From Amoebophrya sp. A120 (lineage: Eukaryota; Protista; Dinoflagellata), in NCBI GenBank assembly GCA_905178155.1, contig CAJINV010000005.1, positions 1,576,438 through 1,640,437 on the forward strand: DNA of 64,000 nt, given 5' to 3'. A model generated the notes under the pieces. The model saw only the letters and a list, made by a program, of their open reading frames with translations. It was not told the DNA's origin and searched no databases. Position 1 is the first letter of the stretch. Each line of letters starts with the position of its first letter. Below are positions 1-64,000 of the stretch, piece by piece. The translations under genes were made by a program, and so were the position numbers.

Positions 1-1561
1 GAACGGGGTTGTGTGGAAAACACACGCTCCGCCAAGCACTTCCCCAAAACTGGGCTGGATCGCGTCCTTGCACGAACTCGGGTTCGCTCTTCCCATGTCG
101 CAAATTTCCTGTGGATCCACCACGTCTTCGTCTTCTCCACCGCCTGGGCTTGGTGTGGTGGCCAGCACGACTTCAGACACCGCGTCCATCACATCCAGGA
201 TCGTCTGGGAGGGGGCGTACTGAAAGTTGCATGGTGGCATTCCTCCCGCAAATAAGACTGCATTCCAAATGCACTTCGCGCGTCCTTCGGCGGCCGCTTC
301 AGTGTCTGGGTCCAGGTCACCGCGAGGAATCACCGCACTTTCGCAGCTGGCTTGGTCGGAAACCCGGCTGGCGTCCGCACAGTAGGTTTGGCCCTTCTCG
401 TAAATTTGCTGAATGTAAAGGGCTTGTACAGGCGTGGAGTCGGACACGGGCAAAGAGTGTTGCGCACGAATCTGGGCCGCCAAATCGTTCAGCGAATTGA
501 TGAGAAATGCAGGAGCAGTGTAGTCGAAGTTGCAAGTCGGAACTTGATCGTGATCTGCATCCTGAAGAAGATCCCACCGGCAATTGGCGCGCCCCTCGTC
601 AACGGCGTGGTCGGAATCGTTACCGAGCACATCCGCCGGAATTTGGGCGGAATTACAAGCCGTGGCATCTCCCTGGTCGAAGCCGGCGCAGTAGGCCTGG
701 CCGTTCTGCTCAATGTCGAGGATGTCCGAAAGCAAACCAAAATGTAGATATTCGGGCGAAGGCATGTCGTCGACTTTTTGTGTTCTTCCAGCCTTGTCGT
801 GCACGGTGTTCTTTGATACCATCGACGCAATCTTTTCTGTTTGTGTTTGTGTTTTTATCATTTTCCGCCGCTGCTGCAAGAACGTTTTCTCCGTCCTGGA
901 ACTTCTCATCTGCACCCCTGAAGTTGTTTTTGCCGTAGTAGAACTGGCGAAGAGGTGTTGTTCTTTCAATTGCCCTCGAAGCAGGGCCGCGGAAACGAAC
1001 GGAAAAAACGAGTGGTAATTGTCGTGGTTGTAGTCCTCCCCTGGCATCGGTAACAAGGAGGACAATTCGTAGGCTGTTACGGACAATCGCAGCATCCCCT
1101 TCCTCGTCAGGGATGAACCGGGCAGCAGCGACGTGCTGTCGCTGCGGCGAACCGCCTGCGACTCACTCATTCTTCTACTTCTTCGGTTTTTTGGTGATAG
1201 AGTAAAGATTTGTGAAGATTAAGATGTTGAGATGAAACTCAAACTCTTTCGTGGTCAAACCAACGAAAGAACAAGAGTGGTATGCAATACGGTTATTTTT
1301 ACTGCGGTTCTTCAGGATGAACGGTGACTGAGTGTTGTCGTGGAGGTCTTCCACCAACGAAAATCAGTATCCTGGAGCGGGTTTTCGTGAAGGAAACGGA
1401 GATCGATGTGCTTGTTGTGGTTGTTCATGTTCTAAGTACTTCTAAATTTAACACGAGTCCGAGTGTAATGCTCAGTCACAGAAGAAATTTTTTTTTAAAA
1501 ATCTTCTACCCTGTAATGACGAAAAAGCAAAACGAGCTTGTAGAAGAAGTGGCGCCAACAT
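1..1561 (-). CDS. Putative secreted Cys-rich repeat protein; 3' end lies outside the window, 5' exons tentative
   Basis: Open minus frame from ~1160 to 1, absent from the ORF track because it runs off the edge. It contains two ~105-aa four-Cys repeats (EQNGQAYC..ACNSAQIP..EGRANCRW..PTCNFDY and EKGQTYC..SCESAVIP..EGRAKCIW..PPCNFQY). Candidate signal-peptide exon MLAPLLLQARFAFSSLQG starts at 1561 and is followed by GT. Confidence 0.6.
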
Positions 1562-2269
1562 CACCGTAGAAGAAGATGAACGTGGTCTACGTCAGTACAG
1601 CTACAGCAGTGCTTGTGCACGATGAAAGCCAGAATCAAACTTCATCGATGCTGGAAGACATCGTGGAGTCGTTGTTTTTGGACGAGGACGACGGGACGAC
1701 ACGAACGTGATGAACGACAAGGAGTTATGGCAATGCAACAAACTTGTTCTACAGCACAACTTTTTACACCTTGCGACCTGTTCAAGACGATGTTGTTCCG
1801 ATTCCGTGTAAAAAGTGCATTGACGAAGCGCCACCTCTGTTGTAGCGAAGAACGACATGGTAGCGCATCGGCTTGAATACAATGCAAACGAATGATTTAG
1901 ATTTACGAACAAAGCTGATTCTGCTGCTGCTGCTGCTTCTGCATCGCTGACACAACAGCAACCACAACGGATGTTAATGTTGCAGAAAATATTCGAAGAT
2001 GTTGCTAAAGCTCATCATACAGGTGACTTATGTTCTCCTCGTGAAGCAGCTACACCGACATCCTCTGTAGTCTACCCACGGATCCAGGGGACCATCAATA
2101 TCATGCTGGGCATGCTAACGTGACGCCGACTCGGCTACGGCTCTCGTTCCTGCTCATGATCTCAACTGAAATTCATCAGATACCGATGAAAGACGGTGAT
2201 AGTACAAGGAGCACACTATCTATCCCTCTCAGCAAGTCTCTAACTTCTCTATTTTCTGTTTCAGTTTCA

Positions 2270-5200
2270 TCATGACATGGGTATCAACAGGGCCGTCTCT
2301 TCGTCGTCGTTTTCGTGTGTCGCCCGGCCTTCCTGTTCCAATCTGCTTCTCTGTCGGGTGTCGCAACAGAAGCAGCCACAGGACATGCACAACGCCCGAC
2401 AGCTGCAGTTCACGGTGTACCGAAAGTGGTGGATCGCGAAAGCCAAGAGGAAATACCCGATGACCAGCGACATCTGCACAAGGAGAATCCACGAGATCGT
2501 CCAGGAATTCACCTCCAGATTGTACCTGGACCGCAGCAAGTCCTGCGTTCCTTGGATCAAAACGAAGGGCTTCCCGCCGTTGAAACTGGTTTCGTCCAGC
2601 CCGACAAACAGGTCCGCCGGCACGTCGGAATTCTGCACTTCGCGGCAGGAGATGAAGTGCTTCCGATAGTCAGGTCCGATTTCCTCCGGTTTCAGGGGGA
2701 GGTAGTAGCAGAACTGAGGAAACCGGGCTTGCGTTTCCTCGACCGGATTCAGTTCCAGTAAATCGAAGTCCTTCCAGGCCCACACCAGGAGGAATTTCGA
2801 GGCCCAATTATACACCGAGATATCCTGCAGCCACCGAATCCAGGGCGGGATACTCAACCCCGGAGCGAATGCGGGCATCAGAGCGTAGACGGGAAAAATC
2901 ACCACGGCGACAATGAAGCCGACCAACCTCGGATCCGTCGTCAAGTATGCATTGACAGATTTGCACCGCCGAGGATGTTGAAGTTGAAGTTGATGCACAA
3001 ATCTTTGTAAATCCAAATCCAAAATTGTAAATTATGACAACACCGACGATCATTTGACTTTTGCCGGTGGTGGTTTTGGATGCAAAGCAATTACAGGTAC
3101 AGGTACAACTTAGTTCAACGCTGCAACTACATGATCTTTTGCCGCGCATACCAGCGTTCCGAGAAACATGCCGAAGGACTGGGCCGCGATCTGGTTCATC
3201 GCAAGAATTGCCAGCAACGTGAAAAACTTTCGGACCACAACGTGCGCCAGCGGCGGTTGCGATGCGGCGTCAACTGCTACAAACTCCTCGAACGAGTAGG
3301 AAGTTCGGTTCTCCGTTAAGTCGTGGGGAAAGAAGCCGATCGTGAAAAACACAACCAAAGAGTAGTACAGTCGAACAACAGTGTTCCGGTCCTCCGGGCG
3401 ACAAACCACGCGGACAACCGATACAGTTTTTTCACGCCGTACTCCCGCTCCACCTGCCCGGTGAGCAGAATCACGGCGTAGATGTAGCGGTAGGTCTCCT
3501 GAATCATGGGCAAAGACAAAAACAGGTTCAGCCCGGCCTGGCGCGCCCCCTGCGAGTCCGGGAGCGTGCCCACCCGCCAGTAGATCACCGACATAATGAG
3601 CAAAAGAATGGACGTCCCGATGATCCAGATCCGCATTTCGATCGGGTTCCGCCACCGGTCCATGAAATTTCGGCTGTACAAGGCGGAAAACTCCGTGCAC
3701 CAACTCGCGCGCGGGTACTTCTCCAGTGGTTCGAACTTCGACGCAGTACTTCTTGTCGTGCTAGCAGCTTCAGATGAATAAGTTGACGTGCCCACAGCGG
3801 CCGCAATCGTTTGTTCTTGGTGTGAGCGCACTCCTGAAGTTGTGGCAGAAGTTGTACTTCCTCTACTAGCCGTGCCAGTTAGCCTACTTTTCATATTCTG
3901 CTCATTCTCTACTCTGGTGCTGGCCGCACGAGTATCATTGTAAGCGAGGATCTTTTCGACACACTTCTCATTGCTGATCGTGTCCAGAATGAATTCGGGT
4001 GCACTGTATCCGACTTTGCACTTCTTGACCAGAACCCCGAGCGCCTGCTCCAAGCTGGCCACGGCCTCGCTGCCCTTCCCGGAGTACACTACCCGGCCTC
4101 GCGCCAGAAACATAACATCCGTGAACCAGCTGTAGAGCAAGCACGAAGGCTGGTGTACCGTGAAGATAATCGTGGTTTTTTTCCTTCTTTGGAACGGCGA
4201 TGAAGCAGAAGAGTTTACGTTCGCGTTCTGCGTCTGCTCGTCGCTCGTGTAGTTATAATTTTTTGGTGTAGTAGTTCCCGTCTGAAACTTCCGACGCTGA
4301 TCTTTGTTGGCGAGGATTCTTGTTTTCCGCATCTTCATCGCCTCCTGTTCTTCCATTTCCAGAAACCACTTGGCGTCCAAACTCTTGCCCATACTAGTCG
4401 CCCGCCGGTTGCGCAGCTGATAGGAATTTCGGTGATCATGATACTGCATATCGCGCGGCGCGGGAGCTGCACCAGCTGCAGCACTGGCGTCTATCTGCAC
4501 GCCTGCAGCAGTTGCAGTGTCAGACTCATTCTGTACATCGCTTATTATGTCGGCTTCTGCGCCATCTGCTCGAAAGGAAAAATGTGACTCGTGAAAGAGC
4601 CTCTCGTCCTCGTAGTTATCACGGCCTATCTCAGGATCATTTGCCTCGTCTTCCCCAAAACCTAAAAAATCATCTCCCGCAGCTGCATAGAAGCCCTGCT
4701 CTCCTGAAGCTGCCCATGATCCTTGCAGATTGTCCTCTGGCAAGGAGCCGTGTTCGTAGATGTTTGTCGTCACGTCTTTCACGTGGCACGGATCAAACAA
4801 AACCGACATGACTTCCCGTGCCATGGTACTGTCCAGCATGGAGGTTGGTTCATCGAGGAACAGAATATCCGGCTCGTGTAACAACTCCTCCGCAATGGAA
4901 ACCCGCTTCTTCTCCCCGCCGGAAAGCGACAGCACGCGGGTGTTTCTCCTGTGGTTTAGTTTTAACCGCTCCATCACGTAGAGCACGCGGCTTTCCTTCT
5001 CCTCGTCCGGAACATCGTGCAAGCAAAGTTTCGCGTGGAACATCAAATGCTCACACACGGTCAAACTACTCGAAAACACGTCCAACTGCTCCACAATTCC
5101 CATACGCCGAACGTTCTTCGACATCGCGTGCAACTCAACCGGCGTCCAATCCTCAAACGTGTCAATCCCGCCGAGTTTGAAGGCAGACGAACGCCGCTTG

Positions 5201-5592
5201 GAGGTCTGTTTGCGGCTAGAAGATGACCGGGAGGCCGAAATTCTACTACTGGTGGAGGTGTCGTCGTGGTCATTGTCTGTGACTTTGTGCTTACCCTCGA
5301 CTATCTCCTCTCCCGTCCTGCTTGGGTGCTGCACTGCGCTGGCCGGCGTCGAAGCGCTGGACGGGGACGAGACCCGGATCTCTCCCGACGCATCCACATT
5401 GTTCAACTTTTTGAACAGACCGGAGAGAATCGAGATCAAGGTGGTTTTCCCGCTTCCACTTGGGCCCATAATCGCCAGCGTCTCCCCCGCCCGCACCTGG
5501 CCGGAGGCATTTTTCAGGCAAAAATGCGGCTCCGTGTCGTGTCGTGGCCCTTTCAGGGAGACGGTCAGGTTGCGCCACTCTAGGGTGGCCAT
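2270..5592 (-). CDS. ABCG (White-family) half-transporter, NBD-TMD; one non-canonical intron and one apparent frameshift near 3370
   Basis: Walker A GPSGSGKTT, signature LSGGEKKR, Walker B ILFLDEPT, H-loop TVHQP, followed by six-TM ABC2 membrane domain spread over ORFs 3316-5592, 3110-3703 (3' part) and 2270-3022. Confidence 0.9.
2941..3150 (-). mobile_element. TAT...ATA introner-type non-canonical intron in the ABCG gene (TSD decayed)
   Basis: Ends (G)TATGC...GCATA(C) are inverted repeats. Removing 210 nt joins FGMFLGTL to (A/T)TDPRLVG in frame. Confidence 0.75.
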
Positions 5593-6558
5593 AATATTAA
5601 TGGTCTAGAAAAAATGGTCGTAGCAACTAGAGCGAGGAGCTCCGCGGAGGAAGGTAGCTGACTGAGCTACATGCTCAATGTGAATATAAATATTCGTTGT
5701 TGGATAAGAAGAGCAGCCCTTCCTTGAAGAAAAGTATAAGTAACTTTTTTAAACTCTACATTTCTAAGTAACACTATAAGGGACAAATCATATGGCTACG
5801 AAGTTGTTTTGTTTGTTTGTTTGTTCTCATGCGGGAAGGTGGGACCGCGTTTACACACCTTTTTTCTCTAGCGCTATTTCAAGAAAAATCTCTGCTTCGA
5901 AAGCCTGTGAAAAAAGACAACAACTAAAACCACTTTTCCTACAACCATTGAAAAAAGACAAATAACTCTTTCTCTGACTATTTCTGCTTGCTATTGAGCG
6001 ATTAGATTTACACTGCTTTTGCTCGAAAATGGAGGATCAAGATTGCTACGATGCTTTGATCGTTTGCTTCTGCTGTACTTCTGAACTGGAAAGTCTTAAA
6101 GTCTAAAGCTTCGAGTGACAACTACAAGTGTTGTCGCTGGGGAAATAGTGAAGTTTGAAAGTTAAGAGTTTGTATACAAAGTTTCTGCCTGGGTTTGAAC
6201 TACTACAAGTTTTTCCGAAAGTTTCTGATGTGTCGATTTTAAAGTCGTGCTCTGATTACAAGTTCTTCTTACAGTTACGTTTAAATTTATTCTTTCCCAC
6301 TCCACGCGCCACATCACGTCACTCCACCACCCCTTGTCTCCGCGTCTCTTCGGTCGTTTTCGATCAGCGCTGGTTGGTGCCACCGGCGGGCATGCGAAGA
6401 CCCTCCACGGGCAACTACCGGGGACGAGTCAGCTCTGGGCCCACATACCTGTGGGTTGTATGTGAGCGGGGGCAGGCCGGGCAGAGGAAATCAACATGCA
6501 GGAGCTCGCTAGTATCATCGTATCATCCCTAAACCAACACCAACATGATGATGGGAGT

Positions 6559-7007
6559 CGGAACGCATAACAGAGTACCTGAAGGGTGCATCCCTCCCCG
6601 CCCGCAGGGGAAAGATGCAACCCGATCCCGTGTGTATTGCATGCGTGGGCTTCCCCTGTCGGGATTGTAGATGGGGGGCGCTGGCAAGTCTGGATTGGTG
6701 TGCGCGTCATGTGTGGAGTAGGGCTTGTGGACCGGAGCGTCTTGTTGTTATCAACGGGAACGGGATGTGCAGCAGGGCGTGGCACGCGGGGCAGCGGTCG
6801 TGGGTGGGGAAACCTGCGTTGTAGCGGCAGGGGAGGAGCAGAAGCGGGGCCACATGATCATATTGAAACTTTGAACCACTACGACAGCATGGCGGAAAAT
6901 GTAGCGGAACGCATAACAGAGTACCTGAAGGGTGCGCCCCCTTCAATGCCTCCGAGAAGGAGGGCGCAGCCCTGCTCCGAAATTTCGCGCTTGGTGTAGG
7001 AGCGTAG
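6559..7007. repeat. Two copies (6559-6670, 6905-7007) of a structured motif in the LINE 3' UTR
   Basis: Identical 31-mer CGGAACGCATAACAGAGTACCTGAAGGGTGC at 6559 and 6905. Each copy is followed by two hairpins and GTAG. Confidence 0.8.
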
Positions 7008-7166
7008 TATCCGGCTCGTTCTCCGTCGGCATCCGCTAGTACTCGAAATCACCACCGCAGCAGACGTTTAGGCGTTTCTGCAGGGTGGGTCACTGACTAT
7101 TTTACTTGCAGCGCCAGCGGGTCGGTGGTGGTCGGAAGTTGTCTTGTGTTTTGCTGCTGCTGTGTG

Positions 7167-10100
7167 CTACGCCTCCGCGCAGTCTGACCGGCCTCCTGCC
7201 CAGCAGAGGTGCCGCACCGCCGGGAACGGGCCCACGAGGGGCGTGAGGAGTTCGTTGGCCTGCGTTAGCGCGCGGGCTGTGCCGCTCCATTTCTTTTTGC
7301 ACTCTTCTAAACCTTGCACCCCCGAGGCTTCGAAGAATGGGCGGGTCACGGGGCAGGATTGGACGAAGTGCGCTGTTGTTGCGCACGGTGCCCCGCACAG
7401 GGCGCACGGCATGTCTTCCCCCGATGCCTCCGCGGCCAGCAGGCCGAAGCGGAGTGCGTAGTACAGTGCTTGGCCGGTTCGCTCCACTCCGTCCGCGGTG
7501 AGGTCCTGGCCCCACCCCCCTGTTGCTGCCAGGGTGGTCGCGGTTTTGCTTCGGGTTTCTGCTTGGTGTTGCCTGTCCTCCAGGTCTTGGCGCAGTGCGT
7601 TCCGCACCACTCTCTTGGCCTCGGTTTTGAACTGGCGGTGCGTGATTGGTTCCCCTTCTTCTTGCAGGTCTGGCTCGTTGGCGTACCCTGCAAGGTGGTC
7701 GGCCACCACGTTCCCCGCAATTCCTGTGTGGCCCGGCACGTATCGGACTACCAGTTTCCTGCAGGACGCGAGCGCGTCGCGTGTCGCGGTGTAGAGCTCC
7801 GTGTCCAGGTCGTCCCGCAGCCGCGGGTTGAGCAGTGCGCGCACATTGGACTGGCTGTCGGTGCAGATGGTGGCGCACTCTGTTCGCAGTGCTTTGGTTG
7901 CCACCCCCCGAAGGGCTGCGATCAGCGCCATGCGCTCGGTCTCAAACGAGTCCGTATGCACTCCCACTGGCCAGGCCGCCCCTCCTTGGATGCCGAAGCC
8001 ATGGACGAAGACTCCGGCCGCCCCTTGGAACTCTCGCACTGAGCCGTCACAATAGAACACCAGGTCCGAGGATTGGAGTGTGTCCACCAGCGATGGCACC
8101 CCCTCGTTCTGCCAGACGGCGCGAAACCGGCCCTGTTCCTCCGCCTCGTGGAGGAGGCTGGCGCCGACGCCCGGCAGGGCCCCGGTTTCGGGTAGGACTG
8201 TGGCCGCCGCCGCGTTTGAAGCCTCGATGACCCCCAGCGCCGTCGTCAGCCAATCCGCTTCGGTGCTTTCCGCGATTTGCCTAAGCCCATCCGCCTGGGG
8301 CCGGGCGAACGCTCTCGCTGCCAGTGCTACGGCCTCGACTTTGTACAGTGCCTCCAGCGGCAAAAGCCCCGCGGTCATCAGCGCGCAGCTGCGGTTGACC
8401 CGCCGGAACTTGGGAAACCCGAGGATCTCCGTCGCCCCCTCCAGCTGCACGCTGTTGAGCGCCGCCTTTTCCTTCGCGCCGAGGCCGTGCCAATATGTCG
8501 GCAGGCCATAGGCCAGCACGCTCTCGACGAACAGCTGGTAGAACATCCTCACGGATTTGGTTCCTGCGTGCATGGATCTGCTGAGGATCCGCACGGCAGC
8601 CATTCGCTTGGTGATTGTTTCGCTGATCACCTGGTAGTGCTTGCTGAAGGTAAGCCGCCGGTCGAACCACACTCCCAGGAATCTGGGGCAGGCCTCATAG
8701 ACCAGTGGTTCGCCGGAGCCGGTAAGGGATAACTCGTCGAGTTCGCACGCAAACTCCGTCTGGAAGACGGTATACGCGCACTTCCCGGGGGACAGCTCCA
8801 TGTTGCTCGCCTTGCAGAAGTCTGCGACGATGTCGAGCGCGCGCTGTAACTGTGCCTGAGCTTCGCTCTTCGTGCTTTCTTCGTACTCACAGGTCAGCGC
8901 GAGGTCATCCACGTAGGCCAGCACCTGCACCTTCGGGCACCGCTCTGCCAGTTCCTGGAGTAACACGTCTACAAAACTACACCAGACGAACGGCCCGAGG
9001 CACGTGCCCTGGGGGACCCCTTGGCGGAGTGGCACCGCTTGCGACACTTCTTCGTTGAAGCGCACTACCCTCGACCGCCCGGTTACAAAGGAGCGAACCC
9101 ACCGCGTGAGCAGCAGAAACTCCTGTTTTCTCGCCGCGTTTTTGAACTCTGCGCTCCTGCGTAGCAACCCATTGAGGAACAACGGGATCGGCACCCTTTC
9201 GAATGCGGAGCTCAAGTCCAAGAAGCACGCTGCGCGCCTCTTGCCCTTCCGCAGTGAGTCGGCGGCTGCCGCCGCCAGGGTCGCCGTGTGGTCGGTCGCG
9301 CTCCTCCCCGGGGTGTCCCCGTACTGGTTCCGTGCGTACAGGGATAGGCCCTCGGCCTGGAACACTGCCCGCAGCCTTCGGAGCGCCGCTCGTTCCCACA
9401 CTTTTGCGAGGCAGGATGTTAGTGCGACTGGCCTCAGCGACTTGGGTAAGTCCCCGGGGCGCCCGGGTTTTGGCACCGGCACGCACACTTCCAGGCGCAA
9501 CGCTTCGGGCGTGACGCCTTCCGTGATGCCCTGTGAAAACGTGTCCCGCAGCAGCTTCTTGCCGTCCTGTGTGAAGTTCTTCAACATCGCGCCCAGGATG
9601 TCGTCCGGCCCCGCGGCCCCCGCTGGTTTTTGTCCCCGTAATGCGAACTCCACGTCGTCCAGGTCCAGCCTCATCGGCGTGCCCGGTGAGAGCTCTGTCG
9701 CGAGGGTGTTGCTGTACTTTGCCCACGCCCCTTGCTCTGAAGCTGGGTCGAGAGCTGGGTGGGAGCCGTAGAAGTGCGCGAGCACACACGCGAGCTTCTT
9801 GAACGCGTAGCCGCCCGCGTAGCGCAGCGCGCCGGTGTGCTGTTTCGGTGGGGGCCGCCCCTCCAGCTCGCGCAGGAGCTTGAAGGCGCCGCTTGTGCTC
9901 TGCTCCGCTTCCGCGAGTTTATCCGCGAAGCGTTCGTCCTGTCTGCTGTACTCCGCCTGCGCGACCCTTTTTGTGGCTTGTCGTAGCGCGGTGCGCCACA
10001 ACAGCTTCTGTCCCGGCGGGCAGAGTGCTAACCTGCGCATGCACTCTCCTCGCTCTCTCAAGGCGAGGTCTAGCTCCGTGCCCACGCCGGGCGCCGACCC

Positions 10101-13100
10101 CCTCGGGCGCTTGTGCCTTTTCCGCGCGACGTTTGTGCGCGGAATGCTTCTGCGTGCTGCTTCGAAGATCGCGGTCTTCACGTACTCGGCCTTCCCTTCG
10201 ACGGTTGCTGGGGGTGCGTTTTGTGCTAGGAAACGCCCGAGGTCTTCCCGGTATAGCGCCCAGTCCGCCCGCTTCAGGTTCAGTCTTGTGCGCCTTTGCA
10301 CGACCGGCGTGGGGTCGCGCCACAGCGCGGGGTCCCAGGGTAGTTGCGTCGGGTCTTCCGGTAGGAGCGCCCCCTCTTGTGCGGCGCCGGTGCTGCTCGC
10401 CTCTTGCACGACCTCCGCCTTCGTCCCCTTCTCTGTGCTGGTGCTCTCCACGGCCCCCGGTAGGCCCGTGTCCTGTGTTGCTGTTGCGCACAGTGCCGCG
10501 ACTGCGCCGGACGCTAGACACAGCACCGCCCCGAGGCCGGGTAGCGAGCGGAGTCGGTCCTGCTTTGCTGGCGGCGTCGTTGTCCCCTCGGCGGCGGCGC
10601 GTGCTTGCCTGTGCTTGGCCGCGCGCAGCTCCCGGATCCGCTGGAACTTTTCTTTTCGCAAGGCCCTTTTCTGACTGCCTGTCAGCTTCACCCCGCCTTC
10701 GGGGGTCTCTTTCGGTGTTTTTGGGTCCTGTCCTGGCCCCCCTCCTTTGGGAGCCTTTCCTTGCTTTGCTGTCGTTGCTACTTCTTGTTCCTTTGCCACC
10801 GCTACGGAGGCCTTCCCCTTTGCCTGGTGTTCTTTTGTCGTCGGGCGGATCAAGTCAAACACCAGTGCTGCGTGGTCACCCCCTATGAGGACGACGCTCG
10901 GCCCGGTCGGGTCGACCTCGGAGGCCGCGGTGTGCAGGCCTGCTGAGAGCAGGACTACGTCTGGCGACGTTTGGGAGCACGGCCGTGTCGCCGCTTCCGG
11001 GGTGTAGAACTCCAGGGCCTCCGCCCTTGCCCAGTGTTGTACTGCGCTTGTTCTTGGTTCCTGGGTGTGGTTCGCGTCCCAGGAGATTGCTACTTCTACG
11101 TTCGCCGGGGCTTCTACGTACGGGAACGCCGGCAGCCCCGGGGGCGTGTACACTCCCGCGGACACGGCCCACTCCTCCCCGGTTTCGCAGTCGAAGATTG
11201 TCGCGCACGTTGCTGCGACATTCCTGCCCGCGGTGACTGTGACCCTGCAGCCTTCGTTTGACCGCATGGCGCCCCGCAGGCTCTCGTGCTTTATCGTGGC
11301 CCCGCCACCTCCTATGCCGTCCGACGGGAAGACGTCTACTACTTCCCACTCCGGAAGATGTCGACTCACGAACAGCTTCAAGTACTCCGCGTCGCACCAG
11401 ATTTCCTGGAGATGGCAGAGCGTCGCTTCTTGGAACTCTAGCGTCTCCCGTAAAGCGGCGCCTTTTGCCGCTGCAGCCTCTTCGTTGCTCGCGTTGAGCG
11501 ACTGCGCGTTCCACTGTAGGACGCGCGTTGCGCCCTGCACCAGTGGGCGCTTGTGGTTCGCGTCGTACTGGCTGCTCTCCGGCTGGGGCTTTTTCGGTGC
11601 CGGGTGTTTCTGGTAGCGCGTGATCTCCTTCTGCCGGTTGATTTCCGGCATCAGGAAATGCGTGCACTCGGGGTGCGCTTTCGCTAGGTGCTTGCCAAAC
11701 GAGTCCACCCGGTGCTGGTAGCCGCTCGCCCAGTCACACCCCGGCACTGTGCACTTGAAGCGCCTCTCGTTTGCGTTTTTCTTCAGCGTGTCCTTCACGT
11801 CTGCCAGGACGCACAGGTCGTTGACGTGGTCGGCCGCGTCCTTCACCGGCACGATCTCGCACTCCTGTGCGCAGGTCTGGCTCGGTGGCTCCTGTGACGT
11901 GGGAGCCAGGGAGCCCGCCCCCTGTGTCCCACTCCTACTGCTACTACTGCTACTCGCTACGCCTCCTTCTTGCGTGCTCGGAGTTGTCTTCTCCTGTGGC
12001 GTTGGCGCCAGACCTGGGGGGGGGCGGATTGTGCGTCGCCGCACTTGTGCTGCCTGTCCGTCGTGTGCTGCACCTAGCTGCTCGCGCAGGCTCGCGTCCG
12101 TCGGGCCTTGCCCGGGTTCGCTGGGGCGGGTTCGCGTTTTTCCCCCTTCCCCGGCGCCCTGGCCTCCTGCAGCACCCGTTCCCACTGGCTGTGCTGTCAG
12201 CGTCGGTTCGCGGGGGGGTGGTGGCGGCCCCGTTTGGGCGCTTGCTGCTTCGCTCGCCCCCGGCAGGGTGCGTGGCTGCGGCTGCGTCTGGCTTGGGTGT
12301 GTTCCCGGCGCTCTGCCTTGGTGTGCCTCGGGTTGCGGCTGCGGCTTGTTTTCGTGCGCCTCTGCCCCCCTCGCCCCTAGCGCCCCGTACCTGCGCACCG
12401 CTGCATTGCGCAAAGCTTCTGCTGCCGTGCTGAGGGCGGTGGTCACTGCGTTGTGGCACACCGCTATCCCCGCGAAGAGGAGCGCCACCCCTAGAACTAC
12501 CATCGGCAGCGACAGCTCTATGTCGTGCCGGTCCGACAGCCACCGGCGGTACGCCTGGCGCTGCCGCCTTGCCTGCTCGATGCGGAGGTCGAGCGGCTCC
12601 CCGTTGGGAAAGGTGAAAATATTTTGATCATCTTCATCGTGCGGCACAAGTCCGCGTCGCGCCTTCGTTATGCGACCCGTGTTTATTGTGCGAAAAGCAG
12701 CGGCGTCTCTTTCCTGTAGCAACGCAGCGGCGTTGGGGATCTCGGCGACTTCGGCGAAGGAACTCGGACCGAACTCCAGGGCCCCCGGGCTGTGTTGCGT
12801 GCTCGCCATGCCAAGTGCCGCCAACAGCACTGCCCCAACCAGCACCAGCACCCAGCGGTGCGTGATCAGCGCCCAGAAGAAGCTCCCGCCTTCTGCGGCA
12901 AGTGCGACTACTCCATCACGGACGCTCGGCGCGTACCTGTCCATCCGGGGATGGGTGGGGAGCCGCTCTATGGTGGCAGGCCAGTTCGGGAACTGCTGCG
13001 CAGGATGGCCCGGCGGGAGCGGGGGGTGTCCGAGCTCGGGATGTTGCCTGGGGGTGGGGTTCTGCTGTTCTACGACCGGCCGCTGTGGTGCAAGTGCCTC

Positions 13101-14366
13101 CGCGCCTGTTTGCGCTTTCACCGGCTGCACCTGCGGAGGCAGGCGTTGGTCGCAGATCGGGATCGTGGACGCTCGTGCTGCAGCTTGTTGGCCTTGCTGC
13201 TGGGGTTGGTGCTCACCCTGGTGTTGTGGGTGGCTCTGCTGCGCAGCCTGTTGCAGGCGTGTGTCGGTGCTGCTCTGTGCGGCTTCGTCGCGTGCCTTGG
13301 CAAGATCTTCTACGGCCTTGCGGACTTCCCGCAGCTGCTCCGACAGTGTACGAAGGTGCTCAACGTCAGTCCCCTCCCCGGTCAGCGCGTTCCTGGTGAT
13401 GAGCGGCACCGCTATCTCCCTGCCTTGCAGCTGGCCCAGGAGCTGGCAGATGTCCTTGTGGTTTTGCTGGAGGGCGGGAACAACACCTTCGTCACCCGCT
13501 CCCCCTAAAGCGCCGGCGCCTGACTGTGCGAGCTGTGACATGGGCCCGCCTATGTTGACAGGCAGGGACGCGCTTGGTCTCATTGGCTGGAGCTGTTGCT
13601 GCTGCGCCGCAAGGAGTCGCTGGACTTCTTCCGCGGTGAACGTTTGCTGCGGTGGGAGAACTTGTTGTTGCTGGCCCCCGTAGAACGTTTGTTGCGATGG
13701 GAGAACGAAATGCGGAGGCGCTGGGCCTCCGGCAGGGAATTGTGGATGTTGAGCCGGCACGGCCGGGTTGCTGGCCTGGTGGTATGCTGGGCGGTTTTGC
13801 AGTTGCAAGTTTTGGAGGAGGAGATGGTCTGCAATGGTTGGCGGTCCCACTCCGTTCGCGGCGTGGTAGATCCCTGTCCCCCCAAAGCCGGTCGCCCCCC
13901 CGCCTGGCGGGCCACTGTACTGCTGGCGCGGGAACAGGTTGCTTAAATGCGCTTCCAGACTAGGACCAGCGTGGGGGCTGGCATACGCCGTCGTGGCGAT
14001 GTCGCCGTAGCCGTAGCTACTGTTGCTTCCCCCACCCCCACCATGATGGCTGCTGCTGTTCTCCGCTCCCATCGTACTCCCAAAGCCGCACGGGTTGCCG
14101 GCTTGCTGTCCAGCTATTGCACTGCTTGGCTGTGCTCCAAATTGGGTCGCAGCAACGTTGGAGCAGGGACGTTGTGCAGGTTGCCAGCTGCTGTTCCCGT
14201 TCTGCCAGTGCTGCGGGAGTTGTCCTTGCTCTGCTCTCATCCCCGTCTGCGCCGCTACAGGTCTGTACTGTTGCTGCGCGGGATACTGTCCCCACTGCTG
14301 GAACTGTCCAGTCGTGTGGCCCCATGCGGGGGCATCGCCGGTGCCTCCTTTTCCTCCTCCTTTCAT
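7167..14366 (-). CDS. LINE ORF2 polyprotein, 2399 aa: Q/P/G-rich N-terminus, hydrophobic segments, C2H2 finger, AP endonuclease, reverse transcriptase, RNase H, CCHC finger
   Basis: C2H2 CTVPGC..HLAKAH (~11670-11760). APE motifs LQWNAQS, LQE, VYTPP, DANH, GDH (~10855-11526). RT motifs AAGPDDI, LRPVALTS, QGVPQG, YVDD, FLGV (~8640-9620). RNase H YCDGS, TDSQS, GHTGIAGNVVAD (~7690-8065). C-terminal CALC..H....C. Confidence 0.95.
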   Translation of the reverse strand: MKGGGKGGTGDAPAWGHTTGQFQQWGQYPAQQQYRPVAAQTGMRAEQGQLPQHWQNGNSSWQPAQRPCSNVAATQFGAQPSSAIAGQQAGNPCGFGSTMGAENSSSHHGGGGGSNSSYGYGDIATTAYASPHAGPSLEAHLSNLFPRQQYSGPPGGGATGFGGTGIYHAANGVGPPTIADHLLLQNLQLQNRPAYHQASNPAVPAQHPQFPAGGPAPPHFVLPSQQTFYGGQQQQVLPPQQTFTAEEVQRLLAAQQQQLQPMRPSASLPVNIGGPMSQLAQSGAGALGGAGDEGVVPALQQNHKDICQLLGQLQGREIAVPLITRNALTGEGTDVEHLRTLSEQLREVRKAVEDLAKARDEAAQSSTDTRLQQAAQQSHPQHQGEHQPQQQGQQAAARASTIPICDQRLPPQVQPVKAQTGAEALAPQRPVVEQQNPTPRQHPELGHPPLPPGHPAQQFPNWPATIERLPTHPRMDRYAPSVRDGVVALAAEGGSFFWALITHRWVLVLVGAVLLAALGMASTQHSPGALEFGPSSFAEVAEIPNAAALLQERDAAAFRTINTGRITKARRGLVPHDEDDQNIFTFPNGEPLDLRIEQARRQRQAYRRWLSDRHDIELSLPMVVLGVALLFAGIAVCHNAVTTALSTAAEALRNAAVRRYGALGARGAEAHENKPQPQPEAHQGRAPGTHPSQTQPQPRTLPGASEAASAQTGPPPPPREPTLTAQPVGTGAAGGQGAGEGGKTRTRPSEPGQGPTDASLREQLGAAHDGQAAQVRRRTIRPPPGLAPTPQEKTTPSTQEGGVASSSSSSRSGTQGAGSLAPTSQEPPSQTCAQECEIVPVKDAADHVNDLCVLADVKDTLKKNANERRFKCTVPGCDWASGYQHRVDSFGKHLAKAHPECTHFLMPEINRQKEITRYQKHPAPKKPQPESSQYDANHKRPLVQGATRVLQWNAQSLNASNEEAAAAKGAALRETLEFQEATLCHLQEIWCDAEYLKLFVSRHLPEWEVVDVFPSDGIGGGGATIKHESLRGAMRSNEGCRVTVTAGRNVAATCATIFDCETGEEWAVSAGVYTPPGLPAFPYVEAPANVEVAISWDANHTQEPRTSAVQHWARAEALEFYTPEAATRPCSQTSPDVVLLSAGLHTAASEVDPTGPSVVLIGGDHAALVFDLIRPTTKEHQAKGKASVAVAKEQEVATTAKQGKAPKGGGPGQDPKTPKETPEGGVKLTGSQKRALRKEKFQRIRELRAAKHRQARAAAEGTTTPPAKQDRLRSLPGLGAVLCLASGAVAALCATATQDTGLPGAVESTSTEKGTKAEVVQEASSTGAAQEGALLPEDPTQLPWDPALWRDPTPVVQRRTRLNLKRADWALYREDLGRFLAQNAPPATVEGKAEYVKTAIFEAARRSIPRTNVARKRHKRPRGSAPGVGTELDLALRERGECMRRLALCPPGQKLLWRTALRQATKRVAQAEYSRQDERFADKLAEAEQSTSGAFKLLRELEGRPPPKQHTGALRYAGGYAFKKLACVLAHFYGSHPALDPASEQGAWAKYSNTLATELSPGTPMRLDLDDVEFALRGQKPAGAAGPDDILGAMLKNFTQDGKKLLRDTFSQGITEGVTPEALRLEVCVPVPKPGRPGDLPKSLRPVALTSCLAKVWERAALRRLRAVFQAEGLSLYARNQYGDTPGRSATDHTATLAAAAADSLRKGKRRAACFLDLSSAFERVPIPLFLNGLLRRSAEFKNAARKQEFLLLTRWVRSFVTGRSRVVRFNEEVSQAVPLRQGVPQGTCLGPFVWCSFVDVLLQELAERCPKVQVLAYVDDLALTCEYEESTKSEAQAQLQRALDIVADFCKASNMELSPGKCAYTVFQTEFACELDELSLTGSGEPLVYEACPRFLGVWFDRRLTFSKHYQVISETITKRMAAVRILSRSMHAGTKSVRMFYQLFVESVLAYGLPTYWHGLGAKEKAALNSVQLEGATEILGFPKFRRVNRSCALMTAGLLPLEALYKVEAVALAARAFARPQADGLRQIAESTEADWLTTALGVIEASNAAAATVLPETGALPGVGASLLHEAEEQGRFRAVWQNEGVPSLVDTLQSSDLVFYCDGSVREFQGAAGVFVHGFGIQGGAAWPVGVHTDSFETERMALIAALRGVATKALRTECATICTDSQSNVRALLNPRLRDDLDTELYTATRDALASCRKLVVRYVPGHTGIAGNVVADHLAGYANEPDLQEEGEPITHRQFKTEAKRVVRNALRQDLEDRQHQAETRSKTATTLAATGGWGQDLTADGVERTGQALYYALRFGLLAAEASGEDMPCALCGAPCATTAHFVQSCPVTRPFFEASGVQGLEECKKKWSGTARALTQANELLTPLVGPFPAVRHLCWAGGRSDCAEA

Positions 14367-14372
14367 CCGCAG

Positions 14373-15038
14373 TTACGGTTCCTCCGCCTCGTCCACTGCC
14401 CGTCTCGCCGTGCTACCAGTGTCCCCGACGTGTCGCAGGAGGTCGTTCTCGAGGCGTAAGCGCAGGCTCTCCGCGCGGAGCTGCCTGTTCTCCTCTTCAA
14501 CTTCAAAAATGCGGTCGCGTACTGCGGCCGCCGCTTTCCTCTCAGCCTGCTCCACCAATTGGAGCACTGCGTTGTTGTCTCCGCCGAGGGGGTCGTAGAC
14601 GGTCGACACGATGAACCGCTTCGGGATGTCTGCCCAGGTGGCAAAGACCAGGTCGACGCGGATGAAGAAGTTCTCGCACTTGTCGTCTAGCTCTTCGAGC
14701 AGTTCTGCGAGCCTGTCGCAGAGTTGCCTCCCCTCCACGGTAAACCTCGGCACCGGGGCCGTGTTCGCGAGTTCTGCAACTGCGTTGGTTCTGTAGTACT
14801 GGTAGACGTATGTCTGCCAGCTACCTGCTTCGTTAAGCTCCTTGCGAAGGATGACCACCGGGCAGTAGAAGTACCGGAGCAACACCGCCACGTGGGCGAG
14901 GTTGGACAACGGGGCGCGGGTCTCTAATGTGCCGCTTCGGTGTTCCGCCAGCTCTTTGCTGGTGATGATTCCCTTGAACTCCAGCTCCTCAAGCAGTGTG
15001 CGCGCTGGTCGCCATCTTTTCGACATCAGAGCGGGCAT
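14373..15038 (-). CDS. LINE ORF1 (221 aa, C-terminal coiled coil), in frame with ORF2
   Basis: Heptad-rich end (RIFEVEEENRQLRAESLRLRLENDLLR). Junction reads TAA CTG CGG ATG. Confidence 0.65.
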   Translation of the reverse strand: MPALMSKRWRPARTLLEELEFKGIITSKELAEHRSGTLETRAPLSNLAHVAVLLRYFYCPVVILRKELNEAGSWQTYVYQYYRTNAVAELANTAPVPRFTVEGRQLCDRLAELLEELDDKCENFFIRVDLVFATWADIPKRFIVSTVYDPLGGDNNAVLQLVEQAERKAAAAVRDRIFEVEEENRQLRAESLRLRLENDLLRHVGDTGSTARRAVDEAEEP

Positions 15039-15905
15039 CTTGCCAGTGCATCACGTGCTGTGGTCTTGCGTGATCACTTGGGGTTGTTTCTGTGGGTAGT
15101 TGTTCCGCTGGCGCGGTGGTACTGCAGGATGTGGGCGCTAAAGGAAGAAACTGCGCGTCATCGGATTCCGCCCGTGCGGGACGCGAAGCAGGGTGGGAGT
15201 CCGGGCAATGCAGCTCTATCGCCACCAAAAGTGCAAGATGTCCACGCTGCCAGCCTGCGGGCGCCACACTGGTGGCGCGCGCCGTCCGCTGTTCGTCTCT
15301 AGATACGACGGTATGCTCGCCCAGGCTCGAGAAAATGTCGCTGCAAGCTTGAAGAATTTCCGTTTCCGCCCGTGTCTGGAGAGCAACACCTTCACCGGAT
15401 CCGCCTGCTCGCGCAACAAGCTCCCCTGCGTCCTGTCGTCTCTAGGGACAGAAGAAGCGACCGCTTACGCCTAGAAACTGTTGATTTGCGTCAACTGGTT
15501 TGCTATCTTTTCCCGGATTTTCCCGCTTTTCTGCAGTTTCTGGTCGTTTGGCTGGGGTGAGATCGGTGGATTATAGGCGTAAACGGTCGCGCAATCTTGT
15601 TGCGTGCCACGCGACACAGTCGGGCACCTGCAACAAGCTCAGGCTCTTAGAATGAATATGCAAGATCCCCGGCGGCTTTTTCTATCTCTTTGCCCCCTGC
15701 CGCTCTTCTACTTTTTTCGGGGTCTTTTATTTGCGGCTGCGTGTTGGTTGTCCCTTGTTGCCGTCTTTTACTTTTTTGGGATCTTGTCAGTGGGGATCTT
15801 GCTTGCTAGCTACAACGCGTTATACAACGCGTTACTCGCACCTCAATGAAGCCACCTGCTTCTTTCACGGCTGCCGCCCCGCCGTCAGGAGTGCTGCCTG
15901 CTGGT

Positions 15906-16835
15906 CCCGAGCGTCCTTGCCAGGGGCGCCCGGACTATGACGACCGGCTTTGGCGGTCTCGCTGGTGCGTTTGGTGGTCGTGCGGTGTTGTTCGGCACGT
16001 CGCGTCGTAGTTGTTCCGTTCGGCGCGTCGCGTCGTAGCTGTTCAGGCCTTTTACCGTTTCCTTGAGGCGTTCGTCTTCAGACACGGCGGGATGCTCGCC
16101 CGGAGTCGAAAAAGGCGCCGCTGCGAACTCGAAGAACCCGGAACCCGCTCGTGTCTGGAGAACAACGTCGTGACTGTTCGTCTCCAGACTGGGCGAGATG
16201 CTTGCTCCCGCCCTTCTGCTAAACCGGTACCTCGTCTCGTTCCGGGGGCAAGGGTTAAGAACCGCCCGCCGAGCTTTCGCGTTCCCAGCAATGCGAAGTG
16301 GGGATCTTGTTATTTCCTAGGGCTTCCTGCGCTCTGTTCTGCGTCCCGCGCCACTACTGCCTTTTACCGTTTCCCGGGGCCTAGAAGGACGGTAAATGTT
16401 TGCGGCTGGAGATGGTTGTTTGCTGCTGGGCGGGCTCCGTGGCGAGAAGCGGGTGGCGCAGGGAGCGCGCACTATCGCGGTCGGCCTCGCTGGGGATGTT
16501 TGCTGCTGTTCGTTTGAAGATGTTGCTGGTTTGGTGTGGGTGGACGCGTCAGTTCGTTGCAGCAGAGAATCGCGACTCTGGGGGAAAATCACCAGCAACA
16601 GGCCCCGAGCTCCCCTGTCGCGGTCGCTCGGACTATGTCGGACTGTTCTGGATCACTACTCTCTTGTCGTGCTGCTGGTTGTCGCAATCTTACAATGCGG
16701 CCTGCACGCGTGTTGGAGGGGCTTGCTGGTGTGCGCTAACAGGTTTTCATGTTGGAGAGTGATAACAGAAGAGGAAAGGTAAATCACCAGCTCTAGACCC
16801 CGAGCGTCCTTGCCTTGGTTGCTCGTACTATGACG
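15906..16835. repeat. Degenerate dispersed repeats in the LINE 5' region
   Basis: CCCGAGCGTCCTTGCC at 15906 and 16799, each followed by ACTATGACG. A third, diverged copy lies at ~16590-16638. Confidence 0.6.
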
Positions 16836-18372
16836 GTCTGCACTGGTTCACTGGTTGTTATCTTCTGTACTGTTACGCTATTCGTGGACATGCGGTAGTA
16901 GACGGTCTTGCCACGCGTGGGTTCTTGCGTCTCGTCCTAGCTCCTCGGCTTCCATCCACCTGGGTCCGCCTCCGTCCACGGTTTTCTCGCTTCGCTGCTG
17001 CTAGCAGAATGCACTCGCCCACGACAGTGCAGCAACGCGCGAGCAGAACCGCAACGGGAAGAAGTTGACGAAGCGTCGGGACGCAATGAACGAAAGATAG
17101 GAGACAAAGGAAACACGACGGGGACCGGCGTGTAGCAAGGCCGGACTCTAGAACACGCGGGGGCTCATCTTTTCTTTCTAGTACAAGTTCTTTCGATAAC
17201 GATATCTGGATCATCCGAAATAGACGCAAACGAAGTTGTTCCGGTGATCTCTAAATAACTTTTTCCGTTGTCTTTTCAGAAATATTATTTAAGACTGATC
17301 ATGTAGGTATTAATTGACGTATTTGCACTTCATCGTCCTCGTCGCCGTCGTATATTTTCTGATGAATAGCAACAGTTTCTAGTGCGTACAGGTGGTTATA
17401 CAGACTCCAGCACGACCGAGCTTCGTCGCGATGATCTGAGCACGACCAGACAACTCGTTCGCGTTTCCGTTTCGCAGCAACTTGAGGCTCGACGCCAACC
17501 GAGAAAGGAGCAGTGAAAGGAGCGCGACCGAGGAGATGCTTGCGGAAACTGATCGTTCGTGGTTAAGTCGACCAGGTCCAGGCACGACCACAACTCACTG
17601 TTTGTGTTTCTTTTGTTGACATAACCGCAAGGATCCTTAGTTACCTCAAGCTCTACGTGACCGAATAACTGCTGGCACTGGTGGAGCATAATTGATCTTC
17701 ATAATCTTACCGAAGTCTACTTTAAGATCATGCTCAGGAGGAGTCACCAGCACTGATGCACGCTGAGAGCAAGATTAAGATTTAGATTTGGATTTCCGTC
17801 ACCGAATTATATCTGATGCTGTTCATCTTTAATCGAGTGAACTGCAGCCAAAGGGCAAGAAGTAGGTGTAGTGTTGATGGCATTTCGTCATTTTCCTTTC
17901 CCCCGACGACAGCACGTCACTCGTTGCCATTTGCCACTTTTCTACAACTACATTCTAACATTTTACAATTTACATACCGTTCTGTGACATTGCTTAGCAG
18001 CCTCGTCAACCAAGTACGTTCGGTTCGATTGTCCTGTAGTTGCGCCAGTTCCTGTAGAAGTTAAACGAAACTCTACTGACAGGTTCTCGTACTTCATCTA
18101 AGTAGAGAAACGTATGGCATTTGAAACTCGAAGATCATCCTATTTCTACTTCATCAATTTTGAAAAAAAAAATGACGTAGCGCGAAGGAATGGCTACACC
18201 AGGAGGCGGATGCATGACGTCAGGCACACGCATATAATAAGCTTAAATTGTACAGCGAAACTTTGACCTTTCTTGAAGCTAGACACGAATCCTGCTGGCT
18301 GCAGTCAATCCTGTGTTGTCTAATGGTTGATGTAATGTATCTTTCGCTCGTTGCTCATATTCGCTTTCCGTT

Positions 18373-21300
18373 TCACATCAGCGAAGATCTGTTCTCGTAA
18401 GAGGAACCCAATCCTAACATTCCGGATCCCAATGGCCTCATCGAAGACCGGAAAGGCTCTTGCACCAGAGAAGCCCCGAGCGGCCGCTGCTGCCCAAAAG
18501 CGGATCCGTTGGCGCGCTGCTGATCTAGTGACACCATCGATGACAGCGTCCTACCTGCTGCGTCAGCATTTTGTTGTAGTAAAATCGAACCGGTACTATT
18601 CATCGCCCGCTGCTGATCCAGCGGCATCATCGAGCCTCCGTTTCTAAACCGTTGCTGATCTAAAGACGCGGTTGAGGACATTCCTACTTGTTGCGCCGCA
18701 ACACCAGCCCCTATAGACCCTTCTTCCCGGATGGACGACAGCGCCCGCTGCATTCTCGGCGCGGAGGCGTTCAAAATGACAGGCGCGCCGGCGGCCACGT
18801 TGTTTGCTGTCGCGGCGGTCGACGAGTAGGGATCGTGGTCTAGGGGGTAGTCTTCCATGGAGCCCGGTAAACCACCACGAACCGCTGCTTGTTCGCGCAG
18901 GCCCAGAGACCCCATCTCCGATGCGTAAAGAGATGAGGGAAGCGAAGCGTCGCTCGCAGGCGGAATGTTACTGTACATATGTGCACCAGAACCAGGTCTA
19001 CTGCTGCTACTGCTTGACGCGACAAAGGATGAGCCGCGTCCCTCCGCTTGTCTTACCAACTGCTCCGGTGCAGTGTAGATCATGGACGCCTGGTGCTCCC
19101 CATCGGAAAATCGCACACTGGTCCCGCCGTAGTAAACGCTCGAGCTCCCTTGCGCCTCTTCATTCTGACTGCGCAGAATCCCAACTTGCTGCTCCTGGTG
19201 CTCTTGTTGGGAATTCGGAGTAGTTCCGCCACGGCTGGAAGAAGAAGGTCGAGCAGCAGGGTTACTTCCTTCGCTGGCTCCCGACCACGGGTAGTAGCTT
19301 GACGCCGCGGCTGCGTGCTGCATGGACGGCATGGAGCGGTCACTCACGTTCGATGCCTTCGGATCTTCAAACACAGAGCTAGGCCGGAAGTAAAGCGAGC
19401 CGCCATGTTGATCTTCCTGCTGCTGCCCACTATCCCGCCCAAAGTACACTGACGTCCCAGCCTGCCCTCCGATTTGCTCCTCGAATAAATCTTGATTGTC
19501 AACGCGAGAGGTGGAACCTCGAATCACTACGGAATTCTTGTTTATTCCAGCACTCGACGCACTACTAGCAGGAAAGTTCATCGACCCACCCGGCGGCGGC
19601 ATTTCGTTCCCGCTTCCCGGGAGCATTTGTTGCTGTTGACTACCCCGCGAGAAAGGGAGCTGCTGCATACTGGAGTTCTCCGGTAGGATCACTTGCGAGC
19701 CGGAGCTGTAGGAGGATGGCTCTGGAGGTTGTGCAAGAACTTGTGACCCGCCTCCTGCCCTAGACGACCCAGACGATCTCGAGGCTCCTAGTTCCGAGCT
19801 GCGCGACTGCAGCCCGGTGCTGTTGTAGCTCGAGGGAAACTGCAGCAGGTTGATCGACGAGGAAGTCGAGGATCCAGCACCGCTGCGAGGCCCTTGCAGT
19901 GGTGCGTTTGGGTTCAGATTGGAACTCCGGAAGTAAAGCGACCCCGTACCGGAACTAGACGTCATGACACCAGCAGTTTCGGAAGACCCATAATACGATC
20001 GTGACGTCGGCGCCTGCTGCTGCGTCATCGACGACGTTCGCAGATGGACTGCGGAGCTCTGGCCGCTGCTCCTCTGCCCTGCAGTTCCCGCCGTCTCGCC
20101 CGATTGCAAAAAGACTTCCTGCGCCAAAGCAGAGGAGGTGACGTCGGAAGACGCAGGCGGCAGTTCCACGACGGATTGCCCGAACGGAAAAATGCCAGAC
20201 GCACCCTGCGCACGGGTTTCTCGTACTGACGGCTGTCCGAACACGACACTCGGCTGGCCGAACGCGACCGAGGGTTGATGCTGTCCTGCTCCAAACGCGA
20301 CCGAGTTGTTTTTTTGCCCGAACGCTGCTGCTGCAATGGACTGCTGCCCGCCTCCGCGAGTGGCGCCGGTTGAGGAGCCTGGCTGTTGTTCATCGAAGAA
20401 GTACGGCCCCCCAGATTGCCCGAACGGTACCGCCGCGGACACTTGCTGCTGTTGCGATCCGCCGCGATTATACACTACCGACGGCTGGCCAAAAGCGACA
20501 GAGGGAGGGGATTGTTGGGCGGTCGTCGTTGAGCCCGGACGAGAACCGGAAGAGGAAGTAGTTCTTGGTGCCGCTACAACCACTTCTGGTGATGGAACCA
20601 CAGTCGGCTTGCCAAAAGCGACGCTCTGCTGCTGACTCGAGCGCGAGGGTCTGCCGCCGATGATCACGCCGGAAGTGGAGCCGGCTGTTGAATAGTAGGG
20701 GTCCTGCAACGAACTTCATCTTTCAAAAAAAAAACCCAATGCTGCTCGAGTGTTTCTAATTGATTTTTTTTCACACGCTAGTGGCTCGATGAGTGCTGGG
20801 CGGAACGGTACGGACCTAGTAGAGGCGACACCGTCACGACCGGAAGATAAAGCTGGCGTCACAAGTGGACAGAGTAAGAACATGAACACAGACATCAATA
20901 CAAAGTAAGTACCCTGCGTAGCGTCAGGCGCAAGCGTCGGCTCTCCTCCTGGATTGAGCGAAGACGGAAGCGCCTCTAGCGCAAAGCAACCGCCCTTGGG
21001 AAAAAGCTCGCGCAGCGTGTGCGCCCGGTGCTCTGGGTCGTTGCCTGATCATGTCGAAAACGTCGTGGAGAACGAGAAGATGACGAATGCTATAGAAACA
21101 GAACATAATCAAAGTCATAGACAGCCAATTAATAAAGAAGACCACGTAGCGCCATGCCTTGTCCATAATTGGGACGATTTCATCACCTACTTACCTATTT
21201 TCTAGTACTTCGGGTTCAATACATCAAACTCAATTACAATCAAACTTACCAAGCCGGAACATGGTGGTTTCCTTGTCGTCGAACCTTCTTTCTAGGAACC

Positions 21301-22955
21301 AAGTGCGGCACTGCGAGTTGCTGAACGGTCCCCGAAACGCGCCCTTGACCATGAACGAAAACCGCGGCCAGGCAAAGACCGAGGCGAACCACCCGCTTGC
21401 GCCCTGGGGCCGAAACTTCGTTTCCAGGTACACCAAATTGTGCCGCTTCACGGCGATCGTCCCGCGGTTCGGGAGGTGTCCAATGTTCCACCCGTTCTCT
21501 TCGGCGCGCAGACTGCACTCCGCCAGTTCGCCCTCGGCGAGGATAGAGAGCAGGAAGTCGCACACTTCGAGACCTGCAAGATGGGAATTTCAGTGGGTTG
21601 AAGAAGAAGGATGGGCTCACGATCATGTCTACACGCCATCCTCGTGAACTCGGAAACAAAGACAGAGTCAGAAGTGATCTGAAGATGCTTATAAAAACTT
21701 CGGCTATGCCTATGATGTCGCTGGATATGTCCTACAACTATACTTTTACCGTCCGTTATCCTCAGCCGATTCTGGCCGCTCTCCCCGTAAAACCAGTCCC
21801 CCTCTATTCTGTACTCCGGCTTCCCAAGAGACAGCGCCGCTCCATCGTTGTTACTTCCGGGAGTTGCAGCAGTCTCCTCTCCCATAGGTGCGAGCTTCTC
21901 TCGAAGCCCCCCGTTTGCATCAATCTGCACCAGCTTGAAATCGCCCATAATTGCAAGCATCTGGCCCGGTTCCGGTGTCTTGTCAGCTGCGCCACCGGTC
22001 TGGTAATGATTGTGATTCATGATGATGAAATGGAGAGGACATGCAAATGCATATCGTTATGAGTTGTAGTTTCTTGCAAACCCACAAGGACAATATCAAG
22101 TGGAAGTACGCACCACTGCCGATTCATCAACAACAACATGATGTTCTCGGGCACAAATGAGTTGCAAGCACAGCCAACAACACAAGTACCTGTTCGTCGG
22201 GAGGTTGTTCGTGTTCTATCACAGTCGTGCTCTTTCTACTCCCAGGTTCTCCGACCATCTCCTGTTCCGGAGGTTTTGCCAACCGAAACACCTCGTCCCA
22301 CTGGGGCCACACGTCCTGGAGGCAGTAATCGCCCGCGGACAAGTCCGCGACCCGAATCATGGACTCGGGTTTCAGAACTTCCTGCTGGTAGTACAACACC
22401 GCGCACTCGTTCATGGTAAAAGGCCCCTGCTCGGGCTCGGAAACGCGATCCTGGACACGAAAGAACCTGTGAAACGGATCATATTCTTCATGATGTCCCA
22501 GGAGTACAATGTTATCTGCACCCACGATCGCAGCCACATATTGGACGACCTCTGCGTGGTCATCGTGCACGAAAGAAGACTTCAGCTTCACTACAGCAAA
22601 ACCGAGGAGATCGTGATCGATCCACGTGCTAGTACAACTTCTAATTGCTCCTACGATTTTGTCTTCACATGCACGTGGTTCAGGTCATACAACACAATCA
22701 ATGGTCGTCCTGATGCCGAAAAATTTTTTTCAAAAAATAGTACCAGCTATCCAGATGCACTTGCGTCTTCAGTCGTCCGCTATCTGGGTTCCAGTAGTGC
22801 GTGGCGGGAAAGAAGGGACCGTGCGCCGCTGGAGCGATGGGGGTGCTGTGCGGTATCTTCCCACGCCGCAGCCAGTGCTCCATTTTTCCAAAGGGCGCGG
22901 GCCCGTAGTAGCACCCATCCGGGGCCAGGTAGTACCAGGATTCCAGGGTCGTCAT
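18373..22955 (-). CDS. Multi-exon protein: three GYF-like domains followed by a ~780-aa S/G/Q-rich disordered tail
   Basis: GYF-like motifs WYYLAPDGCYYGP..MEHW, FFRVQD..EQGPFTMNE and FSFMVKGAFRGPFSNSQCRTW. In-frame joins via introns 22571-22760, ~22000-22240 (unresolved), 21574-21749 (GT-AG), 21045-21249 (GT-AG) and 20703-20912. Confidence 0.65.
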
Positions 22956-23564
22956 GTTGAGGCAGATCTTCCCTCTTGGTAAGTATCACGATGAACTCAT
23001 GGTCATGATGCAACGCGTGGGACGAAAAATACTTGTTACCAGGAAATGACGATGAGGCAGGTGCCTAAGTAGACCGTGGCGCTATGAAGAAAGTCGAATA
23101 GTTAGCAGTGTGCTTGCCTTTTACGACACACGAAAATGACGACAAGTAAAGAGCGTCGACCTGCTTCGCTCAGCATCTAAGTCGTACAACTCTGGGTCTG
23201 GTCTGCTGGGAGGTCGAACCAACTGCATGGAAATGCTCCTCTCGACCGCGTTTTTTCTGCTCTAGCACCGGCGTCCTCCTCTACTTCGAGGTCGACCAAG
23301 CGTCAACGCAGTCGTACAACCACGATCTGCCGCTACAACAAAGACGAGAAACTACAAAGCAACGATGACGCTAAGTTTCGAAGGAACAACACGAGGCGCT
23401 CGCTTCGTGCTAGAACATTTTGATTCCTGGCCCTCGCGAGGTCGGGTTTTTACTGAAGAATCAATCCTCGTCAGCTCGGTGTTCAAAACAAAAACCATGT
23501 CATATTGAAGGTGCGCAGCTGTCACCTCACCACTTCCTCCGGCTTCCAAGTCTTTCATCTTTCA

Positions 23565-26189
23565 TCACATGAAAAAGTTCGCAAATCTTTTCAGCGCCCC
23601 ATTGGATTTCACCTTCGTTCCCTGTTTCAGCGTTATTACGCTGGACGCCGGCGGAATGCCCTTCAAGCCGAAAGCGTTTTTGACCACCTGCCCGACCGAG
23701 TTCGCTGCGGAAGTAAGCATGTTAGAGGCGAACATTGACGGTCCTTGCAGTGCCAGTTCTCCGTGTCTCGGCACCGCATGCACCGTGTCCCACAAATCCT
23801 CTAGGTACCGCATAATTGTGTTGATATCGTTTCATATGCACTGCAAAAGTTAAAGTTGTACTTGTACGATCGCATATTATACCCTGCTACTGCTGAAGAG
23901 CAAGAGCTACGAGGAGCTGGCGGGTAGGTCTGCGCTACTAGCTGACTTCTAGTACTACGTATATTCTCTTGATGTAGTTTGAGTTTTCAGAGGAGATTCA
24001 TGCCTCATTTCTTGCAGATGCAGTTGCAGCCCATCTGGACATTAGTACAACAACGAAACTACGAACTTTTCCCAAATTTCATATCCAACGTGACATACCC
24101 ATTCTCATTATCCTCATACTTGACCGCCTTCGGCCTGGCGCGCGGTCCGGGCAAATAGGCGGGCTGGCCGTCCGGGAGCAAAACCGGCTTCGAGTTCCCG
24201 CCGAAAAAGCCGGTAGACAGCGTGTAGGCCGGTTCGAAGGACATGCCTCGCATGATCGCCTTCCCGGTGTCGGTGACGACATTCGTCTTATTTTTCCCTG
24301 CCGTGCTTCCCACCCCACCCTGCATGCTGTTGTTCAAGTAATTGCTGTCTTCGTTAACCCCGCCCTTCATTTGGGAAACGAAGTTTTCAAACAGAAACCG
24401 CTGGTAGGACTTCATCACGTCGGTCTCCGGTTTCTCTTGCTTCGACTGGATCGCGTACGCAAACTGCTGCAGCAACAGTTCCCGCAAGTTCCGGACTTCG
24501 TTCTGCAAACCGTTCCAGTACCCGTCGCGGGCACACTTCGGGATGGGGTAGGGGTCGTAACTGTACCCCCAAGACATCACCCTCCGCTCCATGTCGGTCA
24601 GTTGATTGACAATCTTGTCGGAGAAGTATTGCTTGCCCGCTTTCGACGGTAACGCGGTCGGGTCGCGCATCGAGATCAAGTGCCACTTCAAACCGACAAT
24701 GGCCTTGCGAACCTGGTAGGGTAGTCGAGTTTATTTGGTGGTTATGGTTCCCTTTACGTAGTTGGGGGCACGAAACAGGTGCAGGAAGTAGAAAAAAACA
24801 ATAGCAAGAGCTTCAACTTTTCCATTAATTTGCCACCAGGCGAACACACGACAAGGTCAAGGACTAGGAACCACAACCACATACAAATAACATACCAAAT
24901 ATAGCCGCCGGGGCGGAGGTAGTGAGGTCGTGGGCGTTTTCTTGCCGGTTATCGCCTTGGCCGCGGCTTTGCTTTTTCTGGGCTCGCGATACCGCCGCGA
25001 GTAACGTTAGGCCGCACGGTATGGCGGCCGCTTGATAAACATCGCAAATTTTGGCAAATTCCCGAAATTCCTTTCCGAAGGCCAGCCCCCATGCTATGGG
25101 GCCGATCCGGGTGCCACGGGGGGCGCCCAAAAAGCGAAGGGAAATCGGGCCCATAGCATGCGGATTGGCTTTGCGCGTCTGGGGCGCTTTTTCTTTTTCG
25201 CGTTTTTATTTTTCACGCCGGCGCCTTTTGCAAAGCTTCCCAGGCTCTGAAACCGGCGAAAAGGCGGCCGCCTTCGCGGCCGCCCAAAATGCTCCGAAAT
25301 CGCGGCCGTGCCATGCTGTTTCGCTGTTCTGATTTTGGGCGCGTTTTTTGCGCGCCTCTTTTTGGGCGCCCCAAATCGCCAGAAACTAAGGCGGCGGGCG
25401 CCTCAGAAGGGCGCCCCTTTTGCCGGCTCCCCTGCGTCGTTTTATCGAGTGCGAATCGATAGCTTTCGACCGGGCTTGTTTGACGGCAACGCCCCGCCCG
25501 CTTGATAATTGCAAATTTTTTATGTGCAAAAACACTTCCGGCCGCTTGAAAACTGCCGGTCGTTTTTCAGGGTAGATGGCAAAAAAACTCCCCGGCTAGA
25601 ACCGTTCGGTGACCTCTCTACATATTATGACAAACACGAGGACCCGCTGCTTCCTCTCTCCTCCTTGATGATGTACGTAAGTACTTACCTTCCACATGAC
25701 CAGCGGATCGCAGCTGTCTGTGATGATGTCCTTGTGCCACGTTAGCAAATTCAACTTATCGTTGGGCTGCGTGATCGTTTTCCCCGCGCCGGGTGCGGGC
25801 CCCCGGGTCGGCATGGTGAACTTGAGCCGCTCCATCGTTTTCCGGGCCTGCCCCAAGTTAGTGTCCGCTTCTTGCAGGGGGCCTTCGCTTTTGGGCGTGG
25901 TGGCCGGTTTCGGCGGCTGGGCCGGCGGCCCGTCGTTTCCGGCCCCATCGTCCACGATGTCGTCCTGAAAAGCGCCTTGCGTGTTCGCGGGCGGGAAAAT
26001 CCCGCGGTCGGAACCGGTGTCGCCCCCGGGGAGTGTATCGTAAAAGCCGAAGGGAGGACGCGGGTTTAGTCCGGTGGCAATGAACGAGGTGACCGAGTAG
26101 GGACGACGGTTGTTGGTGTGATGGTGGTCGTAGCACAGTGGGTCATGAAGATGATGATGCTCTGGAACTACCAGCATGGGTCCTAACAT
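23565..26189 (-). CDS. Hypothetical protein, 3 or more exons; start uncertain
   Basis: ORFs 25596-26303, 24059-24691 and 23565-23813. GT-AG intron ~24714-25689 joins PLVMWK to VRKAIVG. The last join is tentative. Confidence 0.55.
24900..25600. mobile_element. ~700-bp GC-rich, palindrome-rich MITE-like insertion inside a canonical intron
   Basis: Ends TATAGCCGCCGGGG and CCCCGGCTAGA form an imperfect inverted repeat. Internal stem CATGCTATGGGGCCGAT / ATCGGGCCCATAGCATG. No credible ORF. Confidence 0.55.
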
Positions 26190-26929
26190 GGTTAGGGCGG
26201 AGATGACGAGTTGTTTCTTTTGGCTTGTTTCTGTTCTGACGCATCTTCTATCCAAAAAGAGAAACAACTCACTTTGACTTGCGCCGCAAGGAGAACAAAT
26301 CAACCAAAGCTAGGCTGCGGGCTAAATGAGTGAAAAGCATGCAGCGAGGCCTTGCCGATGCCGCAGCTTTTTGTTGGCAACATCGTGCGTCGATGACCTC
26401 CAAAAATACACCACATAATTCTTCCACTTCGACATCGACTTCCTAGGGAGGTAACGAAAGACAAACAACTATTCCGACGAAGCACGATCTGAACGAGTCA
26501 CGGTCGACCACCGCGACTGGCAACGATTCATCTGCTTCTTCGATCATGTACTCGCGAAAGTAGACACCATCACGATGATCCATCAAAAATATACGAATCA
26601 CGAGCTTTCGCGACAACGAAAACGATAATGCCTCCCCGCCTCGCCCAGCAGGAAAAGTATATAAATTGTAATTGCTCACTATCGATTCTGTGACATATAT
26701 GTGCCGTTGGTTTTCAGTAGCTGGCTGCGATGAGCCAGAACCTGCACTGCGCCCGCTGCGTGCACTTCTAATTTTTTCGATAACAAAATGAACTCGTAGT
26801 ACTAGCTACAGGTCGGAGGTTGCGGGTACGCAATTTCCAAAGAAAAGTGGCGAACCAATACCAATTACACCCAGCTGCACATTCGTTCACATTGACTTTC
26901 TCAGTTGACGTTCTTCTTGAAAAACAACA

Positions 26930-28136
26930 TCACCCCTCACTGTGCTCCTCCAGCTTCGACTTGAGCAGCGGTACATTCGCGCCTTGGATCCGGTCCAGTT
27001 CCATCTGTGTCTTGCCGTCTTGCAGCACAAAGGTATGAAATTCACAAATCTTGACCTGGGTCTGGGACTCGTCATGCTTGCGCTTGGTTGTCTCACGACA
27101 GGACTTCTGCTCTGCTATAACTGTATCGCAGAGAGTGTGTCAGCCCGATCTTGAAAAATTTCGTAAACTCAATGTGCTTGGAGAGATACTCGTAGGTACG
27201 TTACGAACATTACAACTTTCCAGACTCCCAGACACATAATTTGCGAAAATGCGTAGAAGGTCGGCACCGCTGAAATGCGCATCTTCACCGCGAGCTCTTC
27301 GTTGCTATCCAGGTCGATCTTCAAAATTTTGTACTTCTCACCCAGCTGTTCCACATCGGGGGCGACGCGCTGGCAGGGGCCGCACCACGCAGCGGTGAAG
27401 TAGGATACAATCACTGACTGGGCGGTATCCAGTGGTACCAATTTCTCGTAATAGTCCACGCGCAAGAAAAGTTGCAGACCTTCTTGCACCATGACACAGT
27501 TTTTCTGCTACTTCCCTCGCCTGCTCGTCAGCATTTTTACACTTGCAAATGACTTGATACAGGATGCCAGATCAATTTGGATTTCTATACTTCATTTGCC
27601 ATTTCTCGTGCCGCGGTCATCGTCATGCATTAGCATTTACATTTTCTACTTCATCTTGTTCGTCATGTACATGCAGTACGTGAAATTTGCGTTTCTTAAT
27701 TAGAATTCTCCTTCACCTGCTTCTCGTAGTCCGCCGTCCCATTTACCTTCAGTGTGGCAAAAGATCTTTTCCATCCGGCGGCAGATGAGCTGATAGATCT
27801 AGAAAGCAAATTCTTGCCCGAGGTCCAAAACCCGCACCCGAAGACGAAGTGTGGCGCTGCTGCCGTTGTAGACGCCACTCCTGAAGTAGAAGTTGTCGCC
27901 GGTTTCCGTTTGGCGGCTAATGGTAATGAGGTAGATGTGTGGGAGAACAAGTTGTTGCGAGAAGTCATGGCATTGACACTGGAATAGTTTCGAAGGACTG
28001 TAAAACTTTTCAGATCGGCAGGAAAACGAGCACCAGGCGACCCAAACTGGCGCGCCTTCCATGACGACCGCAGGCCCGACGGGCCGCGACAAGAGCGCAC
28101 GGCGACGTTTTGACTTGCAGTTCGCAACGGCAACAT
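26930..28136 (-). CDS. Thioredoxin with mitochondrial-type presequence, 3 exons
   Basis: WCGPC active site and AVPTF cis-Pro motif. Last exon VLQDGK..RIQGAN..LEEHSEG*. N-terminus is Arg/Ser-rich and acid-poor. Confidence 0.9.
27029..27255 (-). mobile_element. Introner-type intron (TAC...ATA; TSD CCTTC/CCTTT) in thioredoxin
   Basis: TIR TACGCATTTTCGCAAAT ~ TATGAAATTCACAAAT. Removal gives AVPTF|VLQDGK, the typical Trx sequence. Confidence 0.8.
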
Positions 28137-28524
28137 TTTATTTTGCTCTCGTGCTTGTTTGCGCGCTACAAAATAGGGCTACTAGGAAGATCTTTTTGTT
28201 GCTATGACAGAAGTTGTGGAGTGTGATCGGTTGTTGGAGGAGTGCTTGCTCTCGCATTGACTCTACGTCTGCTGGTACTGCACCGACCTGCACTGCGAAT
28301 CAATGGAGTCGAGCATTTCTTACCAGCCAAAATTCGGCTTGCTTGCAGTGGCTAGAAGAAGGATCGCACTGGAGCAGCAGAACGAGAAAAGTAGAACGCA
28401 GGGCGAGATCTTTATAATGCCAAACAAGTGCTCCAATTCAATTATTTATATTTTCACCAGATGGAAGTTTCTGCCTCATCAAAAAACAAATGCAATATAA
28501 AAGGATCATGGCCATCATCAAATT

Positions 28525-29695
28525 TGAAGCAAGAGCAACTCAGTCTCGTGCAGAGGAACAGCATCTTGTTCACAACAACTTCTTGATGTCTCGTTTCCTT
28601 CCCGCGGCGGCCTTGCGAAATGAAACCACCTTGCTTTGATTGATTTATCGAAACAGAAACGAAACCCAGACGTACTTTTGTACTGCCCCTTCTGGTGTCT
28701 CCTGTGTCACGAAATCTTTTCTGCCGTCGTGCTGCAATGTAATCGACGCCGGCTGTGATGTTGCATGCAGCTTCGCGACGCTCGCCTTCGCCAACGCCAC
28801 CTCATTCGCTAAATTACTTGTTACATCAACAACACTTTCAATCCTGATAAGTGTTACTGAATAAAGCTGCAGTCTTCTCCAAATTTAGATCTACGTTAGT
28901 GCCTCCGATCTGCGTACTGTTGTAAAATTTCTTCGAAAAAACAAACCAGATGACGGGGCATGAAGAGAACAAACGCATCAAACGAGCTTGTTCCAGTTGA
29001 TAGTGAAGCGGACGCTGTGGACACAAACACTCTTATCGGGTGCTCCCATCGTCGGTATCCTTCAGCGTTTTGTGCAGGGCGGTAAGCTATACATTGTAAA
29101 TATGTGTCTGGGCCTCGATAGAACGGACTTTGTGATGCCGAATTGGTTCGCAGGTGGATGGAAGTCAGATTCAGATTCACGAATTTGGTCTCACTCTCAT
29201 GCGTTGAAAAAGAAAGATGCCTGCCAACAAGTGCCCGCGCCTTATTTCCAAGCCCAGATCGATAATTTGCAATGCATATGATCTGGGCGATGTCGTTCCC
29301 CACATTCTGCATGTAGCCCATGTAGGTTTTGTAGGACGCGAAGTAGGCGTCCTTAGGGGTCTGAGGAAAGCCCGTCTCGTCCTCTTGCCCAATGCGCGCT
29401 TTGATGGTCATCGCTGCGGCGTTCATCTGTAGTGTTGGAAATCAATGTTGTAACTTGCTGCAATATGAAATCACATGCTCTGATGAACATGGTCTAGATC
29501 GAGTTGTACGCGTACTGCGTGATGAATATCGAGATTGATACAAAAAGAACTACTCAATCATGCACTTCTTACCATAGCCTGCAGCGCGGGAAGCGAGTTG
29601 GTCTGCGTGGTCTGTGCCAGGACCACGGTGGAGAACGGTGCGCACAGCAGAGCCAGAAGCAGCAGCATCGGCCGCGACTGCAGAAGCAGCTTCAT
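28525..29695 (-). CDS. Putative secreted protein, multi-exon; 3' end uncertain
   Basis: Signal peptide MKLLLQSRPMLLLLALLCAPFSTVVLA, a GT-AG intron, then a probable GA-AG intron 28844-29283 giving NDIAQ|IESVVDVTSNLANEV. Confidence 0.6.
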
Positions 29696-30615
29696 TCTTT
29701 CCGTTCACGTTGACTGCAGAATAGCAGTAGACAACTCAGAGCAGGATGAATCTAGATGTACTGTGTATAACAAAGCAAGGTGGTGATGTAGTGCATCACC
29801 ATCATGCTGTTTATCTTCCCTCTCAAATTAAACACAGTGACCCTCTGTTTGTGCCAAGAGCCTCCAAGCGAACTAACGCAGACTGCAGTGCAACGAAGTT
29901 ACTCGTACGGAGGACGCACGTGCAACACGGCTAATTCGCTACTTGATGCAGCTCCTGCTCCAAAACGAACCTCCTTAATAGTATGAGTATCATCAGGAGC
30001 GCAGGCCTTTTTCCTGTTTTTTTTCGTTTGCATTTATTTCTCATGTTCATGGTTTGTCTCCATCGTCGTGGTCGTATGTTAGCGTTTTCCGAAGAAAAGA
30101 GCTCACTTTGAAGCCGAGGAAGCAAAAACAAATGGTTTAAGGGCATGAGTTGTTTGCCGGAAAAACAAAAACTACAGATGCATAGTACAATTTGCTGGTA
30201 CAGTGGGTGTTGTATTGGTATTCGCCTCATTCAAATACAAGATTTTGACTCTCCTTCGTCACACCAAAATTTCCATTTTAGTTTAACAGGTTGCGGCTGG
30301 CACGACTTCTCCAGGTTGCACTGAGTTTAAGTTGGCGCCCTCCTTGTTTTGCGAATAAATTTTTTGTCTTTGTGCTTGATTAGTGTAATTATCCCTTCTC
30401 CTTCATTCGAACAAGTACTAAAAACCATAAGCATAACCATGATCAAAATAATCATCTACATCTTCTGATGAAACGGTATATAGTGTAGCTAGGTAGTCTA
30501 GTCGTCATTTGAAGAAAAAAAGCAGCAACATTTTTCCGTCAGGCTTCATCGTCTTTCGCTCCTGCATTGAAAACGCCTGGGCACCTTTAAGTTGATAGCG
30601 GAGACCACTTCATCT

Positions 30616-33600
30616 TCACTTGGCCACCTTGGGCAAGTTGTCAAACATGGAGAGCATCTTCTTCATCTCCGTCATGCGCGACAGCATCTCGTGCTGCTGC
30701 CTCTTCGCCGACACGAGCTGGTCCTCCATGTGCGCTTTTTCCTCCTCCAGGGCCTTCAAGTCCTTCAAATAGGTCGCCAGCTGCTCGTCGTCCTTCGCCG
30801 CCTCGAGCAGGTCGGTCACAGACGCCGAGGGCTCCGGCTCCTCCAGCAAGGTGGACTGCTTCTTCAGCTCTGCCAGCTGTTTCTGCATATTCCCCAGGGA
30901 CGGTCCGCGGACTGTGGACGAGGAGCGCAGCGGCGCCGTCGTGGGGGAATCCTGCGATTTAATTTTCTTTTAACACTATTGATTCTCTTTTTCATGAGCG
31001 ACATTGAGCATCAGCATTCCAAGAAGAACGCTATATTGCATCAAATGTTTGAGTGAAGATACCTCCTCCTTATCATCCTCGTCCTCGCTGTCTTCATCGT
31101 CTTCCGGTGGAAGATATCCTGTACAAAACTATCGCACTCGTATAAATGCAGGTCTTGCATTACAAATTTCTTTGTCAAGGCAAATCAGCATTACAAATTT
31201 TATTTCTCATGCTGAGAAAATTTGTGATGCATTTATACGAGTACGATACTTTTGCAGTTCATAGAAGATCCTCGGCGTTGATCTTTTCTCCCCGGGTATA
31301 CACGGAAAAAAAAGTGTTCTTCACCGAGTCAGGTCGTGGTCTGAAGATCTTCGTAACTACAGGTGGACGAAGTAGAAAATACAAGTGGATGAACTGGTGC
31401 AGTCAGCCATGCCTCTGCGTGCCAGCACAAAAACACACTAAAAAAACCGTAGCCGTTGTCTGTTCGTGGTGTCCACACAGACCATGCTATTTCTATCTAG
31501 ATCGATGGAGCAATTGGAATTGCCATCATCTGACACGTTGGCCACTTTTCTCCTCCAGCATACCCGTCTCCCGCCATGTTGTCCGCACCAGACAGCAACT
31601 CCTTCATCACTGCTATCTTCTCCATCAGGTGCTGTAGTTTTGCGCTATTGCATTACAAATTTTCCTGAGAATCTGAACATATCTTATACATACTCATATT
31701 ACAAGCTAAACTTCTTCTATAATACGAAAAAACTAGAATGTCAACGTTGACAAGATTCGAAAATATGGATCAGGATCAGCATAGTTATACATAAAGTACT
31801 GTGCTAACTATTTGCAGCTGCATATGTTGCATAAACACTCCACAACGTGATGATGAACTGCTTAGCAGTTCAATAGTATTAAACCTTACCTTCATCTCCC
31901 CAATAGTCTCTTCCAATTCCGGGTTCTGCGCTTTCATGGCCGCAGACACCCCTGCCTGGGTTCGCGCGGACGGCTCAAACTTTTTTCCCGGAGAAGCGCC
32001 CACTACACTGCTCGGGATTCTCATCGAGGCCGGCATGGTTGCGTTCAACGACGCCGGGGCGCGGCCTGTCGGTCCCGCGGACGCAGGACGGGCGCTCATC
32101 AGGTCGGCTCGGGTCGTGTAAAATTTCTTGCCTGTTCCAGATGCGCTTGCTATCCAGGGAAAAAAGATGGCGGCCGCCACTTCAAGAGCCACTCTTCATG
32201 AGCAGAACTGCGGTCGCAGAGCGGGACTAGGTTCCTTTAATACGCTATTGGTTGCTATTCCTGTTGGCGATCAATCTGAAATAGTAAACCAAATTTCGTC
32301 TACCATGTGCCAGGAAAATTTCGGATGTAAAAACTGCACAAACTCCGACGACAAGCATGGTTCTAATATTCACGGTCAACATCTCTTTTTCCACTCCATA
32401 TTTGCCGGCACGTTGCCGCCCGAAAACAGAGCCGCAGCAGCTTCAGCGCCGCTCCCGGCCCCTGCCTGTGCGCCGGTGACCTGGGCCAGCAACTGGTGCG
32501 CCTTGTCTTCCGGGTAGATCTTCTTCAGCATTTCCAAAGCGGTCTCCCGCACGGCATCCTGTTTCGCGCTGGAGGTCGTAGCGCGGTGATAAGCCGGCGT
32601 CGTCGGCGCGGTACGGGCCCCTGTCCCGCGGTGGACTGGCGTGACGCCTGCGTTATGGTGAAACAGGAACAAGATCATGAACAACCTTGAAGCAGAAGAA
32701 GATCGTCACTTTTGAGATGAAAGCCTCCAAGCGTCTGTCTCCCTCATACAGGCAGCAGACGCAGCGTCAGATGCAGCGAGAATTTTAAACTTTGTTTACG
32801 TCGTCGTGACATTAGTCTTTAACTTTATTTTTTGTGCCTGTTTTTCGTTTTACTTTTACGTTTACCTTCGTTTTGCTTCTTCTGCGTCAATAAGTCTCGC
32901 ATCTGCGTTGCAGCCTGCTGAATAGCTTTGTTTGCCGTGTCCATCTCTCCAATCACCGCTTCTTGGGCATCGATCACCTGTATCGATTATGATAGAATTG
33001 CAGAAAAAAAATCGCATGCAAGATTCACGGCATATGTCATGCTGCAAACGCAAGCCAAAGAAGTAGATACAACTAGTTTCTGAAACTACCACCAAATTCA
33101 TGTTCTTCTTCGTGTACTATACTTTCCGCTGCTGCTCGTACATATCATGGACCGCTTTCAGCATGGCCAAACTGTGCTCCAACCGCTTTGACAGCATGTC
33201 GATGGTGGCATCCTTTTCGTCACACAGCTGCTTCAAAAGGTCCACCTCATCCTGTTTGCTCCCCGCTGCGTGCTTCTTCTCGTACGCAATGGCCTCCTCG
33301 AGCAATTTTCGGTCCTCCTCATCCAGCGTAGCACCCAGGGCGGCCTCCTCTTCCTCATCGTTCTTGCCCATCTGCTCCAGGATCGCTGTTGGGAAATTGA
33401 AACTCTTCTTTATCGAGAAGATCGAGGTTCAGGTATAAGCTATCTTGTCATCATGCTCATAAAGACACAATTTTTCAACATTTTGTCTACTTTTAGCGCG
33501 AAATCGAAATCCAAATCGTTACCTGCATACTGCGAGTCCAACTTCGTCTGAAAGGATTCAATCTGTGCCTTAATTTCCGCTTCTTCTGCTGCCAAGGCCG

Positions 33601-34379
33601 CTTGCTTTCCCTTCGACTCTTCTGCCCCCTCGAAATCGTACTTGGACGGCGAAACCTTCTCCGGACTGGCCGTTCCCGGCACGACCTTTTTCAGCACGGA
33701 CAAGCCAATCACCCAGGCTTTCAGCTCCTCCACCGTTTCAAGTCTATGCATTGCAAAAGTATCGCATTGGTGTTTCGTTTTCTTTATTGCATTCTCATAA
33801 TTCATTGATTACATCTACATACAACATGTTGAGAAATCTATTTCATATATTGCCCCGCCATTCAACAGCATTCGAAACTGCATTTTCACCTGACTCTTGT
33901 GAAGACGCGACTCTTAGGTACAACTACACAGTCTGATGCTTTTGCGCTGCCTAGCACTGCAACTGCAGCAGATCCTCGATGAAGAGCAGATTGGAATCCG
34001 GGATGGGCGTGATGGCCCCCAGGTCCGCGATGGGCACCGACACCAGGTCGCCCACTTTCACGTCGTCATCGTTGCCCACCCACGCGTCGGAAAATTGCAA
34101 ATGGTCGAGCTTCTCGCTGTCGACGCACACCACCCGCACCGAGGATTTGCTCCACTTCCCGTTCCCCAGGTACGTCTTGCTTACCATGGCCTTCGGCGCC
34201 GCAATCTTCGCGAGATAGGACTTCAGCTCTTCCCGATTTCCGCTGGAAAGATCCGCATCGTTTTCATCGTCCGCGGATAGAACGAAATCCTTCATCGAGG
34301 CGGAGCTTGCTTGTTGAGCCTTCTTACTGAAAGACGCCCCTCCGCCATAAACGTCGGAGCTGGAAAATGCCGAAGCCAT
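30616..34379 (-). CDS. PH-like domain + coiled-coil protein, ~10 exons
   Basis: PH-type terminal helix ETVEELKAWVIGL and coiled coils. Exons join in frame through a mix of GT-AG and TAT...ATA introns. Confidence 0.7.
31110..31263 (-). mobile_element. Introner family A copy 1 (element 31115-31263, perfect TSD TCTTC)
   Basis: 29-bp subterminal inverted repeat with 3 mismatches. Close copy at 62456-62593. Removal gives INAEDL|PPEDDEDSED. Confidence 0.9.
31292..31562 (-). mobile_element. TAT...ATA introner intron (TSD ACGGG/CCCGG)
   Basis: TIR TATGCTGGAGGAGAAAAGTG ~ TATACACGGAAAAAAAAGTG. In-frame join MAGDG|GEKIN. Confidence 0.7.
32146..32400 (-). mobile_element. TAT...ATA introner intron (TSD GCAAA/GCAAG)
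   Basis: TIR TATGGAGTGGAAAAAGAGATG ~ TATCCAGGGAAAAAAGATG. In-frame join VPAN|ASGTGKK. Confidence 0.8.
32926..33121 (-). mobile_element. Degenerate introner intron (TAT...AAA; TSD GAAAG/CAAAG)
   Basis: In-frame join EQQRK|AIQQAATQM. Contains the TGTCATGC motif. Confidence 0.6.
33747..33957 (-). mobile_element. Decayed family A introner, now GT...CA (TSD TTGCA/ATGCA)
   Basis: Retains TGCAAAAGTATCGCA and GATGCTTTTGC, the family A inverted repeats. In-frame join LLQLH|RLETVEE. Confidence 0.65.
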
Positions 34380-35296
34380 CTTGCGATCTGTTCGATTGTG
34401 ATGATCTACCGGAGGTAAGAAGAGCAGCTCTACCTAGAGACCGAGCGCCTAGTAGCGGGGCAGGCACACGAGTCTCTTACAACTCTTCTTCTTCCTACGC
34501 AAGGAGCTTGAAATCGTATAGTGCTTAGCTACGATGAACTAGAGTTGCACTCATGGTGAAGTTTTGATATTTCTTTTCGCACTTTGATTTTTTCATCTTT
34601 TGGACAGAAACGCATTGAATCAGAGCGAGAATAAGCACAGCCTGGAATTAACCACGTACTCAAAAAGCACCCACGGTGCCGCCAAGTAAGTCAATGAAGT
34701 ACAAGCACATTGATATTAATGAGCCAGGAACGAACTCAGACTCGCGAACAGGAATCCTTGATTTGTTTGCAACGCAGATGAAGAACAAAGACAAACATAA
34801 TACTTGCAATGTTAAAGCACGTACTGTGTGCGAATGTTCATAATCTCTCTCATTATGTCAATTTGAACATGAAGAACGCAGAAAAGCAATATGAAGTACT
34901 GAACCAAGGCCTGCACCTGCGTGCTGCGTAGGAACATGAACATCAAACTAAAGTAACAGGAATGCTGGCATTGCACAACACCCAATCGGAAAGAGCGCCC
35001 GAAACAGGCTTTTGCGTGCCTGTTCTTCGTGTTCATCGTCAGATACATCAGATACTTACTCGTCACTCTATGCGTATTGGAATATTTCGACCGTAATCAG
35101 TCACAGGCTCGTCTAAGTAAGTAGTTGAGCCACCACAACGACCGGCGAAGATAGTGATCCTAGTGATACTTATCTGTGCTTCCGCTCCCCCATGATACGG
35201 GGCTTCTAGCCTTGTGGAAACATCTTCTCGCCGCGAGAAGGACAAGAGGCGTCGGCGTATGAGCCAGCTGCATCGTATCGAGGGACGACGTTCGTG

Positions 35297-38200
35297 TCAG
35301 CTCCCGTCATCATCATCGTCGTCCACTACCAATAACACATCGTCATCCAGTGCAGCATCAGATTCAGACTGAGACATCATCATCCCGCAGCTGCCCACTT
35401 CCTCGTCCTCGTCTGATGAATGCACCTCGAGCTGATCCCGGTCCTCGTTCTCGTATATGTCCGAGTCCGAAATCTCGATCACTTCTATTTCGGGTCTGCT
35501 GGTGTAGTTCTCTCTTGCAATAGACGTAGCAGGGGAGGTAATTTGGACTTTATTGTCCTGTGGTCCCGCCGCCGGGGGCTGTAATGCTTTTTCGGCATCT
35601 CGTTCTTCCTCTTTCTGGACCATTTTTCCTGCAGCTGCTTCGTCCTCACTATCATCCTCTCCAGTCAGGTCAATCAACAAAGGAGGCTCCCTGTTGAGAA
35701 CATTCCCGACAAAGGCAAATCCAGGAGCGTGGGGAGGGCGTGGTCGTGTGCCAGCAGGGCCTGACTGTTGTTGATTCGCGACTGCACTATGACCACTTAT
35801 GATCCCTCGATTTTGGTTCTCATCACTGGCAACAAAACTTGCTGCAGGCTGTGGCCGTGGCACAACTAGGGCACCACTTGGTCCTGCAGCTGCCTGCTGA
35901 TTCGCCGCGGCTATCACGTTTGCGAAAATGTTATCCACCTCGCTACCACTGTTTGGTGCTGAAGATCCGACGCCCGAAGAATTTATTATTATTTTGGACT
36001 TTGACGCCTGCTGCGACGAGGAAGACCCACCACGACCTGCACTTGTTGATACAAAGAAATCGTGGGCCGTAACTGAATTCGACTTCGGCTGAAGCAGCGT
36101 CTTCGGCGCACCTGTTGATGAAGCGGTAGATGCTGCGACATGATTTTTGATGTTGATGTTGTGCTGAAGAACCCCTGCAACTTGGCTCCCGTGGTCATCT
36201 TCCTTCTTCCGGATTTTTCTGCTCAGCGCGGCTTCCACCTTCCCAAAAGAGTCATCGTCGTCCGTTCCCCCAAGTACTAGTGCGTGGTCCGAGCCTCTTT
36301 CAGGATTCGAGCTCTCATCTTCGCTCCCCGCTAGAAGATCCGGAAACATGTTGGGACGCTTGTTGCCACGAAATGCTGGCGCGTTTTTGGTGAGAGCTGC
36401 GCTGCCCAAGCCCGTTGCGAAATTCCGCACATTTTTTCTTACTGCGGTGGATTTCTTTTCCCCATTTTCGCCGAAGGAAAACACTTGCAGCTGGTTCGCC
36501 TTTGGTTTCGCTGCTCCTTTCCTCATCGGCGGCCTTTCCTCCGTCTCCGCGAACTGAAAGTCCTGCTGCTTATCATCACCCACACCCATCCTACTTCCAC
36601 CACCGTGATTCCTGTCGTTCTGCCCGGTTCTGCTACCGTGCTTCTGGACGATCTTTCTCGCCTCGCTCCGCACCGCGGTATGTTTTTTCAACGTGTGCAT
36701 CCTGTCCATGGCGTAGCGCCTGGCCAGCCGCTCGTCCGCGATCGGGAAGTTATGGTAGATCGTGTTCTCGTCCGTGAGAAAGTGTGCGTGAAAAGCCAAA
36801 ACCTGTGCCTCGAGGAGCACGCTGAGATCCTGGAGAAGCAGCTCCGTTTCTCGTTCCTGCTGTAGAACCACTTCGAGGCTTGCTTTTTCATGTTCGACGC
36901 CACTCAGGGCGGGGAACGAAGTCGGCTGCTCTTGCTTCGTTTTGTTCACAGCTGTTTTATTTCCCTTGCTTTTCTTCTGCCGGTCCTTGTGCTCCTTGTC
37001 GGCGTTCCACCAAGCGGCAGCAGCATCTGGGTCGTGCTCAGTCCGCGCCCAGGGCTGGTGGACGGATCGAGAGGGTTTCGTCTTGTCTTGCTTCTCCCTC
37101 GTCTTCGCGGCGGCCCCGGCGGCAGCCCTCGCTTTCGTTGCGGTCTTTCTCTGTCCCGCCTTCGCCTTTGGTTGTTTTTGCGCTCTTTCCAGATCGGCTG
37201 CTGCTGCGGCCCCCGCGGTGGCGTCTTTACTTATTTGCACGATTCGAACTCCGCTCCTACCATGTGCAGAAATACCTGCAGTAGTCGGAAAAACCAAAGT
37301 AGAACTTGTCGCGCCACCTACAACTCCTGTACTCGTCGTGGAACTGCTAGACAAGGAGACCCCTTGCTCGTTTGGCCGCCCATAATTATAGGCCTGCTCT
37401 CCTGTCGCGGCTGCATTTTCATTGTTCATATTATTCTTCATCGGTTCTTCACCTTCATGCGGCCGTGCCGGTAGCCACCTTTTCAAAAATCGGCCGTCGG
37501 GATCCTGGTCTTCGGACTGCTTAATCGGGTTGTAGCATCGGATCGTGTTGATGCCCGTCGTCCCGGCTTGCATCTGCACCTGCGGATAGTGAATCCCCGG
37601 CTCGTAGTCGGTGAACAGGCGTGCGAGGTGGATGGCCACCGGGCGCCAGTGCAGCCACAGGTGGAAGGTCGCGAAGCTGCACAGCATCGCGCGCATCCGA
37701 AAGTTCACCCACCCGGTCTCGGTCAGCGCCCGCATGCACCCGTCGACCATGGGGTAGCCGGTGGTGCCGGAGGCCGGGATATGATATGGGAAAATGAAAT
37801 CACCTCAGTGTTCACCATCTTGTTGCCACGGCCCCCGATTGGATACTACAATTTGTGGTCATAGTACGCCCAGTACCGCCTAGTTCTATGCAAAGGGCAA
37901 GGATAGTATAGAAGCTAAGGGAAGTACTTACCACAAAAAATACCAGGTGAAAAAATCGGTGGCGAAGAAGATGAAGATGGCTTTCGCTTTTTTTCTCTTT
38001 TGATTTTTCGCAAAGGATAACAGTGGAGAAATTTCAGCTTGTCGACAAGCACGGAACGATCTTGCTCCACTTGACCATAATGTTGACCGCTTGAAGATGA
38101 AGTTTGGATCGGTGGTATCCGTACTATCGGAAGCTTTGTCTGGGAAATAAAAAGTCCATGCGCGCTATTTGTGCCTGTCGCACTAGTGTCACTCGTCCAG

Positions 38201-40557
38201 GAAGCTGATTCACCTTCTGCTGCAGGAGCTGCGTTTTTGCGGAAAAGTTCTTCACTCTCCCGCCGTACGACAGCCACTGGATTGTTCGCCCTGAACGCAG
38301 CGGCCTTCTGCCCGTCGATGCTGCCAAGAATGGCATCGAGAAGACGCGAAGATGAAGGTGGGTGCGACGATGATGGTCCTCTCGGCATCTTTTCCCCACA
38401 GTAGAAGTTGCCAACATGTTCTTGCTCGTCCAGATGCACGTCGTTGTTTGCGTCCGCACTAGCCATAGGGTGTGCTGACGAAGCCCAAAAAGTCTTCTTC
38501 CCCGCGACCCATCCCACGGCCCACTGCGAGATCGCCACGGCCTCAGCATCCGTGATTGCGTTTTCCTCGCGGATACCATTGTAGCCCGAGTGCAGGTTGC
38601 GAAACTCCAGTAACGGTTCGTCCTCCAGCTTCTGCCCAAAGTGACAGTGCCAACGCAATCTGGACGCGAAACTGTTCAGGTCGCGGCCGTTGACCGCGGA
38701 GGGGACTGATGCAGTAGCAGTGGTCGCGCTTGTTGTTTCACTTCTACCATAATCTTGACCTTGACCTTGAGGCCGCTTGTTTCTCGTTTTGTTGTTCCCG
38801 TTTTTCTTCTCTTCCGCTATTTTCCCACGCTTTTTCTCCGTGGCTTGAAAGACTTCCCGAAGACTGATCGTGCCAAAAGCCAGGTGTGGCGACAGTCGCG
38901 CACAGCCTTCCCACGCGGTAATGGGCGAACTAATGTTGCGGCTGTAGTTGGACGCCCGTTCCGCCAGGAAGCTTTCCAGCATCCAGATCGCGTTGCGACG
39001 GCCGCCCTTCTGCAGCGCGATGCAGTGGTCATCGACAAGGTCGAAAGCGGACGGAGGCGGAAACCAGGAGGAGGACGGTGTGGAATTTGATCCTCTCGTA
39101 GAAGTTGCAACATCTTTTGCAGGAGCACCTGAGGGGGCTACAGCCCGTCCTGTCAGCCCCGTGTTCTGCAGCAGGTCTTGCGAGACCTCCTCTCTGGCAG
39201 CAGCCGGATCGTCATCTTTAGGCCGCGTCTGCTCTTTCCTGGCACAAAAACTACCGAATTGCACATCCCCGCACGCTGCGTAAACTTCCTGAAACGTCGA
39301 CGCCGCACGGTGGCTTTTGTCGCATACTTCTGTTGACGAGCGAACATTTTCATCCTCATGGGTGTTCTTCGGATGGGCATTGCATTTGTTCTCGGAGTTG
39401 TCAACACCTGTCTGCCCCTCGAGGGAGCACCCAAACCTGAATGCGGACAACCCCTGTTCTGGTACGCCGCCGGGACAGATGACCTTCCTAATGTCAAGCA
39501 CCTTTTCGCGCATGAAAATTTCCCACTGTTTTGCCCAGCCGTCTCGGTTTTTCAACCTTCGCACCACCCCGGTTTGTCGCGGCTCTCTCCACCTGATGCC
39601 GTGTGCGTCCTATGCAAGAGGACAAGTCGTAATTCATCACTTTTATATGCCGCACACATAGCAAACGCAACACAAACTTATTTTCCGGCAAGAGGCTGCA
39701 GCTCCAGGCCGACGACGACATTTGTCTTCGTGGTGATCAGTAATAAGGGAGACGAACGCCCGATAAAGTGATCTGTTTATATCGTATGGCCCCCCTTTTT
39801 CGCCGACGCCGAAACTCGCAAAAGCCCCCCTTTTTTTTTGATATGCAAAGGAAATGCAACTGAAGAGGACCTGGCCCCTATGCATTGCCACGTCGTGCGG
39901 GTGATGAAATTCAGAACTCAAATTTACACCGGATAACTTGCAAAACCTCCGAACTTTCCGGTCGCGCTGGTAGGTCCAGTAGTTCCACGTTTCTTGGTGA
40001 GAGTAGAGCGTCTGCACAGAAAACCCGTTTTCCTGGAAGGAACTCCGCAACGCTTCCAGGGTCTCCACAACTTCGCCGACTTTGAAGAACAGCTGGAGCC
40101 CTAGCAACTGCTGCAAATCCTTCTGTAATTCCCTCACGCAGTCTTGCAGAAACAAGTAGTGCCGTCGTGAGAGATCCGGACACGTTTTCCACAGCGTGGG
40201 TTCCAGAATGTAGACGGGAAGCACAAAGTCATGATCTTGCTGGATTTGTGTTCTAGTACCGGGCACTCGGGACGGAGGGAGGTTTTTGTGTACGCTACTT
40301 GGTGCGAAGTCGACGTGATGATGGCCGTCCTCTGTTTTTCCTGCTGCTGACGTTGTCGACCTCGACGCCAAGGCCTCCCAGAGCGGGGCGTGGTCGTGGA
40401 CACGGAGGTCCCGCTTGAACCACACGAGGGCGACGCGTTTCGGGTTTTTACCCGAAAAGTGTATTGCTTTGGTGCTGCTAGTACAACTGGTAGCCCCAGA
40501 TGATGAGCTGCTCGACGAGGTGGACGCGCCGGAGTTTGCGCAGGCGGGCATCAACAT
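35297..40557 (-). CDS. DNA photolyase/cryptochrome family protein with large low-complexity insertions and tail, 4 exons
   Basis: LVWFKRDLRVHDHAPL, ARLSPHLAFGTIS, SRLRWHCHFGQK, GTTGYPMVDGCMRAL, NFRMRAM, DYEPGIHYPQVQMQAGTTGINTIRCYNP, DPDGRFLKRWLP. Confidence 0.92.
37775..37863 (-). mobile_element. 89-nt TAT...ATA(+5) intron with no remaining TSD
   Basis: TATGA...TCATA. Removal gives RYWAY|ASGTTGYP, collinear with the photolyase consensus RFxAWxxGxTGYP. Confidence 0.75.
37882..38019 (-). mobile_element. Tentative TAT...ATA(+5) intron before an 18-nt micro-exon
   Basis: In-frame join KLKFLHC|RRYWAY. The TIR is weak. Confidence 0.45.
39606..39935 (-). mobile_element. TAT...ATA(+5) intron with no remaining TSD
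   Basis: Removing 330 nt gives RDRKVRRFCK(S/A)HGIRWRE..GVVRRLK, which matches the family. Confidence 0.7.
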
Positions 40558-41480
40558 TTGCTTAGCACTTTACTTACCTCCAAGTCCACCAAAAATCACG
40601 ACTCTAGCACAAATCCGAATGGGAGCTCTAGTACTAGAGCGCAGCAAGAATGAAGAAAGCCAAGAAGTACGGGAACGGGGGATGTCCTAGTGGACGGGGT
40701 TCCCCGAGAGGGGAATCGGAATAAATCATGTACATTGCATGCGTACAATCTACAATCACGAGGTTTTGGTGAAAAAAAAAATCGGTATTTAGAATTAGAT
40801 TTACATCCAAAAATAAGTAGAAGACAGTATAGGAAAGCAAGAGGCTGAGGTCCTGGAAGATTTCTTGCGACAGCATGAGCACTCTCAGTTTCTACCGTGT
40901 GGCGATGACGATGTTGGTGTTTCGGTCACCTTCACACCCCAAGCTGCAGGTAGGACGAAGTAGAAGTACTACAACTCTTCTTCTGCTCCGCCCTTGTTTC
41001 TTGAAAGGCAAAGGAGGACTCTGGTATACGTATAGTTTCCCCACCACCTTCAGCTGTGTTGGTTCGTTTCGGATCTTCTCTTGATGATGATGATCTCGTA
41101 CTAGAAAAACCAGAGTACAATGGCGTAAAAATATGCTTATGCAGTCAAGCTGGTGCTTTATTGATTTTCAACACAAATTAATGTGTCGTTCGCCATTTCA
41201 TTCTAAATTCGTTGCGTCTTCACAATCGACCACCAGCTAACAAGAATGCAGGAGCTGCTTCAGTCGTAGTTGTACCAACGCAAGTGGCATCGACAGCACT
41301 CGACGAACACTCCACTTCGACTTCAACAAGAACACGAAGAGAAACAGATGTGCGACTTTTTTACCTACTTATTTTGCGCGCCGGCGCTGATAGATTAGTG
41401 ATGCACTTTTACTTTTGATTTTGATGCAGCTTGCTTCTTGTGCTCTAGGAGATATCGAGGAGTAGATTTTCTTTTCTTGG

Positions 41481-43602
41481 TCAGCAGTAGTTTTTATCCA
41501 CATGATCCAAGTAGCTCCAGATGGTTTCCTCAGAACTAGAGCTGCTGTTTCCACCGCCGGAACTCGCCCTACTCCGCTTCTGTTCCCTCTCCTGCTCCAT
41601 TCTTAATTGCTGTGGCGATTTCCGAAAATGGTCGTTCACCTGCATCGCTAGGATATCAACAGTAAAGTGCACCGTACAGATACACAACGCGCCCTTGCAT
41701 GACAAAGCGAATAAAGCTCCTGTTCTTACTGTTACAAGTTTACACAGGATTCACAGAAAATTGCCTGCTTTTCGTTCGCCACAATACCATAAATACATGA
41801 TGCATTTCTCCTGACTGTCTCTGTCACGCCTTGTAGTACCAGTACGGTGAAATAGAAGAAGTACTATCTCATAGACGACGAGAGAGGTGACCAAGCCGAA
41901 GTACCCCGCGGCGATGCCAAACTTCTGGGTATTCGGTATGTTGAAGAACCCCGGCGGCCGGTCCACGGGATCGAAAAAGCGCTGGTAGGTCGAGAAACAG
42001 CCCATCAGCAGCGTTATGTACAGCATGGGCGCGGTGGGCATCAAATAGATTAGCCCCGCGTTGCCGGCCAGGCCGCAAATCAGAAACCCGGGATGCAGTG
42101 CCCCCAGAATGCGGCCACCGTCCATCTGCCCCACGGGCATCAGGTTGAACAGATTGATCAGAAACCCCCAGTGGGCGAGGGCGAACGCGAGCTGGGACCC
42201 GGTCTGCAGCCCGTACAGAAAGGGCGCCACGGCCGCGAGGGAGCCGAGAACCGGGCCGGCGATCCCAATCAAAGCCTCGTGGGTGGCGTTCTTCGGTTGG
42301 TCCCGCATCTCCACGGCGGCGCCCATAAAGGGGAGAAACACCATGGGGCCGACGGGCACCTTCAGGTACCTGAATGACAATGATAATGAAGTGGATAAAC
42401 ATAACCGTAACCCTAGGTGAGCATGGCGGGCGATTTTTCATTTTCTCAAGTAGAGGTCGGCGAACTGAATGTAAGACACAGTCTGCGACTGAATCTGAAA
42501 CATACAAATAGAAATACCTCATCATCAGAGCGTGGCCCATTTCGTGCACGAAGATGAGGGAAATCATGCCCAGCCCGTACTGCCACCCGAACACGTACGC
42601 GTAGGCGAAGCTGCTCAAGACAAGCGACAGCAGCGGGCCCATCTTCGACAACTTCAGGAGCGGTATGGCAACCTTCAGCCCCGGCAGCACCTTGACCGCG
42701 GCGTACCCGGCCGCGCCGACACCGAGGACCCGCTGCCAAAACCCGCCGCCGGTCGAGTCCTTGCGGTCAAATTGGTCACGGTTTGATCCGGAGCTTTTCC
42801 GCGCAAAGTGGCGCGCTTGTTCAAGATGCAGAAGTTGATGGTGTGCAGGGAGAAGGCCGCCCGCTTTGGTTTTCAACATGATCGAGGTAGTTCTGTCCCT
42901 CCTTATCAACTCGTCGTCATCGGGTGAAGCAGCCACGCAGGCTAGAAAGCCTCCAGGTGGGCTAATCCTTGTTTGTCGGTGTGGCGTGGCCAGTGCGGCA
43001 TTCATTCCGGGTGGAACGTCCTTGTGGTGAGGCGGCCCCTCGTACTGTAATGGTGGTCGCGCAGCTTGTCCACCAGCGCGGGCCGCTGTGCTGTAGTTCG
43101 CGTTGTTACAACTGCCAGTCGATTGTTTCCCGTACAGCACCGAGCGCAAGGTCGCAGGAAACTCTTTGAAACTTGGATAACGAGAATCAACAAGGGATTC
43201 CGGCGGCGACTCGTCCACCCACTCCTGCTCCCGTCGCGGTCCTCGTCGTCCACCAATGTTGGGTACGTTACTTCCACTCCCGCTCGACGTCGACGAGGTA
43301 GAGCACGACGACGGCGCAGAGGATGAACTACAAAAGCACCTGCTCTGAAGAAACCTCCGCCCTTGGCTGGGGGCGCGTGCGTTAGCATCAAATGCACCAG
43401 AATTCCATCGCCTGGTTGTTGACGTACTAGTCGACGCACTGTAATGCTTGCGTAGTACCAGTCGACAGGGCAACTCGGCTGAACGGGGAAGAGACCAACG
43501 GGGCCTCCTCCTCGTCAGGTCGTGGGTTAGCTTTTGCATCAAACCAGAGTTCTTCACAGTCGCACTACGAACGGGCTGCGCGTGCGCGAGGAGGGTTTGC
43601 AT
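41481..43602 (-). CDS. Site-2 protease (M50 intramembrane zinc metalloprotease) with a long organelle-targeting-like N-terminus, 3 exons
   Basis: HEMGH, IAGP, NLFNLMPVGQMDGGRI, TM helices. GT-AG intron ~42366-42517 and TAT...ATA intron 41649-41873. Confidence 0.9.
41649..41873 (-). mobile_element. TAT...ATA introner intron (TSD TCGTC/TCCTA)
   Basis: In-frame join TSLVV|AMQVNDHFRK. Contains GCATGACA. Confidence 0.7.
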
Positions 43603-44574
43603 TTTCTTGTACAATTTCGCTTTACTTCTAGTTGGCCGCAATTACGAGAGGAGAACGAGAAACCTGAGAGGTAAAACCATACGAGACAAGGAAACAAAAT
43701 CCATCATCTCTCCAATAAATATTTTTTCGTGTCTCAACTAATTTTCGCTATCCTACCGGGAAAAAAAGCAGAGAGGGAGAACACGATGAGTCTCTGTATT
43801 CGAGTCTGAAGATCAACATATTCTGCGTATTCGATTCCTCGAAACAAGAAATGTATCACAATCCCAATCCGTATCTTCAGATAGAAAAAGTTATTCTCTC
43901 TCGGAATCTGCACGGAAACCATATCATTCCCATTGGCCTCTGGTATCCTCTTCCTCCATTGATCTAGGTACTGGCGGGGGTTTACGGCTCAGTATTCATT
44001 TCCAGGTTTAAGTTACTCACTTAAGTTCAGACTAGTAGATGCAACTGTCAAGGATAAGGAAGTTCTACATAAGTGGCTCAAAAAGCTTTGCCTTCTTTTC
44101 GCCGAAAGATGTGAAACACAGGCAAAACAAAAGCTCAAACAGATCCCGATTTCCCGGTGGTTGGAGGTCAAACTACAACTAGGCCTAGACGATACAGTCG
44201 AGCTCATCTATATTCATTTGGCAAAAATTCAGGTCTGCTCGAGCGCCTACTTTTTGATTTCATTTCATCCGGAGTGGTCAATACCTTTTTTCTAGTTTCT
44301 TTGTCGGCCTATTTGCCTACTATTTATACCGATTTATTACGAAAGTCAGTGCGAAACAAAAACGAAACGAAGTTCAAGAGCTCCTGCTCGACGTTGCGGT
44401 AACCACAAACACAAATGCAGTTCTGCAAAATCATTAAAGTTAAAACAAAATCTCTTAGTACAGTCCTCGAGTAAAAAACTCGTCGTCCTTCACGATTGTG
44501 ATTGAATTCCTCCTCCACAAAAATTCTGGCAGCCCATCCATCCGGTCCAGGTTATCGTCCTCGTCCCAAAGTGG

Positions 44575-47500
44575 TCATGGAGTGTCAAGCTCATCTTCAA
44601 CTTCTTCATCAGTCGCTATCCGTGCGCCTTCAGGAGCAGGGCGAGTGGTCCCTGCGTCAAGCAGCGAAGGTATCATGTTAATTGCTGTGTGAGTTGTAGG
44701 CTGGAGCACACTGCTGCTACTCGTTGAAATAGTTTCGGCGAGCCGTTCTAGACAGTTACTTGCTGTGGACAGTTGTAATCGCTGCTCTTGTCCAACAGTA
44801 GACGACATCTTCCCGGCGCTGGAAGCACTGGCGCAAGAAAAACTGCTGGTCGTAGACGTCTTCAGACGCTTCGCAGCTCGGTCTGCGACATGAGAAGGCG
44901 ACAGAGAGATATGCTGGCCCTGCTCCTCAACAGCACTGTCGATGTGGTGCACTCCGCGCTTGTTGCTTGATCGCGCTTGATGTTCTGTCGCAACAGCAAC
45001 AGAAACACAATTACCTTCGCCCACATCTTCCTCCAAGATGTGGACAAACCCATTTTGGATCCAGATTTGCTTCTGGGCTGCCATTTTGGTCAGCACACTC
45101 TCCAACTTCACGCTACTCATGCTCGTCTCGTCGCGCACCGTTTTTAACACCGTGTGCAGCGGCACAGCGGTGCTTTCCGCGTCACGCTCCTGCTGTGAAG
45201 CAGACAACAAGCGCAGCGATTGCGAGACGAGCCGCAAGTCATGCTCTGTCACGTTGGAAGCGGAAGACGTAATGTGGTCGCCGACAACTTGCTTTTGCTC
45301 GATGAAAGTGGACGAGGACGGCAAATTCGCAGACGCGCTGCTTGATGCGGGCTGAGAACAAGTAGCGCATTTCTTATTTGCCATCTTCGTGGTCGTGCTG
45401 GGATCTGGTTCTACTTCATCTCTTGCTCCTCCTGCGCTAGTACCAGCTCCGGTTTCCGCAGCACCGGCTGCACTAGTAGCAGCATGTTCATGAGAATCCT
45501 CGCCGAAGCGCACAGCAGCCCCCAGCGCGGTTCTTGCTGCTTCATCCACATAACCATCGGTTGTTCCAACATGGACGCCATCTGGTAGTTGTCCTCCCTG
45601 AGAGCAGGCGTGCGGGTCGACAACATTGCTCTGCGCATCTTTGGCGCTGCCTCTGCTCCGTAGCGCCGCGCATTCCGCTTCGAGAATTCTTACCCGGTGC
45701 GAGAAAAAACGTATCGACTGACGACACGTCTCCGTCTTCAAGGCTGCGCGGTGCGCCTCGTTGGCGGCGACAGCGCGTTCCGCAGCGTAGGCCGCGATCG
45801 CCTTCCTGAGCGCGTGGTTGGGTCGCAATTTTGTGGATATCAGTGCCTTGCCCGTTATCGGCGAAGTTCTGTTGCCAGTCTTGAACCACTCCGAGATGGC
45901 AGATCGGTCGTAGGTGTGGCCGTCCTTCGTGCACACCGGATCTTGCATGACATCGTGCAAAATCGGACAGCGGAAATCTGCCAACATCGGAAACAAAGCC
46001 TCGGGATCGACCGTCGACGCAGTCGTGCTTGCAGAAGGCGCTGCGAAAGCGGCCGCGTCCCGGGCAGTGGCGGCAACCACCTCAAGCCTGGTGTTTTCCG
46101 CGACCTGCCGATACGAAGTTTTGATGCGCCGGACGGTGTCCAACGTTCGCAGTCTGGCGATTTCCTTCTGTTGGTCCTCAATGCGCGTGTTCAGCGGGAG
46201 CGTGCGGAGCCGCCACTCAGATTCCACTCGCTGCGCGCTCAGCTGCCAATGAAGTTCCAGACTTTTCAGGCGCGCCACCTCCGTGTTCGCCGCCTTTCGC
46301 TCCTCTCGCAGCCTGCCGTTGTCCTGGTCTGCCATCTTCACGACGCGGGCGACCTCCTTCCGTAATTCGCTGTTTTCCGTTTGGAGTTTCTTCTCGCGGC
46401 CGCTGCGCTCAAGACAGCTCTGCAGGTTCTTTTCGTTTTCGTGTTTTAGCTTCTGCACCTGTGTGGTAAGCTCCAACTCGCTCCTCCGGAAATTGCTGTT
46501 CTCCTCTTGCAACGCCTTCACAGTTTGCGCATTCTCGCGTCGCATCTTGACGCCCTCGCTTTCCAAGAGTCTAAGGCGGAGCTGCAGCCTCTTGATTAAT
46601 TCAGCTTGCCCGTCCTGTAGTTGCGTGTTCCTGTTCGACGGCGGGACGACCGCACTCTGCAGGTTCTTTTCGTTTTCGTCTTTTAGCTTCTGCACCCGTG
46701 TGGTAAGCTCCGACTCGCTGTTCCTGATTTTACTGTTCTCCGCTTGCAGCGCCTTCAAGTTGTGCGCATGTTCAAGGCGAGAGCTCTGCAGGTTTTCCTC
46801 CATTTCGTCTTTTAACTTCTGTACCTGCGTGGTAAGCTGGGACTCGCTGTTCCGGATTCTGGTGTTCCTCTCTTGTAACGCCTTCACTATGTGCGCTTTC
46901 TCACGTCGCATATTAATGCTCTCGCTTTCCAACTGTTCAAGGCGGAGCTGCAGCCTTTGGATTAATTCAGCTTGCCCGTCCTGTGTCGTATTCGACGGCG
47001 GGAAGACCGCGCGCGCGTCTTTCAGCTGTTTTTTCAGGTTCGTGTTTTCCTCTTGCAGCTTTCGCCTTTCGACATACACTGCTAACCCATCATCGTCCTG
47101 GGCCGGCTCCTGTACGATGGCTTTGCTGGTCGATGCCTGCGCGGTCGACTTCGTTTCCACCGAAGAAGTGCCGGACGGCTGGAAGCTAGTGCAGCCACTA
47201 CCGCGCACCAGCACTGTGTCTAATTGCGCTGCGTGGTTGTTGTGCAGCTTTGCTACGTACTGGCAGTGGCAGTCCACTACTCGCTGCAAGTCTGCGATCG
47301 TCTGTTCGGACTGCGTGACCTTGTGCTGCAGCTGCAGCAGGCGATGTCCGCACAAGTGGGCCGCGTGCCCGGGACCAGCGACCCACTCGAGGCCGTAACG
47401 ACGTCGAAAAAACGTGTCGATTTGGGCCCGTAGCACGAAATTCGGAGCAACTACAGTGGACGGGAACTGCGACCGGGTGAGAGGTGAGATAAGGGCTGCG

Positions 47501-47835
47501 CCAGCCGCAGCTTGTTGTTCGAAATACCGCTTCAGCTGACTGCGTGAGTAGGAGTAGCCGTCGGCTGCCCGCACGGGATCCCACATGATTTCTTGCGAAA
47601 GCGGACACTTAAATGCGGCAGGAATATCGCCGTGTTGTTGTGGCCCGCGCCCGGCGGCTGATTCTAGTATTTCCGCGAGCAGAGCAACAAAAATGCCCTT
47701 CTCCTCTTGCTGCGGCGTCTTTAGCGGCGCAGCTGCTAGAGCTCTCCTCAGTGCGGAGTGGCCGGCGACTTCTGGGGCCTGCATTCCTGCTCGGGATTCC
47801 GTGCCGGCGCTTCTGCTTGACGAGGAAAAGGACAT
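44575..47835 (-). CDS. Double U-box, coiled-coil, winged-helix protein (E3 ubiquitin ligase-like), intronless
   Basis: U-boxes FKCPLSQEIMWDPV..DGYSY..PNFVLR and FRCPILHDVMQDPV..DGHTYDR..PNHALR. WH-like end VLTKMAAQKQIWIQNGFVHIL. Confidence 0.88.
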   Translation of the reverse strand: MSFSSSSRSAGTESRAGMQAPEVAGHSALRRALAAAPLKTPQQEEKGIFVALLAEILESAAGRGPQQHGDIPAAFKCPLSQEIMWDPVRAADGYSYSRSQLKRYFEQQAAAGAALISPLTRSQFPSTVVAPNFVLRAQIDTFFRRRYGLEWVAGPGHAAHLCGHRLLQLQHKVTQSEQTIADLQRVVDCHCQYVAKLHNNHAAQLDTVLVRGSGCTSFQPSGTSSVETKSTAQASTSKAIVQEPAQDDDGLAVYVERRKLQEENTNLKKQLKDARAVFPPSNTTQDGQAELIQRLQLRLEQLESESINMRREKAHIVKALQERNTRIRNSESQLTTQVQKLKDEMEENLQSSRLEHAHNLKALQAENSKIRNSESELTTRVQKLKDENEKNLQSAVVPPSNRNTQLQDGQAELIKRLQLRLRLLESEGVKMRRENAQTVKALQEENSNFRRSELELTTQVQKLKHENEKNLQSCLERSGREKKLQTENSELRKEVARVVKMADQDNGRLREERKAANTEVARLKSLELHWQLSAQRVESEWRLRTLPLNTRIEDQQKEIARLRTLDTVRRIKTSYRQVAENTRLEVVAATARDAAAFAAPSASTTASTVDPEALFPMLADFRCPILHDVMQDPVCTKDGHTYDRSAISEWFKTGNRTSPITGKALISTKLRPNHALRKAIAAYAAERAVAANEAHRAALKTETCRQSIRFFSHRVRILEAECAALRSRGSAKDAQSNVVDPHACSQGGQLPDGVHVGTTDGYVDEAARTALGAAVRFGEDSHEHAATSAAGAAETGAGTSAGGARDEVEPDPSTTTKMANKKCATCSQPASSSASANLPSSSTFIEQKQVVGDHITSSASNVTEHDLRLVSQSLRLLSASQQERDAESTAVPLHTVLKTVRDETSMSSVKLESVLTKMAAQKQIWIQNGFVHILEEDVGEGNCVSVAVATEHQARSSNKRGVHHIDSAVEEQGQHISLSPSHVADRAAKRLKTSTTSSFSCASASSAGKMSSTVGQEQRLQLSTASNCLERLAETISTSSSSVLQPTTHTAINMIPSLLDAGTTRPAPEGARIATDEEVEDELDTP

Positions 47836-48428
47836 TTTGCTACAGCTACTGCTACGTACCTATCAAAAAGTATAAGTAGGACTATTAGCAGCTCTTTGTT
47901 TGTTTTACCCACGTCGTGTCCACGATGAAGTAGAGGTGTCAACTTTATGTAGGAGATGGCTTCGGCGATGACGTTCTTTTTTGTACGCTCTTCTTCTCCC
48001 TTTTTGCACTCAACACATCATCAGTATGCACTCCCTGTCCCTCTATCCAATAACGATGCCAAGTCCTCAAAGGTTTTCCTTGCATTTGTATGGTTAAAAA
48101 ATGCGAGGGGGGACACATCGACGACGACCAACAGCTAGAGATTTGCAAATTCGTCTGATCTGTGAGCAGTGTTCACAGTAGAAACCGCCGCAGGCAATTC
48201 TACGCTTGCGTCTAAAGTTCACGTCACAACTTAAGGAAAGCGTCTGTTTGCGGCGGGGGGAAGACGCTGAAACACCTTCACGGGGAAGAGTTCGCGACTC
48301 GTGAAGCCGTGTTTCAAAATGAAAATTAAATAGACGAACGACATTAGCATTAATACACAGTTAGCGACTTGCACTCCATTAAATCGATGGCGATCCCTCA
48401 ACAAGATACTTCTAAGACTAACTCTAGC

Positions 48429-51400
48429 TCATGCTGTCAGGTAAACCATGTCAGCCTCGATAATAATCTTTCTCTGTTCTACCATCCTGACCAAGCAGGC
48501 AACAGTCGTTCGGTCGTCAATATCAGTCTCGCTGCGTACCTTCTTTTTCAGCTCACTAAGGGGCACGTCGTATCTTTTCAACTCCGTGAACAGTCTGAAG
48601 ACCGTACGCTTGAAAGCCGTCAACGAAGCTTGATCCAATTCTTGTTCACGTTTTTCTTCTTCTGCCTTGCCCTCGTCTACTTCCCCGGATGATGATAATT
48701 CTGCTGCGTCGAAGGATCTGCTTCTTGCACTTGCACTGCTGGACAAAGAAATTGCGTCAGACTCACGCTTCCGCATGGGATCCAAAAACACCCGCTTCGC
48801 AGCTCTCCAGCACGAGGTTTCATGACCATCTTGCTCGTCGTCCATACTGATGTTCATCCTCCTGCGCTTGTTACTAATATTTCGAGACGCGGCGCCCGCG
48901 CCGGATAGCAACACAGGTCTTTTTTCAATTTTATCAACCGGCACCTCCTCGTCGTCGTCGTCGTCTACTTCAGCCACTACGAATCTGGTTCTCTCCGGAT
49001 CCAAATGCACAAATCCGTTTTCGATCAGAATTTCCTTCTGCTGCGCAATATGGATTGCAAAAATGTCTGGGTCTGGAAGAATTCATGTTTGTCATGCTTG
49101 TCTGGCGTGACTCTTAAGTCTGTCATGCGCGTTACCCTAGAGCTCCGTCTTTCTGTGATGCAGAAGCGCAGTTTGTCATGCAGAATAGGCAACACCTAGG
49201 AGCTCAGAAACTTGTCATGCTGAGCCAGCATGTGTAGCCTCATCATGAGACGACACCCAGCATCACAAGTTTCCAGACCCAGACATTTTTACATTTGATA
49301 CGCAAGTTCGCTGAGCGACTTCCCGAGCCGAGAATTGCTGATGGTGGTTTCCGCACGAATTCTGTCCTGCAAAAGATTCATGGGCACGACGTCGGTGTTG
49401 CGTTCCGCAAACACGCGAAACAGCGCAAGCCGCAAGTCGTACGCCGCCGTCGAGATTTGTGGCCCATCCGCTTCAGCATCTTTTTCTTGTTGAGTCGACA
49501 ATTTTTCTTTCGAAAACACAGACGGGGCTACGGCGATGAGCGCGCTTCCTCGCGTGGCGTTTTTTATCTTTCTCCCACTGCTGCCCCTCATGCTCGAATC
49601 CTCGCGGAAAAGCCCGAGAATGACACGGGCGTCCTCTGCGTCCCGCAATTCCGCAGCCTCTGCCCCGACTGCCCGTCCCTGCAATGCCAAAAACCGGGCG
49701 GACTCCTTGTAAGAGTCTTTTGTTAGTGCAGCACGCTCCGCCTCCTCCTCGAGGGCCGCGCGCTCGCGCTGGATGTCCGCCGTAGCGGCTACCCGCTCCG
49801 CTAAATAGGCAGCGATGGCCTTCCGCAGGGCGTGATTGGTACGCAGCGTCGTGAATTTCAGAGTCTTGCCCGTGATCGGCGACGTTTTGTTGCCCGTCCG
49901 GAACCACTCTGCGATGGCGCTCCGCTCGTAGGTGTGGCCGTCGTTTGTACAAACTGGGTCCTCCATCAATTCGTGCATGATCGGACACTTGAAATCATCT
50001 AAGATTGGGAACAGATCGTCCGCTTTAATTTCGCCATGATTTTTAACTAAGCCGCCCCCGCCCAGGAGACTGGTCGCGCGGCCAGAAGTCGTTGCGCTTC
50101 TTCCTCCAGCAGGACCACCGGCAGACACAGCTGCAGCGCTGTTCTTCGCTACTTCAGCAGCGAGCCTAGCATTTTCTTCTTCCAACTGCTTGACGCGGTC
50201 GCCCTGCTTAGCGTTTTCCTCCTCCAACTGCTTAATGCGCTTGCCCTGCTTCGTGCCTTCTATCTCCAACTGCTTAATGCGGTTGCCCTGTTTCGTGCCT
50301 TCCGTCTCCAGCTGCTTAATGCGGTTGCCCTTATTAGCGCATTCCTTCTGCAACTGCTTGATTCGGTCGCCCTGCTTTGCGCGTTCCTTTTCCAACTGCT
50401 TAGTGCGCCCGGCCTGCTCCGTAGTCATGCGCTGGTTGTTAGCTTTCATCTGCTGGATGCAGGCCTCTTTCTCCTGCCGCAGTTTCGTGCTCATATCGAG
50501 CTTCTGCTGCATCGTTCGCGTCTTTGTCAGTTCCACAATACGCATATGCTCGGCATTCTCATACTCGCGCGTCTTTTCTGAGACAGATTTCACTAAGCGG
50601 TTCTTCTCCATCGTCACGCGCGCGATCTCCGTCCGCAGATTTGTGTTTTGCTTATCCTGTGTCAGACTTCTAATACCATCTTCGGCTGCAGCCGCAGCTT
50701 CTATTTGGTGTAGTGAGCATGTTGTAGATGTATGAAGACTCCACCGTAGAAAAACCACGCGCAAGACTACAAGACAAACTATTTCTGCAGCACCTGGTGC
50801 TGCAATTTAGGCATGACAATCTGACTCTGAGGTGGACGATGGCAAGGTTAATACGCAAAGGATAATCCTGCGCCAAAGTTCTGATGACTGCAACCTGCTT
50901 CTGCGCTTGGCTCGGTTCCTGGTCAGTACCTGCATCGTGAACTTGTTTACAGTTTGCCCTAGCTCCGCCATGAAGCTGATCACCACGACGGGGTTCTGAT
51001 GTCTTTACGTCGGTGGCTGTCGCTTGATGTTTCTTGTGTAGCTGTGCAGGCGCTTCGCCAGCAGGTGCGGGTGCTCCCCCCGAGGCTTCTGCTACTTTTT
51101 TTCCGAACAAAGTCTGGGACGATACGAACGCGGTCTCCGTTACCCAACTGCGTTGCGGTCGTTGCCTGCGCAGCCTCGAGTTCTCTTCCGCGAGTTTGTC
51201 GATGCGGGCAGCCTGTTGCTCCACTTTATCAAATTCCGTGGCATTTTCCTCCACAAGCTTTGCGATACGAGCTGTCTGCTTTTTCACTTGGTTTTTTGCC
51301 TCAGCTTTCTCCTCCACAAGTTTTGCGTTCCTAGCGGTCTGCTGTTTCACTTGGTCCTCTGCCTCCGTCTTCTCCTCCGCGAGTTTTGCAATGCGTGCGT

Positions 51401-51728
51401 TTTGTTGTTCCGCTTGGCGGTTTGCCTCGTCCAGGCGCAAGTTGCGTAGGTGTATTTGTCGCCGGTATTCCTCGTGCAACTGCTTCACGTGTGCGCTGGC
51501 GCTTTCCTGGTGGCGCTTTAACTCTTCTTGCTGTCTTTGATGCTGCTGCTCCATCTTGTTCTTCAGTCTTGCTTTGTCCTCTTCCCATTGGCGAACCCGG
51601 GCTGCGTGATCCTGCTCCTGCCCGCCCTGAATGCAGTTGGCATGTTGACGAGGATGAGTCGGGTCATCATCATCAATCCGTGCGGGTTTGGCGGATGTAG
51701 CCCTCATCTCCATTATTGCGTCCTCCAA
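48429..51728 (-). CDS. Coiled-coil, U-box, two winged-helix protein, 3 exons
   Basis: U-box FKCPIMHELMEDPV..DGHTYER. ORFs 50670-51728, 49289-50764 and 48429-49010 are joined by an intron starting at 50864 (3' end ambiguous) and by 49044-49300. Confidence 0.8.
49044..49300 (-). mobile_element. Introner family B copy (element 49049-49300, perfect TSD TTGCG)
   Basis: ~30-bp TIR TAT(CAAATGT/GGATTGC)AAAAATGTCTGGGTCTGGAA. Join SELA|QQKEILIENGFVHL restores the WH domain. Confidence 0.92.
50175..50420 (-). repeat. 42-bp (14-aa) coding tandem repeat, ~6 copies
   Basis: KQGNRIKQLETEGT-type units. Confidence 0.8.
51180..51420 (-). repeat. 63-bp (21-aa) coding tandem repeat, ~4 copies
   Basis: QQNARIAKLAEEKTEAEDQVK-type units. 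Confidence 0.75.
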
Positions 51729-52418
51729 AACCGAAATACGCGCTCTTTAACTTGATTTTTATCTTGTTTGCAACACAACACGCTGGTGGTCGTGACGAGT
51801 TCAAAATCGAAGATAAAGATAATCAGATGAAAAGAGACGGACGACTCAAACTGTGTTGACAAACACACGTCAAGAAATAGATCGATGTCCGTGCGGGCCT
51901 CTACTCTTGAAGATCTCATAGAAGTTTTCACCGTAAAACTTTATTTCGCAGACACCTAGGGCTCAGACGCGATCATTTATCACTACTTTGGACGATCGAG
52001 CAACATGCTCATCTTCCTGGTGACGAACCGACAACTATTTCTACTTGTGAAAACGCATGATGTGGGTGGAAGCACAAGCGCGGGGCTCCAGTGGAGGGAG
52101 CGGTTCGTCACACTTACCAAAATCTTCAACACTTCAAGTCGAACAAGAAAATGCCGACGCCTCGTTGTGAGCACAAGCATTGGCTCTTTCGGATACAGAC
52201 GCATGCTCCAAGGACAACTGTCATTTGATTTTTTTCAAATGATTGAGCAACAGGATTATACCTATAACAGGCACAGCACTTCATCAGAACTGCAATTTTT
52301 TTCCCTAATGTAGATGTGGTCCTGCGACACTTTCACTTGGCTCTGTCCGGTTCTGGTATCCTGCTCGCCTTTTTAATTATCTTTGCAGTCAACATTTCAG
52401 CAAATAAAGCGACATCGC

Positions 52419-53771
52419 CTAGTAGACACTGTAGGCTGCGACCGTGCTCTTCAGATAAACTGCGTCATCGGCGATGACAATTTTTCCCTCCGACTGCAGT
52501 TTTCGTAAGCTCATGGATATCTCGTACTTGCTCAAGGTCGTATCGTCGCGTAGCCGTTGCTCGAGCCAGTATCGGTGAATCTCCTTGCTGGAAGCACAAT
52601 ACGAAGCGAGGTCAGCGTATATCCCAAAAAGCACAAGACGGCATGCTTCCAACGCCGCGTCAGTCGAATGAGCTTTATTGTGGCCGTGCTCAGCATTCGT
52701 AGTAGGTGCTAACAACCTCTTTACCTCGTAGGGGAAGTCACCGAAGGAATCTACCGCGTTAACGAACCGCTTCGCAATCCCTTCCGGTACTGCTCCTGAA
52801 GAAGAAGAAGAAGAAGATGATGCAGGCAAGGTAATACTGTACGACGTGGACGTGCAGGAGGCAGAGGCAGATTCTTGTTTCCGCTTATTGCTTTTCCCTG
52901 TCGTCGGCGACTCCAACAGCATCAAAGCGACTTTGCACATCTTCATCGACGCGACCGCGCATTTCTCTTCAAACTTTCTCCGGTCCGCCACTTCCACGAT
53001 GGCTGTAGCGCTTTCCCAGTCAAACCGTTTTTGCTCCTTCCAAAACCGACAGAACAGTCCGCTGTCCGCCAAAGCAGTGCGATCGTTCCAAAAGACTCGC
53101 AGCAGCGCGGGACTAATACTGCACTCGCGCTGCGCCGTTTGGTTCACAGCGGACAAATATGCAGACTCTCTTCCCAGCACACTTGTTCTTGTTTTCAACA
53201 GTCGCGAGATCAGAAGCAGGAAATCGCTCCACGACGCGTGATTGTCCGAATGTCTTCCGCCGGATGCGACGATGGCCTCCTGCCGGTCCAAAATGTATTG
53301 ATAGCGTTCGCAATCCAACTTCGAGCCCAGAAGCGCTGTTCCTGTTTTTATCTCTACTTCCTCTTCGTCCTCTTCCACATCAACTAGCACGCGCTGACGT
53401 CGAGACTCCTCGGCCTCCACTTCAATCTTTCGCACTTTGAGCGAAAGCACAGACGTGGCTTCCTTGTAGGAGTCAAGAACTTTCTGCATGTCCTGCTCGG
53501 CTTTCCGCTTCGTCGATGCTCGCAGAGCCCGATAGTTGGCGATGGCTTTCCTCAAAGCATGATTTGGAACCAGAACCGTGCTTGGCAACAACTTGCCGGT
53601 AAGCGGCGACGTGTCGTGTCCTCCGTCGAGCCAGCGCGAGATAGCGGTGCGCTCGTACGTGTGTCCATCGCTTGTAAAAACTGGATCGGTCATCAGTTCG
53701 TGCAAAATTGGACATTCAAATTCCGCAGGGACCACCGCTTCGTCTTCTGCTTCTTTCTTTGCGGACAACAT
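52419..53771 (-). CDS. U-box + winged-helix protein, intronless
   Basis: U-box FECPILHELMTDPV..DGHTYER..PNHALR. C-terminal SLRKLQSEGKIVIADDAVYL. Confidence 0.88.
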   Translation of the reverse strand: MLSAKKEAEDEAVVPAEFECPILHELMTDPVFTSDGHTYERTAISRWLDGGHDTSPLTGKLLPSTVLVPNHALRKAIANYRALRASTKRKAEQDMQKVLDSYKEATSVLSLKVRKIEVEAEESRRQRVLVDVEEDEEEVEIKTGTALLGSKLDCERYQYILDRQEAIVASGGRHSDNHASWSDFLLLISRLLKTRTSVLGRESAYLSAVNQTAQRECSISPALLRVFWNDRTALADSGLFCRFWKEQKRFDWESATAIVEVADRRKFEEKCAVASMKMCKVALMLLESPTTGKSNKRKQESASASCTSTSYSITLPASSSSSSSSGAVPEGIAKRFVNAVDSFGDFPYEVKRLLAPTTNAEHGHNKAHSTDAALEACRLVLFGIYADLASYCASSKEIHRYWLEQRLRDDTTLSKYEISMSLRKLQSEGKIVIADDAVYLKSTVAAYSVY

Positions 53772-54422
53772 TTTTTTTGTCGTCCTGTACCCTAACAACC
53801 CCTTCGGGCGGTTCCGTAATATCAAATTACTTATTAATTATGCGGCTGTAATGCTAGATTCAACACATGACAAGCAGAGGGACCATCTTTCTAAGTATCA
53901 TGCCCTCGCCCGTCAGCAAGAGTAGGTTTACCGTCGGGCCTACTTGCAAACCTCCAAGAATACTGCATATCGGTTTCGCGCATCTTGTTCTTTAGTGTTG
54001 GTCAGTCTTTGCTTCCTGTTTTTTAATGGTCTTTACTTTTGTTTAGCTCTAAACGAAAGACGATCACGAGAACGAAAGCGAAATTTGGTTCCAACTCACA
54101 ATGAATTTGCGTCGGGAGCGGGACGAATTCGACCATAAAAGTTCCATGTTGAACAAAAAAATGCTGAACACGTCAACGCTTCCCTTCTTTTGAATCCTAT
54201 TCGTAATCGCATTCGTAGTTGCCACTGCCAACACTGTTGGAATTACCATGGCGCACGGTAAAACCAATACCAAAGGCCGTCTTTATCGAAGGAGAAATAC
54301 GGAATTCAAATTTCTGTTCCACTTCTTACTTCTACTTCTTTAGCATCAATTACACGACAGCAAAGCTAGAGCTTCCTTATCCTCCGCCGTTAGCGTGGTC
54401 GTTACTTAGGAGACAACTATCA

Positions 54423-57400
54423 CTAGACACTAGTCTCTACTTTGACTTTGTAGTGCACACCGCTTTCTCTTTCCATCCGCTGAATTTTCTTTTCGAATTT
54501 TCGAGCGTAATTCGTCAAATATGTTTCCTGCTTCTCTACCGTTTTTTCAAACAGCGCCCCCATCTCCCCCAAAAGTCGCGCGACGGTATCGCGAATCATC
54601 CTCGTGTGCCGCAAATGCGCTTCCTGCATCAGAGATTTCGGCAATGCTGTAAGGCGGTGATTATTCGGGGAGCGGGAGAATGTCGGTGAAGAACCGGGTG
54701 ATGATGAACCATCCTTCTTGATCACTGAGGTTTTTGCAACCCCCGTGCCCGTTTCCACCTTCATCGTTTTTAGTGACAGTAACCTTCTCGCCACAATTTC
54801 CACTTGCGTCGCCAAGTAAAATCACGGTGAAAACAAGAAAGATCTCTTCTCTGGTATCACTTGTCTCGTTACGTCGCAACTTTTAGTTCTGTGGGGTTGG
54901 GTGGTCGTGCTGATCAATGTTGCGCAGGAACAGAATAAAAAAGACGGATACGGCAGTTTTCTGTGTCGTGCGGTGCCATGATTTTCTATCGTGGTTCTAA
55001 TTTCATCGTCGCATGCAAACTTTGCAAAAGCTAGTGAAGATGATTACGATCTAGCTCCTTTTCCAACTGTCATAGACAGTCCGCGTTCTCCAACGTTTCC
55101 TTGACCTCGTCAAAACAGGACTGCAACTCTTTCTTCAACTCTATCAACCCAATCCGCGGGTCCCCGACCCCTGCCAAGTCGAAAAACTTCCCGATCTTGA
55201 TCCACGGATCCGTCGGGTCGGGGGCGGGTTTCGTTTTCAAAAACGCTTTGCTGTTCGCGCGACTTACAGACTTTTTCCGTGTCAAGTTCTTGTTTTTGTC
55301 CCCCTCATCATCGTCGAACAGAACGCTTTCCGCATTCCCCGTTCCAGAAGCGTCCTCCTCGCCGGAAAAGTCGATATCGTCAACATCTAGGCTTGAAAAA
55401 TGCCGCTGCACGTCGTTGAACAACGCGGTCAGGCCCTCGGCGGAAAGCAATCCGTCAAAATCCACGTGCACGTCGTCAAATTCGTCGTCCAATGGATTGC
55501 AAATGTGTCTGGGTTTGGAAGAATACAAACTTGTGATGCGCATTTCAGAACACAGAAAAATCTCGCATGCATAGGTAGCAGAGGCTGCCCACTTTCTGAC
55601 AGCAAAGTGGGGGATTTGTCATGCGAATTCAGCACTGCGGAAGCTTCTCGAAACGTGTGATGCTAGATCTTCCATGCCAGACCTTCTGTGTCATGCACTT
55701 CCATGCCAGACCTTCTGTGAAACAACATGACTCTTCCAGACCCGGACATTTTTGCATTTGATACGTCCTCCAGAGCCTCCGCCGCGCCCGGGTCGGCTTC
55801 GATCTTTTCATCCGCTCTGCCGCCCAGTTTCTCCCCCAGGGGATCGGACTGCACCACTTCCGCCAACAATTCCTTGTCGAAAACGATATTATCCTTGCTG
55901 GTGCGCAGAAGCGTCGGGGGGGAGGTTTCATCTTGATCTTGCTCTCCTGGAGGTGCAATCGTGGTATTGTTTGCGTCTTTTGAAGCTCCTAAACCGTCGC
56001 CCCCACCGCCTGCGTCCAACTTTAACTTGCACAGAACCTTCGTCAACAAGGCCGCCCGCTTTAATTTTTCCGCGGCAGCCAATTTCACGCCCTCGACGTT
56101 CTCCCGCGCATCCTTCTCGAGCTTTTGCAGCACCGAGACTAATTTCTTCTTTTTCTGCATTTTTTCCTGCAGTTTCGCAACCCGGATTTTTTTCCCTTCC
56201 TCCTCTCTCTCCTTCTGCTGCTGCTTTTCTATTCGCGCCAGCAAATCCTCTTCAAACGCGAGACCTGCCGCCGCGAACTGGGAGAGCACACACTTCCGGA
56301 ATGCTTTCGTTAGATCCCGCGCCGCGCACGCAAACACCCCGTGCACCGCGGCGGTCTCTTCGCACGCCAGCATGCAGTGCGCACTGCAAAACAGGTTCGC
56401 GACCGTGTTTCGGAACTCCGGGGTCTGCCACGGCGGTTGGCTCGTGGTCTTCGTCGGTGGGTCGCTGGCTATATTTTTTCTTCCACTCGTTGGAGAAGAT
56501 CCACCAATTCCGCGTCGGGCCGGGGAGCACGCGGAAATCGACAGGGAACAGGAACTTGTAGAGGTGTTCGAGTCCGTTTTACCTTTATTGTTATTCGTGC
56601 TTCTCGTCGCCCGCATAATTGCTGGATCTGCTTCCTGTAAGTAGGCCGACCTCTCGGCCCGGTGGAGAAACGCCTGCAGGAAGTCCGTGAGTACGATCGA
56701 CTGCCGAACCGCGCCCTCTGCTATTCGCGTGTTTCGTAGTACACCTTCAACACAGCGGGGTCCCTGCTGGTCACTTCCTTTTACTCGTGACGGTGATCCT
56801 GCTCTGTCTCGCTCCTGTGTAGCAGTATCCTCTTCCACTTGCAGGTTGACCAGCTTTCGTGCGGCAGTATCCTATGGAAAGCTATCGCAGTCAAAAAAGA
56901 CTAACACTACGTTCGTTGCAAATACAAACGACCCGAGACTACTCTACACTACTCTAAATTCCTTAGCTGCCTCGAGATAACAAATTTTCATTGTGCAAAT
57001 TCTTATTTCTTGTATTCATCCGTACATAAATGGTAATGGCTGCGGTTCATCCACGATGTGCTAGTTCTACGATCTAGCTTCATCTGCAAGTACTTCTGGA
57101 TAGATCGCGGCGACGAGCAAGAGCATTTCCGAAATTTTCAGCGCCAGCCCGGGATTATCAACCACGTGGTGAAAGTGGATGGCGGTCTCCAATATCGAAG
57201 CAGGTTGTAGTTGTGATGATTCCGGAACAAGTTGTCTCGTGTCTGTCCCGATCGTGCCTGTCGTGTCTCCAACATGGGTCCTCAACAAAACGAACGTCTT
57301 CTGCGGATAACTGTCGGTGTGTCGTGAAAGTTGTCGCCATACAGCGTCGTCCGACGAGCGTATCTTTTTCATTAGCGAGGTTGGGTTACTACATCTAGTA

Positions 57401-57621
57401 CCTGGTGATGTAGTCGTCACACCTCCAAGTAGACCTCCTCTTTTCACTGTTTCTCTTCCGCGCCCGTCGTCGTCGTCCTGCAAAAGTTGCTGCGCTAGCA
57501 GCACGGTGAACATTTTCCCCAATTTTTCTTCGCAAATGCCCAACACCCCCTGGAGCCCGTCCGCGTCCTTCCGGGTCATGTAGTTTCCCGCAACTTTCGC
57601 CAGCTCCTCGCTATTATGCAT
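54423..57621 (-). CDS. Hypothetical multi-exon protein with coiled coil; further 5' exons likely up to ~58300
   Basis: ORFs 57067-57621, 55663-56838, 55070-55543 and 54423-54815 join in frame via introns 56863-57102, 55486-55763 and 54815-55074. Confidence 0.6.
54815..55074 (-). mobile_element. Degenerate TAT...ATT(+5) intron
   Basis: Imperfect TIR. In-frame join ENADC|LATQVEIV. Confidence 0.55.
55486..55763 (-). mobile_element. Introner family B copy (element 55491-55763, perfect TSD GGACG)
   Basis: Both termini match 49049-49300. Join EALED|DEFDDV. Confidence 0.9.
56863..57102 (-). mobile_element. Tentative TATCC...GGATA(+5) intron
   Basis: In-frame join LLVAAI|ARKLVNL. An AG acceptor is also available nearby. 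Confidence 0.45.
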
Positions 57622-58762
57622 TGCAAATACAGTATTGGCGCAGGCAGTAATAGTGGAAAATCGTACAAATTTGCTTAGGTAAGTGTGTCATGCAGACTCT
57701 GGCTCAAAAGCAATTTCTGTTTTTATTCGTGGTCCATACTTGACTGCAAAATCACTACGACTACGATGCAGCTTTTGCATTGCGTAGCAGTCGCCAGAGG
57801 CCGGAAGCCGGGTGACGTCCAGTAGCTGGGCGGACGCGCGACTGTCCGAGGCAGAAAGTTGCAACATTGCCTATAATCGCAAACGTGAGAAAGAGAAAGA
57901 CACTGACAGAAATAAAGACGCAGCTCGGCTCAAAAAATCTATGAAACCCTCGAGCTCGACCGCCGTTGCTTTCGTCTTTTGTCTGGCTGCAGGAACAACC
58001 GCCTTGATGGCTATTACTCAACCACCTCGTCTTTGCTATTCTTCTCGTCGCTCGTCTTCCACCTGATGCGCTGTGCATCATCATGATCCGCTCGATGAAA
58101 ATGTTCAACTACTCTTCTACACGCCTCTGCACAAGCATAGAAAACTTGCTACTTACATTTTTGGGTTATGATCAACGATACTGTCTCGACGAAGAGGCAG
58201 CAGGAGCAGGAACACTAGTGTTAGAAGTGTCGTCGTCGGAATGCCGGCTCCCCACTGACCGTCGTGGTGCGTGCCGTGTGGCACTCACAAAACCTGCACG
58301 TCCTCAAACTGCTACTAACTTTTTTTCGGATACAAGAACGGGGATGGGGAACAAGGGCTATTGCTATACTCTTGTTTTTGTACTTATTTGAATCGGAAGG
58401 GGAAAAAAGTAATGATGACACGTGGTCCACCATCGAAATAAAAATAATTGGGATCTTCTACCACAACATTTTCTTTGCGTGCTTAGTTGAGTTGAATGCA
58501 ATATGGCACGGCTAGCTGCAAATGTAAAACGCTGTAGATGGATGAACAGATATAGGGAATCAATGGAAAACAGCACGATCACGAAAAAATCGAAAAAAAA
58601 GGAAAAACAAGCTTGTCGAGCTTTTATCAATGTCAGCATCGATCACACACACACACTCTACATCGGGGAAAAAACTACATGCACGAAGGCCGCAGCTTTC
58701 TTTCAAGAACAAATACAAAATGAAAATGCTTTATCTGAGCCATATCTACGTATCGGTATCCG

Positions 58763-64000: not shown

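What the first reader, a model, noticed from the sequence alone, without database searches (positions are those of the whole stretch)
37775..39935. TAT/ATA ends and the 5-nt offset persist after the TSD has decayed
At 37775-37863 (CGTAC vs TCCCG), 39606-39935 (CAAGT vs GGACG) and 2941-3150 (GCTGG vs CTTGA) the duplication is gone. TAT...ATA+5 still predicts the junction that rebuilds conserved protein (RYWAY|ASGTTGYP; RRFCKxHGIRW). Inference: the termini and spacing are under selection as splice signals, not just transposition scars. Because the two 5-mers differ, these introns would show the exact cut register.
Basis: partly seen in the sequence, partly recalled or inferred. Interest (0 to 1): 0.8.

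Follow-up and report, generated by a model that had tools for sequence, protein, structure and literature searches.

The report
Fixed cut rule for transposon introns
In the marine parasite Amoebophrya A120, introns likely born from transposons are cut out of the RNA one base before a starting TAT and four bases after a closing ATA even where the flanking repeat is gone, which likely amounts to a simple non-GT-AG splicing code for introns whose cut sites were published as variable.

Summary
The window encodes a protein identical to one named Amoebophrya sp. A120. Its TAT-ended non-canonical introns are a published class (PMC7789003).

The first intron is mis-called: the supported intron is 37776-38020, giving KFLHW|ASGTTGYP, and RYWAY is intronic.

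All 12 introns tested (8 from RNA contigs, 4 from a public gene model) fit one register, N·TAT…ATA·NNNN (1+4). Every other register is excluded by at least 5 of them. A common register arises by chance in about 0.2% of simulations. Flanking 5-mers match at 30 of 60 sites, terminal triplets at 32 of 36. +2U, +3A, −7A and −6U are invariant; +1 and −4..−1 are free. The two ends of an intron do not significantly co-vary.

Best reading: a ruler-type code, most likely read by a modified spliceosome (about 50%); the main rival is a separate Euglena-like machinery (about 35%). I found no fixed register in the texts I read, but I could not see the figures.

The parts
37776..38020 (-).
   Evidence: Contig ends at 37775 and 38021; exact match to P0001; conserved Trp formed only at 1+4. 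Direct joint not displayed.
39607..39936 (-). Non-canonical intron T·TAT…ATA·GGAC (330 nt); 5-mers CAAGT/GGACG (1/5)
   Evidence: Direct join in X1 record 4, no slide; P0001
2942..3151 (-). Non-canonical intron G·TAT…ATA·CTTG (210 nt) in an ABCG-type transporter gene; may slide 2 nt; 5-mers 2/5
   Evidence: Joint in X1, X2, X4; continuous in X5
33741..33954 (-). Non-canonical intron C·TAG…ATA·GACT; 5-mers 0/5; register uniquely 1+4 with a TAG start
   Evidence: Joint in X1 and X4, both=0
29084..29279 (-). Non-canonical intron A·TAT…ATA·GCTT; 5-mers 3/5; allows 0+5 or 1+4
31111..31264 (-). Multi-copy element with intact 5-nt duplication; register uninformative
   Evidence: 82.5% identical sister at 62456-62593
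31293..31563 (-). Non-canonical intron G·TAT…ATA·CCCG; 5-mers 3/5
32147..32401 (-). Non-canonical intron A·TAT…ATA·GCAA; 5-mers 4/5; excludes 0+5
54816..55075 (-). Intron C·TAT…ATT·TTAC; 5-mers 1/5 (gene model only)
   Evidence: P0123 mapped to the window
55487..55764 (-). Intron G·TAT…ATT·GGAC; intact duplication (gene model only)
56864..57103 (-). Intron C·TAT…ATA·CTGC; 5-mers 2/5 (gene model only)
57611..57787 (-). Intron C·TAC…ATA·ATAG; 5-mers 3/5 (gene model only)
35297..40569 (-). Host gene, 3 exons, 1561 aa, DNA photolyase and FAD-binding domains; the FAD domain match (aa 731-849) spans the 38021|37775 junction

Best explanation
These are likely MITE-derived introns of Amoebophrya A120; in all 12 cases tested their removal from RNA fits one fixed register, one base before the 5' TAT and four bases after the 3' ATA, likely carried out by a modified spliceosome that measures from the old transposon ends.

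Inferred steps:
(1) Insertion duplicates 5 nt.
(2) The 1+4 cut leaves 4 nt of the upstream copy and 1 nt of the downstream copy in the mRNA, so one full copy is restored.
(3) The five intronic copy positions act only as spacers and drift to random sequence, while the ends and spacer lengths are kept by selection.
(4) The 5' end puts U and A at +2/+3, the register of the canonical GUA donors in the same genes, with +1 relaxed.
(5) The 3' site is set by distance from AUA rather than by AG.
For: Shown: 1+4 is compatible with 12 of 12 introns. Registers 0, 2, 3, 4 and 5 are excluded by 5, 5, 8, 9 and 9 of 12. A common register arises in 0.2% of 200,000 random-register simulations of the 8 RNA junctions.

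Shown: the intron is present in DNA-type run X5 and absent from RNA-type contigs, which also skip GT-AG introns.

Shown: +2T, +3A, −7A and −6T are 12/12; +5 is G or C in 12/12; +1 and −4..−1 each take all four bases. The 9 of 9 canonical donors shown begin GTA.

Literature (PMC7789003 supplement part 3, Table S4): all 9 predominant A120 non-canonical classes are NT-NN, and all 9 in A25 are TT-NN; the A25 repeat starts TTA plus two purines, which resembles GTAAG with +1 changed (my inference). The paper reports nearly all spliceosomal proteins present and U1 snRNA undetected.
Against: The spliceosome step is untested: there are no lariat, circle or branch-point data, and I saw no U2-type branch motif by eye near the 3' ends.

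Canonical introns in the same genes keep strict GTA…CAG (9 of 9), and 98.6% of introns at positions shared by A25 and A120 are canonical. That fits two separate systems.

The +2/+3 coincidence has a 1-in-6 prior for A120 alone, and the A25 register was not tested. Table S4 may be shaped by aligner and strand handling.

The sample is small: 12 introns, all on the minus strand; RNA from 2 samples of one study, as contigs rather than reads; gene models are transcript-derived and perhaps not independent. One shown joint (25462|25539, in a multi-copy repeat, side 28 nt, one run) does not fit, and 12 of 27 joints were not shown.
Confidence: 0.5

Rival explanations
1. The same fixed 1+4 code (about 85% likely under either machinery) is executed by a dedicated non-spliceosomal endonuclease plus ligase, as proposed for Euglena nonconventional introns, possibly on a short UAU/AUA stem.
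For: Terminal dinucleotides are free (0 of 12 GT-AG). Canonical introns stay strict. Euglena has inverted motifs with fixed 3-nt and 5-6-nt spacers (PMC12501133), and its excised introns are reported as circles without lariats (PMC11282704). The terminal pair has probability of at least 0.6 in 5 of 12 folds.
Against: No in-register pairing at all is predicted for 37776, 39607 and 54816, and the terminal pair is at most 0.01 in 6 of 12. Own-partner complementarity is not significantly above cross-partner (79 against 72.1±5.2, P=0.11; with GU 95 against 86.2±5.3, P=0.056). U and A sit at the canonical donor positions.
Confidence: 0.35
2. The ends are conserved only because the elements are recent transposon insertions that never had a perfect duplication; there is no selection on them as splice signals.
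For: Duplication identity does not correlate with inner repeat complementarity (Spearman 0.04). Ages were not measured directly.
Against: Duplication identity is graded (5,5,4,3,3,3,2,2,1,1,1,0). Low-identity elements have no sister in the window, and 2942-3151 draws no extra DNA contigs at 95% likeness, whereas the intact element 31111 draws many. The cut stays tied to the ends.
Confidence: 0.08
3. The junctions are reverse-transcriptase template-switch or assembly artefacts, or reflect DNA-level excision.
For: The evidence is cDNA contigs labelled 'RNA?'; the elements have hairpins and direct repeats, which favour template switching (general knowledge).
Against: Precise joins occur with no direct repeat (33741, 39607: slide 0). 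They restore 1561-aa and 829-aa reading frames and an invariant Trp. Intronic depth is about zero for 39607-39936 (15.6 observed against 15.56 expected if empty). X5 holds the 2942-3151 intron unjoined.
Confidence: 0.03

Closest known systems
Amoebophrya A120 non-canonical introns / introner elements (PMC7789003)
   Same: Same organism label, TAT start, A-run about 7 nt later, 5-nt direct repeats in intact copies, non-GT-AG junctions.
   Different: The text and legends I read call the splice sites variable relative to the hairpin (repeats 1-5 nt from the sites). Here one register fits all 12 introns. The three named introns lack the 8-20-nt perfect inverted repeat and the direct repeat that define an IE.
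Euglena nonconventional introns, code N3CDG…CHGN5-6|R (PMC12501133)
   Same: Inverted terminal motif at fixed spacers from free splice sites, longer spacer on the 3' side, proposed MITE origin, coexisting with GT-AG introns.
   Different: Motif TAT/ATA with spacers 1 and 4; spacers sum to the duplication length; no purine rule after the intron (7 of 12); unrelated lineage (alveolate).
Fritillaria borealis non-canonical introns (PMC11282704 review; PMC13326754)
   Same: Transposon-derived non-GT-AG introns with terminal repeats and duplications, handled by an altered U2 spliceosome.
   Different: Those keep dinucleotide preferences (AG-AC, AG-AT) and U1 snRNA; here +1 and −4..−1 are free and +2 is U.
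Micromonas/Aureococcus introners (PMC11282704)
   Same: MITE insertion made harmless by splicing within the duplication.
   Different: They need near-canonical sites supplied by the element or the target; here any target sequence would work.

Membership tests
Amoebophrya A120 non-canonical introns | In A120, RNA-supported, ends not GT-AG | tested here: met
   P0001 named A120 is reproduced exactly; joints; 0 of 12 GT-AG at 1+4
A120 introner elements (strict definition) | Repeat starts TAT, then about 7 variable nt, then an A-run | tested here: met
   TAT at 20 of 24 ends; A at inward position 12 in 23 of 24
A120 introner elements (strict definition) | 8-20-nt inverted repeat between the intron's own ends | tested here: not met
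   The three named introns match at 8, 11 and 5 of the first 15 positions, with no perfect 8-nt run
A120 introner elements (strict definition) | 3-5-nt direct repeat at the borders | tested here: not met
   2/5, 1/5 and 1/5 in the three named introns; 5/5 in 2 of the 12
A120 introner elements (strict definition) | Member of a repeated family | tested here: inconclusive
   No sister in the window, no extra DNA contigs for 2942-3151; whole genome not held
MITE / TIR DNA transposon | Terminal inverted repeats, fixed-length duplication and multiple copies in young members | tested here: met
   31111-31264 with sister 62456-62593 (both 5/5); 55487 and 49049 share ends (both 5/5)
MITE / TIR DNA transposon | Cognate autonomous transposase | not tested
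   No genome available; PMC12130899 passages mention an A120 family with terminal repeats and Copia/Gypsy-like reading frames
U2-type spliceosomal intron | GT(GC)-AG ends | tested here: not met
   3 of 12 start GT, 1 of 12 ends AG, none both
U2-type spliceosomal intron | Branch-point A and lariat product | not testable with these tools
   No parasite raw reads mapped (2 reads each in X7 and X8)
Euglenid nonconventional intron | N3CDG…CHGN5-6|R signature | tested here: not met
   The motif is N1·TAT…ATA·N4; a purine follows in 7 of 12
Euglenid nonconventional intron | Excision as a full-length circle | not testable with these tools
   Needs sequencing of excised RNA

The most novel reading that the evidence does not exclude
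A120 runs a second, non-spliceosomal pre-mRNA splicing machine, evolved independently of Euglena's, that reads a transposon end and cuts by ruler so that exactly one 5-nt duplication is removed at any target sequence. That would make any insertion of these elements a clean intron at birth and would explain most of the strain's non-canonical introns as old introners under one code.
Probability: 0.3. Interest if true: 0.9.

Novelty: new variant of a known kind. Interest (0 to 1): 0.63.

Why it matters
How more than 60% of introns in A25 and A120 are spliced without GT-AG and without a detected U1 snRNA is an open question in the source paper. A fixed 1+4 register turns 'variable splice sites' into one code with exact predictions: which bases end a lariat or circle, which positions are free, and which mutations should block splicing. 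It would explain how a transposon can spread by the tens of thousands through coding sequence without needing splice-site-like targets. It also offers an annotation rule: the public model misses the 2942-3151 intron.

Tried and rejected
- Whole genome: not held, so there was no genome-wide test.
- Raw-read RNA runs X7 and X8: 2 reads each mapped, not usable. No listed holder is on record as RNA; I treat X1, X2 and X4 as RNA because they skip GT-AG introns and leave intergenic bins empty where X5 is even.
It cannot be excluded as a minor isoform, because bin 37508-38174 has depth 33.5 against 27.9 expected from the two flanking contigs.
- Hairpin as the sole signal: not supported by folding or by partner permutation.
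- Shared internal words in these introns: nothing decisive.
- Protein search for the gene at 58763-63900: no hit within the length range searched, so its five predicted introns are untested; removing them gives a 1305-codon frame, which tests length only.
- Metagenome scan: 32 loci of distant photolyase homologues, no close relative; used only for the Trp count. My pattern for the other junction matched 0 of 32.
- Earlier findings of this scan: two look-ups returned nothing.
- The subset statistic (six elements with duplication identity of at most 2/5: 7/30 against 34/36) is biased by selection on low identity, and the consensus match at positions 4-14 is partly circular; I rely on the all-12 figure.
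Full report
Identity. A search with the middle exon returned a 1561-aa protein labelled Amoebophrya sp. A120 at 100% identity and an A25 orthologue. It has photolyase and FAD-binding domains. No whole genome was held. PMC7789003 (I read the abstract, sections 10, 11, 12, 16, 25 and 32, supplement passages and supplement part 3) describes A120 non-canonical introns whose inverted repeats begin with TAT and carry 3-5-nt direct repeats. It calls the splice sites variable relative to the hairpin and leaves the mechanism open. The class is therefore known; the question is the register.

The three named junctions. I laid spliced contigs on 21500-41499 and on 1-9000. X1 record 4 joins 39606 to 39937 with no mismatch and no possible slide, so the intron is 39607-39936: T·TAT…ATA·GGAC. 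X1, X2 and X4 join 2941 to 3152 (slide 2), while the DNA-type run X5 is continuous over 1-5799.

The first intron is mis-called. Contigs stop at 37775 and start at 38021. Of 36 register pairs for the two photolyase introns, only 1+4 with 1+4 reproduces P0001. That junction gives KFLHWASGTTGYP; A25 has KFQHWASGTTGYP, and 24 of 24 homologue loci with the motif (32 fetched) have Trp there. The other five registers give C, S or P. RYWAY is not in P0001 and has an in-frame stop 17 codons before the proposed junction. The direct joint was not displayed, so this case is indirect.

Register. One search found 27 joints and showed 15: 9 GT-AG, 5 of this type, and 1 (25462|25539, in a multi-copy repeat, one run, side 28 nt) that fits neither. 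With the three above there are 8 RNA-based cases. Four more come from mapping P0123. 1+4 fits 12 of 12. Registers 0, 2, 3, 4 and 5 are excluded by 5, 5, 8, 9 and 9 of 12, or by 5, 4, 5, 6 and 6 of the 8 RNA cases. Random registers give any common solution in 0.2% of 200,000 trials. 33741-33954 has 0/5 duplication identity, no slide and a TAG start, and is still cut at 1+4. Table S4 of the paper lists nine predominant A120 classes, all with T at +2, as 1+4 predicts genome-wide; aligner and strand effects may contribute.

Chance. In dinucleotide shuffles of each intron, 0-4 of 3000 show 1+4 TAT/ATA, against 7 of 8 real ones; none of the 9 canonical introns does. As a predictor from DNA alone the rule is weak: 2-19 frame-compatible pairs lie near each intron, which is how the first junction went wrong.

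What is conserved. Flanking 5-mers agree at 30 of 60 sites and terminal triplets at 32 of 36 (p=1.3e-4). +2T, +3A, −7A and −6T are 12/12, +5 is always G or C, and +1 and −4..−1 are free. Four of 24 ends deviate from TAT/ATA. Duplication identity is graded from 5 to 0. Intact elements have sisters (31111 with 62456 at 82.5%; 55487 with 49049), and decayed ones have none in the window. I infer decay with age and selection on ends and spacer length. Against this, duplication identity does not track inner complementarity (rho 0.04), and ages were not measured.

Hairpin or sequence. The terminal pair is predicted at 0.6 or more in 5 of 12 and at 0.01 or less in 6 of 12; the two photolyase introns show no in-register pairing. 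The ends of one intron are not significantly more complementary than ends of different introns (P=0.11; 0.056 with GU pairs). The data favour recognition of each end's consensus, but the power is low.

Mechanism. Shown: RNA-level removal at a fixed register that restores one copy of the 5-mer. Inferred: the machinery. For a modified spliceosome, all 9 canonical donors start GTA, so U and A fall at +2/+3 in both intron kinds; A25's TT-NN classes and TTA-RR motif point the same way; and the paper finds nearly all spliceosomal proteins but no U1 snRNA. For a separate machine, canonical introns stay strict, terminal dinucleotides are free, and Euglena offers an analogue with fixed spacers (PMC12501133: abstract, sections 8 and 12) and reported circular products (PMC11282704: passages and section 6). 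I put about 50% on the first and 35% on the second. The fixed register itself I put at about 85%.

Caveat on the third intron. The transporter's reading frame switches near 3385 and stops at 3316-3318, upstream of the intron. DNA and RNA contigs carry the same letters, so the conserved downstream frame that the intron rebuilds may not be translated at present.

Literature. Eight searches were run. I saw passages of PMC12130899, PMC12005148, PMC11453091, PMC12621601 and PMC13326754; none of the passages states a fixed register for Amoebophrya. I could not see Fig. 3 or Figs S19-S23, bioRxiv supplements or subscription papers, and a logo there may already show it. [quoted passage not shown]

Verdict. 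New variant of a known kind; interest 0.63.

Noticed in passing
window 2270-5592 (-): ABCG-type transporter gene with a frame switch near 3385 (about 5-6 residues missing against paralogue P0004) and a stop at 3316-3318; the same letters are in DNA and RNA contigs, so it is not an assembly error. The public model P0003 stops there.
   Followed up: partly
window 7167-15038 (-): Retroelement with RT and RNase H; 7200-9000 is multi-copy in X5 and nearly uncovered in RNA contigs. An upstream frame (14373-15050) ends in one stop directly before a 2401-codon frame in the same phase, which resembles readthrough.
   Followed up: no
window 24835-25633: Multi-copy repeat with a hairpin at 25078-25172; its 76-nt joint 25462|25539 fits neither GT-AG nor 1+4.
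   Followed up: no
window 32978-33122 (-): GT-AG intron reading G·TAT…ATA·CAG (1+3): chance, or an introner turned canonical.
   Followed up: no
window 37776-38020: X1 contigs break at both ends of this intron and there is extra depth in the bin: retention or a second isoform, unresolved.
   Followed up: partly
window 49049-49300, 60880-61238, 61373-61630, 61714-61873, 62105-62383, 62456-62593, 50653-50864: Seven further predicted elements (five with intact 5-nt duplications), untested by RNA; 61373-61630 would separate 1+4 from 0+5.
   Followed up: partly
window 44575-47859 and 52419-53837 (-): Two U-box proteins; all genes examined in the window lie on the minus strand.
   Followed up: no
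PMC7789003 supplement: A120 is listed with two U5 snRNAs and several copies of Snu114, Brr2, SF1, Prp38B and Prp43 homologues: candidates for a second recognition mode.
   Followed up: no
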